This document shows, one piece after another, positions 1 to 64,000 of a stretch of DNA of 64,000 nucleotides. The stretch's first letter is position 1. Every line of letters starts with the position of its first letter. The DNA lies in NCBI GenBank assembly GCA_034530875.2, contig JAVRCJ020000004.1, forward strand, positions 96,001-160,000, written 5' to 3'. The translations under genes and the position numbers were made by a program. Source of the DNA: Nostoc sp. DedSLP01 (GTDB lineage Bacteria; Cyanobacteriota; Cyanobacteriia; Cyanobacteriales; Nostocaceae). Under the pieces are notes generated by a model. It ran no database searches. It saw nothing but the letters and a program-made list of their open reading frames with translations, and was not told the DNA's origin.

Positions 1-31
1 GTGAGGAAGCCAACACCAAAGCTATTTCTAG

Positions 32-49
32 CTTAAGTTGACACGTATG
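32..49. mobile_element. Right terminal inverted repeat of a MITE/IS that extends off the left edge of the window
   Basis: CTTAAGTTGACACGTATG matches the TIR family of the element at 12386-12578 (CATTGGTGTCAACTTAAG / CTGAAGTTGACAGCAATG). It is likewise followed by CACAGCT. Confidence 0.65.
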
Positions 50-189
50 CACAGCTAGCTGTGAGCTAAATTCATTACAGGAACTTAAAATTTAACAATG
101 AAAATTTAAAAATATCTGCGAATAAATACAAAATCTGTATCACAGGATTCTAATTTAGGTAACGTTCGGAGTTACAATCCCACAATTGC

Positions 190-1482
190 ATGAAATTGTG
201 GTTAAAGCTACAAAAATTGTCACAACAACGAACTGATACCGTCTTTCCAGCCTCCGTCTTCCGACTAGACAGTGGCTTAACGTTTATTCATCAAGAAATT
301 CCCACTACTCCTGTAGTTGTGGCGGATGTTTGGGTGCGCGCTGGGGCAACCCGAGAGCCAGAACCGTGGTTCGGTATGGCGCACTTTTTAGAACACATGA
401 TTTTTAAAGGTACGGCAACACTACCCCCTGGAATGTTCGACCAAAACGTTGAAAACCAAGGTGGCGTTAGTAACGCGGCAACAAGCTATGATTACGCTCA
501 TTATTCAGTAACTACAGCTGCGCCTTATCTGCAAGATACTTTGCCGCACTTGGGAGAACTACTAGTGAATGCGGCAATTCCAGAAGATGAATTTAGCCGG
601 GAACGAGACGTAGTATTAGAGGAAATCCGTTCGTGCAATGACGATTCTGACTGGATAGGATTCCAAGCTTTAATTAGTAGCATCTATGAGCATCATCCTT
701 ACGGACGCTCAGTGCTGGGTACCGAGCAAGAACTAATGCAGCACTCGCCAGAAGCAATGCGTTGTTTTCACCGTGCCCACTACCAGCCGGAAAACATGAC
801 AGTAGTGATTGCGGGAGGTATAGCTCAAGAGCAAGCTTTAGACTTAGTAAATCGTTCATTTACTGATTTTGCCGAACCTGCTCATTGCCCGCAGTTTGAA
901 AAAGTGGCAAGCCCAATAATAACAGAAATTCGTCGTCAAGAACTGTATTTACCACGGATAGAGCAAGCGCGATTATTAATGGCGTGGCTCGTACCAGGAG
1001 TAGAAGAAATTCATACTGCTTATGGCTTAGATTTATTATCAGTGTTATTAGCAGAAGGTCGAACTTCGCGTTTAGTACGCAATTTACGCGAAGATTTGCA
1101 ATTAGTACAGGGAATTTGTAGTAATTTTTCTCTGCAACGAGAATCGAGTTTATTTACAATTACTGCTTGGTTGGAACCAGAAAATGTCGAAAAAGTTGAG
1201 TCCTTGATTTGCGATTGTTTAGATAAGTTACAAACTCAGGAAATTAGTCAACAAGAACTCGGCCGTTCCCGCAGGCTACTATGTAATGAGTATGCCTTTT
1301 CTACCGAAACGCCAAATCAACTCACAGGGCTTTATGGATATTACAATACAATTGCCCAAGCCGAATTAGCTGTGACATACCCCCAAGAAATTCAATCTTT
1401 TGATGCCCAAGAACTGCAAAAATTAGCTCAACAGTATCTCTCCCCGCAAAATTATGCGGTTACTGTACTTAGACCATGTTAG
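190..1482 (+). CDS. M16 family zinc metallopeptidase, catalytic subunit
   Basis: Inverted zinc-binding motif HFLEH, NAATS motif, RE-x-x-VVLEE. True start may lie slightly downstream. Confidence 0.93.
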   Translation: MKLWLKLQKLSQQRTDTVFPASVFRLDSGLTFIHQEIPTTPVVVADVWVRAGATREPEPWFGMAHFLEHMIFKGTATLPPGMFDQNVENQGGVSNAATSYDYAHYSVTTAAPYLQDTLPHLGELLVNAAIPEDEFSRERDVVLEEIRSCNDDSDWIGFQALISSIYEHHPYGRSVLGTEQELMQHSPEAMRCFHRAHYQPENMTVVIAGGIAQEQALDLVNRSFTDFAEPAHCPQFEKVASPIITEIRRQELYLPRIEQARLLMAWLVPGVEEIHTAYGLDLLSVLLAEGRTSRLVRNLREDLQLVQGICSNFSLQRESSLFTITAWLEPENVEKVESLICDCLDKLQTQEISQQELGRSRRLLCNEYAFSTETPNQLTGLYGYYNTIAQAELAVTYPQEIQSFDAQELQKLAQQYLSPQNYAVTVLRPC

Positions 1483-1593
1483 GTATGGGGTATGGGGGAT
1501 AAAGGGCAGGGGAAAAGGGCAAAGGGGAAGATTCCTCCTTTACCCTTTTCCCTACCCCAAGGGTTTTGACTAATGACTAAGGACTAATGACAA
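1483..1593. repeat. STRR-type heptamer repeats (GGGTATG, AAAGGG(C/G), TGACTAA)
   Basis: Short tandem heptamers typical of heterocystous cyanobacteria, visible in the intergenic sequence. Confidence 0.75.
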
Positions 1594-2874
1594 ATGACAA
1601 CCTTGCTGCAAAAATCGCCTATCTATCGCACTGTATTAAATAATGGCATTGTCGTGTTAGTGGCAGAAAACCCGGCTGCGGATATTATTGCAGCGCGGAT
1701 TTTTGTGCGTGCTGGTAGTTGTCACGAAAGCCAAGAACAAGCAGGGTTGGCACATTTGTTATCAGCAGTAATGACGAAGGGATGCGATGGACTTTCTAGC
1801 TTGGAAATTGCTGAAAAAGTTGAGTCTGTCGGGGCGAGTTTGAGTGCAGATGCGGGCACTGATTATTTTTTACTATCTTTCAAGACGGTAACATCGGATT
1901 TTGCAGAAATATTAACATTGGCAGGGTTGATGTTGCGATCGCCAACTTTCCCAGAAGTCCAAGTGGAACTAGAACGGCGTCTAGCATTACAAGATATTCG
2001 TTCGCAAAAAGAGCAACCCTTCACTGTCGCCTTTGAACAAATGCGGCAGGCAATGTACCAAAATCATCCATATTCGATGTCGATATTGGGAGATGAAACA
2101 ACTATGAGCCGCTTAACTCGTGCGGACTTAGTGGACTATCATCAAACTTATTTCCGTCCAGATAATTTGGTAATTAGTATTGCCGGCCGAGTCACACCCA
2201 CAGATGCAGTAGCATTGGTAAGAGAAGTTTTTGGTGATTGGCAAATTCCACCACAAGCACTCCCAGTTCTCAATTTACCTGAGATTAAAGTCGAACCCCA
2301 GGTAAAGCTGAAGCCACAACAAACTCAACAATCAATTGTCATGCTGGGCTATTTGGGCGCATCGGTGAGTTCTCCTGACTACGCCCCATTGAAGTTGCTG
2401 TGTACCTACTTGGGAAATGGGCTTTCTAGCCGCTTGTTTGTGGAATTGCGCGAAAAGCGAGGTTTAGCTTACGAAGTATCTGCTTTTTACTCAACCAGGC
2501 TATACCCAGCTTCGTTTGTGGTTTACATGGGTACAGCACCAGAGAATACCAGCATAGCCATAGAAGGACTGCGCACAGAAGTAGATTTATTATCTAGCAC
2601 AGAAGTATCCCCAAGCGCCCTGCAAGCTGCTAAAAACAAGATTCTGGGGCAATATGCTTTGGGCAAACAAACAAACGGACAAATTGCTCAAATATACGGT
2701 TGGTATGAGATTTTGGGCTTAGGAATTGATTTTGATACTAAGTTCCAAGAACTAATCGCTGCTGTAGATGCCAAAGACGCCATCGCGGTAGCTTCCAAGT
2801 ATTTACAGGAACCTTACGTGTCTTTAGTTGGTCAAGAAGCAGCAATTAATGGAGCGATCGCAAAAGGTATATAA
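1594..2874 (+). CDS. M16 family peptidase, non-catalytic partner subunit
   Basis: M16 fold motifs (SRLFVELREKRGLAY) but HxxEH is replaced by HLLSA; lies in tandem with the catalytic subunit. Confidence 0.9.
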   Translation: MTTLLQKSPIYRTVLNNGIVVLVAENPAADIIAARIFVRAGSCHESQEQAGLAHLLSAVMTKGCDGLSSLEIAEKVESVGASLSADAGTDYFLLSFKTVTSDFAEILTLAGLMLRSPTFPEVQVELERRLALQDIRSQKEQPFTVAFEQMRQAMYQNHPYSMSILGDETTMSRLTRADLVDYHQTYFRPDNLVISIAGRVTPTDAVALVREVFGDWQIPPQALPVLNLPEIKVEPQVKLKPQQTQQSIVMLGYLGASVSSPDYAPLKLLCTYLGNGLSSRLFVELREKRGLAYEVSAFYSTRLYPASFVVYMGTAPENTSIAIEGLRTEVDLLSSTEVSPSALQAAKNKILGQYALGKQTNGQIAQIYGWYEILGLGIDFDTKFQELIAAVDAKDAIAVASKYLQEPYVSLVGQEAAINGAIAKGI

Positions 2875-2888
2875 TCTGCACAGGCGTA

Positions 2889-3014
2889 ATACCAATTCAC
2901 TAAAATTTTGAAACAGATTCAAATCCAGAAGCCTTTGTCAAATATGGATTTCTTAATTTTGAATTTTGTTAGCGCAGCGTTAGCGAGTTTACGAGCGTCA
3001 TTTTGAATTGGTAT
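2889..3014. mobile_element. MITE-like element with an internal short dispersed repeat
   Basis: Terminal inverted repeats ATACCAATTCA / TGAATTGGTAT. Internal ATTTTGA repeats are interrupted by AGCGCAGCGTTAGCGAGTTTACGAGCGTC. Confidence 0.6.
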
Positions 3015-3103
3015 AACCTGCTGGATACATCGCTGTCTGTAGCAGCTGTTTTTTAGACCAAGCGGCTGTACCATTAGCATCAGAATATTTTGGAAGTAAA
3101 TCT

Positions 3104-4150
3104 ATGCAAAACAGCCTGACAGCAAGTATTTTGAGTTACTTAAAATTACTAGATCCAACTGTAAATCACTCTAGATTAAAAAAACCGCAAAAGAGTTCGC
3201 AGACACAGCAATCTAAGTCTTTATCAGCAATTAAAATACTACTGTTCTCCACTACACCTGTAGCAATTGCTTTCTCTGCCCTAGTATCAATTGCAGCCCC
3301 ACAAAAAATAGCCCAAGTAAATCCCGGAGATAGTATCAACCGTCCTACCTTAACAGTTGGTAGCCAAGGCGAACGCGTATCCGAACTTCAGGCAGCTTTG
3401 AAACTTTTGGGTTTTTATTCTGGTTTAGTAGATGGTATATACAGTGAAAATACAGCCAGTGCCGTTTCCCAATTTAAACAAGCAGCTGGCTTAAATCCAG
3501 ATGGCATCGTTGACGCGGCAACTTGGCAACGGCTTTTTCCTAAGGAACCTGGTGTAGCATCAACGGTTCCTTCATCCGGACAAGGATTTAACTCAGCTAC
3601 AAATTTTCCTGTTCCAACCCAGGCTAGCAATATCACCCAAGTTGCAAATCCCAAGCCTAACCCACCAAGACAAGCTGTAACGCAAGTTCCTACCAAACCC
3701 AACCCGCCAAAAAAATCTACAACTCAAAATACTACACAGGCCAAGCCACCAAAAAAAGCCACAACACAAGCTAGCGGCAGTCCCGAACCTAGACCTGCTA
3801 AACCGGGACAAGCTCAGAAAACACCAAAACGTACTACATCAAATACTAGAAATCAGCCAACCACACGCAGCAGGCAAACTACTAAAACTGAGTCAAATAC
3901 CAGTACTCAGCGAACCCCTGGCATTCAATACACCTCAGAAGGATTCCCAATTTTACGCTTAGGTTTACGTGGTTCGGAAGTTGTGAAGTTGCAACAACAA
4001 CTCAAAAAGCTTGGTTACTTAAAAGGCGATGTAGATGGAGACTTTGGCCCCACAACTGAGGAAGCTGTGAAAGCTTTACAAAAACGCTACGGTTTAGAAG
4101 CTGATGGCGTGGCTGGCGGGGCTACTTGGGAAATTCTTTCGCGGCGTTAG
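3104..4150 (+). CDS. Peptidoglycan-binding domain protein (two PG_binding_1 domains, P/T/K/Q-rich linker)
   Basis: Two repeats of V-x-x-LQ-x-x-LK-x-LG(F/Y)...DG-x-(Y/F)...T-x-x-AV...GL-x-x-DG...TW; hydrophobic N-terminal segment. Confidence 0.88.
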   Translation: MQNSLTASILSYLKLLDPTVNHSRLKKPQKSSQTQQSKSLSAIKILLFSTTPVAIAFSALVSIAAPQKIAQVNPGDSINRPTLTVGSQGERVSELQAALKLLGFYSGLVDGIYSENTASAVSQFKQAAGLNPDGIVDAATWQRLFPKEPGVASTVPSSGQGFNSATNFPVPTQASNITQVANPKPNPPRQAVTQVPTKPNPPKKSTTQNTTQAKPPKKATTQASGSPEPRPAKPGQAQKTPKRTTSNTRNQPTTRSRQTTKTESNTSTQRTPGIQYTSEGFPILRLGLRGSEVVKLQQQLKKLGYLKGDVDGDFGPTTEEAVKALQKRYGLEADGVAGGATWEILSRR

Positions 4151-4526
4151 GGAGTTCTAAATCATCAATTACTCAACTGTTGGGAGGTGAGGGAGTAAAT
4201 ACTTCCTTGTCCTCCTTGTTCGTGCATTAGCACAAATAATAAGTCTTTAACCGTAAATGTTATTAGTTGACTTAGGTACATCGTGCAATACGATAAAGAT
4301 ATTGGGATTAAAAGTATTTCTCTATGCCAGCAGATGAATTGACAAAAGCAGCGATCGCTAACCTTATTGAAATACAAAATCTAAAATGGTATTAGACTGT
4401 TTTTGCACTGCCAAAACAAGGCGACTACTTGAGGAGTTCAGTACAACAACATCTAATCCTGTTACATATCGCAATGAACAAAAGTGAAATTAATTAAACT
4501 TAAGGTTAATTCTTCTAAAAAAGCTT

Positions 4527-4880
4527 ATGCGACACTTTTTATTCACTTGGCTCGGTACTGCCGTGGCATTATTAATTACTGCTAATATCGTTCCGGGATT
4601 TTCCATTAAGAGTTTTGTGGCGGCCTTGCTAGCTGCTATTATTATTGGTCTAGTTAACGCATTTATTAGACCGATTTTACGGATTTTAACCTTTCCGATC
4701 ACCTTGCTTACTTTTGGTTTATTCACATTAGTGATTAATGCCTTAACCCTTTGGTTAGCGAGTGCTCTAACTCCTGGTTCTGGTTTTGAGATTGAGGGAT
4801 TTATACCTGCTTTCTTTGGTTCAATTGTGCTAGCAATTGTTTCTAGCATAATTAACTATTTTTTGAGAGTTGTTGAATAG
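4527..4880 (+). CDS. Phage holin family (YvlD/DUF360) membrane protein
   Basis: Four hydrophobic segments; NAFIRPIL...FPITLLTFGLF...INAL signature. Confidence 0.88.
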   Translation: MRHFLFTWLGTAVALLITANIVPGFSIKSFVAALLAAIIIGLVNAFIRPILRILTFPITLLTFGLFTLVINALTLWLASALTPGSGFEIEGFIPAFFGSIVLAIVSSIINYFLRVVE

Positions 4881-5349
4881 AAAAATTAATAGAATTTGCA
4901 GCTTGGGCAACAGCTAGCGTTACGGCTCCTAGTTGCCCTTTTAATTGGAAAATTTGTTTGGGAACTAAGAATTTTACTCCTAATTCTTCTGTACCTATGA
5001 AGAGAGAATCAGTTAACAATGGTTTAATTTGAGTAGCTGCAAGTATCGCCGCTGCTTCTGCTATGCTGGGCGTACCTACTGTTTGGTCGCTAATGATGCT
5101 AGGGTTAGAAACCGAGACACAGCGAAGAACTTCTCTAGAAAAAAACTTGAGGGGCAAATTTCGTAAATTGCAAAATTCTACCAAGCCAACTTCCGAGGCT
5201 TTAGTATCGATGGTAGCAATACCCGCGATCGCATTTTGAGAAAGTTGATTTTCTCGAAACACTTGCTCAATTGCTAAATCGATTAACTGCGATGAAGTTC
5301 CTCGTTTACAACCAATTCCTACCCATAAAATCTGTTGCCCTTGGTGCAT
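4852..5349 (-). CDS. Cobalamin biosynthesis CbiG C-terminal domain protein
   Basis: WVGIGCKRG, IATIDTKASE and GTPSIAEAAA motifs. Confidence 0.85.
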   Translation of the reverse strand: MHQGQQILWVGIGCKRGTSSQLIDLAIEQVFRENQLSQNAIAGIATIDTKASEVGLVEFCNLRNLPLKFFSREVLRCVSVSNPSIISDQTVGTPSIAEAAAILAATQIKPLLTDSLFIGTEELGVKFLVPKQIFQLKGQLGAVTLAVAQAANSINFSIQQLSKNS

Positions 5350-5370
5350 TTGCTAATTCAGTTTGTGTTT

Positions 5371-5934
5371 TTACTCCAAAAGCCAACCAAATAAATCTCC
5401 CACCGTCAGGTGCAACTCACTTGCAAAATCTGGTACAGGAATTAAAGCTTCTAACTCATCCAACATAACTGGCTGTTTATTGCGTATGTACACAAACACC
5501 GTTTGTTCTTCTGGGTCAATCAGCCAGCCCATTTGTGTTTCGTAATTCAGGCAATGTAAAATATTTTTTGTAACTTTGGTTTGTTTTTGGTCTGGTGATA
5601 GAATTTCGATAGTCCAATCCGTAGCCGCTTGGAAAACATTCGCAACTTGGCCATTTTCATCGCGAGGAATTTTCTCCCGAGTAAATACCGCCACATCTGG
5701 GACAATCGATCTGCCACCAAATGTACACCGCAGTTCTGGAAAAGCACGAGCGATTTTCTTGGGCTTCAGGCTTAAGTTAATGGTGCTAACCATTTCACCT
5801 TGAATTATACTGTGCTTTCCCTGTGGCATAGGTTTTTGAATAATTTGACCATCAATGTATTCACTAGCAGGTTTTGTTTCTGGTAGCATCAGAAACTCTT
5901 CTAAAGTTATATTTTTTGATGGTGTTCTTACCAT
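5371..5934 (-). CDS. Uma2 family (DUF820) PD-(D/E)xK endonuclease-like protein
   Basis: LPETKPASEY, VPDVAV, DWTIEILSP and GWLIDP motifs. Confidence 0.92.
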   Translation of the reverse strand: MVRTPSKNITLEEFLMLPETKPASEYIDGQIIQKPMPQGKHSIIQGEMVSTINLSLKPKKIARAFPELRCTFGGRSIVPDVAVFTREKIPRDENGQVANVFQAATDWTIEILSPDQKQTKVTKNILHCLNYETQMGWLIDPEEQTVFVYIRNKQPVMLDELEALIPVPDFASELHLTVGDLFGWLLE

Positions 5935-6075
5935 TTACGAACCTCCAACAAAATACTATTTTACAAGTCTATCAATACCCATCTAATAATTGTAAATACG
6001 CAAAGGACGCACAAGAAAAATTAGCTTCAGTTAAACTTTTATTACTGTGCTTACCTTTGCGTCTATAAAAACAGA

Positions 6076-7839
6076 TTACATTCTTTCCAATACCTGAATT
6101 CCTAACAAAGACAATCCTAACTTCAGTGTTCTAGCAGTCAAATCACACAGAATCAACCTAGATGTTCGCTGTGGTTCTTCGGCATCCAGTACCCGAACTC
6201 CTCGATCGCGATCGTAAAACTGATTGAATTTTTTACTCAGTTCGTACAAATATTCGCACAAACGATGAGGCAATAAATCTTGCTCTAGAGTATTAATAAC
6301 TTCATCGAGTTGCAGTAAATATTTTGCCAAGGTTAATTCGGTTTCATGCTCTAAAACAACGGCATGATTTCCTAATTCTTGAAAGTTAATATTACCCTTA
6401 CGGCTAATGCCTTGAATCCGGGCATAAGCATATAGCATATAGGGCGCAGTATTACCTTTAAGATCCAGCATTTTATCGTAGCTGAAAATGTAGTTACTAG
6501 TGCGGTTTTGGCTTAAATCTGCATACTTAACTGCACTAAGTCCAACTACCTTGGCAACTTCATTAATGAATTCTTCAGTTTCTTGGCGTCCTTCTTCTTG
6601 TAATCTAGCTATTAAGTCTGCATGGGCACGAGCGATCGCTTCATCTAACAAATCCCGTAACCGTACGCTGTCCCCAAAACGAGTTTTGATTCTTTTACCA
6701 TCTTCTCCTAACACCAACCCAAAAGGCACATGCACTAATTCCACATCATCGGGAATCCATCCCGCTTTGCGTGCCACTTGGAAAAATTGGGCAAAATGGT
6801 TTGCTTGTCCAGCATCCGTTACATAAATTAACCGCTTTCCTTCATCCTGCTGAATCCGGTAACGGACAGATGCTAAATCTGTAGTGGCGTAGTTATAACC
6901 GCCATCTGATTTCTGCACAATTAAAGGTAAAGGTTCGCCCTCTCTATTTGTAAAGCCTTCCAGAAAAACGCATTTTGCCCCTTGATTTTCTACCAGCAAG
7001 CCAGATTTTTCTAAATCTTCCACTACTGTTGGTAGTAAAGGGTTATAGAAAGATTCTCCGCGTTCGATTAACTTAACATCCAACAGATCGTAAATTACTT
7101 GAAACTCCCGCCGTGACTGTTCGCACAGCAACTTCCACGCGTGGAGTGTATCTTCGGCACCTGCTTGTAACCTAACAACTTCTTGGCGTGCTGTTTCTTG
7201 AAAAGCTTCATCTGCATCAAACCGCTGTTTGGCTTGGCGGTAAAAAGTAACTAAATCGCCGATATCTAAAGCATTAGCAGTAGTCAGGGCTTGGGGGTGG
7301 GCTTCCCGCAGATAGGCGATTAACATGCCAAATTGCGTACCCCAATCACCTACGTGATTTAAGCGTAGGACATCGTGTCCTTGAAATTCGAGAACGCGGG
7401 CGATCGCATCGCCTATGATTGTAGAACGCAAGTGTCCGACGTGCATTTCTTTAGCAATATTCGGACTGGAAAAATCCACAATTTCCCGCTGTGGAGTTTT
7501 CGCAGTTGGAATTCCTAGTCTGGGATCTGCTTGAATAGCGTTCAGTTGTGCTTCTAGGTATGCTGTTTTCAGTTTCAGATTGATAAATCCCGGCCCCGCG
7601 ATTTCTGGCGGTTCGCAGATTTGGGATATATCTAATTTCTCAACTATGGCAGATGCAATTAATCTTGGTTGCTTGCCTAACTTTTTACTCAGGGATAAAG
7701 CCACATTTGCCTGATAATCACCAAATTTAGGATTACTAGCAGGAACCAAAATCGGATCTATTCCAGCGAAGTCAGCGCCAAAAGCCGCAACTATTGCCTG
7801 CTCAAACTGAACTTTTAGTTTTTCTTGTGTAGGGTTCAT
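6076..7839 (-). CDS. argS: Arginine--tRNA ligase
   Basis: [31 protein letters not shown] (HIGH-like), [11 protein letters not shown] and [14 protein letters not shown] motifs. Confidence 0.98.
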
Positions 7840-8515
7840 ATATAAATTTTATCTGCGAGAAGGGATGTAGCCTTGGAAAAGCTTGATTATTTCACTCTAA
7901 AGTATATTCATCAAGTTCAAGCAAGGAATGTCCTGCCAAAGCACAACCCTGTAAATTGTCTCCTATCCTTGGCATAACTTCCAGATTGTGACGCTACCTC
8001 AGCTAGAGAACTGGTATTTGATTGCATAAAAAAATTTCTTTTGCCGCTTCCCTAGTCTGCACGCACGTATGGCGCTTATCTTGGGCTTCGTGCAACACGC
8101 TGTAGGAATTTAAAAATTCAAACTGATAACTATATTAACGTAAGTACGCAAATTGATTGTGTTTGTATAGCTGCAAATTCGATTTGCCAAGGCTGAATTT
8201 GATACCTGTGAGACTACTAACCTACAGACTTGCCTTGTTTCAATGAAAATCGCTAGAGATTTATGTTTTAACCTTTAACTCTGAAAATTCCACATCTGAT
8301 TTTCATAAAAAATATAAATTTTTCATGAGTTTTTAATTATATATAAGTTTAAATGCTCGGTGTTAATAACAGCGTAACGTCCGAGGTTTAATAGTTTTTT
8401 TCAGTAAAAATACTTTATTTGAAGAGTTATTTGAATATACGAAAAAATAGGAGAAATAAGATTGACTTCCTAAAAACATAACTGTTAAAAGTAAGAAACA
8501 GCGAAAGAGAGATAA

Positions 8516-9400
8516 GTGCTCAAAAGAGTATTATCTAAATTGTTTTCCCCATTAATGACTCTGAATATGAAACATACTTTTCTCACAGCTTTAATTGCTG
8601 CTACAGCTACTTTTACCGGATTAGTATCTAAAGTTGAAACTGCATCTGCTGCTGGTTTTAATTGGAATGACTCTTGGACTCAGCCAACAGTACTGAATAA
8701 GTCTCAAACTGGCTTTAATGACACTCCTTTCCAACAATTTGTTCAAGCAGAAAGTGTTGCTTTACCAAATAGCGGGCAATTTAAATTAGACCCAACTAAA
8801 TTAAACCTAAAATACGACCACAATGTTTCTGTTTACTTTATCAATGAAGGCGCTGGTTATAGAAACCAGCTAGCCTTTGAAGCCACAGGAACTACTAATA
8901 AGTCTGGGCTGCTTTTTAATGATATTTCTTGTGAAGGAAACGGGTGTGTTGGCGGTTGGGGTGGTAACGCACTCAAATTCGGTGATGGGGTCAATATTGG
9001 TAATGTTACCGCAGGTACTCAACTTGACTTGTGGTTAAGAGCTGATGGTCTCAACCGTGGTAACTCTGCCAATATTTTTGGTACGGATACTGCCTCAAAC
9101 GCTGACGGACTACAGCACGCAGTTGCTTATGCCTACAACAATTACATCTTACTGGCATTCGAGGATTTATACGGTGATTTACATGCTTCCGGCATAGATT
9201 CTGCAACTGGTAAATGGAACGAAGGTTCCGACCGTGACTTTAATGATGTTATCGTCGTTCTTGATGTCGGTGAAGCAAACGTTAAATCACTAATTGGTGC
9301 TACCGTTCCCGAGCCATCTGTTACTATGTCAATGTTTGCAGTGGGAGCAGTTAGTATGTTGAGTTTGCGCCGTCGCCGTCGGATGCGCGCTATTGACTAA
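8516..9400 (+). CDS. PEP-CTERM exported protein with DUF4114-like domain
   Basis: Signal peptide (likely ATG at 8567); FEDLYG...SDRDFND motif; C-terminal VPEP, hydrophobic helix and RRRRR. Confidence 0.88.
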   Translation: MLKRVLSKLFSPLMTLNMKHTFLTALIAATATFTGLVSKVETASAAGFNWNDSWTQPTVLNKSQTGFNDTPFQQFVQAESVALPNSGQFKLDPTKLNLKYDHNVSVYFINEGAGYRNQLAFEATGTTNKSGLLFNDISCEGNGCVGGWGGNALKFGDGVNIGNVTAGTQLDLWLRADGLNRGNSANIFGTDTASNADGLQHAVAYAYNNYILLAFEDLYGDLHASGIDSATGKWNEGSDRDFNDVIVVLDVGEANVKSLIGATVPEPSVTMSMFAVGAVSMLSLRRRRRMRAID

Positions 9401-9478
9401 AAAATTTTAGTAGCTTTTTTAAGTTTAGGTGCTTTTACTTTTTACTTCTCTTGGAAAATAACAAACGATCGCTAGCAT

Positions 9479-9504
9479 TTCACCCGTATAATTATACGGG
9501 TGAA
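9479..9504. terminator. Perfect 26-bp palindrome between convergent genes (putative bidirectional terminator)
   Basis: TTCACCCGTATAATTATACGGGTGAA. Confidence 0.55.
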
Positions 9505-9523
9505 TTTATCTATTTAGTATCTT

Positions 9524-10792
9524 CTACATACCGCGATCGCGTTCTAAATCTTCAATTACTTTTTGCAAATACCACTCATCTGACATCCCCGGATAATAAT
9601 CCTGTTTCTGTTCGATTAATCTTTCGGCGATTTCCCAATATCCCCCCACCATTCGCAAAAGTCGCTGACGTAGTAAGTTATAATTTTGTTTTTTGGGCTC
9701 TGGAGTAAATTTTTGAATTTGTTCTAGGTTATTTAAGACTTGTTGATAATTTCCCCAGTCTTCTTGTTCGCAAAAAATACTCGCCGCACGTTGATAATTC
9801 TCCACAGCATTTTGCATTTCTTCGATGCAAGAATAGGCGATGCCGCGATTGTAGTAGGCTTGAGCATCATTAGGATTAATTTGTAATGCTTGGGTGTAAT
9901 CTTGAATCGCACCGAGATAGTTGCCCATTGCTCGATAAGCATTACCTCTGGCAATATAAACTAAGGGATCTTCAGGTTGCATCTGGAGTGCTTGATTGAG
10001 ATCTGCGATCGCTCCTTGATGATCTCCCAATACAGAACGTGCTTTGCCGCGATTGCGATAGACAATGGCATCGTCAAAATTTAGTTTCAATGCTTGATTA
10101 AAATCTGCGATCGCTTCTCGATAATTCCCCATTTTACAGCGGACAACGCCACGACAGCAGTAGGCTTGGGCATCTTGAGGATCGGCTTTCAATATCCAGT
10201 TCAAATCTGCAAGCGCCTCTTGGGTATCTCCTTTTTCAGCCTTTTCTAATAATTGGGCGAAATATTCTTTTGTAGATAAAATCGGCGCGTTTGTAGAAGC
10301 CGATGGCTGTACGCTAGGCAATTCTTGGGGTTGTAGCTGTTTAATTTGTTCCAGGCACAGGCGACAATTCTCTTTGTCTTGCTGGTCTAGATATAAACTA
10401 GCGGCTCTTTTAAAGTTAGCGATCGCATCTTCAATATAACCCTGTTTGCGCCGGACTATTCCCCGCAGCTGATAAGCAGCAGCATAATTGGCATTGAAAC
10501 GAATAGCGCGTTCAACATCATCCAACGCACCGGGCAAATTTTTCAGCGCCAGCCTTGCTAATGCACGACAATAATATGCTTCTACACATTCAGGATTCAG
10601 CTTCAGTGCTTCAGTATAATCTGAGACAGCCTTTAAGATTACTCCTGAGTCGTAGTAGGCTAAACCCCGTTGCAAATAAGCTTCGGTAAAATAAGGGGTT
10701 AATTGTAAAGCATGGCTAAATTCCTCAATTGCGCCAGCGTAGTCTTTTCGTTTAGCCTTTTCCAATCCCCTATTGTAAAATTCATCATTCAT
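9524..10792 (-). CDS. Tetratricopeptide repeat protein
   Basis: Multiple AY-x-x-RG...GAI-x-D(Y/F)-x-x-AL TPR units. Confidence 0.92.
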   Translation of the reverse strand: MNDEFYNRGLEKAKRKDYAGAIEEFSHALQLTPYFTEAYLQRGLAYYDSGVILKAVSDYTEALKLNPECVEAYYCRALARLALKNLPGALDDVERAIRFNANYAAAYQLRGIVRRKQGYIEDAIANFKRAASLYLDQQDKENCRLCLEQIKQLQPQELPSVQPSASTNAPILSTKEYFAQLLEKAEKGDTQEALADLNWILKADPQDAQAYCCRGVVRCKMGNYREAIADFNQALKLNFDDAIVYRNRGKARSVLGDHQGAIADLNQALQMQPEDPLVYIARGNAYRAMGNYLGAIQDYTQALQINPNDAQAYYNRGIAYSCIEEMQNAVENYQRAASIFCEQEDWGNYQQVLNNLEQIQKFTPEPKKQNYNLLRQRLLRMVGGYWEIAERLIEQKQDYYPGMSDEWYLQKVIEDLERDRGM

Positions 10793-11034
10793 AGCGTTTG
10801 TTTGGTTAATTTAGTTAATTAAATTCCAATAGGCTTGCTTTTTAGCCTCACTTTGCTATTCACCATTGATATTCTAAGTATTCAACATAGTTTTGCTAGA
10901 TTTCGTAATTTTATGTGAAATAAAATAGACAGACATCTGTATTTTTCCCAAAATCTACCTAGAGATATTTTCTATTTAGAAGCTATTGCAATTAAGCTGA
11001 CAAAGAAACGCATAGCTTTTCTATATTTTGCTAT

Positions 11035-12333
11035 ATGGTAGATATTTATATTGTTGACCTATTTGTAATTGGTCTACTGTTACTAACGGTCACCTTAGGC
11101 TCTGGTTGGATTTCTCGATTACCTCTTTCTTTTGCGATTATCTATCTAATTGTTGGTATTGTGTTAGGGCCTTATGGCTTTGGACTGATTCAACTGCGTC
11201 GAGATGAAGTCTTCAACGCTGAATTGCTAGAAAAGGTTACAGAATTAGTAGTAATTATTTCTGTGTTTAGCTGCGGTTTAAGGATTGTTCGTCCTCTGAG
11301 GCTAGAAGTTTGGGGAATTACAGCCAGATTAATCGGATTTTTAATGCCAATTTCAATTTTTGCCTTAGCTGGTGTAGGTAAATTCTTTTTAGGTATGAAT
11401 TGGGGAGAAGCAATTTTATTAGGAGCAATTCTCGCCCCAACGGATCCTGTATTAGCTTCCGAAGTTCAATTGACTGATGTTAGGGATAAAGATGAGTTAC
11501 GTTTTGGCTTAACTTCTGAGGGTGGGTTGAATGATGCTTTAGCTTTTCCCTTTGTTTATTTTGGGATTTATGCTCTCAAAAATGACAATTGGGGCGACTG
11601 GTTTAAACAGTGGGTTTTAGTTGATTTAATTTGGGCGATCGCAGCTGGTATTGTAATGGGATTTGTTGTCGCTAAAGCAGTAGTTTGGTTAGATCAAAAA
11701 ATTCAAAAACGCCGTCAGGTTGACGAATTAATGGAAGATTTTGTGGCGATCGCTACAATTTTGTTAACTTATTCTTTGACAGAAATTGTTAATGGTTATG
11801 GGTTTTTAGCAGTATTTGTTGCTGGGTTAGTCGTTCAGCGCAGTTACAGAAATCCTGATAAACCATTAGAACAATTAGAATTTATCGAGCGAATGGAAAA
11901 GCTCTTAGAAATTGGGACAATTTTGTTACTGGGGTCGATATTATTAGTCAAGCCCATGTTAACCTACGCGGCTCAATCTTTGTTAGTGATATTTTTGTTA
12001 TTTGTTATTATCCGACCTTTAGGAGTTTGGATTAGTACAATCGGAAAACGTCCTATATATTCTCACCGTCGCACCTTAAATCCAGGGACGCGTTTGTTAT
12101 TCGGTTGGTTTGGGATTCGCGGTGTTGGTTCTTTATACTATCTTGCTTATGCTTTTGGTAAAGGCTTAGAAGGCCAAGTTGCAGAACAAATTTCCTGGAT
12201 AACTTACACTACTATTGTAGTTTCTGTGATTGTACATGGAATTAGTGCAACTCCTTTAATGAAGTGGTATGAAGACCGGATTGCCAAGTATGCAAAACCT
12301 AGCCCTCCTGATACAATTGATGAGTTTGAGTAA
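11035..12333 (+). CDS. Cation:proton antiporter (CPA1/NhaP-like)
   Basis: LAPTDPVLA, SEGGLNDALAFP and GWFGIRG motifs; many transmembrane segments. Confidence 0.92.
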   Translation: MVDIYIVDLFVIGLLLLTVTLGSGWISRLPLSFAIIYLIVGIVLGPYGFGLIQLRRDEVFNAELLEKVTELVVIISVFSCGLRIVRPLRLEVWGITARLIGFLMPISIFALAGVGKFFLGMNWGEAILLGAILAPTDPVLASEVQLTDVRDKDELRFGLTSEGGLNDALAFPFVYFGIYALKNDNWGDWFKQWVLVDLIWAIAAGIVMGFVVAKAVVWLDQKIQKRRQVDELMEDFVAIATILLTYSLTEIVNGYGFLAVFVAGLVVQRSYRNPDKPLEQLEFIERMEKLLEIGTILLLGSILLVKPMLTYAAQSLLVIFLLFVIIRPLGVWISTIGKRPIYSHRRTLNPGTRLLFGWFGIRGVGSLYYLAYAFGKGLEGQVAEQISWITYTTIVVSVIVHGISATPLMKWYEDRIAKYAKPSPPDTIDEFE

Positions 12334-12385
12334 AAATAAATTAGAATTCATAATTGAATAAATAAAGTAGGAGCGCACAGCTGTG

Positions 12386-12578
12386 CATTGGTGTCAACTT
12401 AAGCTCAAACTCTTGCTCCACAATCGTTTTACCCCACCCCCAACCCCTCCCCTTGCCAAGGGGAGGGGAGGTTTTGCGTCAGCAAAGCCGGGGTGGGGTA
12501 ACGCGGATCTTGATAGTAAGTGAGTAAAACTCGCTCATCAAGTTTTCATCAGTGTTTCACCTGAAGTTGACAGCAATG
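12386..12578. mobile_element. 193-bp MITE with 18-bp TIRs and a 10-bp target duplication, inserted in a GTAG-type REP-like palindrome (12367-12598)
   Basis: TIRs CATTGGTGTCAACTTAAG / CTGAAGTTGACAGCAATG (16/18 complementary). Flanks CACAGCTGTG (12376-12385) and CACAGCTGTA (12579-12588). Internal GC-rich palindromic repeat at 12429-12501. Confidence 0.8.
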
Positions 12579-12713
12579 CACAGCTGTAAAGCCCCTACAA
12601 CGATTTAATTTTTAAAGGTGGTATTCGATTTAATTGAAAACCAATATAGAAACAATGAAGAGACAAAAAACACTAATATAAATTCTTATTGTCTCTCACT
12701 TTTTCTACTATTT

Positions 12714-13097
12714 TTACTTACCTGTCACCTTTTCAACTATCTCTCCAGCTTTATCAATTAAATTAGGTTCAGAATTTCCTTCAGCTTTCAAATTCCTTTC
12801 GTAAGCCTTCTCTAGAGTTCCAAGATTTTGAGAATCTTTCACTGCTTGTTCGTAAGCTTCTTGTCGTGATTCTTCTTGCACGCCAACGCCTGGATCGTAT
12901 TCGTTAGCACGATTAATTTTTTCTTCTGAAGTTGGTTTATATTCTGGAGGTATTAGCTTTAATTCTTCAAGAGTAGTTGCATAACTAGCTTGCTGAATGA
13001 AAATGAACGAACCAGATAAGCTAATGAAAATCATTAAGCTAACAATCAAGAAGCTTGAACGTAAAGCTTTTTTCAAAGTTAATAGAATTTTTGGCAT
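12714..13097 (-). CDS. Hypothetical protein with N-terminal signal/TM segment
   Basis: 127-aa ORF with plausible RBS (AGGAG) and hydrophobic N-terminus. Confidence 0.7.
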   Translation of the reverse strand: MPKILLTLKKALRSSFLIVSLMIFISLSGSFIFIQQASYATTLEELKLIPPEYKPTSEEKINRANEYDPGVGVQEESRQEAYEQAVKDSQNLGTLEKAYERNLKAEGNSEPNLIDKAGEIVEKVTGK

Positions 13098-13237
13098 GGT
13101 AAACTCTCCTAATTTAGCGATTTTTTACTTTAAGCCTTGGTTATGTCTGTATAATATAGACTCCATATTTCAGGCTCAAAGGCATCCTAATTGTTTAGAT
13201 AAAGTTTTCCTTCTACCGCGAGATATATTAATTTTAT

Positions 13238-14344
13238 TTATAACCAATTGTGATGAATTTTAATTCCTCGGTTTTGCATCGTATATTCAAATAAATCTGT
13301 TGGTAAAGCTTCTTCTACAGGATAAACTCCTGGTTTCTTGAGTTTACCTTCTAGCAATAATTGGGCAATACTTCCAGTCCCACAACCAGATGCAACTGCT
13401 GTATTGTCATGTACTAAATTTGAACAATAAACGGCTGTTTTACCATTTTTTTGTCCTGTAACTTCCGAACGAACTGCGACGCCAATACCACTAAAAGTAT
13501 CGGTGAAATCTGTCATCGTATGGCTGACATGAGAGAGAAATTCAATCGCAGAACGGCGCTGCATTAACCATTTAGGGAAAATATGTGCTGCAATCCAAGT
13601 GAGGTGATTGTAAAAATCCGGTACAGAACCAAATTTAGTAATTACAGTTTTTACTGATGGAAATGCATGAGGCAAGGTAAAGGTTTCTGGCATATCAAAC
13701 CAGTAAACTCCAGTGGCTTTATAAGGAGGTAGAAATTCAATTGTTTCTCTTTCGCTATAAGGCTTGACTATCTCCCATTTGCCATTTATCCAAGCTTCAA
13801 AAGGATGTTGCAATCCTAAAAAAGTTGTTCGCATGACTGTAATGCCAGCACCACCAGACCCAGAAACTAAATAACTTAAATGAATCTTTTCTGGTTTATC
13901 AAATTGTTCGATGTCCTGACGTACCATGCTGTTAGAAATGCCAGGAAAAATACCAGTATTAATAATCGCTGTCACTCCAGCAGCAGCAGCTTGTTCGTGA
14001 TAATTGAGAGCTTTACTAGTATAAGAACGGTGGTCGCTGACATCTAGATAGTTAACGCCTTGAGCAATACACGTTTCAAGAACATTAGTATCTCGATAAT
14101 GAAACGGCCCGGCACAGTGGATGACTAAATTAGAATTGGCGATCGCTTCTCTTAACTTATCAACTTCTGCTAAATCTAATATTAAAAACTCTATTTGCCC
14201 TCCTGAAGATAAGCTAGCGCTTTTCTCAGTTTCGGCAGAACGTCCAGTAATTGTAATTTGTGCTTGCGTATAGTTAGCTAGATCTTGAGCAACACTGCTA
14301 CCAATGCGCCCCCGTCCGCCAAGGATTAAAACTCTGTCTGTCAT
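13238..14344 (-). CDS. Saccharopine dehydrogenase-like oxidoreductase
   Basis: Rossmann motif VLILGGRGRIG; HCAGPF, YLDVSD and GIFPGISN motifs. Confidence 0.9.
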   Translation of the reverse strand: MTDRVLILGGRGRIGSSVAQDLANYTQAQITITGRSAETEKSASLSSGGQIEFLILDLAEVDKLREAIANSNLVIHCAGPFHYRDTNVLETCIAQGVNYLDVSDHRSYTSKALNYHEQAAAAGVTAIINTGIFPGISNSMVRQDIEQFDKPEKIHLSYLVSGSGGAGITVMRTTFLGLQHPFEAWINGKWEIVKPYSERETIEFLPPYKATGVYWFDMPETFTLPHAFPSVKTVITKFGSVPDFYNHLTWIAAHIFPKWLMQRRSAIEFLSHVSHTMTDFTDTFSGIGVAVRSEVTGQKNGKTAVYCSNLVHDNTAVASGCGTGSIAQLLLEGKLKKPGVYPVEEALPTDLFEYTMQNRGIKIHHNWL

Positions 14345-14475
14345 TACTCCAGGATTAGCAACATTAACTTTATTTCATCAGTTTTCTGTGCTGTTTGTCA
14401 TCAGTTATAAGTCTGATTTATATTAGTTGATGAAATTATTGCTAGAGATAGTTTATGGAGTAGGACTTCTGTGCG

Positions 14476-15993
14476 TTAATATATTTGCGCTTCAATTTGT
14501 CTGACTACCGTTAGCGCCGAATAACTCACCCCTGCGGTACCTTCGCCGGGATGGGTAGAGTCGCCGACTAACCACAGATTTTGGATTGGTGTACGATTGG
14601 CAAAACCAAAGGGGCCAAAAGTGGGGATTCTTTGACCGATACCGCCAACTATACCGCGATCGCGTCCTGTGTAATCTGCAAAGGTGCGCGGCGTTGCGGC
14701 TTCTACGTGAATAATCGTTTCTGGTTTGAGATAAAAGTATTCGGCAAGACGGGCGATCGCTTGTTGGGTATACTTTTGTTTTAATCCTGGATAATCTTGA
14801 GTTTTCCACCACGGTGTGGGATCGACAAATGATGAAGCGATAATTGTCGCTTTACCTTCCGGGGCGCGACCATCTCCAGGATGACTCACGGAAACAAATA
14901 AGGAATTATTCTCGCCGATGGGGCCATTGGCATCATACATAAATTGCAGATGTGGCGGACATTCCAGAGGAATAGCACTCGCGTCTACACCCAAATACAC
15001 CACAAACGCGCCCGATGCTTGGGGTAGTTTTTTAACTCTATTTTTATAACCAGATGGTGCTTTTTCTCCTAATAATTGCACCAAGTTTTGTACGGTGACG
15101 TTGCTAACTATATGGTCGGCTGCTTCTGTCCAAACTTCGCCGGTTTTCTGATTTCTGATAACTACACCAGTAGCTTTACCATTTTCTACTTTAATTTGTT
15201 CGACGGTGTGGCGCATTAATAATTTGCCGCCATCTCGTTTTAAGCATTCTACCAAGCGATCGCTTAATACTTGCATACTACCTTGGAGATGAAATAATCC
15301 TTGGGGCAGTTGCGATACACTCAAGGCTGTGGCAGCGTAAAGTAATGCTGTTTCCTCTGCATTTACTTGGGAATACAACTTTAGTTGCAAATCTAAAAAC
15401 GTTCTCAGGCGTCGGTCATTTTCCAGTCCGCATAACCTTAAAGCATCTCCCACCGTCGAAAAAGTGAAGGGTACGGTAATTAATGTATTGGGACGTAGTG
15501 CTTGCGTTAGCTGCCATAAATCCCATAAATTCCGCGGTGGTAGCACTGGGTCGCGTCCTTGAAATTCCCAACTGGCATTAAATAAAGTTGCCATTAATTG
15601 CCAGAATGGTTCGCTACCAGGAAACTGCTTTTGTCGTTCCTCCCGCCATTTCTCTGGGTCGCGCCAAACGTTAATCGGCGTACTTTCTCCAGGTAAATAC
15701 ACCGCACAAGCAGGATCGCATGGTGTAGCTTCTGGTAAATCTATTTCTAATTCTGAGAAAATCCGGTGATGAATTCCTCCCGGTTCCAAACCTGCTACTT
15801 GGGTTGCACCGACATCAAAGGTAAATCCTTGGCGTTTAAATGTAGATGCACAGCCTCCTGGTACGATCGCTCCATCTAAGATTAAAACGCTATAACCTCT
15901 ATGGGCTAATAATGCCGCAGCAGTCAGTCCACCGATTCCCGCACCAATGACGAGGACACGAGATTTAGTTTTCTCAACAGAAATCTTGGACAT
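14476..15993 (-). CDS. crtD: Carotenoid C-3',4' desaturase (myxoxanthophyll pathway)
   Basis: FAD-binding GAGIGG; FDVGATQVAGLEPGGIH and GDSTHPGEGTAGVSYSA motifs characteristic of cyanobacterial CrtD. Confidence 0.88.
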   Translation of the reverse strand: MSKISVEKTKSRVLVIGAGIGGLTAAALLAHRGYSVLILDGAIVPGGCASTFKRQGFTFDVGATQVAGLEPGGIHHRIFSELEIDLPEATPCDPACAVYLPGESTPINVWRDPEKWREERQKQFPGSEPFWQLMATLFNASWEFQGRDPVLPPRNLWDLWQLTQALRPNTLITVPFTFSTVGDALRLCGLENDRRLRTFLDLQLKLYSQVNAEETALLYAATALSVSQLPQGLFHLQGSMQVLSDRLVECLKRDGGKLLMRHTVEQIKVENGKATGVVIRNQKTGEVWTEAADHIVSNVTVQNLVQLLGEKAPSGYKNRVKKLPQASGAFVVYLGVDASAIPLECPPHLQFMYDANGPIGENNSLFVSVSHPGDGRAPEGKATIIASSFVDPTPWWKTQDYPGLKQKYTQQAIARLAEYFYLKPETIIHVEAATPRTFADYTGRDRGIVGGIGQRIPTFGPFGFANRTPIQNLWLVGDSTHPGEGTAGVSYSALTVVRQIEAQIY

Positions 15994-16080
15994 TGATACT
16001 TATTCTTTATAATTCTTAACATTACTACTTATAATATTACAGCGTTTTTCATCTATTTGGACTTGAATTACATATCCGCC

Positions 16081-16283
16081 TTGCAATGCGATCGCATCGG
16101 CTTGCAATTTAATTGCATCGACCTGCAATTTAATTGCATCGACCTGCAATACGATTGCATCGACCTGCAATACGATTGCATCGGCTTGCAATGCGATTGC
16201 ATCGACCTGCAATGCGATTGCATCGACATGCAATACGATTACATCGACCTGCAATGCGATTGCATCGACATGCAATTTGATTG
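16081..16283. repeat. Tandem array of about 9.7 21-bp units, consensus CTGCAATRCGATTGCATCGAC
   Basis: Units read directly; each contains the palindrome TGCAAT-N3-ATTGCA; no unique spacers. Confidence 0.92.
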
Positions 16284-16516
16284 GGGTCTTGTCATTGCAG
16301 AAGAAATGCAACCAACTGTGGACTTATCTTTGTGGTAGATAGGTATACTCAACAAATAATCGCTATCCAACAAGATCGCTCACTTTTATCTGCTCTCTGA
16401 AAATTACGTTACTCCCCTACGCAGTACTTTATTAGCAGCCAGATTTGATGCGATAATTAGATGCTGAGAGCGAGCAAGATTGAAGTCTTGCCCACTCTGC
16501 TCGGCTTGCCCCATTT

Positions 16517-17011
16517 TTAGTCTGAGATTCGGCTCCATGTGGGAGCGATTAACTGTCCAGCCAATCCTCCTTGTTTACCAACCGCAAAAACTTCGGTTGC
16601 TAGGAGTATTTTTGATTTTCTCTCAGTTTCGGAGATTATGAAATTATATGTGACCGTGCCGGTAGAGAACGGGATGGTAGCAACACCTGTACCATTTGTT
16701 GCCACTGAATAAGTTCCATTCACCACTGGAACATCGTTAATAATTCTAGAACAATTAGGGATTGGATTTTTACACGGTAAGTTCGCTATGATGTCCACCG
16801 TAAGTTTACCGTTTCCGTCAAACTTTATCGGGCCTAAGCTGGCAACATCACTACTGTTGTTGGTATAGGCATAATTCCCTTGAAGACTGGCTTTTGTGAA
16901 AGTCGCATTGCCATAGGCCATAGCAGACTGGGCAGTGTATATACCCACTACGACTAGAATTACTGCCAGTACCTTGAAAATATTCCTTATTTGAAGAAAT
17001 TTATTTTGCAT
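16517..17011 (-). CDS. Hypothetical secreted protein
   Basis: Signal peptide ending in AMA; beta-rich mature region. Confidence 0.7.
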   Translation of the reverse strand: MQNKFLQIRNIFKVLAVILVVVGIYTAQSAMAYGNATFTKASLQGNYAYTNNSSDVASLGPIKFDGNGKLTVDIIANLPCKNPIPNCSRIINDVPVVNGTYSVATNGTGVATIPFSTGTVTYNFIISETERKSKILLATEVFAVGKQGGLAGQLIAPTWSRISD

Positions 17012-17532
17012 TTTTCTTGCTTGTTCCTAAAGATTTTCAACAAATCACATTTTCTAGCAGCCAGCCAAACTATTTCTTTAGACTGACTTTATCGGTCTAA
17101 TACTCCTAATTTGGATGATTAGACAGAAATTTCGCACTCTAACATCCCCTAAACGGGGGATTAGACTGTGATTTGTCGAAACACTACCACTATTAAGTGA
17201 ATTAAACTGCAAAATTCCGTATTTCTTCCAATTGACATGACTGGATAATATACGCCAAATAATCAGTTGTATACGTATGTTGAACTGTCAGTTCGCTCAA
17301 TGATGAAGTAGAAAATCATGATTATGAGCATCCAGTGCTACTAATGCATTTACTAGAATTGAAAAGTGCGTAATCTTTCATCGTCACCAAAGATCGCCAA
17401 AATCTGACAAGAACGGTATTAACTTGCAAACATTAGCCAGTCACTGCCAGAGTAATGGTATAAATACCTGAAAACTCCTGTAAGTCGTAGATAAGATAAA
17501 GGAGTAATATAGCTCCTCCCACACAAGTAGCA

Positions 17533-18834
17533 ATGACCTCAACCTTGGACAAATTTTCTCGCCTGAATGCTCCAAACCTGCATAAATTGCCCAATGGTTT
17601 GACGATTGTAGCCGAACAGATGCCAGTTGATGCCGTGAACCTCAGCTTATGGATAAAAGTTGGTTCAGCTGTAGAATCTGATGCTATTAATGGCATGGCT
17701 CACTTTTTAGAACACATGATTTTTAAAGGAACAGAAAAACTGGCTAGCGGCGAATTTGAACGTCGAATTGAAGAACGCGGTGCTGTGACTAATGCTGCTA
17801 CTAGCCAAGACTATACTCATTACCATATAACTACTGCGCCTAAAGATTTTGCTGAGCTTGCTCCATTACAAATAGATGTAGTATGTAATGCGAGTATTCC
17901 TGACGAAGCCTTTGAACGCGAACGATTAGTAGTTCTCGAAGAAATTAAACGTTCGGAAGATAATCCCCGCCGCCGTACTTATAGAAGGGCGATGGAAACA
18001 GCATTCGACCGATTACCCTATCGCCGTCCGGTATTGGGGCCGGAAGAAGTAATCGCCGGACTTCAACCCCAGCAAATGCGGGATTTCCACGCTAGTTGGT
18101 ATCAACCAGAGTCAATTACTGCTGTAGCTGTGGGTAATTTGCCAGTAGAAGAATTAATTGCAACTGTTACCGAAAGCTTTACGCAAGTTGTTAAAACTCC
18201 CCACTCCCCATTGCGTACAGATGCGATGAATGGCGTCTCTACAAATTTAGCACTGATTCCTGAGGCACCATTTACAGAAATAGTCCGTCGGGAATTTATT
18301 GATGAAACCCTGCAACAAGCAAGGTTAGTGATGCTTTGGCGGGTTCCAGGAATAATTGAGCTAGAACAAACTTATGGGCTGGATGTTTTAGCAGCAATTT
18401 TGGCACACGGACGAACATCAAGACTGGTGAGAGATTTACGAGAAGAACGGGAATTAGTTTCTTCAATTTCAGCCAGCAACATTAGTCATCAGTTGCAGGG
18501 AACATTTTATATTTCAGCTAAATGTGCAGTGGAGAATTTAGCAGAAGTAGAAAGTGCGATCGCCCAACACATCCGCAGGTTACAAACAGAGTTAGTCACA
18601 GAATCAGAAATTGCCCGCGTGCGTCAGCGAGTAGCTAACAGATTTATCTTTGGTAACGAAACACCAAGCGATCGCGCCGGATTATATGGCTATTATCAAT
18701 CTTTAGTGGGAGATTTAGAACCTGGATTTAGCTACCCAGCGAAAATTCACAATCAAGATGCTGCTGACTTAATCCAAGCAGCCAAAGACTATCTTTCTCC
18801 AGATGCTTATGGTGTAGTTATATTAAAGCCGTAA
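17533..18834 (+). CDS. M16 family zinc metallopeptidase
   Basis: HFLEH, NAATSQD and RERLVVLEE motifs; carries a repeat-derived in-frame insert at 18196-18242. Confidence 0.93.
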   Translation: MTSTLDKFSRLNAPNLHKLPNGLTIVAEQMPVDAVNLSLWIKVGSAVESDAINGMAHFLEHMIFKGTEKLASGEFERRIEERGAVTNAATSQDYTHYHITTAPKDFAELAPLQIDVVCNASIPDEAFERERLVVLEEIKRSEDNPRRRTYRRAMETAFDRLPYRRPVLGPEEVIAGLQPQQMRDFHASWYQPESITAVAVGNLPVEELIATVTESFTQVVKTPHSPLRTDAMNGVSTNLALIPEAPFTEIVRREFIDETLQQARLVMLWRVPGIIELEQTYGLDVLAAILAHGRTSRLVRDLREERELVSSISASNISHQLQGTFYISAKCAVENLAEVESAIAQHIRRLQTELVTESEIARVRQRVANRFIFGNETPSDRAGLYGYYQSLVGDLEPGFSYPAKIHNQDAADLIQAAKDYLSPDAYGVVILKP

Positions 18835-18970
18835 ATTGGGGAGTGGGGAGTAGGGAGTAGGGAATAGGGTATTAAGAGTGCTGGGTTAAGAGTTAAAAAT
18901 TATTATTCTTCTCCTACTCGCCCTAATTCTCCCACTCCCCAATCCCCAGTCCCCACTCCCCATTCTCCCT
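18835..18970. repeat. STRR1-type heptamer arrays in inverted arrangement (GGGGAGT ... ACTCCCC)
   Basis: Direct reading of the intergenic sequence. Confidence 0.8.
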
Positions 18971-18974
18971 AACC

Positions 18975-19838
18975 ATGTGGAATCAAATCGACGCGCATAT
19001 TAGCAAAGTAACAGGTGAAAAATTTCAAAGTCAGCAACGGCGATCGGTTGGTGGCGGATGCATCAACCAAGGTTATGCTGTTTTTAATGGTGAAATAACG
19101 TATTTCGTTAAGATTAACCAAGCTTCGCAAGTGGCAATGTTTGAGGCTGAGGCGCTGGGTTTAGAGGAAATGCTACTAACAACTAGTATTCGCGTTCCTA
19201 AACCTATTTGCTGGGGTGTAGCCGATAATTCCGGTTATATTGTCCTGGAATGGTTGGAAATGGGAAGCGGTAACAGCAAATCATGGGAAGAGATGGGACG
19301 CAAGTTAGCGGCAATGCATAAAGCTAGCAGCGATCGAGGTTTTGGTTGGAAAATTAATAATACTATTGGTTCCACGCCTCAAATCAATACTTGGACAGCA
19401 GACTGGGTGGAATTTTATGTTAAACATCGCCTGGGTTATCAATTTCAATTAGCAAGGCGGCGCGGAGGTAATTTTCCTCAACAAGATAAGTTGTTAGCTG
19501 CAATTCCCGAATTGTTGGCAAACCATCAAGTGCAACCTGCTTTGGTACATGGCGATTTATGGGGCGGAAATGCTGGGTGTACTGTGTCGGGAGAACCTGT
19601 GATATTCGATCCAGCGACTTATTTTGGCGATCGCGAAGTCGATATTGCCATGACAGAATTATTTGGTGGTTTCCCAGCAGCATTTTACAAAGGTTATAAC
19701 GAAGTATTTCCTTTAGATGCTGGTTACGAGCAGAGAAAAATACTTTATAACCTGTATCACATTTTGAATCACTTCAATTTATTTGGTGGAGGTTATGCTT
19801 CTCAAGCCAACCGCACGATTGAGCAAATCTTGCGATGA
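18975..19838 (+). CDS. Fructosamine kinase family protein
   Basis: GGGCIN, YFVK, LVHGDLWGGN, FDPA...DREVDIAMTELFGGF motifs. Confidence 0.93.
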   Translation: MWNQIDAHISKVTGEKFQSQQRRSVGGGCINQGYAVFNGEITYFVKINQASQVAMFEAEALGLEEMLLTTSIRVPKPICWGVADNSGYIVLEWLEMGSGNSKSWEEMGRKLAAMHKASSDRGFGWKINNTIGSTPQINTWTADWVEFYVKHRLGYQFQLARRRGGNFPQQDKLLAAIPELLANHQVQPALVHGDLWGGNAGCTVSGEPVIFDPATYFGDREVDIAMTELFGGFPAAFYKGYNEVFPLDAGYEQRKILYNLYHILNHFNLFGGGYASQANRTIEQILR

Positions 19839-19887
19839 ATAAAACTTAGAGGTTATAAAAAATAAATACATATTTATAAGTATTATT

Positions 19888-20520
19888 TTGCCTAGATTTA
19901 CTGTGAAATACTATCAACAGCAAGCTAACGCATTTCCTAGCGAGTACCTAAATAATTTGTGGGGAGAAATCCAAGCTTGTCCTTACTTTGCTATCAACAA
20001 CCTCAACCGCGATTTTGTTGCTACTAAAGGATTTTCGGTAGTATTTCAGCGTTGTGCATTAGCAACGGTAGAACAACAGTTTCCCTACTTCAAGCCTTAT
20101 TTAGATTTGGCTCTACAACCAAATTGTAATGCTTTTTATCTCAATCCTTTACAGTTAAAAGAAGGCTCTCGCGTCGATCCGCATATCGATCGCTCTTTAC
20201 GTTCTTATTCTAAAACCATTGAACCGCCTATGCTTGTGAGCGTGCTTTACGTGCGAGTCCCTGCCAATATGGAAGGAGGAGAATTAGTATTGCGATCGCA
20301 CAAACGCCAACTCGGACAAATTAAGCCGCAGATTAATACTTTACTTTACTTTCAAGGAGATTTAACCCATTCTGTTAACGCAGTCAAAACTCCTGGCGAT
20401 CGCCTCAGCTTAGTTTGCGAACAGTACAGTTTAAGTGAAGCTGAACTCCAAGAAATTCCCCAGTTTACTATAGAGTCTAGAAAAACTCAGTCTACAACTA
20501 AAAAAAGAAAGTCCTATTAA
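19888..20520 (+). CDS. 2OG-Fe(II) oxygenase family protein
   Basis: HxD (PHID), EGGEL, distal H (THSV) and RLS motif; start probably the GTG at 19903. Confidence 0.85.
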   Translation: MPRFTVKYYQQQANAFPSEYLNNLWGEIQACPYFAINNLNRDFVATKGFSVVFQRCALATVEQQFPYFKPYLDLALQPNCNAFYLNPLQLKEGSRVDPHIDRSLRSYSKTIEPPMLVSVLYVRVPANMEGGELVLRSHKRQLGQIKPQINTLLYFQGDLTHSVNAVKTPGDRLSLVCEQYSLSEAELQEIPQFTIESRKTQSTTKKRKSY

Positions 20521-20613
20521 AGTAGAAGGCAAAAAGCAAGAGGTAATTAATTCCTACCTATTGCGTATTGCCTCTGTAAATTTGTAGTTTATGCAAACTA
20601 TAACTGGTGTATT

Positions 20614-21699
20614 TTAACCGCGATCGCTACCTAAACTAACCAAACTGCGTAAGCGTCCATTTTGAGAAAACTTTTCTTTTATAATTTGTTGATAAACTGC
20701 TTCATAGCCATCAACCATTTGTTTAATGCTGAAACGGTTTTCTACATATTGCCGACAAGCATAACGGTCTAACTCTGTTACTTTGTCAATCGCACTGATA
20801 CATTCTTCGATATTATTGCAAAGGAAACCTGTTTTACCGTGAGAAATTACCTCTTGGGTAGATCCCAATTTCATCGCAATTACAGGTGTACCGGAAGCCA
20901 TTGATTCAACCATCACTAAACCAAACGGTTCGCGCCAAGTGATGGGCAATAAAGTTGCAACAGCACCTCCCATGAGGGCATTTTTTTGAACATGGTTCGC
21001 TTCACCTAAATACTGAATTTGCTCGCCATCAATATGCGGTTTGATTATTGTTTCAAAATATTCGACATCAACAACATCAACCTTCCCCGCCATTTTTAAA
21101 CGCCAACCACTTTGTTTGGCAATTTCTATAGCTAAGTGTACTCCCTTCTCTGGCGATATTCGACTTAAAAATACCAGATAGGGCGGTTCTTCTGGTTGTG
21201 GGTGAAACTCATAAGTGTTGACATCGATGCCGTTGTAGACTGTTGCTACATAGTTCAGCCCTAATCTTGGTTCTCGTTGGGCATCGGAAATACTGATGTA
21301 TGGTTGGTTTTTACTAAAACTGTACAGCTTTTCGTTATCAGAGGTAAAAATACCATGCAACGTATGAACCGTGGGAGTTTTGACTAGATTTGCATAAGGT
21401 AGCGCCCCACACCCGATATGAGAATGAATAATATCAAACTCTTCTGCTCGTTCGTAGACCGAAGCTAGTTCCAGCATTTCGTAAATGCTGTAATCTTTAA
21501 TAGTGCGATCGTTTCTTAGGGCATGGGGACAAACTGACACTAGTTTTGCCAAAGTAATAGAATCTCCCGACGCGAACAAAGTTACTTCATGTCCGCGTCG
21601 CACTAGTTCATCAGTTAGCAACCCCACTACTAACTCTATGCCACCATAAGCTGGAGGCGGTACTCTCTCCAATAATGGAGCTACTTGAGCAATTCGCAT
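20614..21699 (-). CDS. Glycosyltransferase family 4 protein
   Basis: VPPPAYGGIE, RISPEKG and EPFGLVMVESMASGTPV motifs. Confidence 0.93.
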   Translation of the reverse strand: MRIAQVAPLLERVPPPAYGGIELVVGLLTDELVRRGHEVTLFASGDSITLAKLVSVCPHALRNDRTIKDYSIYEMLELASVYERAEEFDIIHSHIGCGALPYANLVKTPTVHTLHGIFTSDNEKLYSFSKNQPYISISDAQREPRLGLNYVATVYNGIDVNTYEFHPQPEEPPYLVFLSRISPEKGVHLAIEIAKQSGWRLKMAGKVDVVDVEYFETIIKPHIDGEQIQYLGEANHVQKNALMGGAVATLLPITWREPFGLVMVESMASGTPVIAMKLGSTQEVISHGKTGFLCNNIEECISAIDKVTELDRYACRQYVENRFSIKQMVDGYEAVYQQIIKEKFSQNGRLRSLVSLGSDRG

Positions 21700-22293
21700 T
21701 ATAAACCTCCTGAATAATAAGACTTTAATAACAAGTATTTTCTTTGTGTTTGCGTAGTGCTGATACTTGATTGACTTTACCTAAGAAGTCACTTCAGTTA
21801 CTAAGCTTATTAACAATCGCATCAAAATTTTATGCTTTTGCTTGGATATTTTTTGTCTATCTTAGTAAATAAACTAACCTGCCCATAGGTGTAAATTGAT
21901 TCTAATTGATGAGCCTGGTAAAATTTTTATTTGGTCAGATTTTTTTATCAAATTTATTACCTCTAACTTGCCTAAATCTAAGCTATTAGCCGATATTAAG
22001 CTCAATAAAATGCATGATATTTGCTAAGTATCTGATTTACAGATATTTCATAAAATATAAAGTACATACTTAAATAAAAAGCGTTTTTTTAGACTCTAAA
22101 GTAGAATATGTTGTACCCAAGGGATAGATTTTCCTAAAGTTATATTTTCAATTTCTAGCGGTTGCTGCATAGATAAGGTAGATAAAAAATAAAAATATTC
22201 AACTTTGATTGTCGCTAGGCGAGACACGCGCCTGTAATCAAGGGCGTCAGGATGTTTGCACGACAAGTAGTAATTTCTTAGTAATCGCTTAGT

Positions 22294-22495
22294 TAAGCTG
22301 TTCTACGTTTTAGTTGCATAATTAAGGCGGGCTTTTCGGCCCACCCCACAAGAGTTTGATTTAATTTGATTATCGAAACAATCAAGTCTAAAACCGTACT
22401 TCGTCCAAAGTTTTTGGAATGAGGTATAAATCCTCGTTACAAAAACGCCCTCCTGCCTCCTGCCTTCGTTAAGCAATTAGATGTTTTTCAGCTTA
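22294..22495. mobile_element. Degenerate MITE-like element
   Basis: Imperfect inverted ends TAAGCTGTTCTACGTTTTAGTTGC ... GCAATTAGATGTTTTTCAGCTTA; internal REP-like (GCGGGC...GCCCACCCCAC) and CCTCCTG repeats. Confidence 0.5.
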
Positions 22496-22600
22496 GTACC
22501 GTTGCTAGCGATCGCTAAAAGTAAGACAATACCTCAAACATTGACGTTTTACATGAAGTATGCTACTTTGTATTTTCACCAATAAAAATCAACTATAAAC

Positions 22601-23404
22601 GTGAATATTTTTACACATCTCAAAAAACCGCGTGTCACATGGCAGGCGGTTTTCTCACTGCTGATATTTATGTTTATGTACCTGCCTATAATGGTACTTG
22701 GCTTTTATAGCTTTAATCAGTCACCCTATAGTGCAACTTGGCAAGGATTTACCTGGGATTGGTATGAGAAGTTGTTCCGGGACGATCGCATTTTATCAGC
22801 TTTGGAAAATAGTTTGATAGTTGCTGGTTGTGCGGTGGGAATTTCAGCCGTCATCGGCACCTTAATGGCTGTGGGTTTAGCGCGTTATCAATTTCCTGGT
22901 AAAAATTTGTATCGCGGTATCGCTTATCTACCATTAATTATTCCCGATATTGCGATCGCAGTGGCAACCTTAGTATGTTTAGCAACATTTGCCATACCTT
23001 TGAGTTTGTGGACAATAGTTGCAGCACACGTAGTCTTTTGTCTTGCTTACGTCGGACTTGTGGTTTCTTCCAGACTGACGAATTTAGATCCCCACTTAGA
23101 AGAAGCAGCATTAGATTTAGGTGCTACACCAACCCAAGCATTTATCAAAGTATTATTACCTCAATTAATGCCTGGTATTATTGCTGGTTGTCTGTTAGCC
23201 TTTGTTCTCAGCTTAGATGATTTTTTGATTGCTAGTTTCACTGCTGGTAGCGGCCATAACACCTTGCCAATGGAAATTTTTAGCCGTATTAGAACAGGAG
23301 TCAAGCCAGATATTAATGCTTTGAGTATAGTCTTGATTACCGTATCAGCGATCGTTGCTTTTGTAGCCGAACTGCTTCGTATTTCTGGAGAAAGTAAAAG
23401 TTAA
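22601..23404 (+). CDS. potC: Spermidine/putrescine ABC transporter permease
   Basis: YLPI...YSFN, EAA loop (LEEAALDLGA), SLDDF and TLPMEIFS motifs. Confidence 0.85.
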   Translation: MNIFTHLKKPRVTWQAVFSLLIFMFMYLPIMVLGFYSFNQSPYSATWQGFTWDWYEKLFRDDRILSALENSLIVAGCAVGISAVIGTLMAVGLARYQFPGKNLYRGIAYLPLIIPDIAIAVATLVCLATFAIPLSLWTIVAAHVVFCLAYVGLVVSSRLTNLDPHLEEAALDLGATPTQAFIKVLLPQLMPGIIAGCLLAFVLSLDDFLIASFTAGSGHNTLPMEIFSRIRTGVKPDINALSIVLITVSAIVAFVAELLRISGESKS

Positions 23405-23729
23405 AATCAAACTCATAATTAGCAATAAAAATTATCCATAATTATTAAGTTACCAGCGAACTTTTTTCATCCCCAACAAAAGCTATATTGAAAAATAACC
23501 ATGAATTTAGTATGTAATTTACACTAACGTCATAACACGCTATCTTAGCCAACCATACTGATATCTAAAATTCTGAATCCTGAATTTTATAAAGACCCGA
23601 GTAATCGCTTCTCTACTCCTAATATATTTAAATACATATAAAAAATTCCGTGTTCGTTTCTCTACATAACTGTTTTCAATAAGATGATATTGGGGCTAAC
23701 TTTGGAGAAGATGCTACTTTCACATCGTT

Positions 23730-25574
23730 ATGCAAATCTGCCAAAATCCCAATTGCTCAAATCCATTTAATTCTGATAGCAATAGATTTTGTATCAGTTG
23801 CGGACAAAGCAACTTTGGCAAACTTCTCAGAAACCGCTACCGCGTTTTGGGGCTATTAGGAGAAGGTGGGTTTAGCAGAACTTATGCCACAGAAGATGTA
23901 GATAGACTAAATGCCCCCTGCGTCATCAAGCAATTTTTCCCGCAATTTCAAGGAACGGCACAACGCACTAAAGCAGCCCAATTTTTCAAAGAAGAAGCTT
24001 TTCGGCTGTACGAACTGGGAGAAAATCATACCCAAATTCCCAGATTACTTGCTTATTTTGAGCAAGGTACTAGTTTGTACCTCGTACAAGAATTTATTCA
24101 AGGTAAAACCCTTTTACAAGAAGTTCAGCAACAAATTTATGGCGAACAAGAAATTTGGCAACTTTTAGCTGATTTGTTACCAGTTCTAGAATTTATTCAT
24201 GCCAGTAACATTATTCATCGGGATATTAAACCAGAAAATATTATTCGCCGTGCCAGCGATGGTAAACCAGTATTAATTGACTTTGGTGGTGCTAAACAGG
24301 TAACACAAACTAGTTTTGGCAGACAAGCTACAGTAATTTATACAGTTGGTTATGCCCCAACCGAACAAATGGCTGGATTTGCTTGTCAGGCAAGCGATTT
24401 ATATGCTTTGGGCGTAACTTGCGTGCGCCTTCTGACTCAATGTTTGCCTTTACAATATGTTTCCGGACAAATTAAAGATCCTATTTATGATGCCATGAAT
24501 GCTAAGTGGCTGTGGCGCGAAAAATTACAAGAAAAAGGTATTACTATCAGCGACGAACTAGGAAAGATTTTAGAGAAATTACTCCAACATTTACCCAATG
24601 ACAGGTATCAAACAGCAACAGAAGTTATTAAAGATTTGGAATTTACAAAATTAAACTTGGAACCTGTTGCGCTCAAAATGGTTTCCATTCCCAAACCCAT
24701 ATTATCGCTGCCACGACCAAAAATAATAGTACCATTACCGCCTTTAAAAACTTTTGAATTTGATGTCGTGACAGTAGACACAGGAAGTAGAGAAGTTAGC
24801 CGCGTTAGTCGTAGTGCAGAATTTTTTGCGGAAGAATTGGGTAAGTCTGTCAGCCTGGAAATGGTATCAATTCCTAGCGGTACGTATATGATGGGTTCGC
24901 CAGAGTTTGAAGGAGATGCTGACGAATGTCCTCAACGCCAAGTTACTGTAAAACCATTTTTTATGGGAAAATTTCCTGTAACTCAAGCACAGTGGAGAGT
25001 GGTAGCAGCTTTACCCAAAGTCAAACAAACCTTAAATCCTAATCCATCAAAATTCAAAGGTTTAGATAGACCAGTAGAAAATGTATCTTGGTACGAAGCT
25101 GTAGAATTTTGTCTCAGGCTATCAGAAAAAACTGGACGCGACTATCGTTTACCGAGTGAAGCTGAATGGGAATATGCTTGTCGTGCTGGAACTAAGACAT
25201 CCTTTCACTTTGGCGAAACCATTACCAGTGATTTAGTTTGCTGTGCTGACGAACCAAAAAGCAAATTCCGCAAAGAAACAACAAACGTAGGCAGTTTTGA
25301 AGTAGCGAATGCTTTTGGATTGTACGATATGCACGGGCTAGTTTGGGAATGGTGCGCCGACCCGTGGCATAACAATTATCATGATGCGCCTGCCTATGCA
25401 AGTGTTTGGGAAGTCGGGGGTGATATGCATCGCCGGGTGTTACGCGGTGGTTCTTGGAATTTCAGCGCCGAACTTTGTCGCAGCGCCAGCCGTAGTTGGA
25501 ATGAGTCAGACGGCGGGTTGAGGATTTGTGGCTTTCGGGTGGTATTTTCTAGCGAAGGAATACCGGAATATTAG
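23730..25574 (+). CDS. Ser/Thr protein kinase with N-terminal 4-Cys motif and C-terminal FGE-sulfatase (CLec-fold) domain
   Basis: CQNPNC..CISC, GEGGF, HRDIKPEN, DFG; RLPSEAEWEYACRAG, FGLYDMHG and RGGSW...GFRVV. Confidence 0.93.
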   Translation: MQICQNPNCSNPFNSDSNRFCISCGQSNFGKLLRNRYRVLGLLGEGGFSRTYATEDVDRLNAPCVIKQFFPQFQGTAQRTKAAQFFKEEAFRLYELGENHTQIPRLLAYFEQGTSLYLVQEFIQGKTLLQEVQQQIYGEQEIWQLLADLLPVLEFIHASNIIHRDIKPENIIRRASDGKPVLIDFGGAKQVTQTSFGRQATVIYTVGYAPTEQMAGFACQASDLYALGVTCVRLLTQCLPLQYVSGQIKDPIYDAMNAKWLWREKLQEKGITISDELGKILEKLLQHLPNDRYQTATEVIKDLEFTKLNLEPVALKMVSIPKPILSLPRPKIIVPLPPLKTFEFDVVTVDTGSREVSRVSRSAEFFAEELGKSVSLEMVSIPSGTYMMGSPEFEGDADECPQRQVTVKPFFMGKFPVTQAQWRVVAALPKVKQTLNPNPSKFKGLDRPVENVSWYEAVEFCLRLSEKTGRDYRLPSEAEWEYACRAGTKTSFHFGETITSDLVCCADEPKSKFRKETTNVGSFEVANAFGLYDMHGLVWEWCADPWHNNYHDAPAYASVWEVGGDMHRRVLRGGSWNFSAELCRSASRSWNESDGGLRICGFRVVFSSEGIPEY

Positions 25575-25734
25575 CTTTTTTTCAACGCAAAGGTACGCAA
25601 AAGTAAACGCAAAGGTACGCGGAGGTTTTTTAGAGAATCATTAGGCGCATTTTCATAGAGAATTGGCATGAATTGGAAACTAAAGTTGAAAAACTGCTAA
25701 TATTAATCAAAAATTGAAACTTTTAGAGGTGTAA

Positions 25735-26088
25735 ATGAGTGAAATTCCTCTTTGTACTATAGTGATTTCATCCCAGCTGCCTCCAAATGAAATAGAGTCT
25801 TTAGAAACATCCCTGGAGATGAATTCAATCAAAGTGCAAAAGTCACCCAGTCGGATAATAGGTGCAGATGACATAGTTTTTGTGGCTACAGTTATTGGAG
25901 GGATAGCAGCAACAGCCAATTTGATAGAGTACAGTATCAAAGTCGCTAAGGCAATCAATAATTGGCGGCAAAAATTGCGAGAAAAAGGAACAGAACCAAA
26001 AGGCACGTTAGAACACCCAAAACGTCCCCCACTGGATTTAAGCACCGCTACTGATGAAGAAATAGAAGAATGGCTGTCTCAAAAGTAG
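25735..26088 (+). CDS. Small protein with a central Gly/Ala-rich hydrophobic helix (EACC1-like, tentative)
   Basis: RBS GAGGTG; segment IIGADDIVFVATVIGGIAATANLI followed by W-R-x-K; overlaps the next ORF by 19 nt. Confidence 0.7.
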   Translation: MSEIPLCTIVISSQLPPNEIESLETSLEMNSIKVQKSPSRIIGADDIVFVATVIGGIAATANLIEYSIKVAKAINNWRQKLREKGTEPKGTLEHPKRPPLDLSTATDEEIEEWLSQK

Positions 26089-29000
26089 CTAACAAAATTC
26101 CCCTTAGTCCAGGTTTAGAAAAAGTTACTAAACAAGATAATTCGTTCAGCAATCAAATTCTAATTTTGTTTTCAGCCCCTCTGTTGACTGAAGAGTTATC
26201 GCCAGTCGAAAATTTATCGATTCAGGAAGAAATTGATGCCATCGCTTTGGTGTTAGAGGATATATCTCACCCTATAGCAGTGGAAATAGTAGTTAAAGTA
26301 GCCACTTCACAGAATCTACAAGATGTGTTATCCCATCGTGTCAAACCACTGATTATTCATTTTATTGGTCATGGAATGAAAGATGGGGATAGTACAGCTT
26401 TGGTGTTAGAAGATGAAGTGGGGATTACTCGCTCTTTTAGTGAAGAAGAATTAGATATTGCTTTATCAAATCAAAAACAACCACCCTGTCAATTAGCATT
26501 ATTGAACGCCTGTCATTCAGAAAAGTTAGCTCAAGCTTTTATCAAAGCGGAAGTGTCTCATGTCATTGCGGTTAACGCCGAAGATAGAATTCTAGATGTT
26601 GCAGCCCGATGTTTTTCTCGACGAGTGTATCAGGCACTATTCAATCAAGATTCTGTTGCGAATAGTTTTTTATTAAGTCGTAATGCAGTTAAACTTGATG
26701 ATAAATTAAGAAAACTATTTAACTCTCAAACTTTTCAGCAAGGAGTTAATTTCGATGAAGCCTTCAAATTTCGATTGCTACCTCAAGCTTCTCATCATGA
26801 ATCGCTGATTATAGAACCAACAGATTCTCACCAGGTTATCTATCCCCAATGGTCAAATACTAATATTCCCCGTTACGATCCAAACTTTGTAGGACGCAGA
26901 CAAGAAATACATCAAGTAATTAAAGCACTAATAGAGTCCGATAAACGTTGTATTGCTCTACATGGGATGGGAGGAATCGGTAAAACTGCCTTAGCTTATG
27001 CTATTGGTCAGTGGTTACATGAACGCAACCGCTATAAGGATGGCGTTTGGTTTATTAGTTTGCGCGATACTGATTCTGTAGGAACGCTGATTACTAAAGT
27101 TAAACAGAGTCTCGAATTAAATAGTTTTGCTTTAGAGAAAGAGTTAAGAAATAGTCGAGTGTTGTTGATTCTTGATGATTTAGATAAATTGATTGAGAAA
27201 GAATCTGATGAACTCATTGAAGTTTTAAACTCACTTTTAGAACAGTGTCCTCATTTAAGGCTATTGTTGACTTCCCGCGATTCTCTTGTTAGGGATATTG
27301 TTTATTGCCATCAAGAAGAAGTTTGTAGCATGGGAGCATCAGAAACGAGAGAAATATTTAAAAAGTATGCGCCATCGCCAGCAGGATGGGGAGATAATGA
27401 TTTGGCAGAAGATTTTAATCTTTTAGTACAGTTTCTTGATGGTTATCCTTTACCCATTAAACTCGCAGCATCTTATATGGCAGAAACTCAATGCACTCTT
27501 AAGATGCTGTGTGAAGACTTGGACATTGAACCACTGGAAGTTCTTCGTTCTTATTCTCCTGAAGCAAGAAAAGAAAGAAGTCTGCGGATAACATTAGAGC
27601 GTTCTTTTGAAATGTTATCGGTAGAAGGGCAAGATATATTTCCTTTGTTAGCTTTCTTTCCTAGTGGATTAAGTCGGGATTTGGCGAGGGCTGTTTGGGG
27701 TAGAAGCGGAAATAAGGCTGTAATAGAACTGTTTAAGTTTTCAATGGCAGAAAAGTCTTCTACTGCATCTGATTGGAGAGTAACTTTGCCCGAACCTGCT
27801 CGTACTTATGCAGAAAGTAAATTACAAAAAGGAAGACGAATTGACTATCTTGCTCCGCAAGTTATGGATTTTTATTGTGGTAATTTCTGCAACAAAGTTC
27901 TCCAGTTTTTTGACAATGGAGATAAGAATAAAGGACAGCAATTACTTCTGGAAGAAAACTCAAACTTAGTTTCATTTCTTCAATGGGGTTACGAGAATGA
28001 AATAAGTTCAGATAAAATCTGTCGCAGTGCAAGGATAACAGCTTCCTTAAGTCCTTATTGGCGATGGATTGAAGCGAATCAAGACCCTTTGGCTAGATTG
28101 GAATTGGCAATCAAGGCAGCCCAAAGAAATCAGGATCGAGTGGGAGAAGATTTAGTGAGCAATGCCATCGCTGCTTTTTCTTCTAGAGAAGTATTTAAAG
28201 ATGTTCAATCTTGCGGACGAGAAAGTGATGCGTTAAACTCCTTTGAGTTTGAAACTGTCACCGTAAATCGTTGGGGCAAAATCATCGAACGAGAAACCAA
28301 GCAAGCCCAACACTTTAGCGAAGACCTGGGTGAAGGTATCACCTTAGAAATGGTCGTCATCCCCGGTAATACATTGATGATGGGTTCCCCAAAAGGGGAA
28401 GGATATCGCTCTGAAAAACCTCAGCATGAAGTGACAGTTCCATCCTTCTTCATGAGTAAGTATCCAGTCACCCAAGTACAATGGCGAGCCGTAGCAGCAC
28501 TACCCCAAGTTAACCGCGACTTAGAACCAGAACCATCGCGGTTTAGAGGAGATAACCGACCAGTAGAGCAAGTTTCCTGGTACGATGCGGTGGAATTTTG
28601 CGATCGCCTCTCCCAACATATAGGCAAAAGCTACCGCCTGCCTAGTGAAGCGGAATGGGAATATGCTTGCCGTGCTGGTACTGATACACCGTTTCATTTT
28701 GGAGAAACCATTACTGCTGAGTTAGCAAATTATGATGCCAGCACAACTTTTGCTGACGAACCCGAAGGAGAATATCGAGGAATAACCACCCCAGTAGGAG
28801 AATTTCCGCCTAACACCTTTGGGTTATATGATATGCACGGAAATGTCTGGGAATGGTGTCTGGACGATTGGCACGATAACTATGAAGGAGCGCCAACAGA
28901 TAGCAATCCTTGGTTTGATGATAATAATCTTTCTCAAAAAAAAGGAACAGCCGTGCTGCGGGGCGGTTCTTGGTTCAACTTTCCTAAGGACTGCCGTTTT

Positions 29001-29096
29001 GCGTCTCGCAGTCTCAACCTTAGGGCGGGGCGCGACGGCATCGACTTCAATATTGGTTTTCGTGTTGTCTGTGGGGTTACGGGGACTCTTAAGTAG
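26070..29096 (+). CDS. CHAT (caspase-like) protease + STAND/NB-ARC ATPase + FGE-sulfatase (CLec) multidomain protein
   Basis: CHAT dyad IIHFIGHG / LLNACHS; FVGR, Walker A GMGGIGKT, Walker B LLILDDLD, LLTSR, GYPLPI; C-terminal RLPSEAEWEYACRAG and RGGSW...GFRVVC. Confidence 0.9.
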   Translation: MAVSKVANKIPLSPGLEKVTKQDNSFSNQILILFSAPLLTEELSPVENLSIQEEIDAIALVLEDISHPIAVEIVVKVATSQNLQDVLSHRVKPLIIHFIGHGMKDGDSTALVLEDEVGITRSFSEEELDIALSNQKQPPCQLALLNACHSEKLAQAFIKAEVSHVIAVNAEDRILDVAARCFSRRVYQALFNQDSVANSFLLSRNAVKLDDKLRKLFNSQTFQQGVNFDEAFKFRLLPQASHHESLIIEPTDSHQVIYPQWSNTNIPRYDPNFVGRRQEIHQVIKALIESDKRCIALHGMGGIGKTALAYAIGQWLHERNRYKDGVWFISLRDTDSVGTLITKVKQSLELNSFALEKELRNSRVLLILDDLDKLIEKESDELIEVLNSLLEQCPHLRLLLTSRDSLVRDIVYCHQEEVCSMGASETREIFKKYAPSPAGWGDNDLAEDFNLLVQFLDGYPLPIKLAASYMAETQCTLKMLCEDLDIEPLEVLRSYSPEARKERSLRITLERSFEMLSVEGQDIFPLLAFFPSGLSRDLARAVWGRSGNKAVIELFKFSMAEKSSTASDWRVTLPEPARTYAESKLQKGRRIDYLAPQVMDFYCGNFCNKVLQFFDNGDKNKGQQLLLEENSNLVSFLQWGYENEISSDKICRSARITASLSPYWRWIEANQDPLARLELAIKAAQRNQDRVGEDLVSNAIAAFSSREVFKDVQSCGRESDALNSFEFETVTVNRWGKIIERETKQAQHFSEDLGEGITLEMVVIPGNTLMMGSPKGEGYRSEKPQHEVTVPSFFMSKYPVTQVQWRAVAALPQVNRDLEPEPSRFRGDNRPVEQVSWYDAVEFCDRLSQHIGKSYRLPSEAEWEYACRAGTDTPFHFGETITAELANYDASTTFADEPEGEYRGITTPVGEFPPNTFGLYDMHGNVWEWCLDDWHDNYEGAPTDSNPWFDDNNLSQKKGTAVLRGGSWFNFPKDCRFASRSLNLRAGRDGIDFNIGFRVVCGVTGTLK

Positions 29097-29168
29097 CCCT
29101 TTATACTTTTTACCTTTTGCACTTTACACTTGTTCTTTTTTTCTTTTCTTTTGTCGCCATAAGGCGAC
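28953..29168 (+). other. Putative DGR variable region with downstream pyrimidine tract and hairpin
   Basis: Non-conserved codons between RGGSW and GFRVV end almost always in C/T; hairpin GTCGCC-ATAA-GGCGAC at 29153-29168. Confidence 0.65.
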
Positions 29169-29211
29169 TCGATTTTTTTAACATCTTTTGAAGTTAAAGT
29201 TGATGACGAAC

Positions 29212-29345
29212 CAATACGGTTCGGTTAAGGTTTTTTCATGAAAATTTTAGATCCCAAAGAAGCGATAAATCGCCGTCTCTACAAAAATCAATCCTTTGTA
29301 GAGACGGCGATTTATCGCGTCTCTTGCCTTAACCGAACGGTATTG
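29212..29345. mobile_element. 134-bp MITE with 19-bp TIRs carrying an inverted pair of REP-like units
   Basis: CAATACGGTTCGGTTAAGG / CCTTAACCGAACGGTATTG (18/19); degenerate 10-bp flanks GATGACGAAC / GATAACAAAT; internal GCGATAAATCGCCGTCTCTACA...TGTAGAGACGGCGATTTATCGC. Confidence 0.8.
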
Positions 29346-29644
29346 GATAACAAATCTCCTACAAGCAAAAGAAAACTTCTTCACAGAGAGTTAAGTTTTG
29401 AAATCCAAAATTGATATTTTTTGAAAAAATACCGGAAATCTACTTACAGTTTTGTAGAGTGCTGCCAATTCTACATAATTTACACCCGTTAAAACTTGGA
29501 AATTATCAATAAAAATTTTGGCAAGAGTAGTTGATATGTATAAAATTATACCTTAACATTAAAGCATGACAAAGGCGATCGCCCTTTCCGCCAAGATCGA
29601 TGCGATCGCCTTTAGTCACCCCCCTACAGGAGATAGATACAATC

Positions 29645-29920
29645 ATGACACAATTGCCAAAATCTGCCCAATCGAAGTTAGAGCAGTTCATAGGTGAAAA
29701 TTTAGATACACCCACCCCCAAAGAATTTCCCCAACAGCGACTTTCTAAAAGAGAGCCAATTAAGCACACGCTGACGGGTTCATCCAAAGCTGTTATCAGT
29801 ACAATTCACCATTTGCAAGTAATTGGCTACGCCAGTGTCGGAGACTGGAGTCCGCTGGTACCAACTGGTAAACCAGATGAGGTAATGAGCATTTTAATCC
29901 GTTACATTCTAATGCAATAA
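29645..29920 (+). CDS. Hypothetical small protein (cyanobacterial accessory family)
   Basis: ORF with RBS AGGAG upstream of the ATG at 29645 (ORF track starts at 29600); C-terminal TIHHL...GYA..GDWSPL motif. Confidence 0.7.
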   Translation: MTQLPKSAQSKLEQFIGENLDTPTPKEFPQQRLSKREPIKHTLTGSSKAVISTIHHLQVIGYASVGDWSPLVPTGKPDEVMSILIRYILMQ

Positions 29921-29927
29921 CCCAAAT

Positions 29928-29956
29928 GTAGAGACGTTGCAATGCAACGTCTCTAC
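29928..29956. repeat. GTAG-type REP-like palindrome
   Basis: GTAGAGACGTTGCAATGCAACGTCTCTAC; related copy at 30868-30891. Confidence 0.8.
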
Positions 29957-29998
29957 TATATTAATTATCTGCCTTTATGATTTCAGCGAGGTAACGCG

Positions 29999-30781
29999 AT
30001 GGTCATCGAAGCTAAAAATCTTGCCTTACCAGATCATACTCAACTACCAGAGTCCGATGGTACTTTCGTGAAAAATTTCCAAGAACATCCTCAAAGTATT
30101 CTATTGACTGATTCTATCCTGCCACGATTACAAGAAATTCATCCTGACGGCTATTATTGTATCGGTCAAGACTCTGGTATTTACTGGCGGTTAACAGAAC
30201 CACCAGAACGGGGTGCTGAGGCACCAGATTGGTTTTACGTACCTAATGTTCCACCAACTCTTGACGGTCAATTCCGACGTTCTTATGTTTTTTGGCAAGA
30301 ATTGATTGCACCGATGATTGTTTTAGAATTTGTCTCAGGAGATGGAGAGGAAGAACGAGATAAAACCCCTTACAAAGGAAAATTTTGGATTTATGAAAAT
30401 ATTATCCGTCCTCCTTATTACGGCATTTATGAAGTTAAAAAATCATCGGTGGAAGTATATCAATTAGTGGCTAATCATTACGAAAAAATGGTTCCTAATA
30501 GTAGGGGACATTATCCAATTCCACCAATGGGTGTGGAATTAGGTATTTGGCAAGGTAACTTTGTATCAAACGAAGAAATACCTTGGTTGCGGTGGTGGGA
30601 TGAACAAGGTAATCTACTGCTAACAGGAGATGAACGTGCCGAAGTTGAACGCCAACGCGCGGAAGCTGAACGCCAACGTGCAGAAGCTGAACGCCAACGT
30701 GCAGAAACGGTAGAGCAGGAAAATCAGCGGTTGCGGGAACGGTTACGTGCATTGGGTATCGATCCTGATGCGTTGAGTTAG
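29999..30781 (+). CDS. Uma2 family endonuclease-like protein with C-terminal (ERQRAEA)n coiled coil
   Basis: LPDHTQLPESDG, APDWFYVP, LEFVS and WLRWWD motifs; 21-nt repeats near 30633-30705. Confidence 0.92.
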   Translation: MVIEAKNLALPDHTQLPESDGTFVKNFQEHPQSILLTDSILPRLQEIHPDGYYCIGQDSGIYWRLTEPPERGAEAPDWFYVPNVPPTLDGQFRRSYVFWQELIAPMIVLEFVSGDGEEERDKTPYKGKFWIYENIIRPPYYGIYEVKKSSVEVYQLVANHYEKMVPNSRGHYPIPPMGVELGIWQGNFVSNEEIPWLRWWDEQGNLLLTGDERAEVERQRAEAERQRAEAERQRAETVEQENQRLRERLRALGIDPDALS

Positions 30782-30991
30782 CGAAAATGCCCTTACCAAA
30801 TTTTAGATTTTAGATTTTGGATTGTTCATTGAAAAATTCAAATCTAAAAAAAGTCCAAAATCCTCATGTAGAGACGCGATTAATCGCGTCTTCAAAGAGC
30901 AACTATCTCGACGAATAATCCTTAACCCAAGCGTATTACAATATCATTTAAGCTGGTAATATATATAACAAACTGCTTGTAGTTCTCAATT

Positions 30992-32806
30992 ATGCAAATC
31001 TGCCAAAATCCCAATTGCTCAAATCCTTTCAACCCTGATAGCAATAGATTTTGTATGAGTTGCGGACAAAATAACTTTGGCAACCTGCTGGGAAATCGCT
31101 ACCGTGTTTTGCAACTCTTAGGCGAAGGTGGGTTTGGTAGAACTTACACAGCAGAAGATACAGGTAGATTTGATGATGTTTGTGTCATTAAACAATTTTT
31201 TCCCCAAGTACAAGGAACAGCAGCACTTTCTAAAGCAGCAGAATTATTCAAACAAGAAGCTAAGCGACTTTATGAATTGGGAGAAAATCACTCTCAAATT
31301 CCGAGATTGTTAGCTTATTTTGAACAAGGTTCGAGCTTGTATTTGGTGCAAGAATTTATTCGCGGGCAAACTCTGCTCAAAGAACTTCAGCAAAAAGCTT
31401 TTAGTGAAGAACAAATTCGGGAACTTTTAGCAGATTTATTACCAGTTCTGCAATTCATCCACGATCGCAACGTCATCCATCGAGATATTAAGCCAGAAAA
31501 TATCATGCGAAGGGAGAGCGATCGCAAACTAATTCTAATAGATTTTGGCGGCGCCAAACAAGTAACACAAACTAGTTTAGCCAGACAAGCCACAGGAATT
31601 TACACCGTTGGTTATGCTCCTAGCGAACAAATGGCAGGATTCGCCACTCCTGTTAGCGATTTATATGCTTTGGGTGCAACTTGTGCCCGTCTTTTAACTC
31701 AAAGTCTGGCTGTGCAAGATACCTCTGGAAATCTCCATGACCGTCTTTATGATGCTTTTAACGCTCAGTGGATGTGGCGAGAACTTTTGCAAGAAAAAGG
31801 TGTTACTATCAGCGACGAGTTAGGGCAAATTTTAGATAAATTGCTCAAGCACTTGCCAAAGGAAAGATATCAATCAGCAGCAGAAGTTTTAGAAGATTTA
31901 AATTCTCCAAAAACCAAAATTCCAACAACAATTATTACAATTCCCCAACCGCAATTATTACCCGTTCAACCAAACACTACATCTCTACAAACTTTTGAAT
32001 TTGATGTAGTTAAAGTAGACGCAACAGGGAAACAAATTAGTCGTCAACGCCATAGTGCAAACTTCTTTGTTGAAGACTTGGGAAATGGTGTAATTCTCGA
32101 AATGGTATCCATTCCTGGTGGTACTTTTATCATGGGTTCAGCAGAGAACGAGGGAAAGGCTAATGAACGTCCACAGCATCAAGTAAAAGTTTCTGCATTC
32201 TTTATGGGTAAATATGAAATTACCCAAGCGCAGTATGAAGCAATTATGGGCACTAACCCTTCTTACTTCCGCACCAATGACGCAAACCGACCTGTGGAAA
32301 GTGTGAGTTGGAATGATGCGGTAGAATTTTGTCAAAAGTTGAGTCAAAAGACAAGACGAACCTATCGTTTACCCAGCGAAGCAGAATGGGAATATGCGTG
32401 TCGTGCTGGAACCACTACACCATTTTATTTTGGTGAAACGATTACCGTAGATTTAGCAAACTACAACGGAAATTATACATACGCCTCTGCACCAAAAGGT
32501 GAATATCGCAAGCAAACAACACCAGTAGGAAGTTTTCCTGCTAACGCCTTTGGTTTATACGATATGCACGGGTTAGTCTGGGAATGGTGTCAAGATAACC
32601 AGCATCATAATTACCAGGGCGCACCCACTGATGGTAGTGCTTGGTTACAAACTGGTTTATTCTCTAATTTGTTATCTGATAGAGTGATGCGCGGTGGTTC
32701 TTGGGGCTTTCTTCCAGAAGGTTGTCGCAGCGCAAATCGTAAGTCCGATGGTGCTAATATCCGTTTCAACAGTATTGGTTTTCGTGTTGTCTTAGTTTCC
32801 GTGTGA
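30992..32806 (+). CDS. Ser/Thr protein kinase with FGE-sulfatase (CLec-fold) domain; paralog of 23730-25574
   Basis: Same architecture as 23730-25574; first 35 nt of the two ORFs are identical; HRDIKPEN, DFG, RGGSW...GFRVV. Confidence 0.93.
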   Translation: MQICQNPNCSNPFNPDSNRFCMSCGQNNFGNLLGNRYRVLQLLGEGGFGRTYTAEDTGRFDDVCVIKQFFPQVQGTAALSKAAELFKQEAKRLYELGENHSQIPRLLAYFEQGSSLYLVQEFIRGQTLLKELQQKAFSEEQIRELLADLLPVLQFIHDRNVIHRDIKPENIMRRESDRKLILIDFGGAKQVTQTSLARQATGIYTVGYAPSEQMAGFATPVSDLYALGATCARLLTQSLAVQDTSGNLHDRLYDAFNAQWMWRELLQEKGVTISDELGQILDKLLKHLPKERYQSAAEVLEDLNSPKTKIPTTIITIPQPQLLPVQPNTTSLQTFEFDVVKVDATGKQISRQRHSANFFVEDLGNGVILEMVSIPGGTFIMGSAENEGKANERPQHQVKVSAFFMGKYEITQAQYEAIMGTNPSYFRTNDANRPVESVSWNDAVEFCQKLSQKTRRTYRLPSEAEWEYACRAGTTTPFYFGETITVDLANYNGNYTYASAPKGEYRKQTTPVGSFPANAFGLYDMHGLVWEWCQDNQHHNYQGAPTDGSAWLQTGLFSNLLSDRVMRGGSWGFLPEGCRSANRKSDGANIRFNSIGFRVVLVSV

Positions 32807-32816
32807 GGGCTTCCTT

Positions 32817-32876
32817 TCACCAACATTCCCAGACTTAAATCTGACTGTTCAACAAGTATTTGAAGCAGTAGTATGA
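32817..32876 (+). pseudogene. 3'-terminal remnant of a Uma2-family gene
   Basis: Translates to SPTFPDLNLTVQQVFEAVV*, resembling a typical Uma2 C-terminus; no start codon. Confidence 0.65.
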
Positions 32877-32920
32877 GAGTTTATAGCTAATATTAACAAA
32901 AAGACACGAGGAAAGGTTTA

Positions 32921-33484
32921 ATGGATAGCGTTGTTCTCAATCTAAAAGCGATCGCTAATTTAAGCGATGATCAATTTTATCAATTGTGTCTTGATAATCA
33001 CGATTTAAGCTTGGAAATGAATGCAGCAGGAGAATTAATCATTATGCCACCAGTCGGAGGAGAAAGCGGAAATCAAGAAGCTGGACTAATAACTGATTTA
33101 GAAATCTGGAATCGTCAAACGAAATTAGGCAAAGTTTTTAGTTCTTCAACTATTTTTATTCTGCCAAATGGTGCGAAACGTTCCCCTGATGCAGCTTGGG
33201 TGAAGTTGGAGAGATGGGAAGCTTTAACACCAGAACAGCGCAAAAAATTTCCGCCGCTTGTACCCGATTTTGTTATTGAACTGCGTTCTGAAACAGATAG
33301 GCTCCAACCCATCCAAGAGAAAATGCAAGAATATATCGAAAATGGTTTGCGTTTGGGATGGTTGATTAATCCTCAAGATGCAAATGTGGGAATTTACCGA
33401 ATCAAAAAAGCTGTAGAAGTTGTGCAAATGCCAGCGGTTCTTTGTGGAGAAGATATCTTACCAGGATTTGAGTTGCAACTGTAA
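32921..33484 (+). CDS. Uma2 family endonuclease-like protein
   Basis: GELIIMPP, RSPDAAWV, PDFVIELRS and LGWLINP motifs. Confidence 0.93.
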   Translation: MDSVVLNLKAIANLSDDQFYQLCLDNHDLSLEMNAAGELIIMPPVGGESGNQEAGLITDLEIWNRQTKLGKVFSSSTIFILPNGAKRSPDAAWVKLERWEALTPEQRKKFPPLVPDFVIELRSETDRLQPIQEKMQEYIENGLRLGWLINPQDANVGIYRIKKAVEVVQMPAVLCGEDILPGFELQL

Positions 33485-33542
33485 CTAAAGAGATATTTGC
33501 ACGTACATTCCTAACGAAATGCTTTTAACTTATAGCAAAATT

Positions 33543-33638
33543 TTATCGGCGATAGTTTCTAATAGCTTTTCGGAATACTAAAGTCCCGCCCATAACTTCT
33601 GGATCGGAATTTACTGGACTTTGAAATAAGGTAATCAT
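33543..33638 (-). pseudogene. Truncated DUF433-like antitoxin remnant
   Basis: MITLFQSPVNSDPEVMGGTLVF resembles the DUF433 N-terminal DP-x-x-MGG-x-PV motif, then ends after about 31 codons. Confidence 0.55.
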
Positions 33639-33704
33639 AATCTTAGTTTTTGCTATTTTTTCATCCAGTATATCGTCTCTGAATTTTTTACTAATCAGTA
33701 CCAA

Positions 33705-33737
33705 AAAAAGCGTTGTGTTTGCAGCACAACGCTTTTT
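33705..33737 (-). terminator. Intrinsic terminator, potentially bidirectional
   Basis: AAAAAGCGTTGTG-TTTGCAG-CACAACGCTTTTT. Confidence 0.75.
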
Positions 33738-33754
33738 CAAACTTATTGTTTAGT

Positions 33755-33943
33755 TTAACCTTGCAATTGATTAATTCGCTTTCGCAGTTCAGCCTCAAAC
33801 TCTTCATCCGTAGTGCAAAGTACACCAGGACGTTCATTCAATCTGTCCATGTACTTGTGAAAGGCTTCCGTGTCTTGTGGATGAGTCCTGACGTAAGCAA
33901 GTAAATCCTTATCAGACATTTCATCAAAATTAATTTGAGTCAC
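33755..33943 (-). CDS. DUF6887-like small protein
   Basis: NF..MS..(D/E)L.AYV..H..D.EAF..Y.DRL pattern; its GTG start overlaps the upstream stop codon. Confidence 0.75.
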   Translation of the reverse strand: MTQINFDEMSDKDLLAYVRTHPQDTEAFHKYMDRLNERPGVLCTTDEEFEAELRKRINQLQG

Positions 33944-34120
33944 TTGATAAACACCTCCCCATTTGGAAAGATTTCTACTTCAATTGTGTCTCCAATTAAT
34001 AGAAAAATTCGTTTGGTACGTTCGTCTAATCGAACTATGTTGATTGGCTGCATTAGATTACTTGCTGCTACGCATCTGCGGTAAAGCGCTCTTAACTGAT
34101 TGATTTGGCGTTGGTTCCAT
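33940..34120 (-). pseudogene. DUF6888-like gene frameshifted by a 4-bp duplication
   Basis: Removing one TGAT of the tandem TGATTGAT (34097-34104) restores a 58-aa ORF: MEPTPNQLRALYRRCVAASNLMQPINIVRLDERTKRIFLLIGDTIEVEIFPNGEVFIK. Confidence 0.75.
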
Positions 34121-34179
34121 ATCCTGGCTGTTGATTTCGCATCTACCCTGCGGGAAACTTCGTATGAAATCGCAACAGA

Positions 34180-35163
34180 TTAAACCAATCTCAAATCAGA
34201 ATAATTGGCTAATACATCATCAGATGTCAGGGTATCACCTTCAGCTTGGGGAGTCCAAAGAACTTCAATTGCTAGAAGTTTATCGCTAGGGATACTACCA
34301 ATTTGTCGCAAAGCTTGACGCAAATCATCAGCGCTGTTAACTGTTGGGATTTCAAATTTACCCAATGTCGCCGCTAGTAAGGTGACGATAATGTATTCGC
34401 CAGGGCCTTCGCTAATGAGACGGGTGGGGTTGTCGATTTCATCTGCTGGAGGTAAAGCTTCTTTAGCAAGTGCTGCTCTAAGTTGGTTGTTGACGTTAGT
34501 CAGAGTTTCTTCGCTAAATTTGCTGCGTTCTGCTAATGACAAGCGGTTGAACTGAGCTTCAGCTGAATTTAATCTCGCTTGTTGCGTACCACCACCTGCA
34601 TATACCCAATACTCAGGATGGCGGAGTAAAGCTAGGCTAGCTTCTTGGATAACTTCTGCTCTCCCTTGTGGGGAATTGGTATCAGCAGTTTCAGCAATGT
34701 TGTTGAGTTCTTTTTGCAGATCGCGTGCTTGTGCTAATAAACCCACTTGCAAGCGAGTTACGGACACTGGAGAGTTGGTGCTGTAATCTGCTTCTTCTGT
34801 ACCACCGCTAGAGGTACGACGGAAACTTTGTACTAAGAAATTAGCGATCGCTATGAAAATTAAAATACCAAATAGACCGCCGAATCCACCTCCAATTCCC
34901 CAAAAAGGAATTAAAAAGGGAAAACCAAAACCACCACCAGGATAATATCCGCCGCCGGGATAATATCCGCCTCCGCCTGGAGGTGCGTAGGTACGCGGCG
35001 TATAGGTGCGGCTAGAAGGTGCTCTAAATGAGCCACCGCCAATTCGTCCTCCGCTAGCAGCTAATGCTCCATCAGCGTGACTTAGAGCCAATGTTAACAC
35101 CAGGCTGAGGGCTAAGAAGGTTTTTAGCAGCGGTTTGATGATTTGTTGTAATTTTTTACCCAT
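34180..35163 (-). CDS. DUF1517 family membrane protein
   Basis: ASGGRIGGGSF, Gly-rich region, LQVGLLA, LALLRHPEY and EVLWTPQ motifs. Confidence 0.9.
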   Translation of the reverse strand: MGKKLQQIIKPLLKTFLALSLVLTLALSHADGALAASGGRIGGGSFRAPSSRTYTPRTYAPPGGGGYYPGGGYYPGGGFGFPFLIPFWGIGGGFGGLFGILIFIAIANFLVQSFRRTSSGGTEEADYSTNSPVSVTRLQVGLLAQARDLQKELNNIAETADTNSPQGRAEVIQEASLALLRHPEYWVYAGGGTQQARLNSAEAQFNRLSLAERSKFSEETLTNVNNQLRAALAKEALPPADEIDNPTRLISEGPGEYIIVTLLAATLGKFEIPTVNSADDLRQALRQIGSIPSDKLLAIEVLWTPQAEGDTLTSDDVLANYSDLRLV

Positions 35164-35641
35164 AATACAATCGCTTCAAAAACGGAATTTTTTATGATTT
35201 CCCATTCGTTCTTGGGATTCTTGCCGTGTGTTACTAAACACTAGCCCGTAACAAACAACCTTTCTTTGTAGCATTCACGTTTTTCAGCTACACATTCACT
35301 GTACCGCGTAGGGTATGGGGTAGACAGCGATCGCAGGGGGGATTTCTCTACAGGAGAACCGTACCGGAAGATATGTTCGCCGGTTAGAGAAATGGCAATC
35401 GGGTAATTTTGCTAAGTCTTGGACTAGCACGTTCTGGCTACCGTTCTGGATTATATAGATGATTTGAGATTGTAGCGATCGTTTTGACTGATTTTTTTAA
35501 TACTTGACACTCATTGATGACTGATGACTGTGAACCGTCAACTGTCAACCCCTAACTCCTTCAATCTAGCTTTCAGTAAAATTAACGGCTTTGGTTGTTG
35601 CCTCTAGTGTAATAGTAATATGCGATTGAGTTCTGCGAAGA

Positions 35642-36028
35642 TTATTTTTTGGCAAATGAAAAATGCTGCTTGATTACATCTAGATGCGAACAGTTCCAAT
35701 AATCAATATGGGAGACAATTAAACCGTCAGAGTTGAGAGTTAATTCACTCCAACCAGGGATAGAAATACGAGGCTTCCAAGGTAAAGGAGTATTCCAGCT
35801 GAGCGTCCACTTTGTTTTAATCGTGTCTCCTAAACGTTGAATATTATGTAAATCCATCTTAGGATTTAAAAACATAATTTTAATGAAATTAATCATTTGT
35901 TTGTAGAGTTGCAACCCGCGAAATCTAAAAACAGGGTCTCGAAAATAAACATCTGGATCGTAAAGGCTGTAAGTTTGATTTACAGGGAATCTTTGATAGT
36001 CTTCTTTGAGGATTTCAATGATGTCCAT
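35642..36028 (-). CDS. DUF2358 (NTF2-like) protein
   Basis: YDPDVYFRDP, PLPWKPRI and HIDYW motifs. Confidence 0.85.
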   Translation of the reverse strand: MDIIEILKEDYQRFPVNQTYSLYDPDVYFRDPVFRFRGLQLYKQMINFIKIMFLNPKMDLHNIQRLGDTIKTKWTLSWNTPLPWKPRISIPGWSELTLNSDGLIVSHIDYWNCSHLDVIKQHFSFAKK

Positions 36029-36042
36029 AAATTGCGAATTGT

Positions 36043-36603
36043 TTATTCTTCATTCCATAACCGTTCTAATTGACGCCGCCAAGCAGCTAGAGATTGTTCT
36101 TGTGCTTGTGCGCCTTGGTCGATTTCACCCATTACCCCTTCTGCATAAAAACGTTCTAAGTTTTGTATGGTGGATTCCAGAGATTGTCCTTGCAGTTTTG
36201 CTGCTTTGATAACTTGGCGAATGCGGGTTTCAACTAATCGGTTGAAGACATTATCTAAACCTGTTTCATGTAAAGATACCAGTCGAGCGATCGCTCTTTC
36301 AAAATCCGCTTTTACTAAACTGGTAACGTGATGGTGAAAGACTGCCCAAATTTGCCCATCATGCAAAGCATACCGTACTTCCTGAGTCTCATCAAAGTTA
36401 GCTGACAAAAACTCTGCTAAAAAAGATTGAGCTTCTTGTAATGGCGCAATTGGTAATAAAACTCGCAGCCAAGTATTATTTTTCGATAGCAGCACCAACA
36501 GTCGAAAAGTAGAAGTGTTTACTTGCCAAGTATCAGGTGCAATCGCACTAACATTTGTGCCAAATAATTCGGTTAATGTAGTTGTAAGTTCTTCAGGTGT
36601 CAT
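36043..36603 (-). CDS. Conserved hypothetical protein (YbjN / type III chaperone-like fold, tentative)
   Basis: L-x-ANFD-x-T...RYAL motif; 186-aa ORF. Confidence 0.7.
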   Translation of the reverse strand: MTPEELTTTLTELFGTNVSAIAPDTWQVNTSTFRLLVLLSKNNTWLRVLLPIAPLQEAQSFLAEFLSANFDETQEVRYALHDGQIWAVFHHHVTSLVKADFERAIARLVSLHETGLDNVFNRLVETRIRQVIKAAKLQGQSLESTIQNLERFYAEGVMGEIDQGAQAQEQSLAAWRRQLERLWNEE

Positions 36604-36652
36604 ACATCTTTGTTATATCTAGCCTCTAGATTAGCGCAAGAGGCGTATCACC

Positions 36653-36841
36653 TTATTCATTAAAATGCTTTGCTGCTTGCTGGACAACTTCCTGAGGTAA
36701 ATCTAATAATTGAGCGATCGCTTCTAAGCTCAACCCAAACTCTATCATCCGAGGTATTGCTTCTAATTTACCTTGCTGCTTACCTGCTTCTAAGGCTTCT
36801 TGATAAACTTTAGTCTGCTTTAACTCATTTAAACCCAGCAT
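36653..36841 (-). pseudogene. Isolated C-terminal part of an Rpn/DUF2887-family protein, possibly expressed as a small protein
   Basis: Upstream in-frame KSREEIEA, then MLGLNELKQTKVYQEA..EGK-like..GLSLEAIAQLLDL; nuclease domain absent; GAGGAG upstream of the ATG. Confidence 0.7.
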
Positions 36842-36897
36842 TGCTTCAATCTCCTCGCGGCTCTTTTATAAAAAATAGTGTCAGTTTTCACTGTTAT

Positions 36898-37827
36898 TTA
36901 TCTTTTATAAATCAAAAAAACTGAACCAATCGGCCCGTAATTTTCTACATAGATTTTTTGGTTATAATACAATCCTGGAGACATACCTCCATCAAATAAA
37001 ATTCCTTCTTGAATCTTCCCTAAACAGTTATTTTTAGCAATGCCTTCTAAGACATTATCAAACATATCTGGTAGTAATTCTTGATTAATTGAAGATATTT
37101 CAATCTCAGAATTAGCCTTTGCATCATTAACTAATAGTATGACATATCCTTGATTCGTGATAGCTGCCATAGAGCGATTAGTAGCACTTTTACAAGCAAA
37201 CTCTCCCAAATCTTGACAAATATTTTTAAACTTACCCTGACGATAAAATCTGCCATTTCCTCCGACTAAGTTGTAATTGAGAATATTACTTGTTCTTCTA
37301 CCCGCTTGCATAGTAGCTTGTCGTTGTGTAGGCGAACCTCCTGATATACCAAAGGAAGAACGTTTATTTTTAAATGCTCCTGAATATTCTACACCACGAG
37401 AAATATTTAAACCTTGTGGGCGATCGTCGGTATCTATATAGTCAGCATTGATTGCAGCAATGGGTAACTCTCCATTTAATTTAGCGTTATCGCCAACAAT
37501 CAGGTCGCGAAACTGTTTTGCCACATATTCTTTCCGTAATTTTCCCTGACTATCTTTAGCGTAGAGTTTATGAGATAAACCAAGGTTAACTTTAAAATCT
37601 AATTCTGCTGATTTAGGATTAAAAATAATTACATGATTAATACCTTTGGAACTTTTCTGACCTTGATTATTAGTTTTAAAAAAATCAATACTGAATGTGG
37701 GACTTTGACCGGGACAAGTTTTAGCTGCTTTCGGGACTGAATTAGCTGTAATTTTTTGGCAACCTGATAACAAGGTTGCACTGGCGATCGCAATCAATAA
37801 CAAAAATAAATTTTTAGACATAATCAT
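36898..37827 (-). CDS. Phosphodiester glycosidase (NAGPA/DUF2233-like) lipoprotein
   Basis: Lipobox LSGC; AAINADY, NRSMAAI and FDGGMS motifs. Confidence 0.7.
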   Translation of the reverse strand: MIMSKNLFLLLIAIASATLLSGCQKITANSVPKAAKTCPGQSPTFSIDFFKTNNQGQKSSKGINHVIIFNPKSAELDFKVNLGLSHKLYAKDSQGKLRKEYVAKQFRDLIVGDNAKLNGELPIAAINADYIDTDDRPQGLNISRGVEYSGAFKNKRSSFGISGGSPTQRQATMQAGRRTSNILNYNLVGGNGRFYRQGKFKNICQDLGEFACKSATNRSMAAITNQGYVILLVNDAKANSEIEISSINQELLPDMFDNVLEGIAKNNCLGKIQEGILFDGGMSPGLYYNQKIYVENYGPIGSVFLIYKR

Positions 37828-37829
37828 AT

Positions 37830-37861
37830 AAAAAACCCGCTACAGCATTACTATAGCGGGG
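37830..37861 (-). terminator. Putative intrinsic terminator of the DUF4912 gene
   Basis: CCCGCTA...TAGCGGG stem with an adjacent A-run (U-run on the minus strand). Confidence 0.55.
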
Positions 37862-37905
37862 AATAATTTAAAATTTCAGTCTGGAGTTAATTTGAGTACT
37901 AAAAC

Positions 37906-39135
37906 TTAAGAGAACCATTCTAGAACAGCTTCTTCTTTGGTATTAGTATTCCGGGATGGTGTTTCACGATTGAATTTCATCTGAATTGAGCGAGTTTGTT
38001 CGCCATCAGCAGCCACAGCCACAATTGGATAGTCAATTAAACCATCTTGGAAGGACATCTGGAAGCGGAATGTACCATCTGGATTCAATTGAATTTGACG
38101 GCCGCCAATGGTAACAGTAGCATCGGGTTCGGTTGCACCGTAAACAATCAATTCAGCATCGGCTATCAACCAGAACTTGCGCGGACGCACTGGTACGGCG
38201 GAAGCGGAGAAGCCTACGCCCGACATTCCCACACCGGACATCGTTAAACCGGAAGTGGTGGGAACTGCCCACATACCCACACCAGAGGGGAAAATGTAGG
38301 AACTGATAGCTTGTTCGGGGCGTTGGTGCATGGAACCGAAGATAGAACCAGCAACGCGTTGTGCTTCGGCGGATTCCGCTAGGCCAAAGATTTGGTCGTA
38401 GATTGGGTTACCGCCATTTGCAGCGGCTGTTGCCACTTTCTTGGCAGGTGGCACCAGTTCGTACTGAGTTTTGCCACGCAAATCTTCTTCAAAGTTGACA
38501 GTGATAAAGACGTCTTCAATCCAGTCAGAAGGATAGACGGGAGGAATATGTACTCTCGCAGAACGAGCCAGTACTAACCAACGACCATCAGCAGCACGAT
38601 AACCGATATCGATTACATAATCGCGATCGCTAACTGGGACTGGTAGATACCATTCTCTTGCTAGTTCATCAGCAGGATATTCTTGAATGCTGTGGGGGCT
38701 TTGAAAATCTATATTGATGTCGGTAACATCATAAATCCGCAGTGCCAGTTGTTGTCCGCCTTGGCGACGCAGTTCTTCTTTATGTTCATTGGGAACATCC
38801 CAGTAAGTGTAAGCCCATTGAGGATCGCGGGGTAAGAGTACAATCCGGCTTTCACCATAACCAGAAGGCAGATCTGGGAGTCCTTCATCAACATCAGCAA
38901 GAGATCCACCAGTTCGATCTTCCTGACCTAATTCAAACTTAGCTGCTTCCACGGTTTCCTGTGCCTCCAATGAACGAGATGGACTGAGCGAAATTTTGCT
39001 GCGCTGGACTTCTTGAATTGATGCCAGCAGTTGGGATTTACGCATTCGGCTATAGCGAGAGATGCTATATTCGCTGGCAACTTTACGTAATTGCCGTAAG
39101 GTCATCTCCTCTAGTGGCGGGCGTTCTTTTGCCAT
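37906..39135 (-). CDS. DUF4912 domain protein with Rho N-terminal-like domain
   Basis: MTLRQLRKVA..YSRMRKSQL, LLPRDPQWAYTYWD and ADAELIVYGATEP motifs. Confidence 0.9.
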   Translation of the reverse strand: MAKERPPLEEMTLRQLRKVASEYSISRYSRMRKSQLLASIQEVQRSKISLSPSRSLEAQETVEAAKFELGQEDRTGGSLADVDEGLPDLPSGYGESRIVLLPRDPQWAYTYWDVPNEHKEELRRQGGQQLALRIYDVTDINIDFQSPHSIQEYPADELAREWYLPVPVSDRDYVIDIGYRAADGRWLVLARSARVHIPPVYPSDWIEDVFITVNFEEDLRGKTQYELVPPAKKVATAAANGGNPIYDQIFGLAESAEAQRVAGSIFGSMHQRPEQAISSYIFPSGVGMWAVPTTSGLTMSGVGMSGVGFSASAVPVRPRKFWLIADAELIVYGATEPDATVTIGGRQIQLNPDGTFRFQMSFQDGLIDYPIVAVAADGEQTRSIQMKFNRETPSRNTNTKEEAVLEWFS

Positions 39136-39925
39136 TAATATTTGGCCTCCAGTAGTTTATGCGGTAAATGATTTCGCCTGGTTAAAGAATGCGATATAAA
39201 ATGTCATCCACTCCAGATGAATTTCTTATTCCTGACTCCTGGTTTTGCCCAGTTCTTAAGTTTTTTAGTTTGTTTTTAAATTGAAGTCGTTTCCTATCAA
39301 TTCCTTTAGCTATGCCGAAATTAGCATTTCTTTGGGATCGGAGGAGTTGTATTTGTTAAGTCAATATTAACCACTAAGCATATCTAGGGATCAAGTAGTT
39401 TGAATACATTTTTTGCTTATTCAACGAATTTATCAGCACTTTTGGGATCGTATTGTGATGAAATCATGACAATTTCTGCCGCAAGACCTTTTTCAAGCAC
39501 TAGTAATGTCAATTTTTCATGACAATACTTTCGATTTCGCCCAAACCCCAACCCACAAAGGACTTTGGAGTGGGGAGCAAGAAGTGTGTAAAATCACAAA
39601 TAACCTCTGAGAAGGTATGTAAAAACTCAAAATTTAGACTTAGCACGACGCCTACCACTAAGTTTTGTGGCAGGTTATTAACCGCATAAATATATTAGTG
39701 TTGACTGATAAGTGTTTAAAAGATGCCCTCAAGCCTCTGAATTTTACTTATGGAAAATAAAGAACGATTAAAGTGAGGGTTAATTAGACTTGGGCAACTC
39801 AGTATGAGGCTTCTGGCAGAATTGGCTGATATTTAGAGTGGAGGATTGAAATTTTTCTGCAATCCCAAATAAATATCTCAAAAAATTAGCACAGTCATTG
39901 CTTAATTACAAAGAACAAACGACAA

Positions 39926-42574
39926 ATGACTAACCTGATTTTGGTTGTAGACGACGATCGTTTAATGCGAGTGTATCTGTGTGAGCTATTGAAACAAGCA
40001 GGGTATCAGGTGGTAGAAGCGAGTAACGGTTTAGAGGCGATCGCTACGTATATTCGACTGCACCCAGATATAGTACTGTTAGACGCCATGATGCCAGTGA
40101 TGGATGGATTTAGCTGCTGCACTCAACTGCAAGCACTCCCCAATGGCAAAGATACACCAGTGTTAATAATTAGTGCTTTAGACGATGGCGCATCTGTAGA
40201 AAAAGCTTTTGCTGCGGGTGCAACCGATTTTATTACCAAGCCAATTCAATGGCCGATATTACGTCATAGGTTGCGCCGTTATCTCGAAGCTCGTCGTGTA
40301 AAGCAGGAATTACAACAGCAAATTGCACAGTTACAACAACAGCAAGCGCAACTGGAAATAGCCTTAGATGGTGCTGGTACGAGCATTTGGAACTGGGATA
40401 TGCTAACGAATAAAATTACTTACTCAGGTCATCTAGAAGCACTTTTTGGCTGGAAAAAAGGTACTTTCAACAACACTTATGATGCTTTTCTTAACCGCAT
40501 TCATCGCCAAGACCGCGAGTTTGTGAAGCGATCGCATCAGCAGGCTATTGAAAATGGGGTATATGACATCGAATTTCGAGTTATTTTGCCTGATGGTAGC
40601 ATTCGCTATTTAGCAAGCAAAGGTGTTGTCTGCCGCGATGCTGACTCTGCTGTTGTGGGAATGTCTGCAATCGACATAGACATCACCAAGCGCAAGCAAG
40701 CAGAGGAAATGCTAGGAATTTATGCTAACCAGCAAGCGATGGTGGCAGAACTCAGTCAAATAGCTCTTGCTGACATAGACTTGAATGCACTGATGAACTT
40801 ATGTGTGAGTATCGTCGCTCAATGCCTAAAAGTTGAGTATTGTAAAGTTTTAGAACTAGTGCCAAATGGTAATGCTTTAGTGCTAAGGGCTGGAGTCGGC
40901 TGGCAACCTGGATTGGTAGGAAACGCTACCGTCAGCGCTTTGATGGATTCCCAAGCTGGCTATACGCTAATTTCTAACGGCCCTGTAGTTGTTGATGACC
41001 TGCGAACGGAAACACGGTTCAACAGGTCGCAGTTGCTACGCCAACATCAAGTAATCAGCGGCATCAGCGTAGTGATTCATGGCAAAGAGCGTCATTTTGG
41101 CGTTTTAGGCGCACACACAACCAGACACCAAACCTTCACTAAAGATGAAGTTGGTTTTCTCCAATCTGTTGCTAATATTCTAGCTGCTGCGATTGAGCGT
41201 CAACGAGGGGAAAACGCACCCAAAGAAAGCGAAGAACGTTGCCAGTTAGTAGTGCAGGCTAATAATGGTGGCATTTGGGACTGGGATCTGCAAAATAATC
41301 GAGTATTGCAATGTCAGAATATGCGATCTCAACTGTTCGCCCAGATTGCCCTGAAAATCCGTCAATCTTTACAAATCGATGAAATTCTGCGAACTAGTGT
41401 TACAGAGGTGCAAAAGCTACTGCTGGCCGATCGCGTGTTAATCTTGTGCCTACAGCCAAATAATTCTTTTCTGGCGATTCAAGAAGCAGTAGTTCCGGGT
41501 TTCCCTGCGATCCTCGGACAGGAAATTACTGACTGTTGCTTTAGCGACAATGGCATCCAGCATTACCGCCAAGGGCGAATTAGTTCAATTACAGATATCG
41601 CACAAACGGATATTGAAACTTGTCACGCCAAACTCCTGCAAAGATTTAGCATCAAAGCCAACCTTGTACTCCCGATTTTCTTGAAAAATCAACTCTGGGG
41701 ACTATTAATTGTCCATCAGTGCGCCTATTCCCGCAAGTGGACTAGCTGGGAAATAGAACTTTTGCAACAGCTGGCAGATCAAATAGGCATTGCCTTGACT
41801 CACAGCCAAATTTTAGAACAAGAAACTCGCCAGCGCCAAGAACTCGCTCGTTCCAACCAACAATTGCAAGAATTTGCCTTTATCGCCTCCCACGATTTAC
41901 AAGAGCCACTGCGTAAGATTAAAATTTTTGGCGATCGCTTGCAAGCGACCTGCGGCGATACATTAAGCGATGGGGGACGCGATCTTTTAGAACGGATGCA
42001 GAATACTGCCAACAGAATGCAGACATTGATTGAAGGCTTGTTGGCACTTTCACGAGTTACTACTACAGCACAGCCTTTTGTATCAGTAAATCTGTCAAAG
42101 ATTGCCCAAGAGGTATTGTCTGATTTAGAAGTTTATATCCAGCAAACTGGGGCAAGTGTTGAAATTGGTGAGTTACCCACCATAAAAGCCGATCCTCTAC
42201 AGATCCGTCAATTGCTACAAAATCTCATCGTTAACGCCCTCAAATTTCACCGTCCGCAAGTACGACCTATTATTAAAATCTATAGTCACGATTTGAATAA
42301 TCAGGGAAATAATCACTCAACTAGTTCTGGCTTTTGTCAAATCGTCGTCGAAGATAATGGTATTGGTTTTGAAGAAAGAGATAGCGATCGCATTTTTAAT
42401 CTTTTTCAACGTTTAGATAGTCCTGCTGAATACAACAAATACCAAGGTACTGGCATAGGTTTAGCTATCTGCCGGAAAATTACCGAGCGTCATCATGGAA
42501 AGATCGTAGCTGAAAGCAAACCTGGGCATGGATCGAAGTTTTTTGTCACATTAGCAGTTAATCCTCATCCCTAA
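39926..42574 (+). CDS. Hybrid sensor histidine kinase: REC-PAS-GAF-(truncated PAS)-cyanobacteriochrome GAF-HisKA-HATPase
   Basis: VVDDD..LLDAMMP..KP receiver; DCCF and CH motifs in the second GAF; ASHDLQEPLR H-box; N, G1 and G2 boxes. Confidence 0.9.
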   Translation: MTNLILVVDDDRLMRVYLCELLKQAGYQVVEASNGLEAIATYIRLHPDIVLLDAMMPVMDGFSCCTQLQALPNGKDTPVLIISALDDGASVEKAFAAGATDFITKPIQWPILRHRLRRYLEARRVKQELQQQIAQLQQQQAQLEIALDGAGTSIWNWDMLTNKITYSGHLEALFGWKKGTFNNTYDAFLNRIHRQDREFVKRSHQQAIENGVYDIEFRVILPDGSIRYLASKGVVCRDADSAVVGMSAIDIDITKRKQAEEMLGIYANQQAMVAELSQIALADIDLNALMNLCVSIVAQCLKVEYCKVLELVPNGNALVLRAGVGWQPGLVGNATVSALMDSQAGYTLISNGPVVVDDLRTETRFNRSQLLRQHQVISGISVVIHGKERHFGVLGAHTTRHQTFTKDEVGFLQSVANILAAAIERQRGENAPKESEERCQLVVQANNGGIWDWDLQNNRVLQCQNMRSQLFAQIALKIRQSLQIDEILRTSVTEVQKLLLADRVLILCLQPNNSFLAIQEAVVPGFPAILGQEITDCCFSDNGIQHYRQGRISSITDIAQTDIETCHAKLLQRFSIKANLVLPIFLKNQLWGLLIVHQCAYSRKWTSWEIELLQQLADQIGIALTHSQILEQETRQRQELARSNQQLQEFAFIASHDLQEPLRKIKIFGDRLQATCGDTLSDGGRDLLERMQNTANRMQTLIEGLLALSRVTTTAQPFVSVNLSKIAQEVLSDLEVYIQQTGASVEIGELPTIKADPLQIRQLLQNLIVNALKFHRPQVRPIIKIYSHDLNNQGNNHSTSSGFCQIVVEDNGIGFEERDSDRIFNLFQRLDSPAEYNKYQGTGIGLAICRKITERHHGKIVAESKPGHGSKFFVTLAVNPHP

Positions 42575-42897
42575 TTTTTCTTTCTGAATATAAATTAAGA
42601 TAAAACTATAAAATTAACTTAATTGTAATATTGTGCTTTCTAATTTCGAGGAATTATCTATTCTACAAATTATCCTCGATATTAACGATGAATTAAATTA
42701 CATTATTTCGCACTTAAGACAACTAATACAGTATGGTATTTGTCGTTAAACATCCCTTGCTGAGAATGAAAAAACAAGCTTCCATTCTTCAATAGATGCT
42801 TTGTATATTTAATTATTTTTGTCAATGTATGACTTGCCATTTGTGCTAAATTAATAATTTGATTTATAGTAATAAGCAAATGTTAAGGAGACAGTGC

Positions 42898-43048
42898 ATG
42901 ATGAAAGGTTAAACAGCAAACGTCACAATTTTAATGGCTGATAAGGATCGAGACTCTAGGAAAAGACTGAGTTGAAATTGTGCAACTGCCAGCAGCAGCA
43001 ATGGGAAATAACTATGGACAACAGCCCCATCAAAGTTCTGTTCATTGA
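42898..43048 (+). pseudogene. Internally deleted single-domain response regulator (Rcp1-like) remnant
   Basis: RBS AAGGAG; MMKG*TANVTILMAD fused out of frame to ETLGKD*VEIVQLP..., resembling the N- and C-termini of Rcp1-type regulators. Confidence 0.65.
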
Positions 43049-44903
43049 TGATGACGAAGATGACTATATTTTGATTCGTTATTGGTTCAGTGAGTTCCAA
43101 GTAGCACAGTGCGATCTCCAATGGGTAAATCGTTATGAAACAGCCAGGAATGTCATGCAAAGCCAACAACATGACATTTATCTTGTAGATTACCGTTTGG
43201 GAGCGCACAATGGGCTAGAATTATTGCGTGAAGCAATTGCCAACGGCTGCTATTGTCCGATAATTTTACTCACTGGTCAGGGTGACAGGGAAATAGACCT
43301 AGAAGCGATGAAAGCTGGTGCAGCAGATTATCTGGAAAAAAGCCAATTAAATGCACCTTTGTTAGAGCGTTCTATTCGCTACGCCATCGAACGCAAACAA
43401 ACAGAACAAAAAATTCGCGAACAAGCCGCTTTACTAGATGTTGCGACCGACGCAATTTTTGTGCGCGATTTAGACGATAAAATTCTATTTTGGAACAAAG
43501 CCGCCGAAAATTTATATGGTTGGAAAAAAGAGGAAGCAATTAATAAAAAGGCACGATTTCTTTGGCAAGAAAAACAATTGACTCAAGTTCAAGAGGCGCT
43601 CAGTATTTTGATGAAAAACAATTCTTGGGAAGGAGAGTTACAGCAAAAGACAAAATTAGGTCAAGAAATTGTCGTTGAAAGCCGTTGGACATTGGTGCGT
43701 GAATTCAATAAGCAAAGACAAACTATCCTCGTTGTTAACACTGATATTACACAAAAAAAGCAACTAGAAGCTCAATTTCTCCGCGCCCAGAGATTGGAAA
43801 GTATTGGCACATTAGCCAGCGGTATCGCTCACGATTTAAATAATGTTCTGGCACCGATTTTAATGACATCTCAACTTTTAGAAGCACAAGCTCAAGACAG
43901 GCGTTCTCTCCAACTACTACCAATCTTAACTGCTAATGCTAAACGAGGGGCAAACTTAGTCAAACAAGTATTATCGTTTGCTCGTGGGTTAGAAGGCGAT
44001 CGCACTATCTTACAATTAAAGCATTTAATAATAGAAATTCAGCAAATTATTAAAGAAACTTTTCCTAAATCCATAGAAGTTTTTACCCAAATTCCCCAAA
44101 ATCTTTGGATTGTATCTGGCGATGCTACTCAACTGCATCAAGTACTGATGAATCTGTGCGTTAACGCTCGTGATGCGATGCCTAATGGTGGAACTTTAAT
44201 AATATCTGCCGAGAATCTTTTGATTGATGAAAATTTTACCAAAATGCATATTGATGCTAAGGTTGGTCACCACGTTGTAATTACTGTTGCAGATGAGGGA
44301 ATTGGGATTCAACCAGAAATATTAGATCGGATATTTGAGCCATTTTTTACTACTAAAGAAGTTGGTAAGGGTACTGGTCTTGGGCTTTCGACAGTACTTG
44401 GCATTATTAAAAGCCACGGCGGTTTTATCAACGTCGATAGTGAAGTAGGAAAAGGCAGCCAATTTAACGTATATTTACCAGCCCAAGATGCAACGGAGAC
44501 TATAGAAGACCAACAGCAAGAATTACCTCCAGGTCAAGGAGAATTAATTTTAATTGTAGATGACGAAGCAGCCATTCGAGATGTCACAAAAACATCTCTC
44601 GAAAGTCATAATTATAAAGCCATTACAGCGAGCGATGGCATAGAAGCTATAGCCTTATATGCAGAAAACCGAGAGCAAATATCTCTTGTATTAACTGATT
44701 TGCTCATGCCATCTATGGATGGGATAACTACCATCCGCACCCTGCAAAAAATTAATCCAGATGTGAAAATTATTGCTGTTAGCGGACTCAATTCAGCAGA
44801 TAAAATAGATGCAGCTTATGGCATAGGTATCAAAGCGTTTTTGTCTAAACCCTATACAGCTAATCAATTATTACAAACTATTAGTACAGTTAAAAAAAGT
44901 TAG
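43014..44903 (+). CDS. Hybrid histidine kinase: REC-PAS-HisKA-HATPase-REC
   Basis: IDDDEDD..LVDY receiver; GIAHDLNN H-box; FEPFFTTK..GTGLGL; C-terminal receiver; ATG at 43014 preferred over the track start at 42972. Confidence 0.92.
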   Translation: MDNSPIKVLFIDDDEDDYILIRYWFSEFQVAQCDLQWVNRYETARNVMQSQQHDIYLVDYRLGAHNGLELLREAIANGCYCPIILLTGQGDREIDLEAMKAGAADYLEKSQLNAPLLERSIRYAIERKQTEQKIREQAALLDVATDAIFVRDLDDKILFWNKAAENLYGWKKEEAINKKARFLWQEKQLTQVQEALSILMKNNSWEGELQQKTKLGQEIVVESRWTLVREFNKQRQTILVVNTDITQKKQLEAQFLRAQRLESIGTLASGIAHDLNNVLAPILMTSQLLEAQAQDRRSLQLLPILTANAKRGANLVKQVLSFARGLEGDRTILQLKHLIIEIQQIIKETFPKSIEVFTQIPQNLWIVSGDATQLHQVLMNLCVNARDAMPNGGTLIISAENLLIDENFTKMHIDAKVGHHVVITVADEGIGIQPEILDRIFEPFFTTKEVGKGTGLGLSTVLGIIKSHGGFINVDSEVGKGSQFNVYLPAQDATETIEDQQQELPPGQGELILIVDDEAAIRDVTKTSLESHNYKAITASDGIEAIALYAENREQISLVLTDLLMPSMDGITTIRTLQKINPDVKIIAVSGLNSADKIDAAYGIGIKAFLSKPYTANQLLQTISTVKKS

Positions 44904-44988
44904 GATTGGTATGGGGCATTAGGCGTTCTTGAGATTCCCGAGTTCTTTAAGAAGTCAGGAATATTGTTGTTCGCTAAAAAATTAACTG

Positions 44989-45123
44989 ATATCAAGTTCG
45001 CTTAATTACTTATAAATCCTGAAACACCCCACCCGCCTTACGGCACTCTCCCCTTAGCAAGGGGAGGGTTGGGGAGGGGTAACGCGAGGACTGCAATCAT
45101 AACTAATCATCCGAATTTGATAT
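44989..45123. mobile_element. MITE-like element containing a GC-rich palindromic repeat
   Basis: 25-bp imperfect TIRs ATATCAAGTTCGCTTAATTACTTAT / ATAACTAATCATCCGAATTTGATAT (20/25); internal CTCCCCTTAGCAAGGGGAG. Confidence 0.7.
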
Positions 45124-45192
45124 GATTTATCAATCAACTAATTAATCGAGATTGAGAGTTATAATTTAGTAATTCCTAACTCCCCACTCTCC

Positions 45193-45576
45193 ATGACCAA
45201 GGATGAAGTTTTAGCTACTAATACAGCTTTTTATCGAGCTTTTGAAAGAAAAGATATTGAAGCCATGAGTGCAATATGGTCGCAAGGAACTGGTAGTTTT
45301 TGCATTCATCCTGGAAGTAATGTCCTGCAAGGTTGGAAAGAGATTCGTACCTCTTGGGAGCAGATATTTAAAAACACCGCTTACATTGAAATTAATACAG
45401 ATATAATTGCTACAGAATTTACCGATCGTATTGCTTATGTCGTGTTGAGAGAAAATGTGTTTCAAGTCGTAGGTTCGAGAAGACTTGAAGCACAATCAAC
45501 CGCCACAAATGTATTTCAGCTTTTCGGTGGTAAGTGGTATTTAGTTCATCATCACGGGAGTCCGATTTTGCGGTGA
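45193..45576 (+). CDS. NTF2/SnoaL-like domain protein
   Basis: N.AFYRAFE..D..AM, CIHPG, ATNVF and W.LVHHHGS motifs. Confidence 0.88.
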   Translation: MTKDEVLATNTAFYRAFERKDIEAMSAIWSQGTGSFCIHPGSNVLQGWKEIRTSWEQIFKNTAYIEINTDIIATEFTDRIAYVVLRENVFQVVGSRRLEAQSTATNVFQLFGGKWYLVHHHGSPILR

Positions 45577-45695
45577 GTGTGTGAGGGAGACGCGGGGAGA
45601 TAGGGAGATGGGGAGGATGAGGGGGAGAGGAACTAGGGGAGATAGAGGAAGCAGGCAAAACTAATGACCAATGACTGATGACCAATGACCAATGA

Positions 45696-46232
45696 CTAAT
45701 TTCCCATTAACTCCACTGCATCTCGTCCATCGATATCTTGTAAATAAACTTTGACAATTTCTTCTTTAGCAGTAGGCAACTGCTTGCCAATAAAATCTGG
45801 GTGAATTGGTAACTCACGATGACCTCTGTCTACCAACACAGCTAAACGAATTACCTCTGGCCTTCCGTACTCATTTACAGCATTCAAAGCAGCGCGAATA
45901 GTCCGCCCTTTGAAAATCACATCATCCACGAGTACAACAGTTTTTCCAGTCAAGTCAAAAGGAATCTCGCTTTTGGCTGGAGTTCGCAAACCAATTTGGT
46001 CAAGGTCATCTCGATAAAATGTAATATCTAAAGCACCAACCGAAACCGCTACACCTTCGAGAGTTTCAATCTGACGCGCCAATAATTGTGCTAATAACGC
46101 GCCCCTAGTGTATATACCAAGAAGCACCAATTGCGACAAATCGCGCGACCTTTCGACAATTTGAGAGGCAAGGCGAGTCAAAGTACGACGAATTTCTTCT
46201 GATGAGAGGATTTCAACTACTTTTGCAGACAT
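45696..46232 (-). CDS. pyrR: Bifunctional pyrimidine regulator / uracil phosphoribosyltransferase
   Basis: [13 protein letters not shown] loop [21 protein letters not shown]; start moved to MSAKV at 46232 because the upstream extension is STRR-derived. Confidence 0.95.
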
Positions 46233-46297
46233 AGTTATTTTTGAGGGTGTGGGGAGGTGGGGAGATGGGGAGTGGGGAGATGAGGGGAATAACTGAA

Positions 46298-47275
46298 TTA
46301 ATGCCCCATGCCCCATGCCCTAATTAACAAGATAGCGATTGCTATTCCTAACCATAGTAAAAAACAATAGCGCGTCAGTTGCAAAGCTTTGTGAATAGAT
46401 ATTGGAGTAATCGGATAAATGGCATTTCCTAATAATGGTTTGTCTTTAGCTACCCCACGATACCAATTTGTACCGCCCATCTGGACGTCTAAAATAGCAG
46501 CATAAGCACACTCACTCCAGCCGGAATTCGGACTAGGATCTTTAATTGCATCCCGGCTACAAATTCGCCAAACATGCATCGGTTTACTCGATAATAATGC
46601 CAAAGTTATAATTGTTAAGCGACAAGGTAGCCAAGTCAAACAATCTTCCAACCGCGCACTAAACCATCCTAAATAAGTATAAGGTGCTTCCCGATAACCA
46701 ACCATTGAATCAAGGGTACTGCTAGCTTTGTATGCTAAAGCTAAAGGAATTGACCCCACAACTGGGATAAAGCTACCAATAATTGCATAAAAAAGTGGAG
46801 CTATTACTCCATCAGTAGCATTTTCTGTAACTGTTTCTAAAACGGCTCGTAAAATTTCTGCTTCTGTGAGATTTTGTGTATCTCGACCAACATAATTACT
46901 TAAAATCTGACGCGCTTGTTCTAAGTCTCCTGCTGTTAAAGGTTGTAAAACAGCTACCGCTGCTGTTCGCAAACTTCTACCAGCAAAACAACTAGCTAAA
47001 AGAATACTTTCTAAAATAATTCCCAATAGCGGATGCACCCATCTAGCAATTTGAATCAGTAAAAAGCCGATAATACCGCTACCAGTTATCAGGATCGTAG
47101 CTAGCATAATCCCAGCTAGCCGCTGCGTTAAAGGATTGTGACACAATTGCAGAGAAAATTTAGTCAACCGAGAAATTACCCACCCCATAAATTGTACGGG
47201 ATGAGGCCAACCCCAAGGATCGCCTATTAAGTAATCTAAAAGTGCAGCAATCATTAAAACAAGAGTAGATATCAT
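46298..47275 (-). CDS. cbiB: Adenosylcobinamide-phosphate synthase
   Basis: [33 protein letters not shown] and SPNSGWSE motifs. Confidence 0.95.
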
Positions 47276-47343
47276 TTATCGGAAGTCATTAGTCATTAGT
47301 CATTAGTCAACAATGCCCCATGCCCCATACCAATAGTTAATGA

Positions 47344-47787
47344 CTAAACCACAAAACTAGCTTCTTGTCCAAGAGAAGCTTGCCAACTGCGAGCATCATA
47401 ATAAAGGTCTGCCAGAGTAATACTATACAAAGCTTCTTTAAGCTTTTGATTGAGCCTTTGCCAAAGGGTAAATGTTACCCAATCTTCAGCTTGTATAGGT
47501 TGTGGAGTGTGATGCGGTAAATAAGTAATCGTCTCGCCGACTGCTTCTAAAATTTGTCCGATAGATATTTGTGCGGGTTCTCTGGCCAATTGGTATCCGC
47601 CGATGCTACCACGAATTGATTTCACTAACCCAGCACGGCGTATTTCTATTAGTAGTTTTTCGAGGTAAGGAGCTGGGATATCTTGGCGTTTAGCGATCGC
47701 TTTTACGGATACAGGACCATATTTTGGCTGTAAACTTAAATCTAGCAACGCTTTTACACTGTAATGTCCTTTGGTAGTTAGTTTCAT
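47344..47787 (-). CDS. Rrf2 family transcriptional regulator
   Basis: MKLTTKGHY, YLEKLL..GLVKS.RG..GGYQLA; lacks the three IscR-type Cys residues. Confidence 0.92.
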   Translation of the reverse strand: MKLTTKGHYSVKALLDLSLQPKYGPVSVKAIAKRQDIPAPYLEKLLIEIRRAGLVKSIRGSIGGYQLAREPAQISIGQILEAVGETITYLPHHTPQPIQAEDWVTFTLWQRLNQKLKEALYSITLADLYYDARSWQASLGQEASFVV

Positions 47788-48525
47788 TGTTGTTTGTAGT
47801 TTGTCCTTTGTCAGCATTCGTCTGTTACAAAGTTATGATGGCCGCAAACCTCTCTAAGAGACCATTTGCTTCCCGCAAGACACTTCATGGTTTCTCATTT
47901 ATTTAGGTCAATGACTAACGACTAAGCCCAAAGTTACTATCGGAGGTTTCCTCGGATGAGAACTTTGTAACAGAGGACTAATAGACCTGCCTTGAAAATA
48001 GGGACTCTTTACTGGGGACTGGTGACTAGGAAAGAAATATTTTCATTGCTTTGTTGTAAATTGTGTTCGTGGAGTAAGAGTGCAAAACTATTTTTGCAAC
48101 ACGGTAAAGCCAAAAGGTTAAAGAGTAAGGGTTTTTTTCTTAACCTTTTCCCCTTTACCCCTTACGATTTTCTGCACTTGTGCAACAAGTCTAATGACCA
48201 AAGATCAGTTTTGCTTATCATTGGTGTAACTCAGTTATCATCTTCAGCAACAAGACAACCTTTTGATGGTTAGTTTAGAAAACTTAAACAAGTATAGTCT
48301 AGCAGTAATTCAAAAACTACATATATATAGTTATCAGCATTGCCAGCATTCTAAAAAATAAATTGTCTAGAAAATATTTGGTAATAACATAACAATTCTG
48401 GCTTTTAGTGTAATATACTTGGCTATGTTGAGATCAAAACTAAAGGATTATCTTCCTATTAGCTCAACCTCAGCTAAAATAAAATCGATTCCAACACTTC
48501 AAACATTCGTTTTCAACCTAAGTTG

Positions 48526-48939
48526 ATGCCTAAACAGAAAAAAATAGAACCCCTAGTCGGCGAAGAATTGCTCAAAAAAGTCAAAGAACTAGAGAACGAG
48601 AGCAAAGAAGACAAAGCCAAAAAGTGCGGCTACTATACCGTTACCAAAAACGGTATAGAGCGTGTCAATATGATGAAGTTCTTAAATGCCCTAATCGATG
48701 CTGAAGGCATTCAGTTGGACAGTACACCCAGTATTAATGGGCGTGGTGGACGCAGTGCTAGCTATAGGATTAGCGTGCAATCCAATGGGAACTTGCTCAT
48801 AGGTTCAGCTTACACAAAACAGATGAATCTCAAACCAGGAGATGAGTTTCTCATCACTTTAGGTAAAAAGCACATTCGTTTGAGACAAGTAGATCCAGAA
48901 GATAGAGAAGATGATGAAGCCTTAGAGGCTACGGCTTAA
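48526..48939 (+). CDS. Cyanobacterial AbrB-like transcriptional regulator (cyAbrB, probably CalB clade)
   Basis: CGYY, GRGGRSASYRISVQSNGNLLIGSAYT and GDEF motifs. Confidence 0.92.
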   Translation: MPKQKKIEPLVGEELLKKVKELENESKEDKAKKCGYYTVTKNGIERVNMMKFLNALIDAEGIQLDSTPSINGRGGRSASYRISVQSNGNLLIGSAYTKQMNLKPGDEFLITLGKKHIRLRQVDPEDREDDEALEATA

Positions 48940-49080
48940 TAATAGTCATTAGTCAATTGTCAATAGTCAATAGTCATTTGTGACTGAAGTTACGAGCTAA
49001 GGAAAACTTAGTTCATACTTCTCGTGCGTGTGATTTGTAAAAACCAATTGACCGATCGCCAACGACCAAATGACTAATGG

Positions 49081-50985
49081 CTAATGACTAATAACTATAT
49101 CTGTTGTAGGTAAAACTGGTAAATAGTGACGCAGTGCTTTGCGCGTCACTGCTAAATTGCAGGTTAAGGCAATTTGCTCTTTTTCTAGTAAACCTAAAAT
49201 GCGATCGGGTTTGTCTCGTGCTACCACTGGTAATTGATGCAAACCTCGAACACTCATGCGGTCTAAAGCTTCAGATAAAAGTTCATCTTGCCATGCATAG
49301 AGAATTTCAGTAGTACAAATGTCTATGAGGGTTTGATTGGATAATCGATCTGAAATTTCAGTTGGTGAATTTGAGTAACTTTGCCAAAGAGTAAGGGCGC
49401 GGTTAATATCTTCAAGAGAAAGGATACCAACTAATTGCTCTGCGCGATCGATTATTAAAGCACTACGGGTGCGATCGCGGATCATTTCCACAGCAGCTTC
49501 CAGAACACTCATAGTTGCAGGTAATTTTTTTGGGCAGGGATGCATTGCATCTTCTACCAAAATTTGTTGTAAAATTTCGGTTCGTTCATCTTTCAATTCC
49601 GAAAGACCAATTTGTTGTAGATTCGAGTTAGAGTTAAAAGTCGGTTTCATTCTTTCTACTAACCAAACGCTCAAACCGACAGCTGCCATCAACGGTAAAA
49701 CAATCCGATAGTCCCGGGTTAATTCAAACAGCATTAAAATAGCCGTCAATGGTGCCCTAACACTTGCAGCCAACATTGCCGCCATTCCCACCATTGCATA
49801 AGCTGGAGGAGCTGCCATCAGGTCGCAAATTCCCGGGAATACTATAGCTAAAATTTTGGCGTAAGCCGAACCAAAAGAAGCACCGAGAAACATCGCAGGC
49901 GCAAACAAACCGCCAACAAAACCGCTACCAGCACTAATTGCTGTCATTAGTAGCTTCACTACCAACAGCACAACTAGCAGGTACAGTGAAAACTTGACAT
50001 CCTGAAGCATTGCTTCCACAGTTTCATAACCAACCCCCAGAATTTGTGGGAACTGCAAAGCCGCCAAGCCAACAATGACACCGCCAATAATTGGATGAAT
50101 TGGTTGGGGAATTTTGCCCAAAAACTGCAAGCCTGGAACCTTCCCAGCAAAGCAGGCTTTAGCCAAACGAATTGATTGAGTGTAAGTTAGAGAAATGGCG
50201 CTCGCTCCTAAACCCAACCCCAGATAAAGAGGTAATTCTAAAGGACTGCGGACTTGGTAAGCGGGTAAATCAAAAGCGGGTTGTGCCCCCAAACCAATTT
50301 GAGCAATTAAGGCTGCTACTACCGCCGCCAGCAGCACTACGCTGACAGCAGAAGTCGCAAAAGACGTAGCCCCCATTACCACCTCTAAGGCAAAAAATAC
50401 TCCAGCGATGGGAGCATTAAATCCAGCTGCTAATCCAGCAGCAGCACCAGCGCCCAACAGTAAGCGTCGTCGTTCCTGAGATACATTAAGGATCACAGAC
50501 AACAACATACCAAAATTTGCACCAATCTCTACACTTGGCCCCTCCGGTCCCAAAGAAGCACCGCTTCCTAAAGAAACAGACGCGGCTAACATTTTGGTAA
50601 CTGGTCGTAGCGGCCGCCTAATTTCTGTTTCCTGAGAAGCGGCGATGAGAGATGAAAGCCCAGGGCCAAAGTCTTGAGTACGCCAGCGCATCAAGCCAAC
50701 GATTAATCCGCCAACGGTAGGAACGCAAGCAAGAGTCCAAGCACCCCAAGCGCCAATCTGACCCATCAAATTTTCCAGCATTAAATGATGTATTAGCTGG
50801 ATCAAATAGTGAAAGGTGACTACGCCCATACCAGTGCCACCGCCAATTAAGACGGCTAAAAATAGCACAACAGTTTCTGGGGATGGTTGAAAACGGTTTA
50901 TTAAACGAGTTAAGCCAGCAGAAGGTGTGGGAAAGACAGGTTGTTCCGTTACCTTCCTCAGTTGAGTGGGAGGCAAGAAAGTCAT
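49081..50985 (-). CDS. ClC family chloride channel/antiporter with CBS domains
   Basis: GPEGP, FNAPIAG, GGLFAP and APLTA motifs; C-terminal CBS pair. Confidence 0.94.
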   Translation of the reverse strand: MTFLPPTQLRKVTEQPVFPTPSAGLTRLINRFQPSPETVVLFLAVLIGGGTGMGVVTFHYLIQLIHHLMLENLMGQIGAWGAWTLACVPTVGGLIVGLMRWRTQDFGPGLSSLIAASQETEIRRPLRPVTKMLAASVSLGSGASLGPEGPSVEIGANFGMLLSVILNVSQERRRLLLGAGAAAGLAAGFNAPIAGVFFALEVVMGATSFATSAVSVVLLAAVVAALIAQIGLGAQPAFDLPAYQVRSPLELPLYLGLGLGASAISLTYTQSIRLAKACFAGKVPGLQFLGKIPQPIHPIIGGVIVGLAALQFPQILGVGYETVEAMLQDVKFSLYLLVVLLVVKLLMTAISAGSGFVGGLFAPAMFLGASFGSAYAKILAIVFPGICDLMAAPPAYAMVGMAAMLAASVRAPLTAILMLFELTRDYRIVLPLMAAVGLSVWLVERMKPTFNSNSNLQQIGLSELKDERTEILQQILVEDAMHPCPKKLPATMSVLEAAVEMIRDRTRSALIIDRAEQLVGILSLEDINRALTLWQSYSNSPTEISDRLSNQTLIDICTTEILYAWQDELLSEALDRMSVRGLHQLPVVARDKPDRILGLLEKEQIALTCNLAVTRKALRHYLPVLPTTDIVISH

Positions 50986-51520
50986 TGAGAGGCGAGGTAA
51001 ATGTAAGAAAAAATTTAAGTTTTTATCTGTTACTTCTCATTGTGAGCCATTATTTAGCAACCAGACAAGTAGACTTTATTTGCTTGATTTACAAACGCGT
51101 TAGCAAAAAATGTCACTATGCAAATTTTTTGTGGTGAGAACTGTTAAATGGGAGACAATTATTATTTGAGGGTCAGCAATGCTTACGCTTTTTGCTAACC
51201 TATCCTGAAGGGATACAACTGAGCGTCAAAGCTTTTGTGTCTAGAAACAACAGAGTTACAGTAAGCCACAAGCATCAATGAGAAGTCATTTTCACCTAAA
51301 TCTAGCTATACTCGTGTTGCGACCATTGAGCCATCCTTGGTAGTAATAGAATCTATGTCTGATTTATCCCTGGTGTCAAATCATACCTAAGAATCAGATA
51401 AATACGACACAAGGGAACCAGGAGATAAAAAATAACAAACCTCCTCCCCTTTTGTTTGCCTACTTGTCCTCTTCGTTGACCCCAATTCAATAAATATAGC
51501 TATTCTTATAGAGCGAGTAA

Positions 51521-51904
51521 ATGAATATACACACGTTTGATAATCATTATGTTACTTGCCCAATTTGTCAAAGAAACGCCACGCCCAAACCAATTAAAAC
51601 GCGTATAGGTTTATTTTGTTGTCCCTATTGCCAAGAGAGGCTAGTAGTTTGTAAAAGCGGCCATTACGTGCGCGATCCATTTACTTGGAGACAAATAATG
51701 GTTTCTTCGTCGCTACGTCGTCAAAGCCGACCTTTGGCTAGGATTCTTAGAGATTTTGTCCTGCTTAAGCGTCCTATGGTGGCCTTTGCAGTGGGAAGTG
51801 CCATTTTTTTTAGTGCGATCGCTATTACTCAGGAAAGGACGAACCCCGATCGCCAAGTCTCTCCTACCGAGCAAATTCAAAGTCCAGGTGAAAAATCGCC
51901 TTAA
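51521..51904 (+). CDS. Hypothetical protein with zinc ribbon and C-terminal TM helix
   Basis: CPIC...CPYC motif; hydrophobic segment near the C-terminus. Confidence 0.75.
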   Translation: MNIHTFDNHYVTCPICQRNATPKPIKTRIGLFCCPYCQERLVVCKSGHYVRDPFTWRQIMVSSSLRRQSRPLARILRDFVLLKRPMVAFAVGSAIFFSAIAITQERTNPDRQVSPTEQIQSPGEKSP

Positions 51905-51978
51905 TATGGGTTTAATTGCGGCAATTTCTCAGATTTTACTTTAATATCTCTAATTTTGCAATCGATAATCTTAATCAG

Positions 51979-52018
51979 AAAGAGCGTTCTATTTTGACCA
52001 ACAAATAGAACGCTCTTT
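51979..52018. terminator. Intrinsic terminator-like hairpin
   Basis: 16-bp stem AAAGAGCGTTCTATTT / AAATAGAACGCTCTTT followed by T residues, between convergent genes. Confidence 0.7.
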
Positions 52019-52255
52019 TTCATATAGCTGTTGACATTATACCAATTCGCAATTAAAGAACTTAGATGCAACACGGCTTTCAAGGTTTACATTTGTATCA
52101 GATTTTTCGTGAAATAGTATTAGGGATTCGGACACCCAAATTTTAAAAAATTGCTTGTTCTGATACCGTCAGGACTTAGGCAGCGAGATTATTTGTTGAA
52201 GTCGGGAATAGGGCATAGGGGATTTTTTATTGCCCAATGCCCTGTTTAGCCCAAT

Positions 52256-53875
52256 TTACAATCGATTTGTATCTTTCGTGACTAATTTCCATTCTTCAGT
52301 TTCGTCAATTAGCTTCATTGACTCTATTTGAAGATTATTGAAAGCAGATTTATGCAGCAGGAAGTAGGGTTGGACATTGTAGTGCCAATAATATTGGAGT
52401 TCGCCAACAGAAGCGGGAATAATGGTGCGATCGCTATAATAATCTAACGAGGGACGAGAGTAGGGAAAAGATGTGTAAATCTTCTTTGTAGCTGGATTAG
52501 CCCGGACGATCATCGCGGCTACTGGTTTAACTGGATAAGCTTCAGATAATTCCCAAACCCAGTAATTTGATTTCATTAACAGTAGTAGCGAAATATAACT
52601 TCCCCAGAATAAAATCTTCAGAAATTGATTGTCGCCTCGCTCTGCCAAAATAGCTGCTAAAGTCATTGTTAAAGCTACTGCTGCAAAAATCAGCTGTAGA
52701 TCTGCTTTCGGTGTTGTGCCCCAACTAAAATAAATGCTACCCGCAGAAGCAACAACAGCTAAAATTGCCAAACCTGCCACCCAAGTCCGGGGATAAGATG
52801 ATGCTAAAGGCAAATTTTCTGTTTCTGCTAACTGAATACCAAAAGCTAATGCCAAGCTGGGATAAATCGGGAATACATACCACGGGAGTTTAATAATCAT
52901 CAAGGAAATTACTAGTAGATAAACGCCACTCCACGCTAGTACTAATTTTGCCCAGCTAAGGTTGCGATTTTCCCAAGTTAAACGTGCTGTTTGCGGTAAG
53001 AATAATAACCACGGCCATGTGTACTTAAAAAGTTCAATAATATAGTACCAAGGTGGTTCAAAACTTTTCTGTGCAAGGGTGTTAATTTGGCTTACGGATT
53101 GATTTAACAACCCGACTTGAGCAAAAGTGTAACCATAGTGAATTAGTTGGGCACCGTACCAACCAAGTACAGGTAAAATGCCAATAAAGATTGCTATCCA
53201 AAAATAGTAACAGGTGAGTAATCGTGGTGTATCCCAATATAAGAATACGATCGCGATCGCACCTAACAATAACCCCACCAGTCCTTGAGTTAGGCAAATT
53301 AACCCGAAACCGATACCAACACCAAGGCAATAACGCAAATCGCGGCGCGATCGCAATACGCACAACATCATCACCATCAAAAAACTCACTACCGCCCCAT
53401 CTAACATTGCCAAGCGTCCATGACGCACCACGGGTAGCATTGTTAGATAAATTAAGGCGCTGTAAATAGCTGCATAACGCTGGCGGAATAGTTCTCGACC
53501 AATGCAATACAGTAAAGGTACTGAAGCTGAAGTAAAAATTGCTCCAGGAAGCCGCGTAGTGAATTCGTTTTCGCCTCCTAGAGAATAAGCCCAAGCAATT
53601 AGCAAATGGATTAAAGGCGGCTTGTTATAGTATGGTTCGCCTCTTAGCGTTGGGTAAAGCCAGCGCATTGAATCTGCTGGTGCTTGCCAAATTTCTCTAG
53701 CCACCTGTGCCACAGTGCCTTCATCCCAATCTCGCAGGGGCAACCCTCCAAGATTGACGCTAAACAGTAACACTGCTGCTAACAGCAACACAACAAGCCA
53801 TACCCAATCAATCCAATTGCCAACTGTGCGATGCTGTTTTTCTAGATGACCCCAAATAAAGCTTCCTTCTTGCAT
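52256..53875 (-). CDS. ArnT/PMT-like (GT-C fold) membrane glycosyltransferase
   Basis: DWDEG, KPPL, RLP and GRLAMLD motifs; many transmembrane segments. Confidence 0.88.
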   Translation of the reverse strand: MQEGSFIWGHLEKQHRTVGNWIDWVWLVVLLLAAVLLFSVNLGGLPLRDWDEGTVAQVAREIWQAPADSMRWLYPTLRGEPYYNKPPLIHLLIAWAYSLGGENEFTTRLPGAIFTSASVPLLYCIGRELFRQRYAAIYSALIYLTMLPVVRHGRLAMLDGAVVSFLMVMMLCVLRSRRDLRYCLGVGIGFGLICLTQGLVGLLLGAIAIVFLYWDTPRLLTCYYFWIAIFIGILPVLGWYGAQLIHYGYTFAQVGLLNQSVSQINTLAQKSFEPPWYYIIELFKYTWPWLLFLPQTARLTWENRNLSWAKLVLAWSGVYLLVISLMIIKLPWYVFPIYPSLALAFGIQLAETENLPLASSYPRTWVAGLAILAVVASAGSIYFSWGTTPKADLQLIFAAVALTMTLAAILAERGDNQFLKILFWGSYISLLLLMKSNYWVWELSEAYPVKPVAAMIVRANPATKKIYTSFPYSRPSLDYYSDRTIIPASVGELQYYWHYNVQPYFLLHKSAFNNLQIESMKLIDETEEWKLVTKDTNRL

Positions 53876-54345
53876 ATTCTCTGGTAATCATTTTATTTTC
53901 TGGTTTGATTACATAGAGACCAGAGCGAATCTCCAATGTTGTCACCCAGTAACAACGTCTGTTTTGAACTATTGCTAGTTTCCAAGATTAACTCAACTTT
54001 CTTGACTTAGAACTATTTGTCCGGGAAATTTATCTGAGTTATTTTATGACTTTTTTTGAGATAAATGATAAAAATAATACGTGTCAAAATTAATTCTCTC
54101 TTTGTTGATTAGTATATCAATAAATTTACTTTTTATGATATTTTATTCTAGTTTTTGTTACTACTAGTATGACAAAAATACAGATACTGTTGATTGTAAG
54201 AGTTTAAATATTACAAAATTTTAGTGAAATTGAATACAAAAATACTTAAAATCCAGCACTCAAAATTTAAAATCAATAAATACTCATACTTATCTAAGTA
54301 AGACATTCATAAAAATTCAATGTAGATGAATAAAGATAAATTTAT

Positions 54346-54377
54346 GTAGGGTGTGTTATGCCGTAGGCTAACGCACC
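54346..54377. repeat. GTAG-type REP-like palindrome
   Basis: GTAGGGTGTGTTATGCCGTAGGCTAACGCACC. Confidence 0.6.
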
Positions 54378-54557
54378 CTTTAATCGTTCAGCATCAGATA
54401 CATGGTAGCAATAAACTCTACTAATTTATAAAAACCCCGATTAATCTTGTTTAGAAAGGGAATAGGAAACAAAAAATCCAGAATAAATAAGTAGAAGTAT
54501 ACTTACTTTTTCAAAAAACATAGGAGTATTATACCTACATAGCTACTGTCTAAAATA

Positions 54558-55850
54558 TTAAAAAATAAAAATTACTTGCAAGTTGAAGTTTTGCTCTTGG
54601 CGAACAATTTCAATTTTTCTAATAAATTCGCGGAAATAAAATCGTCGCTCTGTTTCTGATAAATCCAACCAGAATTGAGGAATAGAAACAGCAACAGCAA
54701 CAGAACGTAAATTAACTGGGGGAAGAATTGCTAATTTAGCTTCGAGTGCAGAAATTTCTGTACGGAGTTTATAAGCCCTTAACTTTGCTGTTTCGGTATC
54801 TAAAATTCCAGTTTCAACTAAATCGGGTAACTGAGCGAGTATTTCTTGCTGACGAGCGATCGCTTCACTTAAACTATTTTTGACTGCATCCAACTGTGGA
54901 AAATTCATTCCCGCTACAGCTAAGGGTAAGTCACGGCAAACTATTTCAATTGTCTGTTCTAAAACCTCTTGGTAAGCAATAGCCGGACACTTGGGGCGTC
55001 GCGGACAACTAACACAACGTAAATACAAATACTCTTTGTCTTGCTTGCGTTGAGTTACGCGAGTCACCGTTAGATGCGATTGACACTCGCCACAGACAAC
55101 CAACCCAGCTAAAGAACGTGGCGCACTAGCAGTACGTGATGGTAAACGGCTGTTACGGCGTAAAAGTCGGTCAACCTGGGCAGCTTCTTCCTTGGAAATG
55201 ATGGGAGTATGCGTATCGGAGATAATTTCACCGTTTTGGTAAGCTGTATTGCCGCGATAAACTGGATTAGTCAGCCAGCGTCGCCCAGTGGTAACAGAAA
55301 TTTTTTTACCGTATTTTTTCGCCAAGTAGCGGACTGAACCCCGCAAAGAACCATAGAGTAAAAAATTCTCAAAAAAATCCTTGACTACTGGTGAGGTACT
55401 GCGGTCAATGATATATTTTCCCTTGCCTCTGCGGTAGCCGTAAGGAACTTTGCCTGGTGGCGGCGCAGCGTCGAGCCGATTGCGGGCGTGTCCTTGACGG
55501 ATGCGACGACTGCGTTGTTCGCGTTGAATTGCATGTAGCAAACTCAGCAAGTCAGCCCGAAGAGGAGAATTTTCTGAAGTGTAGGGTTGTTCAGTAGCGA
55601 TTACCATCACTCCCATTGCTTCGAGTTCATTCAGGCGATCGCTTACTTCTTCTACAGTATCCCCCAATTCTTCCAATCGACGCACTAATAGATAATCTAC
55701 ACCTTCAGTTTGGCAATCTCTGAGTAATTGTTGTAATTGCGTTCGCTTGCCTAAATCTTGATAAACTCGATCGACTTCCCATCCCCAATCATCTTTATTG
55801 AGAGAAGATTCTAGTAAAGGATCGGTGTAACAATAGGCAATAATTTTCAT
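54558..55850 (-). CDS. Large serine recombinase-family protein, apparently lacking catalytic residues
   Basis: Resolvase-like N-terminus, PYGY, L.NPVY.G, H.PIIS, LAGLVVCGEC..C zinc ribbon, coiled coil; YxRxS is replaced by YCYTD. Confidence 0.85.
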   Translation of the reverse strand: MKIIAYCYTDPLLESSLNKDDWGWEVDRVYQDLGKRTQLQQLLRDCQTEGVDYLLVRRLEELGDTVEEVSDRLNELEAMGVMVIATEQPYTSENSPLRADLLSLLHAIQREQRSRRIRQGHARNRLDAAPPPGKVPYGYRRGKGKYIIDRSTSPVVKDFFENFLLYGSLRGSVRYLAKKYGKKISVTTGRRWLTNPVYRGNTAYQNGEIISDTHTPIISKEEAAQVDRLLRRNSRLPSRTASAPRSLAGLVVCGECQSHLTVTRVTQRKQDKEYLYLRCVSCPRRPKCPAIAYQEVLEQTIEIVCRDLPLAVAGMNFPQLDAVKNSLSEAIARQQEILAQLPDLVETGILDTETAKLRAYKLRTEISALEAKLAILPPVNLRSVAVAVSIPQFWLDLSETERRFYFREFIRKIEIVRQEQNFNLQVIFIF

Positions 55851-55917
55851 TCAGCATTGGGCATTGGGTATGGGGCATTGGACAGAGGCGCAAAAAAGAA
55901 TGGAGTTTTTATATTTG

Positions 55918-56156
55918 TTGACGAGTATTAAAGGCTCATTAACGGAGTTCTGAGGTTCATTAATGAGTATCAAAGACTCATTAACGGAGTTCTGAGGTTC
56001 ATTAATGAGTATTAAAGGCTCATTAACGGAGTTCTGAGGTTCATTAATGAGTATCAAAGACTCATTAACGGAGTTCTGAGGTTCATTAATGAGTATCAAA
56101 GACTCATTAATGGAGTTCTGAGGTTCATTAACGAGTATCAAAGGCTCATTAATGAG
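55918..56156. repeat. Tandem array of about 5.5 42-bp units (two 21-bp halves)
   Basis: Unit TTAATGAGTATYAAAGRCTCA-TTAACGGAGTTCTGAGGTTCA read directly. Confidence 0.92.
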
Positions 56157-56238
56157 TCTGCTCTACACCAATTTGCTAAATTATAGCTACTTACCCTTCC
56201 CCAATACTTAATGCCCAATGCCCCATATCCAATGCCCT

Positions 56239-56598
56239 TTACTGCTGACTCAATTCAACAATATTGCCATCTGGGTCTTGAGTAAACAGGGCAGGGCGGC
56301 CTGAGGCACTGGGTTGGATGGGATAATTATGATTGAGTAGCTCTTGTTTGGCGGCATCCAAGTCAGCAACAGAGAAGGCGAAGTGGGGGTTACGTCCCCA
56401 TTTTTCGTTTTGGTTTTGGGTGGGGACAGTTGGTGCAACTATGAGGTGAATTTGATAATTGCCGACTTGATACCATGCGCCAGCATATTTCAAAGAACGA
56501 TCTATTTTGGATAGCCCCAACACTGTGCCATAAAAATGTTCAGAGCGTTCTAAATCAGTCACGAGAATTGCTGTATGAAGACTTTGGGTAATCTGCAT
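56239..56598 (-). CDS. VOC/glyoxalase family protein
   Basis: HTAILVTDL..S.HFY..VLGL, HFAF and DPDGN.VE motifs. Confidence 0.92.
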   Translation of the reverse strand: MQITQSLHTAILVTDLERSEHFYGTVLGLSKIDRSLKYAGAWYQVGNYQIHLIVAPTVPTQNQNEKWGRNPHFAFSVADLDAAKQELLNHNYPIQPSASGRPALFTQDPDGNIVELSQQ

Positions 56599-56631
56599 GT
56601 TGGTAGTGCGATCGCGTTTATTTAAATTTTG
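56582..56631. repeat. Direct repeat copy 1 (VOC gene 5' end plus HIP1 site); copy 2 at 60169-60222
   Basis: CTTTGGGTAATCTGCATGTTGGTAGTGCGATCGCGTTTATTTAAATTTTG. Confidence 0.85.
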
Positions 56632-56712
56632 GCCTAGTTTGCGACTTGCCGGAAGTAGGAAATAGGGGAGATGAGAAGGCAGGGGAAGCAGGGGAGAATA
56701 ATTAATAACTAA

Positions 56713-56803
56713 TAGACTTCTTGCATAAATCTTTTTTTATCTCACGCAAAGGCGCAAAGACGCAAAGAAAGGCGCAAGAATTAGGGCTTTTGCAAGAGGT
56801 CTA
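56713..56803. mobile_element. 91-bp MITE inserted in a TAATGAC STRR array
   Basis: TIRs TAGACTTCTTGCA / TGCAAGAGGTCTA (12/13); internal CGCAAAG repeats. Confidence 0.7.
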
Positions 56804-56936
56804 ATGACTAATGACAAACAGATATACTACTTTGCAACTATGCTGGGTATCCACCAGCTTGAAAAATCTGTTGGGCAGTTAAATTAACCTATAGAGCAAT
56901 CTTATCTTAGGAGTATATCAATATAACTATTTGACA

Positions 56937-58514
56937 TTACTCTGGTAATTTCTCTAATTCCTCCCGTGCGATCGCCCCCCAATATTCATCCTTATACTCA
57001 ACATATATCTCCAACGCTGTCTGCAAATTAACCCTCGCCTCTGGGTAATTTTCTTCTGCTTTTGCAAGCATTCCTAAAGCGTGGTAAGTGAGTGCTTGTG
57101 AATAGCGATCGCCAAATTCGATTTTAATTGCCAAAGCTTGTTGGTAATTGCGTCGTGCCTCCTCAAATTCCCGCAATGCTTGGGCAACTCTTCCCAACTC
57201 GTGATAGGTTCTAGCACAAGAATAGCGATCACCAAATTCGATTTTAATTGCCAAAGCTTGTTGGTAATTGCGCCGCGCCTCCTCAAATTCCCGCAAATAT
57301 TGGGCAACTATTCCCAACTGGTGATAAGTGCCAGCTTGCTCATAGCGATCGCCAAATTCGATGTAGATAGCCAAAGCTTGTTGGTAATTGCGCCGCGCTT
57401 CCTCAAATTCCCGCAAATCTTGGGCAACCATTCCCAACTGGTGGTAGGTGCTAGCACAAGAATAGCGATTGCCTATTTCTTGCTCAATTTCTAGACACTG
57501 TTGATAGAAATTTGTTGCCTGTGTAAATTGTCTCAAGTCTAGATAAGCATTCCCCAATTTAAATAAAGCAGCAGTTTCGCCGCGAGGGTTCTGAAGTTGC
57601 TGTGAAATACTTAAAGATTTTTGATAATAAGCGATGGCTGTATCAAATTGCCTTTGCTGAGAATAAGAATCTCCTAATGTGTTGAGGACTTCAGCATGGA
57701 AAGTGGAATCTGGAAACTCACTAGCTATTTTTTCGGCTTCTTCTAAATATTCTCTCGCTTTGATAGGTTCTCTCTTACTCAGATAAGCAACTCCTAACTG
57801 ATGCAAAATATTACTACAGTTGCGGAGGTTTTCTCCTATTGGATGATGTCCAGTAGGTTTATATTCCATTAGTAGGCGGTGTAATAAATCAATCCGTTCT
57901 TGCTTTTCTGGAGGTTCTAATCTATCTATAATTCTCTCAGTATTTTGAGCCTCATGAATCGCATTATCTTTGGTAATTTGAGGTGTATGAAACTGAAATA
58001 TCCCGGATTGCCAAGCCCAAAAATCAGGAGCGAATTTCGCTAACCGAGTCAGGGCATAATCTGGCAGAATAAACAAAATTGGATGAGGAACAGTTCTTTT
58101 ATAAGCATCTCGCACAAAGTTGAGGTCTTGTAAAACTGGCGGATAGTCTCCATAAACGCCAATAGACTTTTCTAAACCTTCGACGAGCAAGACTAATTTT
58201 TTGTTATCTTCTATCTCAATATTTGGTAATATCTTGACAATTTCATCTCTGAGGAATCGCAAATTTTCATCAGGAAATTTCAGATTCACAAACTGAATAT
58301 TCTGACATTCAGGATTTGTTTTTAGCGCGTCAATTAATATTTCTGCATCTGGGGGAAAATTAATTTCTACAAAACCAATGGTAAACTTTTCTGCAAAGTC
58401 TATAAAAGTGAGTAATTTAGCAAATACCTCTTGATTAAGCGCAATAAACGCCCCGATTTCTGAGCTAGGGTTGTGCTGCGAGTGCTGATTCGATCGCTTT
58501 TTGGAAGAATTCAT
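56937..58514 (-). CDS. TPR protein with a degenerate P-loop-like N-terminal domain
   Basis: N-terminal LVLLVEGLE..LNFVRD..APDFW region; C-terminal 40-aa TPR units encoded by near-identical 120-bp repeats (57101-57470). Confidence 0.85.
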   Translation of the reverse strand: MNSSKKRSNQHSQHNPSSEIGAFIALNQEVFAKLLTFIDFAEKFTIGFVEINFPPDAEILIDALKTNPECQNIQFVNLKFPDENLRFLRDEIVKILPNIEIEDNKKLVLLVEGLEKSIGVYGDYPPVLQDLNFVRDAYKRTVPHPILFILPDYALTRLAKFAPDFWAWQSGIFQFHTPQITKDNAIHEAQNTERIIDRLEPPEKQERIDLLHRLLMEYKPTGHHPIGENLRNCSNILHQLGVAYLSKREPIKAREYLEEAEKIASEFPDSTFHAEVLNTLGDSYSQQRQFDTAIAYYQKSLSISQQLQNPRGETAALFKLGNAYLDLRQFTQATNFYQQCLEIEQEIGNRYSCASTYHQLGMVAQDLREFEEARRNYQQALAIYIEFGDRYEQAGTYHQLGIVAQYLREFEEARRNYQQALAIKIEFGDRYSCARTYHELGRVAQALREFEEARRNYQQALAIKIEFGDRYSQALTYHALGMLAKAEENYPEARVNLQTALEIYVEYKDEYWGAIAREELEKLPE

Positions 58515-59808
58515 TTTGCTTCACCACTGGATTGGGGTAATTCCACCGTTTATCGCCGTTGTATTCCAAAACTGAAGTGTTAAACAGCATTAACTGACCG
58601 ATATCATCTTTACTGACATTTTTGGTGATACAAACTTGAGCTAAAAACGGATAATGTTCATCAGGAATAAACCTTTCAAAACTAAATTGCTGTTGTTTCA
58701 CAGCATAAATAACATCTTCGGCAAGAATTTTGGAACGTTTGCGAGTACTAGCACTTAGGCAAGCAGTCTGTATCATCTGCATTAATTGGCGAACATGTCC
58801 TCCACTGGCTTTTGCTAAATCTAACAATTCCTGGTGAGATTCAAATACAGCATCAATATCTACTCGCTTTCCAATAATGCTGGCTACCGCTTCTAGTCCG
58901 GTTTGATTGTAGTTTAAATGGCAGCGATCGCGTTCAAATTCATAAATATTCACCATTGGTACAATATGAGGACTACCATCAAACTGATTGAGGGGGTTTT
59001 TCGGGGAACAAAGCACAGAAATTGGCACTGTGTAAATTATCGTGCAATCTAGTTCTTGTAACTGAGCTGCATAGTCAAAAAATAAATGTTCTGCAATATT
59101 TGGTGGTACGCGATCCATGTTGTCAAAAATAATCAATAAACCTTTATATTGAGGGAATTTCCTTCTGAGTTTAACGTAGGCATCTCCTAATAAAAGGTTA
59201 ATATCTGCCTTTAGGCGTGATAAATCTTTTTCTAAAGTTTGGCGAATAGTAGTTTTTTGCTTATCAGAGCCTTTTATTTGTGCCAGTAATTTGACCATTA
59301 ATTTAGCAATAAATGGAGCTTCGGGTTTCAGAGTTGCTTCTCCCTGAATACTGACAGACCTTTCTACACTTTCTTCTGTTTCTTTGGTAATATCTTTAAA
59401 CCAAGATTCAAAATTTTCTAAAAGTTGAGTATCAAATTTTAAACCTAATTTACGTAACTCAAACTCTACTTGTTTGATGACGATTAAATATAAATCTGTA
59501 TAACGAGCATCATTAATATCTGTTTCTTCGTTAACTTCTAAATAAATTACGTGGTATTGTTGTTCCCATTGCTTTTGAATGCGTTTTAATTCTGTACTTT
59601 TGCCACAGCCGCGATGTCCGGTAAACAAAATTGTGCGGAAATCAGCGGGATTTTGAAAGTCTAAAATGTTACTAACTTCTTCAATTGCTGGAGTTTTGCG
59701 TACTGCTGATAAATCAACATAGTATCGCTCTATATCTTCACCCTCTAGCGGTTCAACATTACAAACTTGAAATGCATCTCTGAGAGTATTGGCACGCTGA
59801 TGATTCAT
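58465..59808 (-). CDS. P-loop ATPase (STAND/AAA-like)
   Basis: Walker A GHRGCGKST, Walker B LLIIFDNMD, SGG.VRQL motif; overlaps the TPR gene. Confidence 0.88.
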   Translation of the reverse strand: MNHQRANTLRDAFQVCNVEPLEGEDIERYYVDLSAVRKTPAIEEVSNILDFQNPADFRTILFTGHRGCGKSTELKRIQKQWEQQYHVIYLEVNEETDINDARYTDLYLIVIKQVEFELRKLGLKFDTQLLENFESWFKDITKETEESVERSVSIQGEATLKPEAPFIAKLMVKLLAQIKGSDKQKTTIRQTLEKDLSRLKADINLLLGDAYVKLRRKFPQYKGLLIIFDNMDRVPPNIAEHLFFDYAAQLQELDCTIIYTVPISVLCSPKNPLNQFDGSPHIVPMVNIYEFERDRCHLNYNQTGLEAVASIIGKRVDIDAVFESHQELLDLAKASGGHVRQLMQMIQTACLSASTRKRSKILAEDVIYAVKQQQFSFERFIPDEHYPFLAQVCITKNVSKDDIGQLMLFNTSVLEYNGDKRWNYPNPVVKQNEFFQKAIESALAAQP

Positions 59809-60168
59809 TGGGTTTTGACTAAGTTTATAGATACGACTTTCTTAAGTTTAAATTTTAGGCGATCGCTGCGCCACTTTAAATTTGATAAAAGTTTACTTTT
59901 TAAATTAGCAAAATTTCGTGTTTTTTTATACCTTAATAAAGGAAATGACAATTTTGCTCTGAGTTTTCTTACCCAACACTGGATTGCACAGGAGTGGTTT
60001 TCTTAAACTGGCGATCGTTTACAAAGCGTGCTATTAAACAAAATTCGCGATTATAATAAGCTTTCTACCTAGCTACCAGACATACATAATTTACTTCACA
60101 CTTCTTAAAATCTGCTAAATAAATGCAAAATTATACTCACTTGTCAATCCTCTAAAAGAGAGAACAGG

Positions 60169-60222
60169 CTTTGGGTAATCTGTATATTGGTAGTGCGATC
60201 GCATTTATTTAATTAAATTTTG
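60169..60222. repeat. Direct repeat copy 2 (degenerate VOC 5' end)
   Basis: CTTTGGGTAATCTGTATATTGGTAGTGCGATCGCATTTATTTAATTAAATTTTG; the VOC start codon is mutated (CAT to TAT on the plus strand). Confidence 0.85.
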
Positions 60223-60932
60223 CGGGGAGTGGGAAGCAGGGGAGGCAGAGGAAGCAGAGGAGGCACAGGAGGATAACTAATAACTAATGACTAATGACTA
60301 ATGACTAAATCAATAAATTAGTTAGTATTAGTAGGATTGAAGTGAAATATTTGGGATTGGACTATTTATTCTTAAATCCAAAGTTATAATCTTTTGTCAA
60401 TACTCCAAAAGAAATATATGAATAATCTCAAGTTTATTTACTCTTAGCTACTCAAGCAATTGAGTCACAAAGTTCCTAATAATTGGCACTATGTAATTGT
60501 ACGGTGTTAAAGTTAAAAATGATGCATTTGTCCGAGATGAAATCCCAGAAAAACACTGAGTATTAGCAAATTCTGTAAATCCTGGCTCTACAGCCTTCTG
60601 TAGCGCTCAAACATTTGCAGCAATAGCTAAAATAGCGATCGGTAGTGCTGAATTATTAATTGTTATTTCTGATTCCTGAGTAGCTAGTTATCAGTGAGAT
60701 GATAATTTTATATAGTAATAATCTAAAGTCTTTTCTTTGTCTTTACTGAAATCTCTCGTTAAGATTCAGGAATCAAGAGCCAAAATTTAGAATGATTGGA
60801 AAATTAAGAGTGCTCTAGCTTACTGATTTTCTTCAAATTATTAGGCTTGGATATCAAAATTTTCTGAATTCTGGCTTGGAGAATTCACCAATTTTGAATT
60901 CTTATATCTTCTGTTTGCTCTAAATCCTCATT

Positions 60933-63317
60933 TTGCAACATCAGTCTCAAGTCTGTTTTCACACCACAATGAAAGACCAAGTATTAGACCGGATTTTTAA
61001 TAAGCCTTCTTTCCCGCATAAATTTGAACGTTTGGAGTTGGATGATAATTTTTGCATTATAGATGCATCCGAACAAGTTCAAAGGTTTGCATATCGCCCT
61101 GAGGAGGCGATAGTAGGTAAAGATATCCGGCTAAGTTTTCCTGAGTTGAGTGGACTTGAAGATGTTTTAAAAGCTATTTTGTACGGTAAACAAGAACTGT
61201 TTGAATTACAAGGAATTAAACGAATTGCCGAGCAGAAATTTCATTTGTATATAGATATATATATTATTGGCGAACAATATGAAAAATTGCCAAATAAATT
61301 AATTATCTTGATTGAAGATGTTACCGATAGAATTATTTTAAAACAAAAGTTGGCACAGCAGACTAATGAAGCTAATCTGTTATCTCATGCTTTAACATCT
61401 TGTAAAAGTTACATGGAGCAAGTGATAGCTTCAATGGCAGATGCTTTTTTAGTAACTAATAATTTAGGCAAAATTATCAAAGTTAATCATACTGCTGAAC
61501 AATTATTTGGTTTTAGTGAGGAAGAATTCATCGACCAACATATATCATTAATAATTGACGATCGCGTAGTCATAAAAGCAATTCATCAACATTTTGCTGC
61601 TCGACAAAGTTTTCAAAATTTAGAGATAATTTGTAGAACCAAAACTAGAGAAAAACGCTTGATTGCTTTTTCTTGCTCGGTGATTGCTAAAAAAACAAAA
61701 GGTCAAGCAGATATTGTTTATATTGGTCGAGATATTACCGATCGCCAGCGTCGAGAACAACGTACAAGTACGCAGTATGCTATCACCCGCATTTTATCCG
61801 AATCTCACACTATAAAGCAGGCAATTCCGCAAATTTTACAGTCGATTTGTGAAAACTTGGGATGGGATTTAGGCGAACTTTGGACGTCAAGTCAATATAT
61901 CGGTAATTCGGTAAAGAGGCACACTGTTAATGCGGTATTAAGGTCTGTAGAAATTTGGTCGAGTCGAGTAGTTTCTGTTAGAGAATTTAAGGCGGTGACT
62001 TGGCAAACTACCTATACTGCTGGTGTAGGGTTACCTGGTGAAATTTGGATTAGCCGATCGGCCTTGTGGATTCAAGATATCACACAAGAAGAAGACAATA
62101 GGCGATCGCAAGCTGCTGCTGAAGCTGGATTGCACGCTGCTTTTGGGTTTCCCATCTTAGACGATAATGAAATCTTAGGGGTGATGGTTTTCTTTAGCCG
62201 AGAAATCCAACCAAAAGATACAGAACTCTTGCAAATGGTCGGTTCTATTGGCAGTCAAATCGCCCAATTTATCAAACGCAAACAAGCAGAAATTGCTCTT
62301 GTCGAAAGCGAACAAAGGTATCGAGATTTATTTGAAAATTCTAACGATTTGATTCAAGCTGTTAATGCCTACGGCCGTTTTTTGTATGTCAATCGTGCAT
62401 GGCGAGAAACTTTTGGATACAGCGAAGCTGAACTTGCCAATTTGAATGTTTTTGATATCATACATCCTAAGTTTAGACAATATTGTTGGCAAAAGTTTTA
62501 TCGGGTGCTTTGTGGAGAAAAGCTCGAACGAATCAAAGCCGCATTCATTAACAAAAACGGTGAGACAATCTTTTTGGAAGGTAACATTAACGGTAAATTT
62601 ATCGAGGGCCATGCAGTTGCTACTCATGGGATTTTTCGCAATATTACCCGGAATTTAGCATTAGAAAAAGTACTGCAACATCAACAAGAACAAACCGAGC
62701 TTTTGTTGCTGAATGTTTTGCCGGGAGCAATCTCGAAACGTTTAAAAGAACAACCAATTAGCATTAACCAAGAATTTGCTGATGTTACAGTTTTATTTGC
62801 AGATATTGTCGGCTTGAGCCAAATAGCCGCTTCTATGAGTGCGATTTATTTGGTAAACTTACTGAATTTAATTTTTTCAGCTTTCGATCGCCTCACCGAA
62901 CAATATAGTTTAGAAAAAATCAAAACTGTCGGCGATGCTTACATGGTAGTTGGCGGTTTGCCCGCGCAACGCCCAGATCATGCCCAAGCTATCGCTAAAA
63001 TGGCATTGGATATGCAAACAGCGATCGCTTTATTTAATGCTGAGAATAACCAAGACTTTAGCATCCGCATCGGTATTCATAGCGGTTTCGTAATGCCAGG
63101 AATAATCAGTTTGAAAAAGTTTACTGATGAACTCTGCGGAGATACGCTAAACATCGCCATTCGCATGGAATCTCAAGGCATTCCAGGAAAAATTCAAGTT
63201 ACAGAAAATACTTATAAACGCTTGTGTAATCAATTTTTGTTTGAAAAACGCGGCGAAATCGAAGTTAAAGGCAAAGGGAAAATAACGACTTATTGGTTGA
63301 TTGGGAATAGGGAATAG
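60933..63317 (+). CDS. Class III nucleotidyl (adenylate) cyclase with PAS-GAF-PAS sensory domains
   Basis: TVLFADIVG, EKIKTVGDAYM, RIGIHSG, N..A.RMES and VKGKG motifs; likely ATG at 60969. Confidence 0.9.
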   Translation: MQHQSQVCFHTTMKDQVLDRIFNKPSFPHKFERLELDDNFCIIDASEQVQRFAYRPEEAIVGKDIRLSFPELSGLEDVLKAILYGKQELFELQGIKRIAEQKFHLYIDIYIIGEQYEKLPNKLIILIEDVTDRIILKQKLAQQTNEANLLSHALTSCKSYMEQVIASMADAFLVTNNLGKIIKVNHTAEQLFGFSEEEFIDQHISLIIDDRVVIKAIHQHFAARQSFQNLEIICRTKTREKRLIAFSCSVIAKKTKGQADIVYIGRDITDRQRREQRTSTQYAITRILSESHTIKQAIPQILQSICENLGWDLGELWTSSQYIGNSVKRHTVNAVLRSVEIWSSRVVSVREFKAVTWQTTYTAGVGLPGEIWISRSALWIQDITQEEDNRRSQAAAEAGLHAAFGFPILDDNEILGVMVFFSREIQPKDTELLQMVGSIGSQIAQFIKRKQAEIALVESEQRYRDLFENSNDLIQAVNAYGRFLYVNRAWRETFGYSEAELANLNVFDIIHPKFRQYCWQKFYRVLCGEKLERIKAAFINKNGETIFLEGNINGKFIEGHAVATHGIFRNITRNLALEKVLQHQQEQTELLLLNVLPGAISKRLKEQPISINQEFADVTVLFADIVGLSQIAASMSAIYLVNLLNLIFSAFDRLTEQYSLEKIKTVGDAYMVVGGLPAQRPDHAQAIAKMALDMQTAIALFNAENNQDFSIRIGIHSGFVMPGIISLKKFTDELCGDTLNIAIRMESQGIPGKIQVTENTYKRLCNQFLFEKRGEIEVKGKGKITTYWLIGNRE

Positions 63318-63326
63318 GGCAAGCAG

Positions 63327-63575
63327 AGAGTGTGGGAGGTGTGGGGGGTGTGGGAGGTGTGGGAGGTGTGGGGGGTGTGGGAAGATGGGGAAGAAATCTT
63401 TCCCCCCTCTCTCCCTGCACTTCCCCATCTCGTCATTTCCTCGCTCTCTCCCCACACTCCCCACACTTCCCCATCTCCTCATTTCCCCCCTCTCTCCCCG
63501 CACTTCCCCATCTCGTCATTTCCCCCTCTCTCCCCACACTCCCCACACTTCCCCATCTCCCCACCTCCCCAACTC
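63327..63575. repeat. Low-complexity purine/pyrimidine repeat array between convergent genes
   Basis: (GTGTGGGRG)n followed by complementary (CCCCACACT)n within a roughly 80-bp duplicated block. Confidence 0.8.
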
Positions 63576-63576
63576 G

Positions 63577-64000
63577 CTACGTATTCGGAATCAATCTACC
63601 GCAAGGATAAGTTGCTGTTGGCTGCGAAGCATTTTCGGCTACGGCTGCTGGAATTCGATCTGATGATTGGCTTTTGGCTGCTAGATAATCTGTTTGCAGT
63701 TTTTCTAAAATCGCTTCTCGTCTGTCATACAAACGTTTTAAAGGACGAGGTTGGCACTTATTGAGGACGTATGCTGTTACTAGAGGTAAGGCGATCGTAC
63801 TGTCGGTATAACAAACAATTGTGTTAGGTAACTCTTCTGGGTCAATCTTACCCCAGCTGACGGCTTCCGATGGCGTTGCCCCGGATAAACCACCTGTATC
63901 TGGACGAGCATCGGTAAATTGTACAAAGTAATCATGCCCGCGTTCTTCTAGCCCTAATACTTCGTGAATTTGCGGTTGTGTTTGTAGCAAAAAGTTTTTT
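63577..64000 (-). CDS. speY: Deoxyhypusine synthase-like homospermidine synthase, C-terminal part (5' end outside the window)
   Basis: [28 protein letters not shown] and DSTIALP motifs. Confidence 0.82.

What the first reader, a model, noticed from the sequence alone, without database searches (positions are those of the whole stretch)
25735..29096. Candidate protease-based immune module: small EACC1-like substrate plus a CHAT-STAND receptor with a CLec (DGR-type) sensor
Seen: a 117-aa ORF with one Gly/Ala-rich hydrophobic helix overlaps by 19 nt a 1008-aa ORF. The large ORF has an intact caspase-type His/Cys dyad (FIGHG, NACHS), an NB-ARC/STAND ATPase with intact Walker A and B, a helical region and a C-terminal FGE-sulfatase/CLec domain. 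Known: STAND proteins oligomerise when their C-terminal sensor binds ligand and so activate an N-terminal effector. Small genes coupled upstream of caspase/trypsin-STAND genes (EACC1, Trypco/Pepco types) are proposed protease substrates. CLec tips are the usual cyanobacterial DGR targets. Inference: an NLR-like receptor in which a hypervariable CLec domain takes the place of the usual TPR/WD40 sensor, cleaving a co-translated membrane-active protein. That would be a diversifiable recognition/cell-death module in a filamentous cyanobacterium. The EACC1 resemblance is by eye only.
Basis: partly seen in the sequence, partly recalled or inferred. Interest (0 to 1): 0.85.

Follow-up and report, generated by a model that had tools for sequence, protein, structure and literature searches.

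The report
Protease-gated cell-death receptor with frozen hypervariable sensor
A small pore-toxin-like gene is coupled to a large caspase-type "immune receptor" gene whose sensor tip was once rewritten by a mutagenic retroelement that this genome no longer has; it is a well-preserved example of a recently described kind of bacterial defence module.

Summary
A 117-aa ORF (25735-26088) overlaps by 19 nt a 1008-aa ORF (26070-29096) that reads CHAT, then NB-ARC/NACHT, then FGE-sulfatase/CLec, with invariant His101/Cys148 and Walker A/B.

The small ORF is a real, conserved cyanobacterial gene. In 40 of 42 related loci it sits directly upstream of the same large gene, and in 35 of 42 with the same 19-nt overlap.

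It does not reach Pfam's EACC1 model. The links to EACC1 are indirect: 14 of 91 remote relatives give sub-threshold EACC1 matches in one register, and architecture and gene context fit.

The CLec tail is a DGR variable region. Its hypervariable codons are NNC/NNT across 30 orthologs. They coincide with AAC/AAT codons of a template repeat (TR) in a bAvd-RT-TR cassette of a relative. 17 of 20 substitutions between the window's variable region (VR) and that TR fall on TR adenines.

This genome has no TR, no bAvd and no DGR-type RT, so the sensor is frozen here.

Best reading: an NLR-like abortive-infection module in which ligand-activated CHAT cleaves an EACC1-like pro-toxin. This follows Kaur 2020, Doré 2024 and Evans 2025. 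It is a new member of a known kind, of moderate interest.

The parts
25686..25714 (+). Promoter-like site upstream of the small gene (weak consensus match only)
   Evidence: TTGAAA, 17 nt, AAAAAT, 9 of 12 matches. The region holds 3 such sites, against a mean of 7.9 in shuffles, so this is not evidence of function.
25725..25729 (+). Shine-Dalgarno-like AGAGG, 5 nt before the ATG of the small gene
   Evidence: Read directly.
25735..26088 (+). 117-aa EACC1-like small gene (putative protease-activated pore-forming pro-toxin)
   Evidence: It is a conserved family. The model is alpha+beta with pLDDT 78.4 and pTM 0.70. 14 of 91 remote relatives give sub-threshold PF19953 matches.
25852..25872 (+). 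Linker codons R40-D46 (invariant R40 and D45; near-invariant G43 and D46): the inferred protease site
   Evidence: One search gives the conservation. One search shows a loop at 38-45 between strands, with the lowest pLDDT blocks (64-70). The cleavage itself is inferred.
25873..25926 (+). Hydrophobic Gly/Ala-rich segment I47-I64
   Evidence: G56 and A59 near-invariant. models it as strand 46-55 plus the start of helix 59-83.
26070..29096 (+). 1008-aa CHAT-NB-ARC-CLec gene, starting 19 nt inside the small gene
   Evidence: The N-terminal residues are conserved in 30 orthologs (M1 near-invariant, P11 invariant), which supports this start codon.
26166..26663 (+). CHAT (clan CD cysteine protease) domain, residues 33-198; His101 codon 26370-26372, Cys148 codon 26511-26513
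   Evidence: PF12770, 34.3 bits. H101 and C148 are invariant in 30 of 30. PDB 8tl0 'CHAT domain-containing protein', E 1.3e-6.
26901..27539 (+). NB-ARC/NACHT STAND NTPase, residues 278-490; Walker A at 26964-26987
   Evidence: NB-ARC 58.3 bits and NACHT 45.8 bits. G299-T306 (except position 303) and D369/D370 are invariant.
27540..28346 (+). Linker region between NTPase and sensor, residues 491-759; no family found
   Evidence: no Pfam family at E up to 10 for residues 491-757.
28347..29069 (+). FGE-sulfatase / C-type-lectin-fold sensor domain, residues 760-1000
   Evidence: 187.3 bits. PvdO 5hha at E 1.2e-42, and the Treponema DGR variable protein 2y3c at E 5.5e-26.
28956..29073 (+). DGR variable region (VR), now without a template in this genome
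   Evidence: NNC/NNT codon signature; the VR aligns to the TR of a relative's bAvd-RT-TR cassette, with 17 of 20 substitutions at TR adenines.
29153..29178 (+). Intrinsic-terminator-like hairpin plus T-run after the large gene
   Evidence: 6-bp stem with 5 G-C pairs, a 4-nt loop and a T-rich tail.

Best explanation
This is a two-gene, translationally coupled cell-death (abortive-infection type) module.

The large protein is an NLR-like STAND receptor. Its C-terminal C-type-lectin-fold domain carries a binding surface that was written by a diversity-generating retroelement.

The proposed sequence of events is:
1. The sensor binds its ligand.
2. The NB-ARC NTPase oligomerises.
3. The N-terminal CHAT protease (His101/Cys148) is activated by proximity.
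4. CHAT cuts the 117-aa EACC1-like protein in the exposed R40-D46 linker.
5. The cut removes an N-terminal alpha/beta inhibitory part.
6. The freed C-terminal part (about residues 46-117, including the hydrophobic Gly/Ala segment) assembles into membrane pores and kills the cell.

In this genome the retroelement is missing, so the sensor specificity is fixed.

Shown here: the gene structure, the domains, the conserved catalytic residues, the conserved gene pairing, and the DGR origin of the sensor tip.

Inferred from published work on a distant homologue: cleavage, pore formation, the nature of the trigger and a defence role.
For: Gene pairing:
- Of 42 loci that hold a relative of the small gene, 40 carry a homologue of the large gene directly downstream. 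Of these, 38 were scanned by Pfam and all 38 have NB-ARC/NACHT. 31 of the 38 have FGE-sulfatase; the 7 without it are all cut ORFs. L004 and L008 were confirmed by tblastn.
- 35 of the 42 loci keep the 19-nt overlap.
- The flanking genes are not shared between loci, so the pair behaves as a unit.

Catalytic residues: H101, C148, Walker A and Walker B are invariant in 30 of 30 orthologs.

EACC1 link:
- A profile of the cyanobacterial family finds 109 proteins among 1.84 billion.
- 14 of the 91 I scanned give PF19953 matches of 16.5-23.1 bits, all in the same register (about profile positions 42-102 of 107). No other family recurs.
- The three nearest named Atlas clusters all carry PF19953, in 10%, 22% and 88% of members, at scores 0.89-0.87.
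- The model is alpha+beta around a central hydrophobic segment. This matches the published description of EACC1 (Kaur 2020, PMC7159879, passages read).

Sister module: the same genome holds a 122-aa gene followed by a CHAT-STAND-TPR gene. That small gene is the only other hit of the expanded profile among 29,187 ORFs (E 3.1e-5). It is also the genome's best, though sub-threshold, PF19953 match.

Complex prediction (CHAT 1-270 with the small protein):
- The tool's verdict is 'weak support': score 0.51 (three runs 0.51, 0.50, 0.54) against a best of 3 controls of 0.00.
- The mark was reached by 116 of 157 solved complexes and 2 of 215 mismatched pairs.
- At 0.60 or under it was reached by only 18 of those 157 and by both mismatches that passed.
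- The runs agree in at least 80% of contacts, and the partner's pLDDT is at least 83.
- My own alignments were used, so these counts hold only roughly.

Published mechanism (Evans et al., bioRxiv 10.1101/2025.11.14.688446; abstract and passages read):
- A Ktedonobacter EACC1 is cut by the caspase-like domain of KrAvs12 into 5.7 and 7.1 kDa fragments.
- The putative site is Asp49.
- Only the C-terminal fragment is toxic.
- Only cleaved EACC1 disrupts liposomes.

DGR origin of the sensor tip:
-.
- In one relative (G404), the orthologous VR matches a same-genome TR about 48 kb away, with 15 of 16 substitutions at TR adenines.
Against: - The window's small protein gives no PF19953 match at E up to 10. 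It is not among the own-genome matches at E up to 1.
- None of 401 cyanobacterial genomes reaches the PF19953 cut-off.
- hhalign of the family against a near-threshold EACC1 ORF that sits next to a Peptidase_C14 gene (L049, 23.0 bits) found nothing.
- hhalign against the in-genome sister small ORF gave only 49% probability (E 1.7e-4).
- The 14 linking proteins are all below Pfam's cut-off.
- The complex score is in the weak band, and no contacts were given, so the cleavage site is not located.
- The published cleavage site is an Asp. Here both R40 and D45 are invariant, and the more distant relatives keep the Arg better than the Asp.
- PADLOC gives only weak hits for the large protein (Avs4 14 bits, E 1.3e-3).
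- No trigger, no expression data and no phage link were obtained.
Confidence: 0.7

Rival explanations
1. The small protein is not a cleaved toxin. It is a membrane-associated sensor or anchor that activates or positions the CHAT protease. The protease then releases or activates something else, for instance its own C-terminal domains by auto-proteolysis. This was the original proposal for EACC1.
For: - Kaur et al. 2020 (PMC7159879, passages read) proposed this from the conserved hydrophobic helix with a patch of small residues.
- The same features are present here.
- The complex prediction says only that the two proteins may touch, not that one is cut.
Against: - Evans et al. 2025 report cleavage of EACC1, toxicity of its C-terminal fragment alone, and liposome disruption only by cleaved EACC1.
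- In the monomer model the hydrophobic stretch is packed into a soluble alpha/beta fold. That fits a latent pro-form better than a resident membrane anchor.
Confidence: 0.1
2. The module is real and works by proteolysis, but its role is not phage defence. It would serve developmental or stress-induced cell death, kin or partner recognition in filaments, or signalling. This is what has been argued for cyanobacterial DGR targets and orthocaspases.
For: - Vallota-Eastman et al. 2020 (PMC7517822, passages read) argue for signal-transduction roles of cyanobacterial CLec targets.
- The module here is flanked by two Ser/Thr-kinase-CLec genes.
- The window is otherwise housekeeping and signalling genes rather than a defence island.
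- The DNA is held by root-metagenome runs, so the organism may live with a host.
Against: - The distribution is patchy: 12 of 101 genomes of the family.
- Flanks are not syntenic between loci.
- Pseudogenised copies are frequent.
- These are the usual marks of conflict genes.
- The only experimentally studied EACC1 module responds to phage tail connector proteins.
Confidence: 0.12
3. The small protein is unrelated to EACC1. It is a different small partner, such as an inhibitor, chaperone or adaptor of the CHAT domain, that merely occupies the same position.
For: - Direct tests against PF19953 fail.
- hhalign against a near-threshold EACC1 ORF finds nothing.
- Foldseek finds no solved structure at E up to 0.001.
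Against: - 14 of 91 remote relatives hit PF19953 in one register, and no other family recurs.
- The nearest named Atlas clusters are all EACC1.
- Length, layout and upstream position match the family description.
Confidence: 0.08

Closest known systems
EACC1-caspase two-gene system ('System 4' of Kaur, Burroughs, Iyer & Aravind 2020, PMC7159879) and the EACC1-KrAvs12 module of Ktedonobacter racemifer (Evans et al. 2025, bioRxiv 10.1101/2025.11.14.688446)
   Same: - A 5' gene for a small protein of about 115-125 aa, with a central hydrophobic, small-residue-rich segment between alpha+beta parts.
- A 3' gene that starts with a caspase-superfamily protease followed by a STAND NTPase and a sensor.
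- A conserved acidic/basic linker just before the hydrophobic segment, where the published protein is cut (putative Asp49; here D45/D46 and R40).
   Different: - The small protein does not reach Pfam's EACC1 model, and no cyanobacterial genome of 401 did.
- The protease matches CHAT rather than Peptidase_C14.
- The sensor is a CLec/FGE-sulfatase domain with a DGR variable region, not the Avs12 sensor.
- Evans et al. state in the text that EACC1-protease pairs occur fused to DGR-associated domains. I could not see their Figure 6A, so I cannot say whether this exact architecture is drawn there.
DGR-diversified STAND-CLec 'antigen sensors' of multicellular bacteria (Doré et al. 2024, PMC10907252) and cyanobacterial DGR variable proteins (Vallota-Eastman et al. 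2020, PMC7517822)
   Same: - A C-terminal CLec/FGE fold with a 3'-terminal VR.
- A central NACHT/nSTAND NTPase.
- N-terminal peptidase or CHAT effectors are mentioned.
- Remote targets lie tens of kb from the cassette, as in relative G404.
   Different: - In this genome no cassette exists, so the VR is an orphan.
- Neither paper contains the term EACC1 in its text (PMC10907252: 0 occurrences; neither paper is among the 15 listed of 17 papers holding the term).
- The coupling of such a sensor to a pore-forming substrate is therefore not spelled out in those papers.
Antiviral STAND (Avs) proteins and eukaryotic NLRs
   Same: Tripartite layout of effector, NTPase and sensor. The expected mode of action is ligand-induced oligomerisation that activates the N-terminal effector (established knowledge of the family).
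   Different: - There is no significant match to a named Avs family in PADLOC (best Avs4, 14 bits).
- The effector acts on a separate substrate protein rather than being the killer itself.
Gasdermin-protease pairs (bacterial gasdermins)
   Same: The logic is the same: a protease removes an inhibitory part of a latent pore former. Evans et al. draw this analogy.
   Different: There is no sequence or fold relation. Here the inhibitory part is N-terminal and the protein is far smaller.

Membership tests
EACC1 (Pfam PF19953; Kaur 2020) | Match to the PF19953 profile at or above its gathering score (23.6 bits) | tested here: not met
   No PF19953 row for the window protein or for any of 40 family members at E up to 10. 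It is not among the own-genome matches at E up to 1. 0 of 401 cyanobacterial genomes are over the cut-off.
EACC1 (Pfam PF19953; Kaur 2020) | Remote homology to bona fide members by transitive or profile search | tested here: inconclusive
   - 14 of 91 remote relatives (found with family-profile E values of 1.4e-16 to 4.4e-4) give PF19953 matches of 16.5-23.1 bits in one register.
- The Atlas's three nearest named clusters carry PF19953.
- hhalign against a 23.0-bit EACC1 ORF found nothing.
- No above-threshold EACC1 sequence could be fetched for a clean profile-profile test.
EACC1 (Pfam PF19953; Kaur 2020) | Small stand-alone protein with one conserved central hydrophobic segment, a patch of small residues, and alpha+beta extensions on both sides | tested here: met
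   - 117 aa, with segment I47-I64 and near-invariant G56 and A59.
- The model has strands 2-12, 33-37, 46-55, 90-94 and 97-101, and helices 17-29, 59-83 and 107-114.
EACC1 (Pfam PF19953; Kaur 2020) | 5' gene of a pair whose 3' gene begins with a caspase-superfamily peptidase | tested here: met
   40 of 42 loci. CHAT is among the five rows shown for 28 of 38 downstream ORFs. His and Cys are invariant in 30 of 30.
EACC1 (Pfam PF19953; Kaur 2020) | Cut by the partner protease into an inert N-terminal and a toxic, membrane-permeabilising C-terminal fragment (Evans 2025) | not testable with these tools
   Only a weak in-silico contact signal was obtained, plus a conserved exposed linker.
CHAT / clan CD cysteine peptidases (PF12770) | Profile match above the cut-off and a conserved His/Cys catalytic dyad | tested here: met
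   34.3 bits against a cut-off of 24 when the N-terminus is scanned alone. Orthologs give 32-51 bits. H101 and C148 are invariant. PDB 8tl0 matches at E 1.3e-6.
STAND NTPases (NB-ARC/NACHT), NLR-like | NB-ARC/NACHT match with intact Walker A and B, placed between an effector and a sensor | tested here: met
   NB-ARC 58.3 bits and NACHT 45.8 bits. Walker A and B residues are invariant.
Named Avs families (PADLOC) | Significant match to an Avs model | tested here: not met
   The best match is Avs4 at 14 bits, E 1.3e-3, over the P-loop region only.
DGR variable protein (CLec-fold target) | C-terminal CLec/FGE-sulfatase fold with a 3'-terminal VR whose variable sites correspond to TR adenines (first and second codon positions) | tested here: met
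   - FGE-sulfatase scores 187.3 bits.
- The 19 hypervariable tail columns have mean entropy 1.63/1.54/0.82 at codon positions 1/2/3, against 1.26/1.20/1.26 for 55 hypervariable columns elsewhere. The third base is C in 29 of 30 at codons 969 and 981.
- 11 of 13 of these codons are AAC/AAT in a relative's TR.
- 17 of 20 window-versus-TR substitutions are at TR adenines, where A is 26% of the TR.
DGR variable protein (CLec-fold target) | Cognate TR, reverse transcriptase and accessory protein (bAvd) in the same genome | tested here: not met
   - No second copy of the VR exists in the genome.
- The only RVT_1 ORFs are a group II intron RT and a 600-aa RVT_1-only ORF.
- bAvd: 0 over the cut-off.
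- The assembly is 99.78% complete in 113 contigs.
- The feature is met in relatives G404 and G408.

The most novel reading that the evidence does not exclude
The retroelement may act as a transient 'writer'. Cyanobacterial lineages would gain a DGR, rewrite the sensor tip of this pore-coupled NLR-like receptor, then lose the DGR. Each strain would then inherit a different, fixed specificity, making up a population-level repertoire of germline-frozen receptors.

Observations consistent with this:
- 8 of 12 module-bearing genomes in a sample of 101 have no bAvd.
- The non-adenine scaffold of the window's VR is almost letter-identical to a TR from another genus.

I did not test this reading beyond those counts.
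Probability: 0.25. Interest if true: 0.6.

Novelty: new member of a known kind. Interest (0 to 1): 0.4.

Why it matters
What DGR-diversified C-type-lectin sensors in multicellular cyanobacteria recognise is an open question. Doré 2024 states that STAND-linked CLec domains have not been characterised experimentally.

This module couples such a sensor to a simple lethal read-out: protease, then small pore former. The same read-out was used to find the trigger of an EACC1-Avs12 system. A compact two-gene cassette of 3.4 kb with natural sensor variants from about 30 genomes makes that question directly testable.

It also shows three further points:
- Pfam's EACC1 model misses a whole cyanobacterial clade.
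- DGR-written receptors persist in genomes without a DGR.
- One genome can keep the same death module with either a TPR or a CLec sensor.

None of this changes the known picture. It extends it.

Tried and rejected
Searches that led nowhere:
- To fetch bona fide EACC1 members for a clean profile-profile test, I searched with the best intermediate (P0218) and with an alignment of 14 intermediates. Each returned only the query or members of the query alignment.
- tblastn of one intermediate and of the window protein against plasmids found no match.
- Foldseek of the small-protein model against the PDB gave nothing at E up to 0.001, only generic alpha/beta sandwiches.

DGR leads that were rejected:
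- A TR in the window: only 70-76% paralog matches between the three CLec genes.
- A local TR within the flanks held around 30 complete orthologs (about 5 kb upstream, 1.3-2.2 kb downstream): 0 of 30.
- TRs next to DGR-type RTs in two other relatives (L060, L068, L061) resemble the VRs. They carry indels and many non-adenine mismatches, so I did not count them as cognate.

Expression: no RNA holder is listed.

Read laying:
- Only assembled contigs were available.
- The three runs that hold the stretch may be its source, and they are identical to the window over all 3701 bases. Contigs drop rare variants, so this says nothing about VR heterogeneity.
- A relative's run (X4) left parts of the sensor region uncovered. 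I draw nothing from that.

Earlier findings of the scan: three look-ups returned nothing.

The antisense 112-aa ORF is rejected as a gene.

Full report
OBSERVATION

The large protein has these Pfam matches:
- FGE-sulfatase at residues 760-1000, 187.3 bits.
- NB-ARC at residues 278-490, 58.3 bits, and NACHT at 45.8 bits.
- CHAT at residues 33-198, 34.3 bits against a cut-off of 24. This match appeared only when the N-terminus was scanned alone.

An AGAGG lies 5 nt before the small gene's ATG. A hairpin plus T-run follows the large gene at 29153-29178.

THE SMALL ORF IS A REAL GENE

- It has 112 protein clusters of relatives among 121 candidates. Nearly all are 113-126 aa and come from filamentous and some unicellular cyanobacteria, with identity down to 53%.
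- I aligned 39 of these with the window protein (A1). M1, S12, L23, R40, D45, K69, W77, R78, R82, L92, A105, E109 and W113 are invariant.
- Over 26 ungapped copies, the entropy by codon position is 0.48/0.27/0.85.
- The overlapping antisense ORF has a stop in 15 of those 26.
- The genome holds one copy.

LINKAGE

A scan of one genome per species found 42 loci.
- In 35 of 42, the next ORF starts 19 nt before the small gene's stop.
- In L012, L033, L043 and L037 the distance is -16, -25, -40 and +4 nt.
- In L009 the small gene has a premature stop while the large gene is in place.
- I gave Pfam the 38 downstream ORFs of 350 aa or more. 38 of 38 have NB-ARC/NACHT.
- 31 of 38 have FGE-sulfatase. 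The 7 without it are cut by contig ends or broken frames.
- CHAT is among the five rows shown for 28 of 38.
- tblastn adds L004 (in-frame stop) and L008 (CHAT joined directly to CLec, with the STAND part deleted).
- Two loci have no partner. L039 has an intact small gene followed by short ORFs. L044 has only a fragment of the small gene.
- None of the window's flanking genes recurs beside the pair elsewhere.
- In a sample of 101 genomes of the same taxonomic family, 12 have the small gene.

So the pair is one conserved, patchily distributed unit.

IS IT EACC1?

Direct tests fail:
- There is no PF19953 row for the window protein or any of the 40 aligned members at E up to 10.
- It is not among the own-genome matches at E up to 1.
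- 0 of 401 cyanobacterial genomes reach the cut-off.

Indirect tests point to EACC1:
- The family profile finds 109 proteins among 1.84 billion representatives.
- I scanned 91 of them, leaving out 17 fragments and one protein already in A1.
- 14 of the 91 match PF19953 at 16.5-23.1 bits, always over about profile positions 42-102. No other family recurs.
- These 14 share the layout and the W-R and ATDEE..W motifs.
- The three nearest named clusters in the ESM Atlas carry PF19953, in 10%, 22% and 88% of members, with scores 0.89-0.87.
- The AlphaFold2 model (pLDDT 78.4, pTM 0.70) is alpha+beta. The hydrophobic stretch is packed as a strand plus a helix start, and there is a lower-confidence loop at residues 38-45.

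Against:
- hhalign with a 23.0-bit EACC1 ORF that precedes a Peptidase_C14 gene in a relative found nothing.

I file the protein as EACC1-like: probable superfamily member, with membership in the Pfam family not met.

A SISTER MODULE

On contig C31 of the same genome, a 122-aa ORF is followed one base later by a 1115-aa CHAT-STAND-TPR protein.
- That small ORF is the genome's best PF19953 match (14.6 bits, E 0.17).
- It is the only other hit of an expanded profile among 29,187 ORFs (E 3.1e-5).
- It aligns to A1 at 49% hhalign probability.

The same death module therefore exists in this genome with a TPR sensor and with a CLec sensor.

THE SENSOR IS A DGR VARIABLE REGION, NOW ORPHANED

Codon signature across 30 orthologs (A4):
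- The tail (residues 961-1008) has mean column entropy 1.64 bits, against 0.55-0.91 elsewhere.
- In the 19 hypervariable tail columns, the first and second codon positions vary (1.63 and 1.54 bits) while the third is nearly fixed (0.82). It is C in 29 of 30 at codons 969 and 981, and T in 29 of 30 at codon 971.
- The 55 hypervariable columns elsewhere show 1.26/1.20/1.26.

Match to a template repeat in a relative:
- In the genome that holds L015 (a Westiellopsis record), a cassette of bAvd (79 bits), a 352-aa RT (83.8 bits) and a TR was found.
- In that TR, 11 of the 13 hypervariable codons are AAC or AAT, in register with the window's VR.
- The window's VR aligns to that TR over 118 nt. There are 20 substitutions, 17 at TR adenines and 3 at C, plus one 6-nt gap. 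A makes up 26% of the TR.
- 28 of 30 ortholog VRs align to the TR, with adenine shares of 0.36-0.85. L034 and L035 gave no hit.

Same-genome TR-VR pairs in relatives:
- In the Westiellopsis genome, the module's VR matches the TR ungapped, with 17 of 26 mismatches at adenines. The cassette's own targets show 12 of 14 and 14 of 16.
- In the genome that holds L014, a TR about 48 kb from the module matches its VR with 15 of 16 substitutions at adenines and one 3-nt gap.

In the window's own genome:
- The VR has no second copy.
- The only reverse transcriptases are a group II intron protein and a 600-aa RVT_1-only ORF.
- No bAvd reaches the cut-off.
- The assembly is 99.78% complete.

In the 101-genome sample, 4 of the 12 module-bearing genomes have bAvd at E up to 1e-5, against 42 of the 89 without the module. 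These genomes are related, so this is not a statistical test.

The sensor tip was written by a DGR but cannot be rewritten in this strain as assembled.

MECHANISM

My proposal follows the published one:
1. A ligand binds the CLec sensor.
2. The STAND NTPase oligomerises.
3. CHAT is activated.
4. CHAT cuts the small protein in the R40-D46 linker.
5. The C-terminal fragment forms pores.

The experimental basis is Evans et al. 2025 (abstract and passages). I could not see their figures or supplements.

A complex prediction of CHAT 1-270 with the small protein gave the tool's 'weak support' verdict:
- Score 0.51 against a best control of 0.00.
- The mark was reached by 116 of 157 solved complexes and 2 of 215 mismatched pairs.
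- At 0.60 or under it was reached by only 18 of those 157 and by both mismatches that passed.
- The runs agree in at least 80% of contacts, and the partner's pLDDT is at least 83.
- My own alignments were used, so these counts hold only roughly.

Which residue is P1 is open. R40 is better kept than D45 in the distant relatives.

COMPARISON AND NOVELTY

- The EACC1-caspase pair was defined by Kaur et al. 2020 (passages).
- Its proteolytic pore mechanism was reported by Evans et al. 2025. Their text also says such pairs occur fused to DGR-associated domains and to Avs.
- DGR-diversified STAND-CLec sensors were described by Doré et al. 2024 (passages).
- Cyanobacterial CLec targets, including kinase, orthocaspase and CHAT-like fusions and remote targets, were described by Vallota-Eastman et al. 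2020 (passages).

What I did not find stated in the passages I read:
- The cyanobacterial clade escapes the Pfam model.
- The 19-nt overlap is fixed across genera.
- Most module-bearing genomes sampled lack a DGR.

I did not search the literature specifically for these three points, so I do not claim they are unpublished.

Noticed in passing
L104:107-475 and L104:477-3824 (own genome, contig C31:28706-32423): A second small-gene-plus-CHAT-STAND module in the same genome. A 122-aa EACC1-like ORF is followed one base later by a 1115-aa CHAT-nSTAND1/AAA_16-TPR protein. A Uma2 ORF lies nearby.
   Followed up: partly
window 23730-25574 and 30992-32806: Two paralogous Ser/Thr-kinase-FGE-sulfatase (CLec) genes flank the module. 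They are 71-80% identical to each other in parts. The 3' end of the second holds a 26-nt stretch that is 96% identical to the end of a relative's DGR template. Neither shows a full TR match.
   Followed up: partly
window 5371-5934 (-), 29999-30781 (+), 32921-33484 (+): Three Uma2-family (putative restriction-endonuclease-like) ORFs in one window, two of them interleaved with the CLec genes. The 260-aa one ends in a repeated ERQRAEA motif.
   Followed up: no
window 29258-29322: A 28-nt inverted repeat (96% complementary, 9-nt loop) just downstream of the module. In the contig laying, several other contigs end or begin here, which suggests a dispersed repeat.
   Followed up: no
window 56937-58514 (-), 58465-59808 (-), 54558-55850 (-): A KAP/AAA P-loop ORF (447 aa) overlaps by 50 nt a TPR_12-rich ORF (525 aa). 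This could be a split or two-part STAND-TPR protein. It lies next to a large serine recombinase. The TPR gene holds 120-nt tandem repeats (57064-57506).
   Followed up: no
window 16056-16304 and 55857-56192: Tandem arrays with periods of 21 nt (8 copies) and 42 nt (6 copies).
   Followed up: no
L008:5336-6866; L015:6889-7847; L004; L009: Decayed or rearranged copies of the module in relatives. In L008 the CHAT domain is joined directly to CLec with the STAND part deleted. L015 has an insertion of about 960 nt inside the large gene. L004 has an in-frame stop in the large gene. L009 has a premature stop in the small gene.
   Followed up: partly
L049:1447-1830 and 1933-3288 (genome G284): In a genome of the same taxonomic family, a 127-aa ORF just under the PF19953 cut-off (23.0 bits) is followed by a Peptidase_C14 caspase-domain protein. 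This is a second, different EACC1-type pair in cyanobacteria.
   Followed up: partly
proteins P0145 (535 aa), P0193 (495 aa), P0133 (199 aa): Relatives of the small protein occur as the C-terminal part of longer proteins, one with a weak Peptidase_M48 match. One 199-aa protein joins the first 73 residues to a CHAT fragment, which may be a frameshift fusion.
   Followed up: no
L002:994-2796 (own genome, contig C5:360475-362277): A 600-aa ORF whose only Pfam match is RVT_1 (59.2 bits). It has no group II intron maturase domains and no nearby template repeat. It is a reverse transcriptase of unassigned type.
   Followed up: no

Follow-up and report, generated by a model that had tools for sequence, protein, structure and literature searches.

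We find that a 1008-residue CHAT protease-STAND ATPase-lectin gene of Nostoc sp. DedSLP01 ends in a variable region (VR) that, by its homology, was written by a DGR and is now likely frozen, the avd-RT-template repeat (TR) block having likely lain directly downstream of the gene and since been deleted. We put the probability of this reading at about 0.7. That the VR is likely frozen follows from the assembly, which contains no TR, no Avd and no DGR RT. The gene lies in the window, by which we mean the whole stretch of 64,000 nucleotides analysed here (positions 96,001 to 160,000 of contig JAVRCJ020000004.1). The features discussed are collected in Table 1.

Table 1. The two-gene module and the elements at its 3' end, in positions of the window.
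Feature	Position	Strand	Remark
Two-gene module, extent	25671..29179	+	inserted between two kinase-lectin genes
117-aa partner gene, distant EACC1-like, predicted protease-activated effector	25735..26088	+	overlaps target start
1008-aa target gene: CHAT protease, NB-ARC/STAND ATPase, helical linker, FGE-sulfatase/C-type lectin	26070..29096	+	
DGR VR core, homologous to relatives' TR	28956..29071	+	best among TRs compared: G020 TR
3' constant segment (putatively IMH-like, by position) and stop codon	29072..29096	+	degenerate here
Pyrimidine tract, 5' part of the target-to-avd spacer in intact cassettes	29097..29152	+	
GC-rich hairpin, 6-bp stem, 4-base loop, then T run	29153..29168	+	DGR inverted repeat and/or terminator
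136-base palindromic repeat, putatively MITE-like	29210..29345	.	just beyond end of DGR-cassette homology

A search of 40 relatives returned close copies. The TR of relative G020 (L033:8587-8702) aligns with the VR core over 116 bases without a gap and with 21 mismatches. Template adenines, 31 in number, account for 16 of these and the remaining 85 bases for 5 (p 1.6e-7), each of the 5 being C>T. Among the 26 codons that follow RGGSW, the third base is C in 13, T in 8, G in 5 and A in none, against 134 C and 331 A among the 962 codons of the rest of the gene (Fisher p 1.9e-5 for C-ending codons and 2.6e-5 for the absence of A). The remaining four lectin tails of the genome have one to five A-ending codons each and are without the VR class signature. 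On the evidence of homology, positions 28956-29071 are a DGR-written variable region at the 3' end of a C-type lectin gene. The first-pass annotation, made from the letters of the window, had called the segment a DGR VR with 3' elements and no local RT or TR, and both parts hold: the TR match is adenine-biased, and the window contains neither an RT nor a TR. The codons it read after RGGSW, the pyrimidine tract and the hairpin GTCGCC-ATAA-GGCGAC (29153-29168) all lie where it had placed them, the C/T-ending codon bias is real (21 of 26 end in C or T, none in A), and the form of TR that it predicted comes close to the real one.

The assembly that holds the window (G000; 8.57 Mb, 113 contigs, 99.78% complete) was searched for the machinery. 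Blastn over the whole assembly with a word size of 7 returned no second copy of the VR and no TR, and in an adenine-tolerant ungapped scan of all contigs the best non-self score was -22 (the G020 TR scores 70). When 35 TR-like queries were compared with the assembly, the matches were the VR itself, one paralog tail and two short pieces, none of them a TR, and none of the five RGGSW-GFR tails in the genome is AAC-rich. The assembly has only two RTs: one, of the group II intron type, exceeds the TIGR04416 cut-off and the other has 600 residues, both being 24-26% identical to the G020 DGR RT; the latter, at 24% identity to the DGR RT and below every family cut-off, is of another kind, and no DGR-clade RT was found in the assembly. 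No Avd was found there by tblastn at E 1, and none with PF22296, a model that is over cut-off in 0 of 14 control genomes. Across the genus, a DGR RT is present in 23 of 127 genomes, G000 not among them.

By the definition of Wu et al. 2018, a remote target differs almost only by A-to-N changes from a TR in the same genome; judged by the assembly, which has no TR, the gene is not such a target. It corresponds to the leftover targets of Nimkulrat et al. 2016, as the TR of a relative is matched at non-adenine sites and RT and TR are absent. The adenine-biased non-coding copy that the first-pass annotation expected from a whole-genome search is thus missing from the assembly, but a TR was found in relatives. 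The lack of a TR and RT in this genome or its relatives, which would have counted against the annotation, is likewise true of the assembly and untrue of the relatives, which possess both. Its proposal that the gene is diversified in trans by a DGR elsewhere in the genome is not supported for the present, as TR, Avd and DGR RT are absent from the assembly; its weaker form, that the gene recently was so diversified, may be right for the last rewriting, because orthologs sharing one deletion junction carry independent VRs.

Contigs of three sequencing runs contain this DNA; the runs belong to one study, possibly the source of the assembly, and are hence not independent of it, and no RNA dataset was listed as containing it. 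At 80% likeness a single run contig spans the VR and has no alternative letters, contigs being prone to drop rare variants. The G020 avd-RT-TR block, compared with the same run contigs, was matched by the VR contig only, at the TR, the rest of the block being left uncovered, which alone proves nothing since contigs drop rare variants and the filter omits some records. With the assembly in 113 contigs, a plasmid or a gap could hide a DGR. Among viral contigs, neither the VR-class pattern nor any relative of the CHAT portion was found.

What surrounds the gene in relatives points to the place of the lost machinery. The G020 cassette runs two targets, avd, RT and TR in a row, its avd being over the NF033474 cut-off. 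Nine of the 127 genus genomes carry the target gene; seven copies are intact, and those of G122 and G124 are broken. In all eight carriers besides G000 it lies beside tatA/pth, and the start of avd stands right behind the hairpin (8/8). Two types of junction follow. In type 1 (G005, G008, G094 and G113), about 240 bases of avd are followed by a convergent Uma2 gene, the avd stump of G008 being interrupted by an insert; in type 2 (G110, G122, G124 and G128), about 33 bases of avd are fused to the TR 3' spacer. G457 has a third deletion junction and G509 contains avd fragments. At the tatA locus, G024 retains the 3' part of avd, the RT and the TR, and G070 retains a TR.

In G000, homology to the cassettes stops at 29179 and there is no avd stump behind the hairpin. 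A scar on another contig (G000:C88:7026-7078) matches the conserved 3' end of the cassettes at 88.7% over 53 bases (E 1e-12 against the loci compared), and abuts a Uma2 gene that is 84-85% identical to the one behind junction type 1. The spacer tract behind the VR and this scar together indicate that both cassette ends survive in G000 and that the middle is gone; we infer that the two ends derive from one cassette, but the scar may come from a different one. The module itself is 85-86% identical to the copy at the tatA/pth locus of 7 relatives, and its insertion site is empty in G093, G091, G052 and G022. Because G000 has no avd stump and its module sits at a different locus from the orthologs, the adjacency of target and machinery is read from the relatives. 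By this comparison the avd-RT-TR machinery most likely sat directly downstream of the target gene and was deleted.

Positions 29095-29179 are 81% identical over 85 bases to the G020 spacer between the last target and avd, and the hairpin is, by alignment, homologous to this pre-avd spacer. Folded as DNA, it reaches -7.4 kcal/mol (z -5.1), with 0 of 200 shuffles as stable; across the 20 copies listed, the loop is variable, and the stem pairs at 6/6 positions in 15 and at 5/6 in 5. GC-rich inverted repeats are known from DGRs and the hairpin fits that element too (available parts of PMC5758913), as it also matches a terminator pattern. The annotated GC-rich hairpin 3' of the VR is therefore present and stable, and may act as a terminator. 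The first target of the G020 two-target cassette has no such hairpin yet is fully diversified; since first targets of two-target cassettes are diversified without it, the hairpin is not required in this class. Taken together, the inverted repeat appears intact and the 3' motif of the IMH-like segment degenerate: GGGAG at 29079-29083, kept in 61 of 66 distinct class VRs, here reads ACGGG. The palindrome beyond (-48 kcal/mol, z -12.6) has 8 blast matches in the genome, 2 of them of at least 110 bases.

We then asked how far the VR and its gene have decayed. Besides the degenerate 3' motif, which speaks for decay, this VR has 4 non-adenine changes relative to either of two TRs, against 0 or 1 in 8 VRs of RT-bearing genomes, and the Ser of its C-R-S-A motif has become Phe, a residue found in 2 of 171 tails (this VR included) where 153 have Ser. 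Counter to decay, however, 12 of 66 class VRs carry at least 4 non-adenine changes relative to the G020 TR; some synonymous T's of this VR occur in other TRs, and working DGRs can show non-adenine changes too, according to the available parts of PMC5758913. Outside the VR, dN/dS is 0.20-0.24 against 7 orthologs. Judged by these values, the target gene is under purifying selection and is not decaying overall.

A frozen VR need not have been written for the last time by the adjacent cassette. The last rewriting could have come after the local cassette was lost, either from a DGR acting in trans that has since gone or through a recombined-in lectin-VR block, a course of events that we consider unlikely. 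Orthologs with the same junction (9 pairs, G005 being omitted from the pairwise comparison owing to an indel) differ at 50-69% of 32 adenine sites and at 0-8% of other sites, and in this they are like unrelated VRs, whose mean adenine-site difference is 0.60 (sd 0.09). As same-junction VRs are as divergent as unrelated ones, a single ancestral deletion followed by freezing cannot explain them. The junction types interleave on a tree of the folP-tpiA flank with 100/100 support (no fork is starred in the trees of the target gene), and dS of the lectin scaffold is 0.76-0.99 between G000 and the orthologs, against 0.23-0.44 for the N-terminal parts, with a similar jump in G124; the interleaved junctions and the raised lectin dS in G000 and G124 point to recombination. 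The search for a donor of the lectin scaffold, however, returned none closer than the orthologs (77%). Rewriting in trans is suggested by the G372 copy, whose VR best matches the genome's own remote TR (no gaps, 15 mismatches at adenines and 6 elsewhere), and by G021, where the target pair is located away from the genome's own RT locus. Against it, in the other 4 of the 5 order-level genomes that have the gene and a remote TR the VR is mismatched (15-28 other mismatches plus gaps), and a full match to this TR plus spacer is absent in all 9 genus carriers. In this order-level comparison an RT was found in 6 of 14 genomes, and the best-TR rows for G362 and G412 were discarded as end-gap artefacts. 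The independent VRs may stem from late rewriting in trans or from an exchange of alleles.

It is very improbable that the gene is instead an active remote target on which a DGR missed in the assembly is now at work. Trans targets are documented in multicellular bacteria (available parts of PMC10907252 and PMC5758913), the hairpin stem is intact and the assembly is in pieces; but the machinery is absent from an assembly that is almost complete, and the VR combines five non-adenine mismatches to the best TR with a degenerate 3' motif. The hairpin's fit to a terminator, together with a G020 first target diversified without one, could also be accommodated by an ordinary GC-rich lectin tail with a plain terminator behind it, which we regard as having next to no probability given the gap-free TR match, its adenine bias and the lack of the signature in the four other tails. 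A non-DGR origin of the VR is refuted by the adenine-biased TR match.

We therefore return to the frozen VR beside a deleted cassette. On this preferred reading, mutagenic retrohoming would have set the binding surface of the lectin, TR RNA being copied by RT-Avd with adenine errors and the resulting cDNA replacing the VR; after deletion of the cassette, the VR would have changed by ordinary mutation only.

The host gene has the layout of a STAND/NLR-like protein, with an effector, a STAND NTPase and a C-terminal sensor. Pfam assigns CHAT (E 1.8e-8, 34.6 bits over a cut-off of 24), NB-ARC (E 9.4e-16, 58.3 bits over a cut-off of 23.5) and FGE-sulfatase (E 5.1e-55), and the CHAT residues His101 and Cys148 are invariant in 20/20 homologues. 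The partner gene has 112 close homologues; of 400 other genomes of the order, 13 contain it, and in 12 of these 13, as in all genus copies examined, a CHAT-NB-ARC gene lies directly downstream. The lectin is complete in ten of the 12 order-level pairs, where its tails belong to different template types; of the other two, one is truncated and one is cut by the contig end. No RT was found beside the order-level copies in the flanking DNA compared, some of these flanks ending a few hundred bases from the gene; in all, 20 copies are without an adjacent RT in the compared flanks, including the 9 genus copies and one Calothrix record (L102).

The partner protein is at most distantly EACC1-like. None of 54 close homologues, the partner itself included, matches Pfam EACC1 (PF19953). 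Of 111 distant homologues found, 84 were scanned, and 15 of these match it at E under 0.01, all below cut-off; the Atlas lead for EACC1 was 0.89 (10% of that cluster). Asp45 is invariant in the 54 close homologues and, in a model of the partner (pLDDT 80.5), is placed just after a flexible low-confidence loop and before a hydrophobic stretch, itself modelled as a strand plus loop and not as a single membrane helix. A fold search with this model gave middling matches only (best Z 8.5, rmsd 2.9, 90 aligned), so that no fold is assigned to the protein. PADLOC returned weak ATPase hits only. By analogy with EACC1-protease systems, the two-gene module is predicted to be a protease-gated suicide sensor, that is, a cell-suicide defence: binding of a ligand by the lectin would switch on the STAND ATPase and the CHAT protease, which would cut the partner near Asp45 and set free a membrane-damaging fragment, so that the infected cell would die.

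Comparison with known systems draws on the available parts of the sources cited here. Nimkulrat et al. 2016 (PMC4891356) describe leftover DGR targets in Treponema denticola isolates that have neither RT nor TR, and read them as what remains of a lost core DGR. In both cases most differences between the VR and a TR from another strain fall on adenines, and the genome lacks RT and TR. The present case differs in its host, a filamentous cyanobacterium, in its target, a cytoplasmic-type protease-STAND-lectin protein, and in its visible deletion junctions. The gene belongs to the CLec/FGE class of cyanobacterial DGR targets (Vallota-Eastman et al. 2020, PMC7517822). That survey covers genomes with a complete DGR, whereas none was found here; it reports all3226 of Nostoc as having remnant TR-VR homology with no RT nearby, and suggests that diversification parts are removed after a variant has been selected. 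CLec+CHAT and CLec+P-loop/NB-ARC are kept apart as two categories in its supplement, and a joined CHAT-NB-ARC-CLec protein with a small partner was not met in the available parts of it.

Among the closest known parallels is the EACC1-caspase system (Kaur et al. 2020, PMC7159879; Evans et al. 2025 preprint, PMC12642450), in which a small 5' gene precedes a 3' gene encoding an N-terminal caspase-superfamily protease, a STAND ATPase and a variable sensor. The same layout is found here, with a CHAT peptidase of that superfamily at the N-terminus of the 3' gene and a conserved small 5' gene. For that system, the preprint (PMC12642450) shows that a pore-forming fragment is set free by cutting at a putative Asp49, and mentions DGR-linked versions. 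The present module differs in that the 117-residue protein misses Pfam EACC1 and the protease is CHAT-type. STAND-CLec antigen sensors (Dore et al. 2024, PMC10907252) also share the effector-STAND-CLec layout with the VR in the lectin; their genomes retain working DGRs and most of their targets vary in nature, in contrast to this genome, where no DGR was found, and degenerate loci and one non-varying target are described among them. We found no paper on the exact two-gene module in the texts available, figures aside, and Fig. 6A of PMC12642450 may already show it; EACC1 is absent from two supplement files of that preprint, one of them incomplete.

A single DGR relic is ordinary, since leftover DGR targets are already published and are frequent within the genus, where by hand count 25 of the 127 genomes have a VR-only match of at least 80% to this TR without a DGR RT match. 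What this case adds is a visible deletion history together with the host module. We tentatively suggest, although the odds are against it, a write-then-lock immune sensor, in which the suicide module would repeatedly couple to passing DGRs, have its tip randomised and then be fixed by deletion of avd-RT-TR. In line with this are the 20 copies lacking an adjacent RT in the compared flanks and at least three distinct junctions, the several template classes of VR on the same gene with an independent VR in every compared ortholog, and the purifying selection on the target gene. The system would test the published suggestion that DGR parts go once a good variant has been found. Its naturally fixed, independent lectin tips would also form a ready-made panel with which to ask what the lectins of cyanobacterial DGRs bind and whether they set off protease-gated cell death. 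If write-then-lock is true, each lineage would keep its own selected specificity.

Within the Nostoc sp. DedSLP01 genome there is a second DGR scar, a 53-base leftover, on contig C88, of the 3' spacer end of a DGR cassette, which adjoins a Uma2 gene. The 600-aa reverse transcriptase encoded on contig C5 falls under every NCBIfam cut-off and has a weak likeness to defence RTs.

The CHAT-STAND-lectin gene lies nearly always directly 3' of homologues of the 117-aa gene, whose conserved product is without a Pfam family and may be a distant EACC1-like protein. The tails of the two kinase-FGE/lectin genes flanking the module do not show the VR class of the CHAT-STAND-lectin target. Very high depth was observed in the sequencing runs over part of the palindromic repeat.

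Coordinates of the module neighbourhood and of DGR- and RT-related features elsewhere in the genome
Feature	Location	Remark
Ser/Thr kinase + FGE/lectin genes	window 23730-25574; 30992-32806	one each side of module
117-aa partner gene	window 25735-26088	
Palindromic repeat	window 29210-29345	136 bases
Uma2 putative endonuclease genes	window 29999-30781; 32921-33484	near module
DGR scar	G000:C88:7026-7078	minus strand
Reverse transcriptase	L002:994-2796	

Further states of DGR cassette decay are found at the tatA locus of two relatives: in G024 (L041) a lectin fragment has become fused with the 3' portion of avd, and both the RT and the TR remain intact, whereas in G070 (L170) the TR stands alone. 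At two other loci (L104 and L144), the copy in the TR position itself has adenine-site changes and lies beside a target VR; L070 is a similar case. In the relative G021 (L034, L035 and L036), four VRs are of the template class of G020, a relative with an intact DGR, the RT has no TR behind it, and a TR of different length stands apart; the template matching these four VRs seems to have been lost as well.
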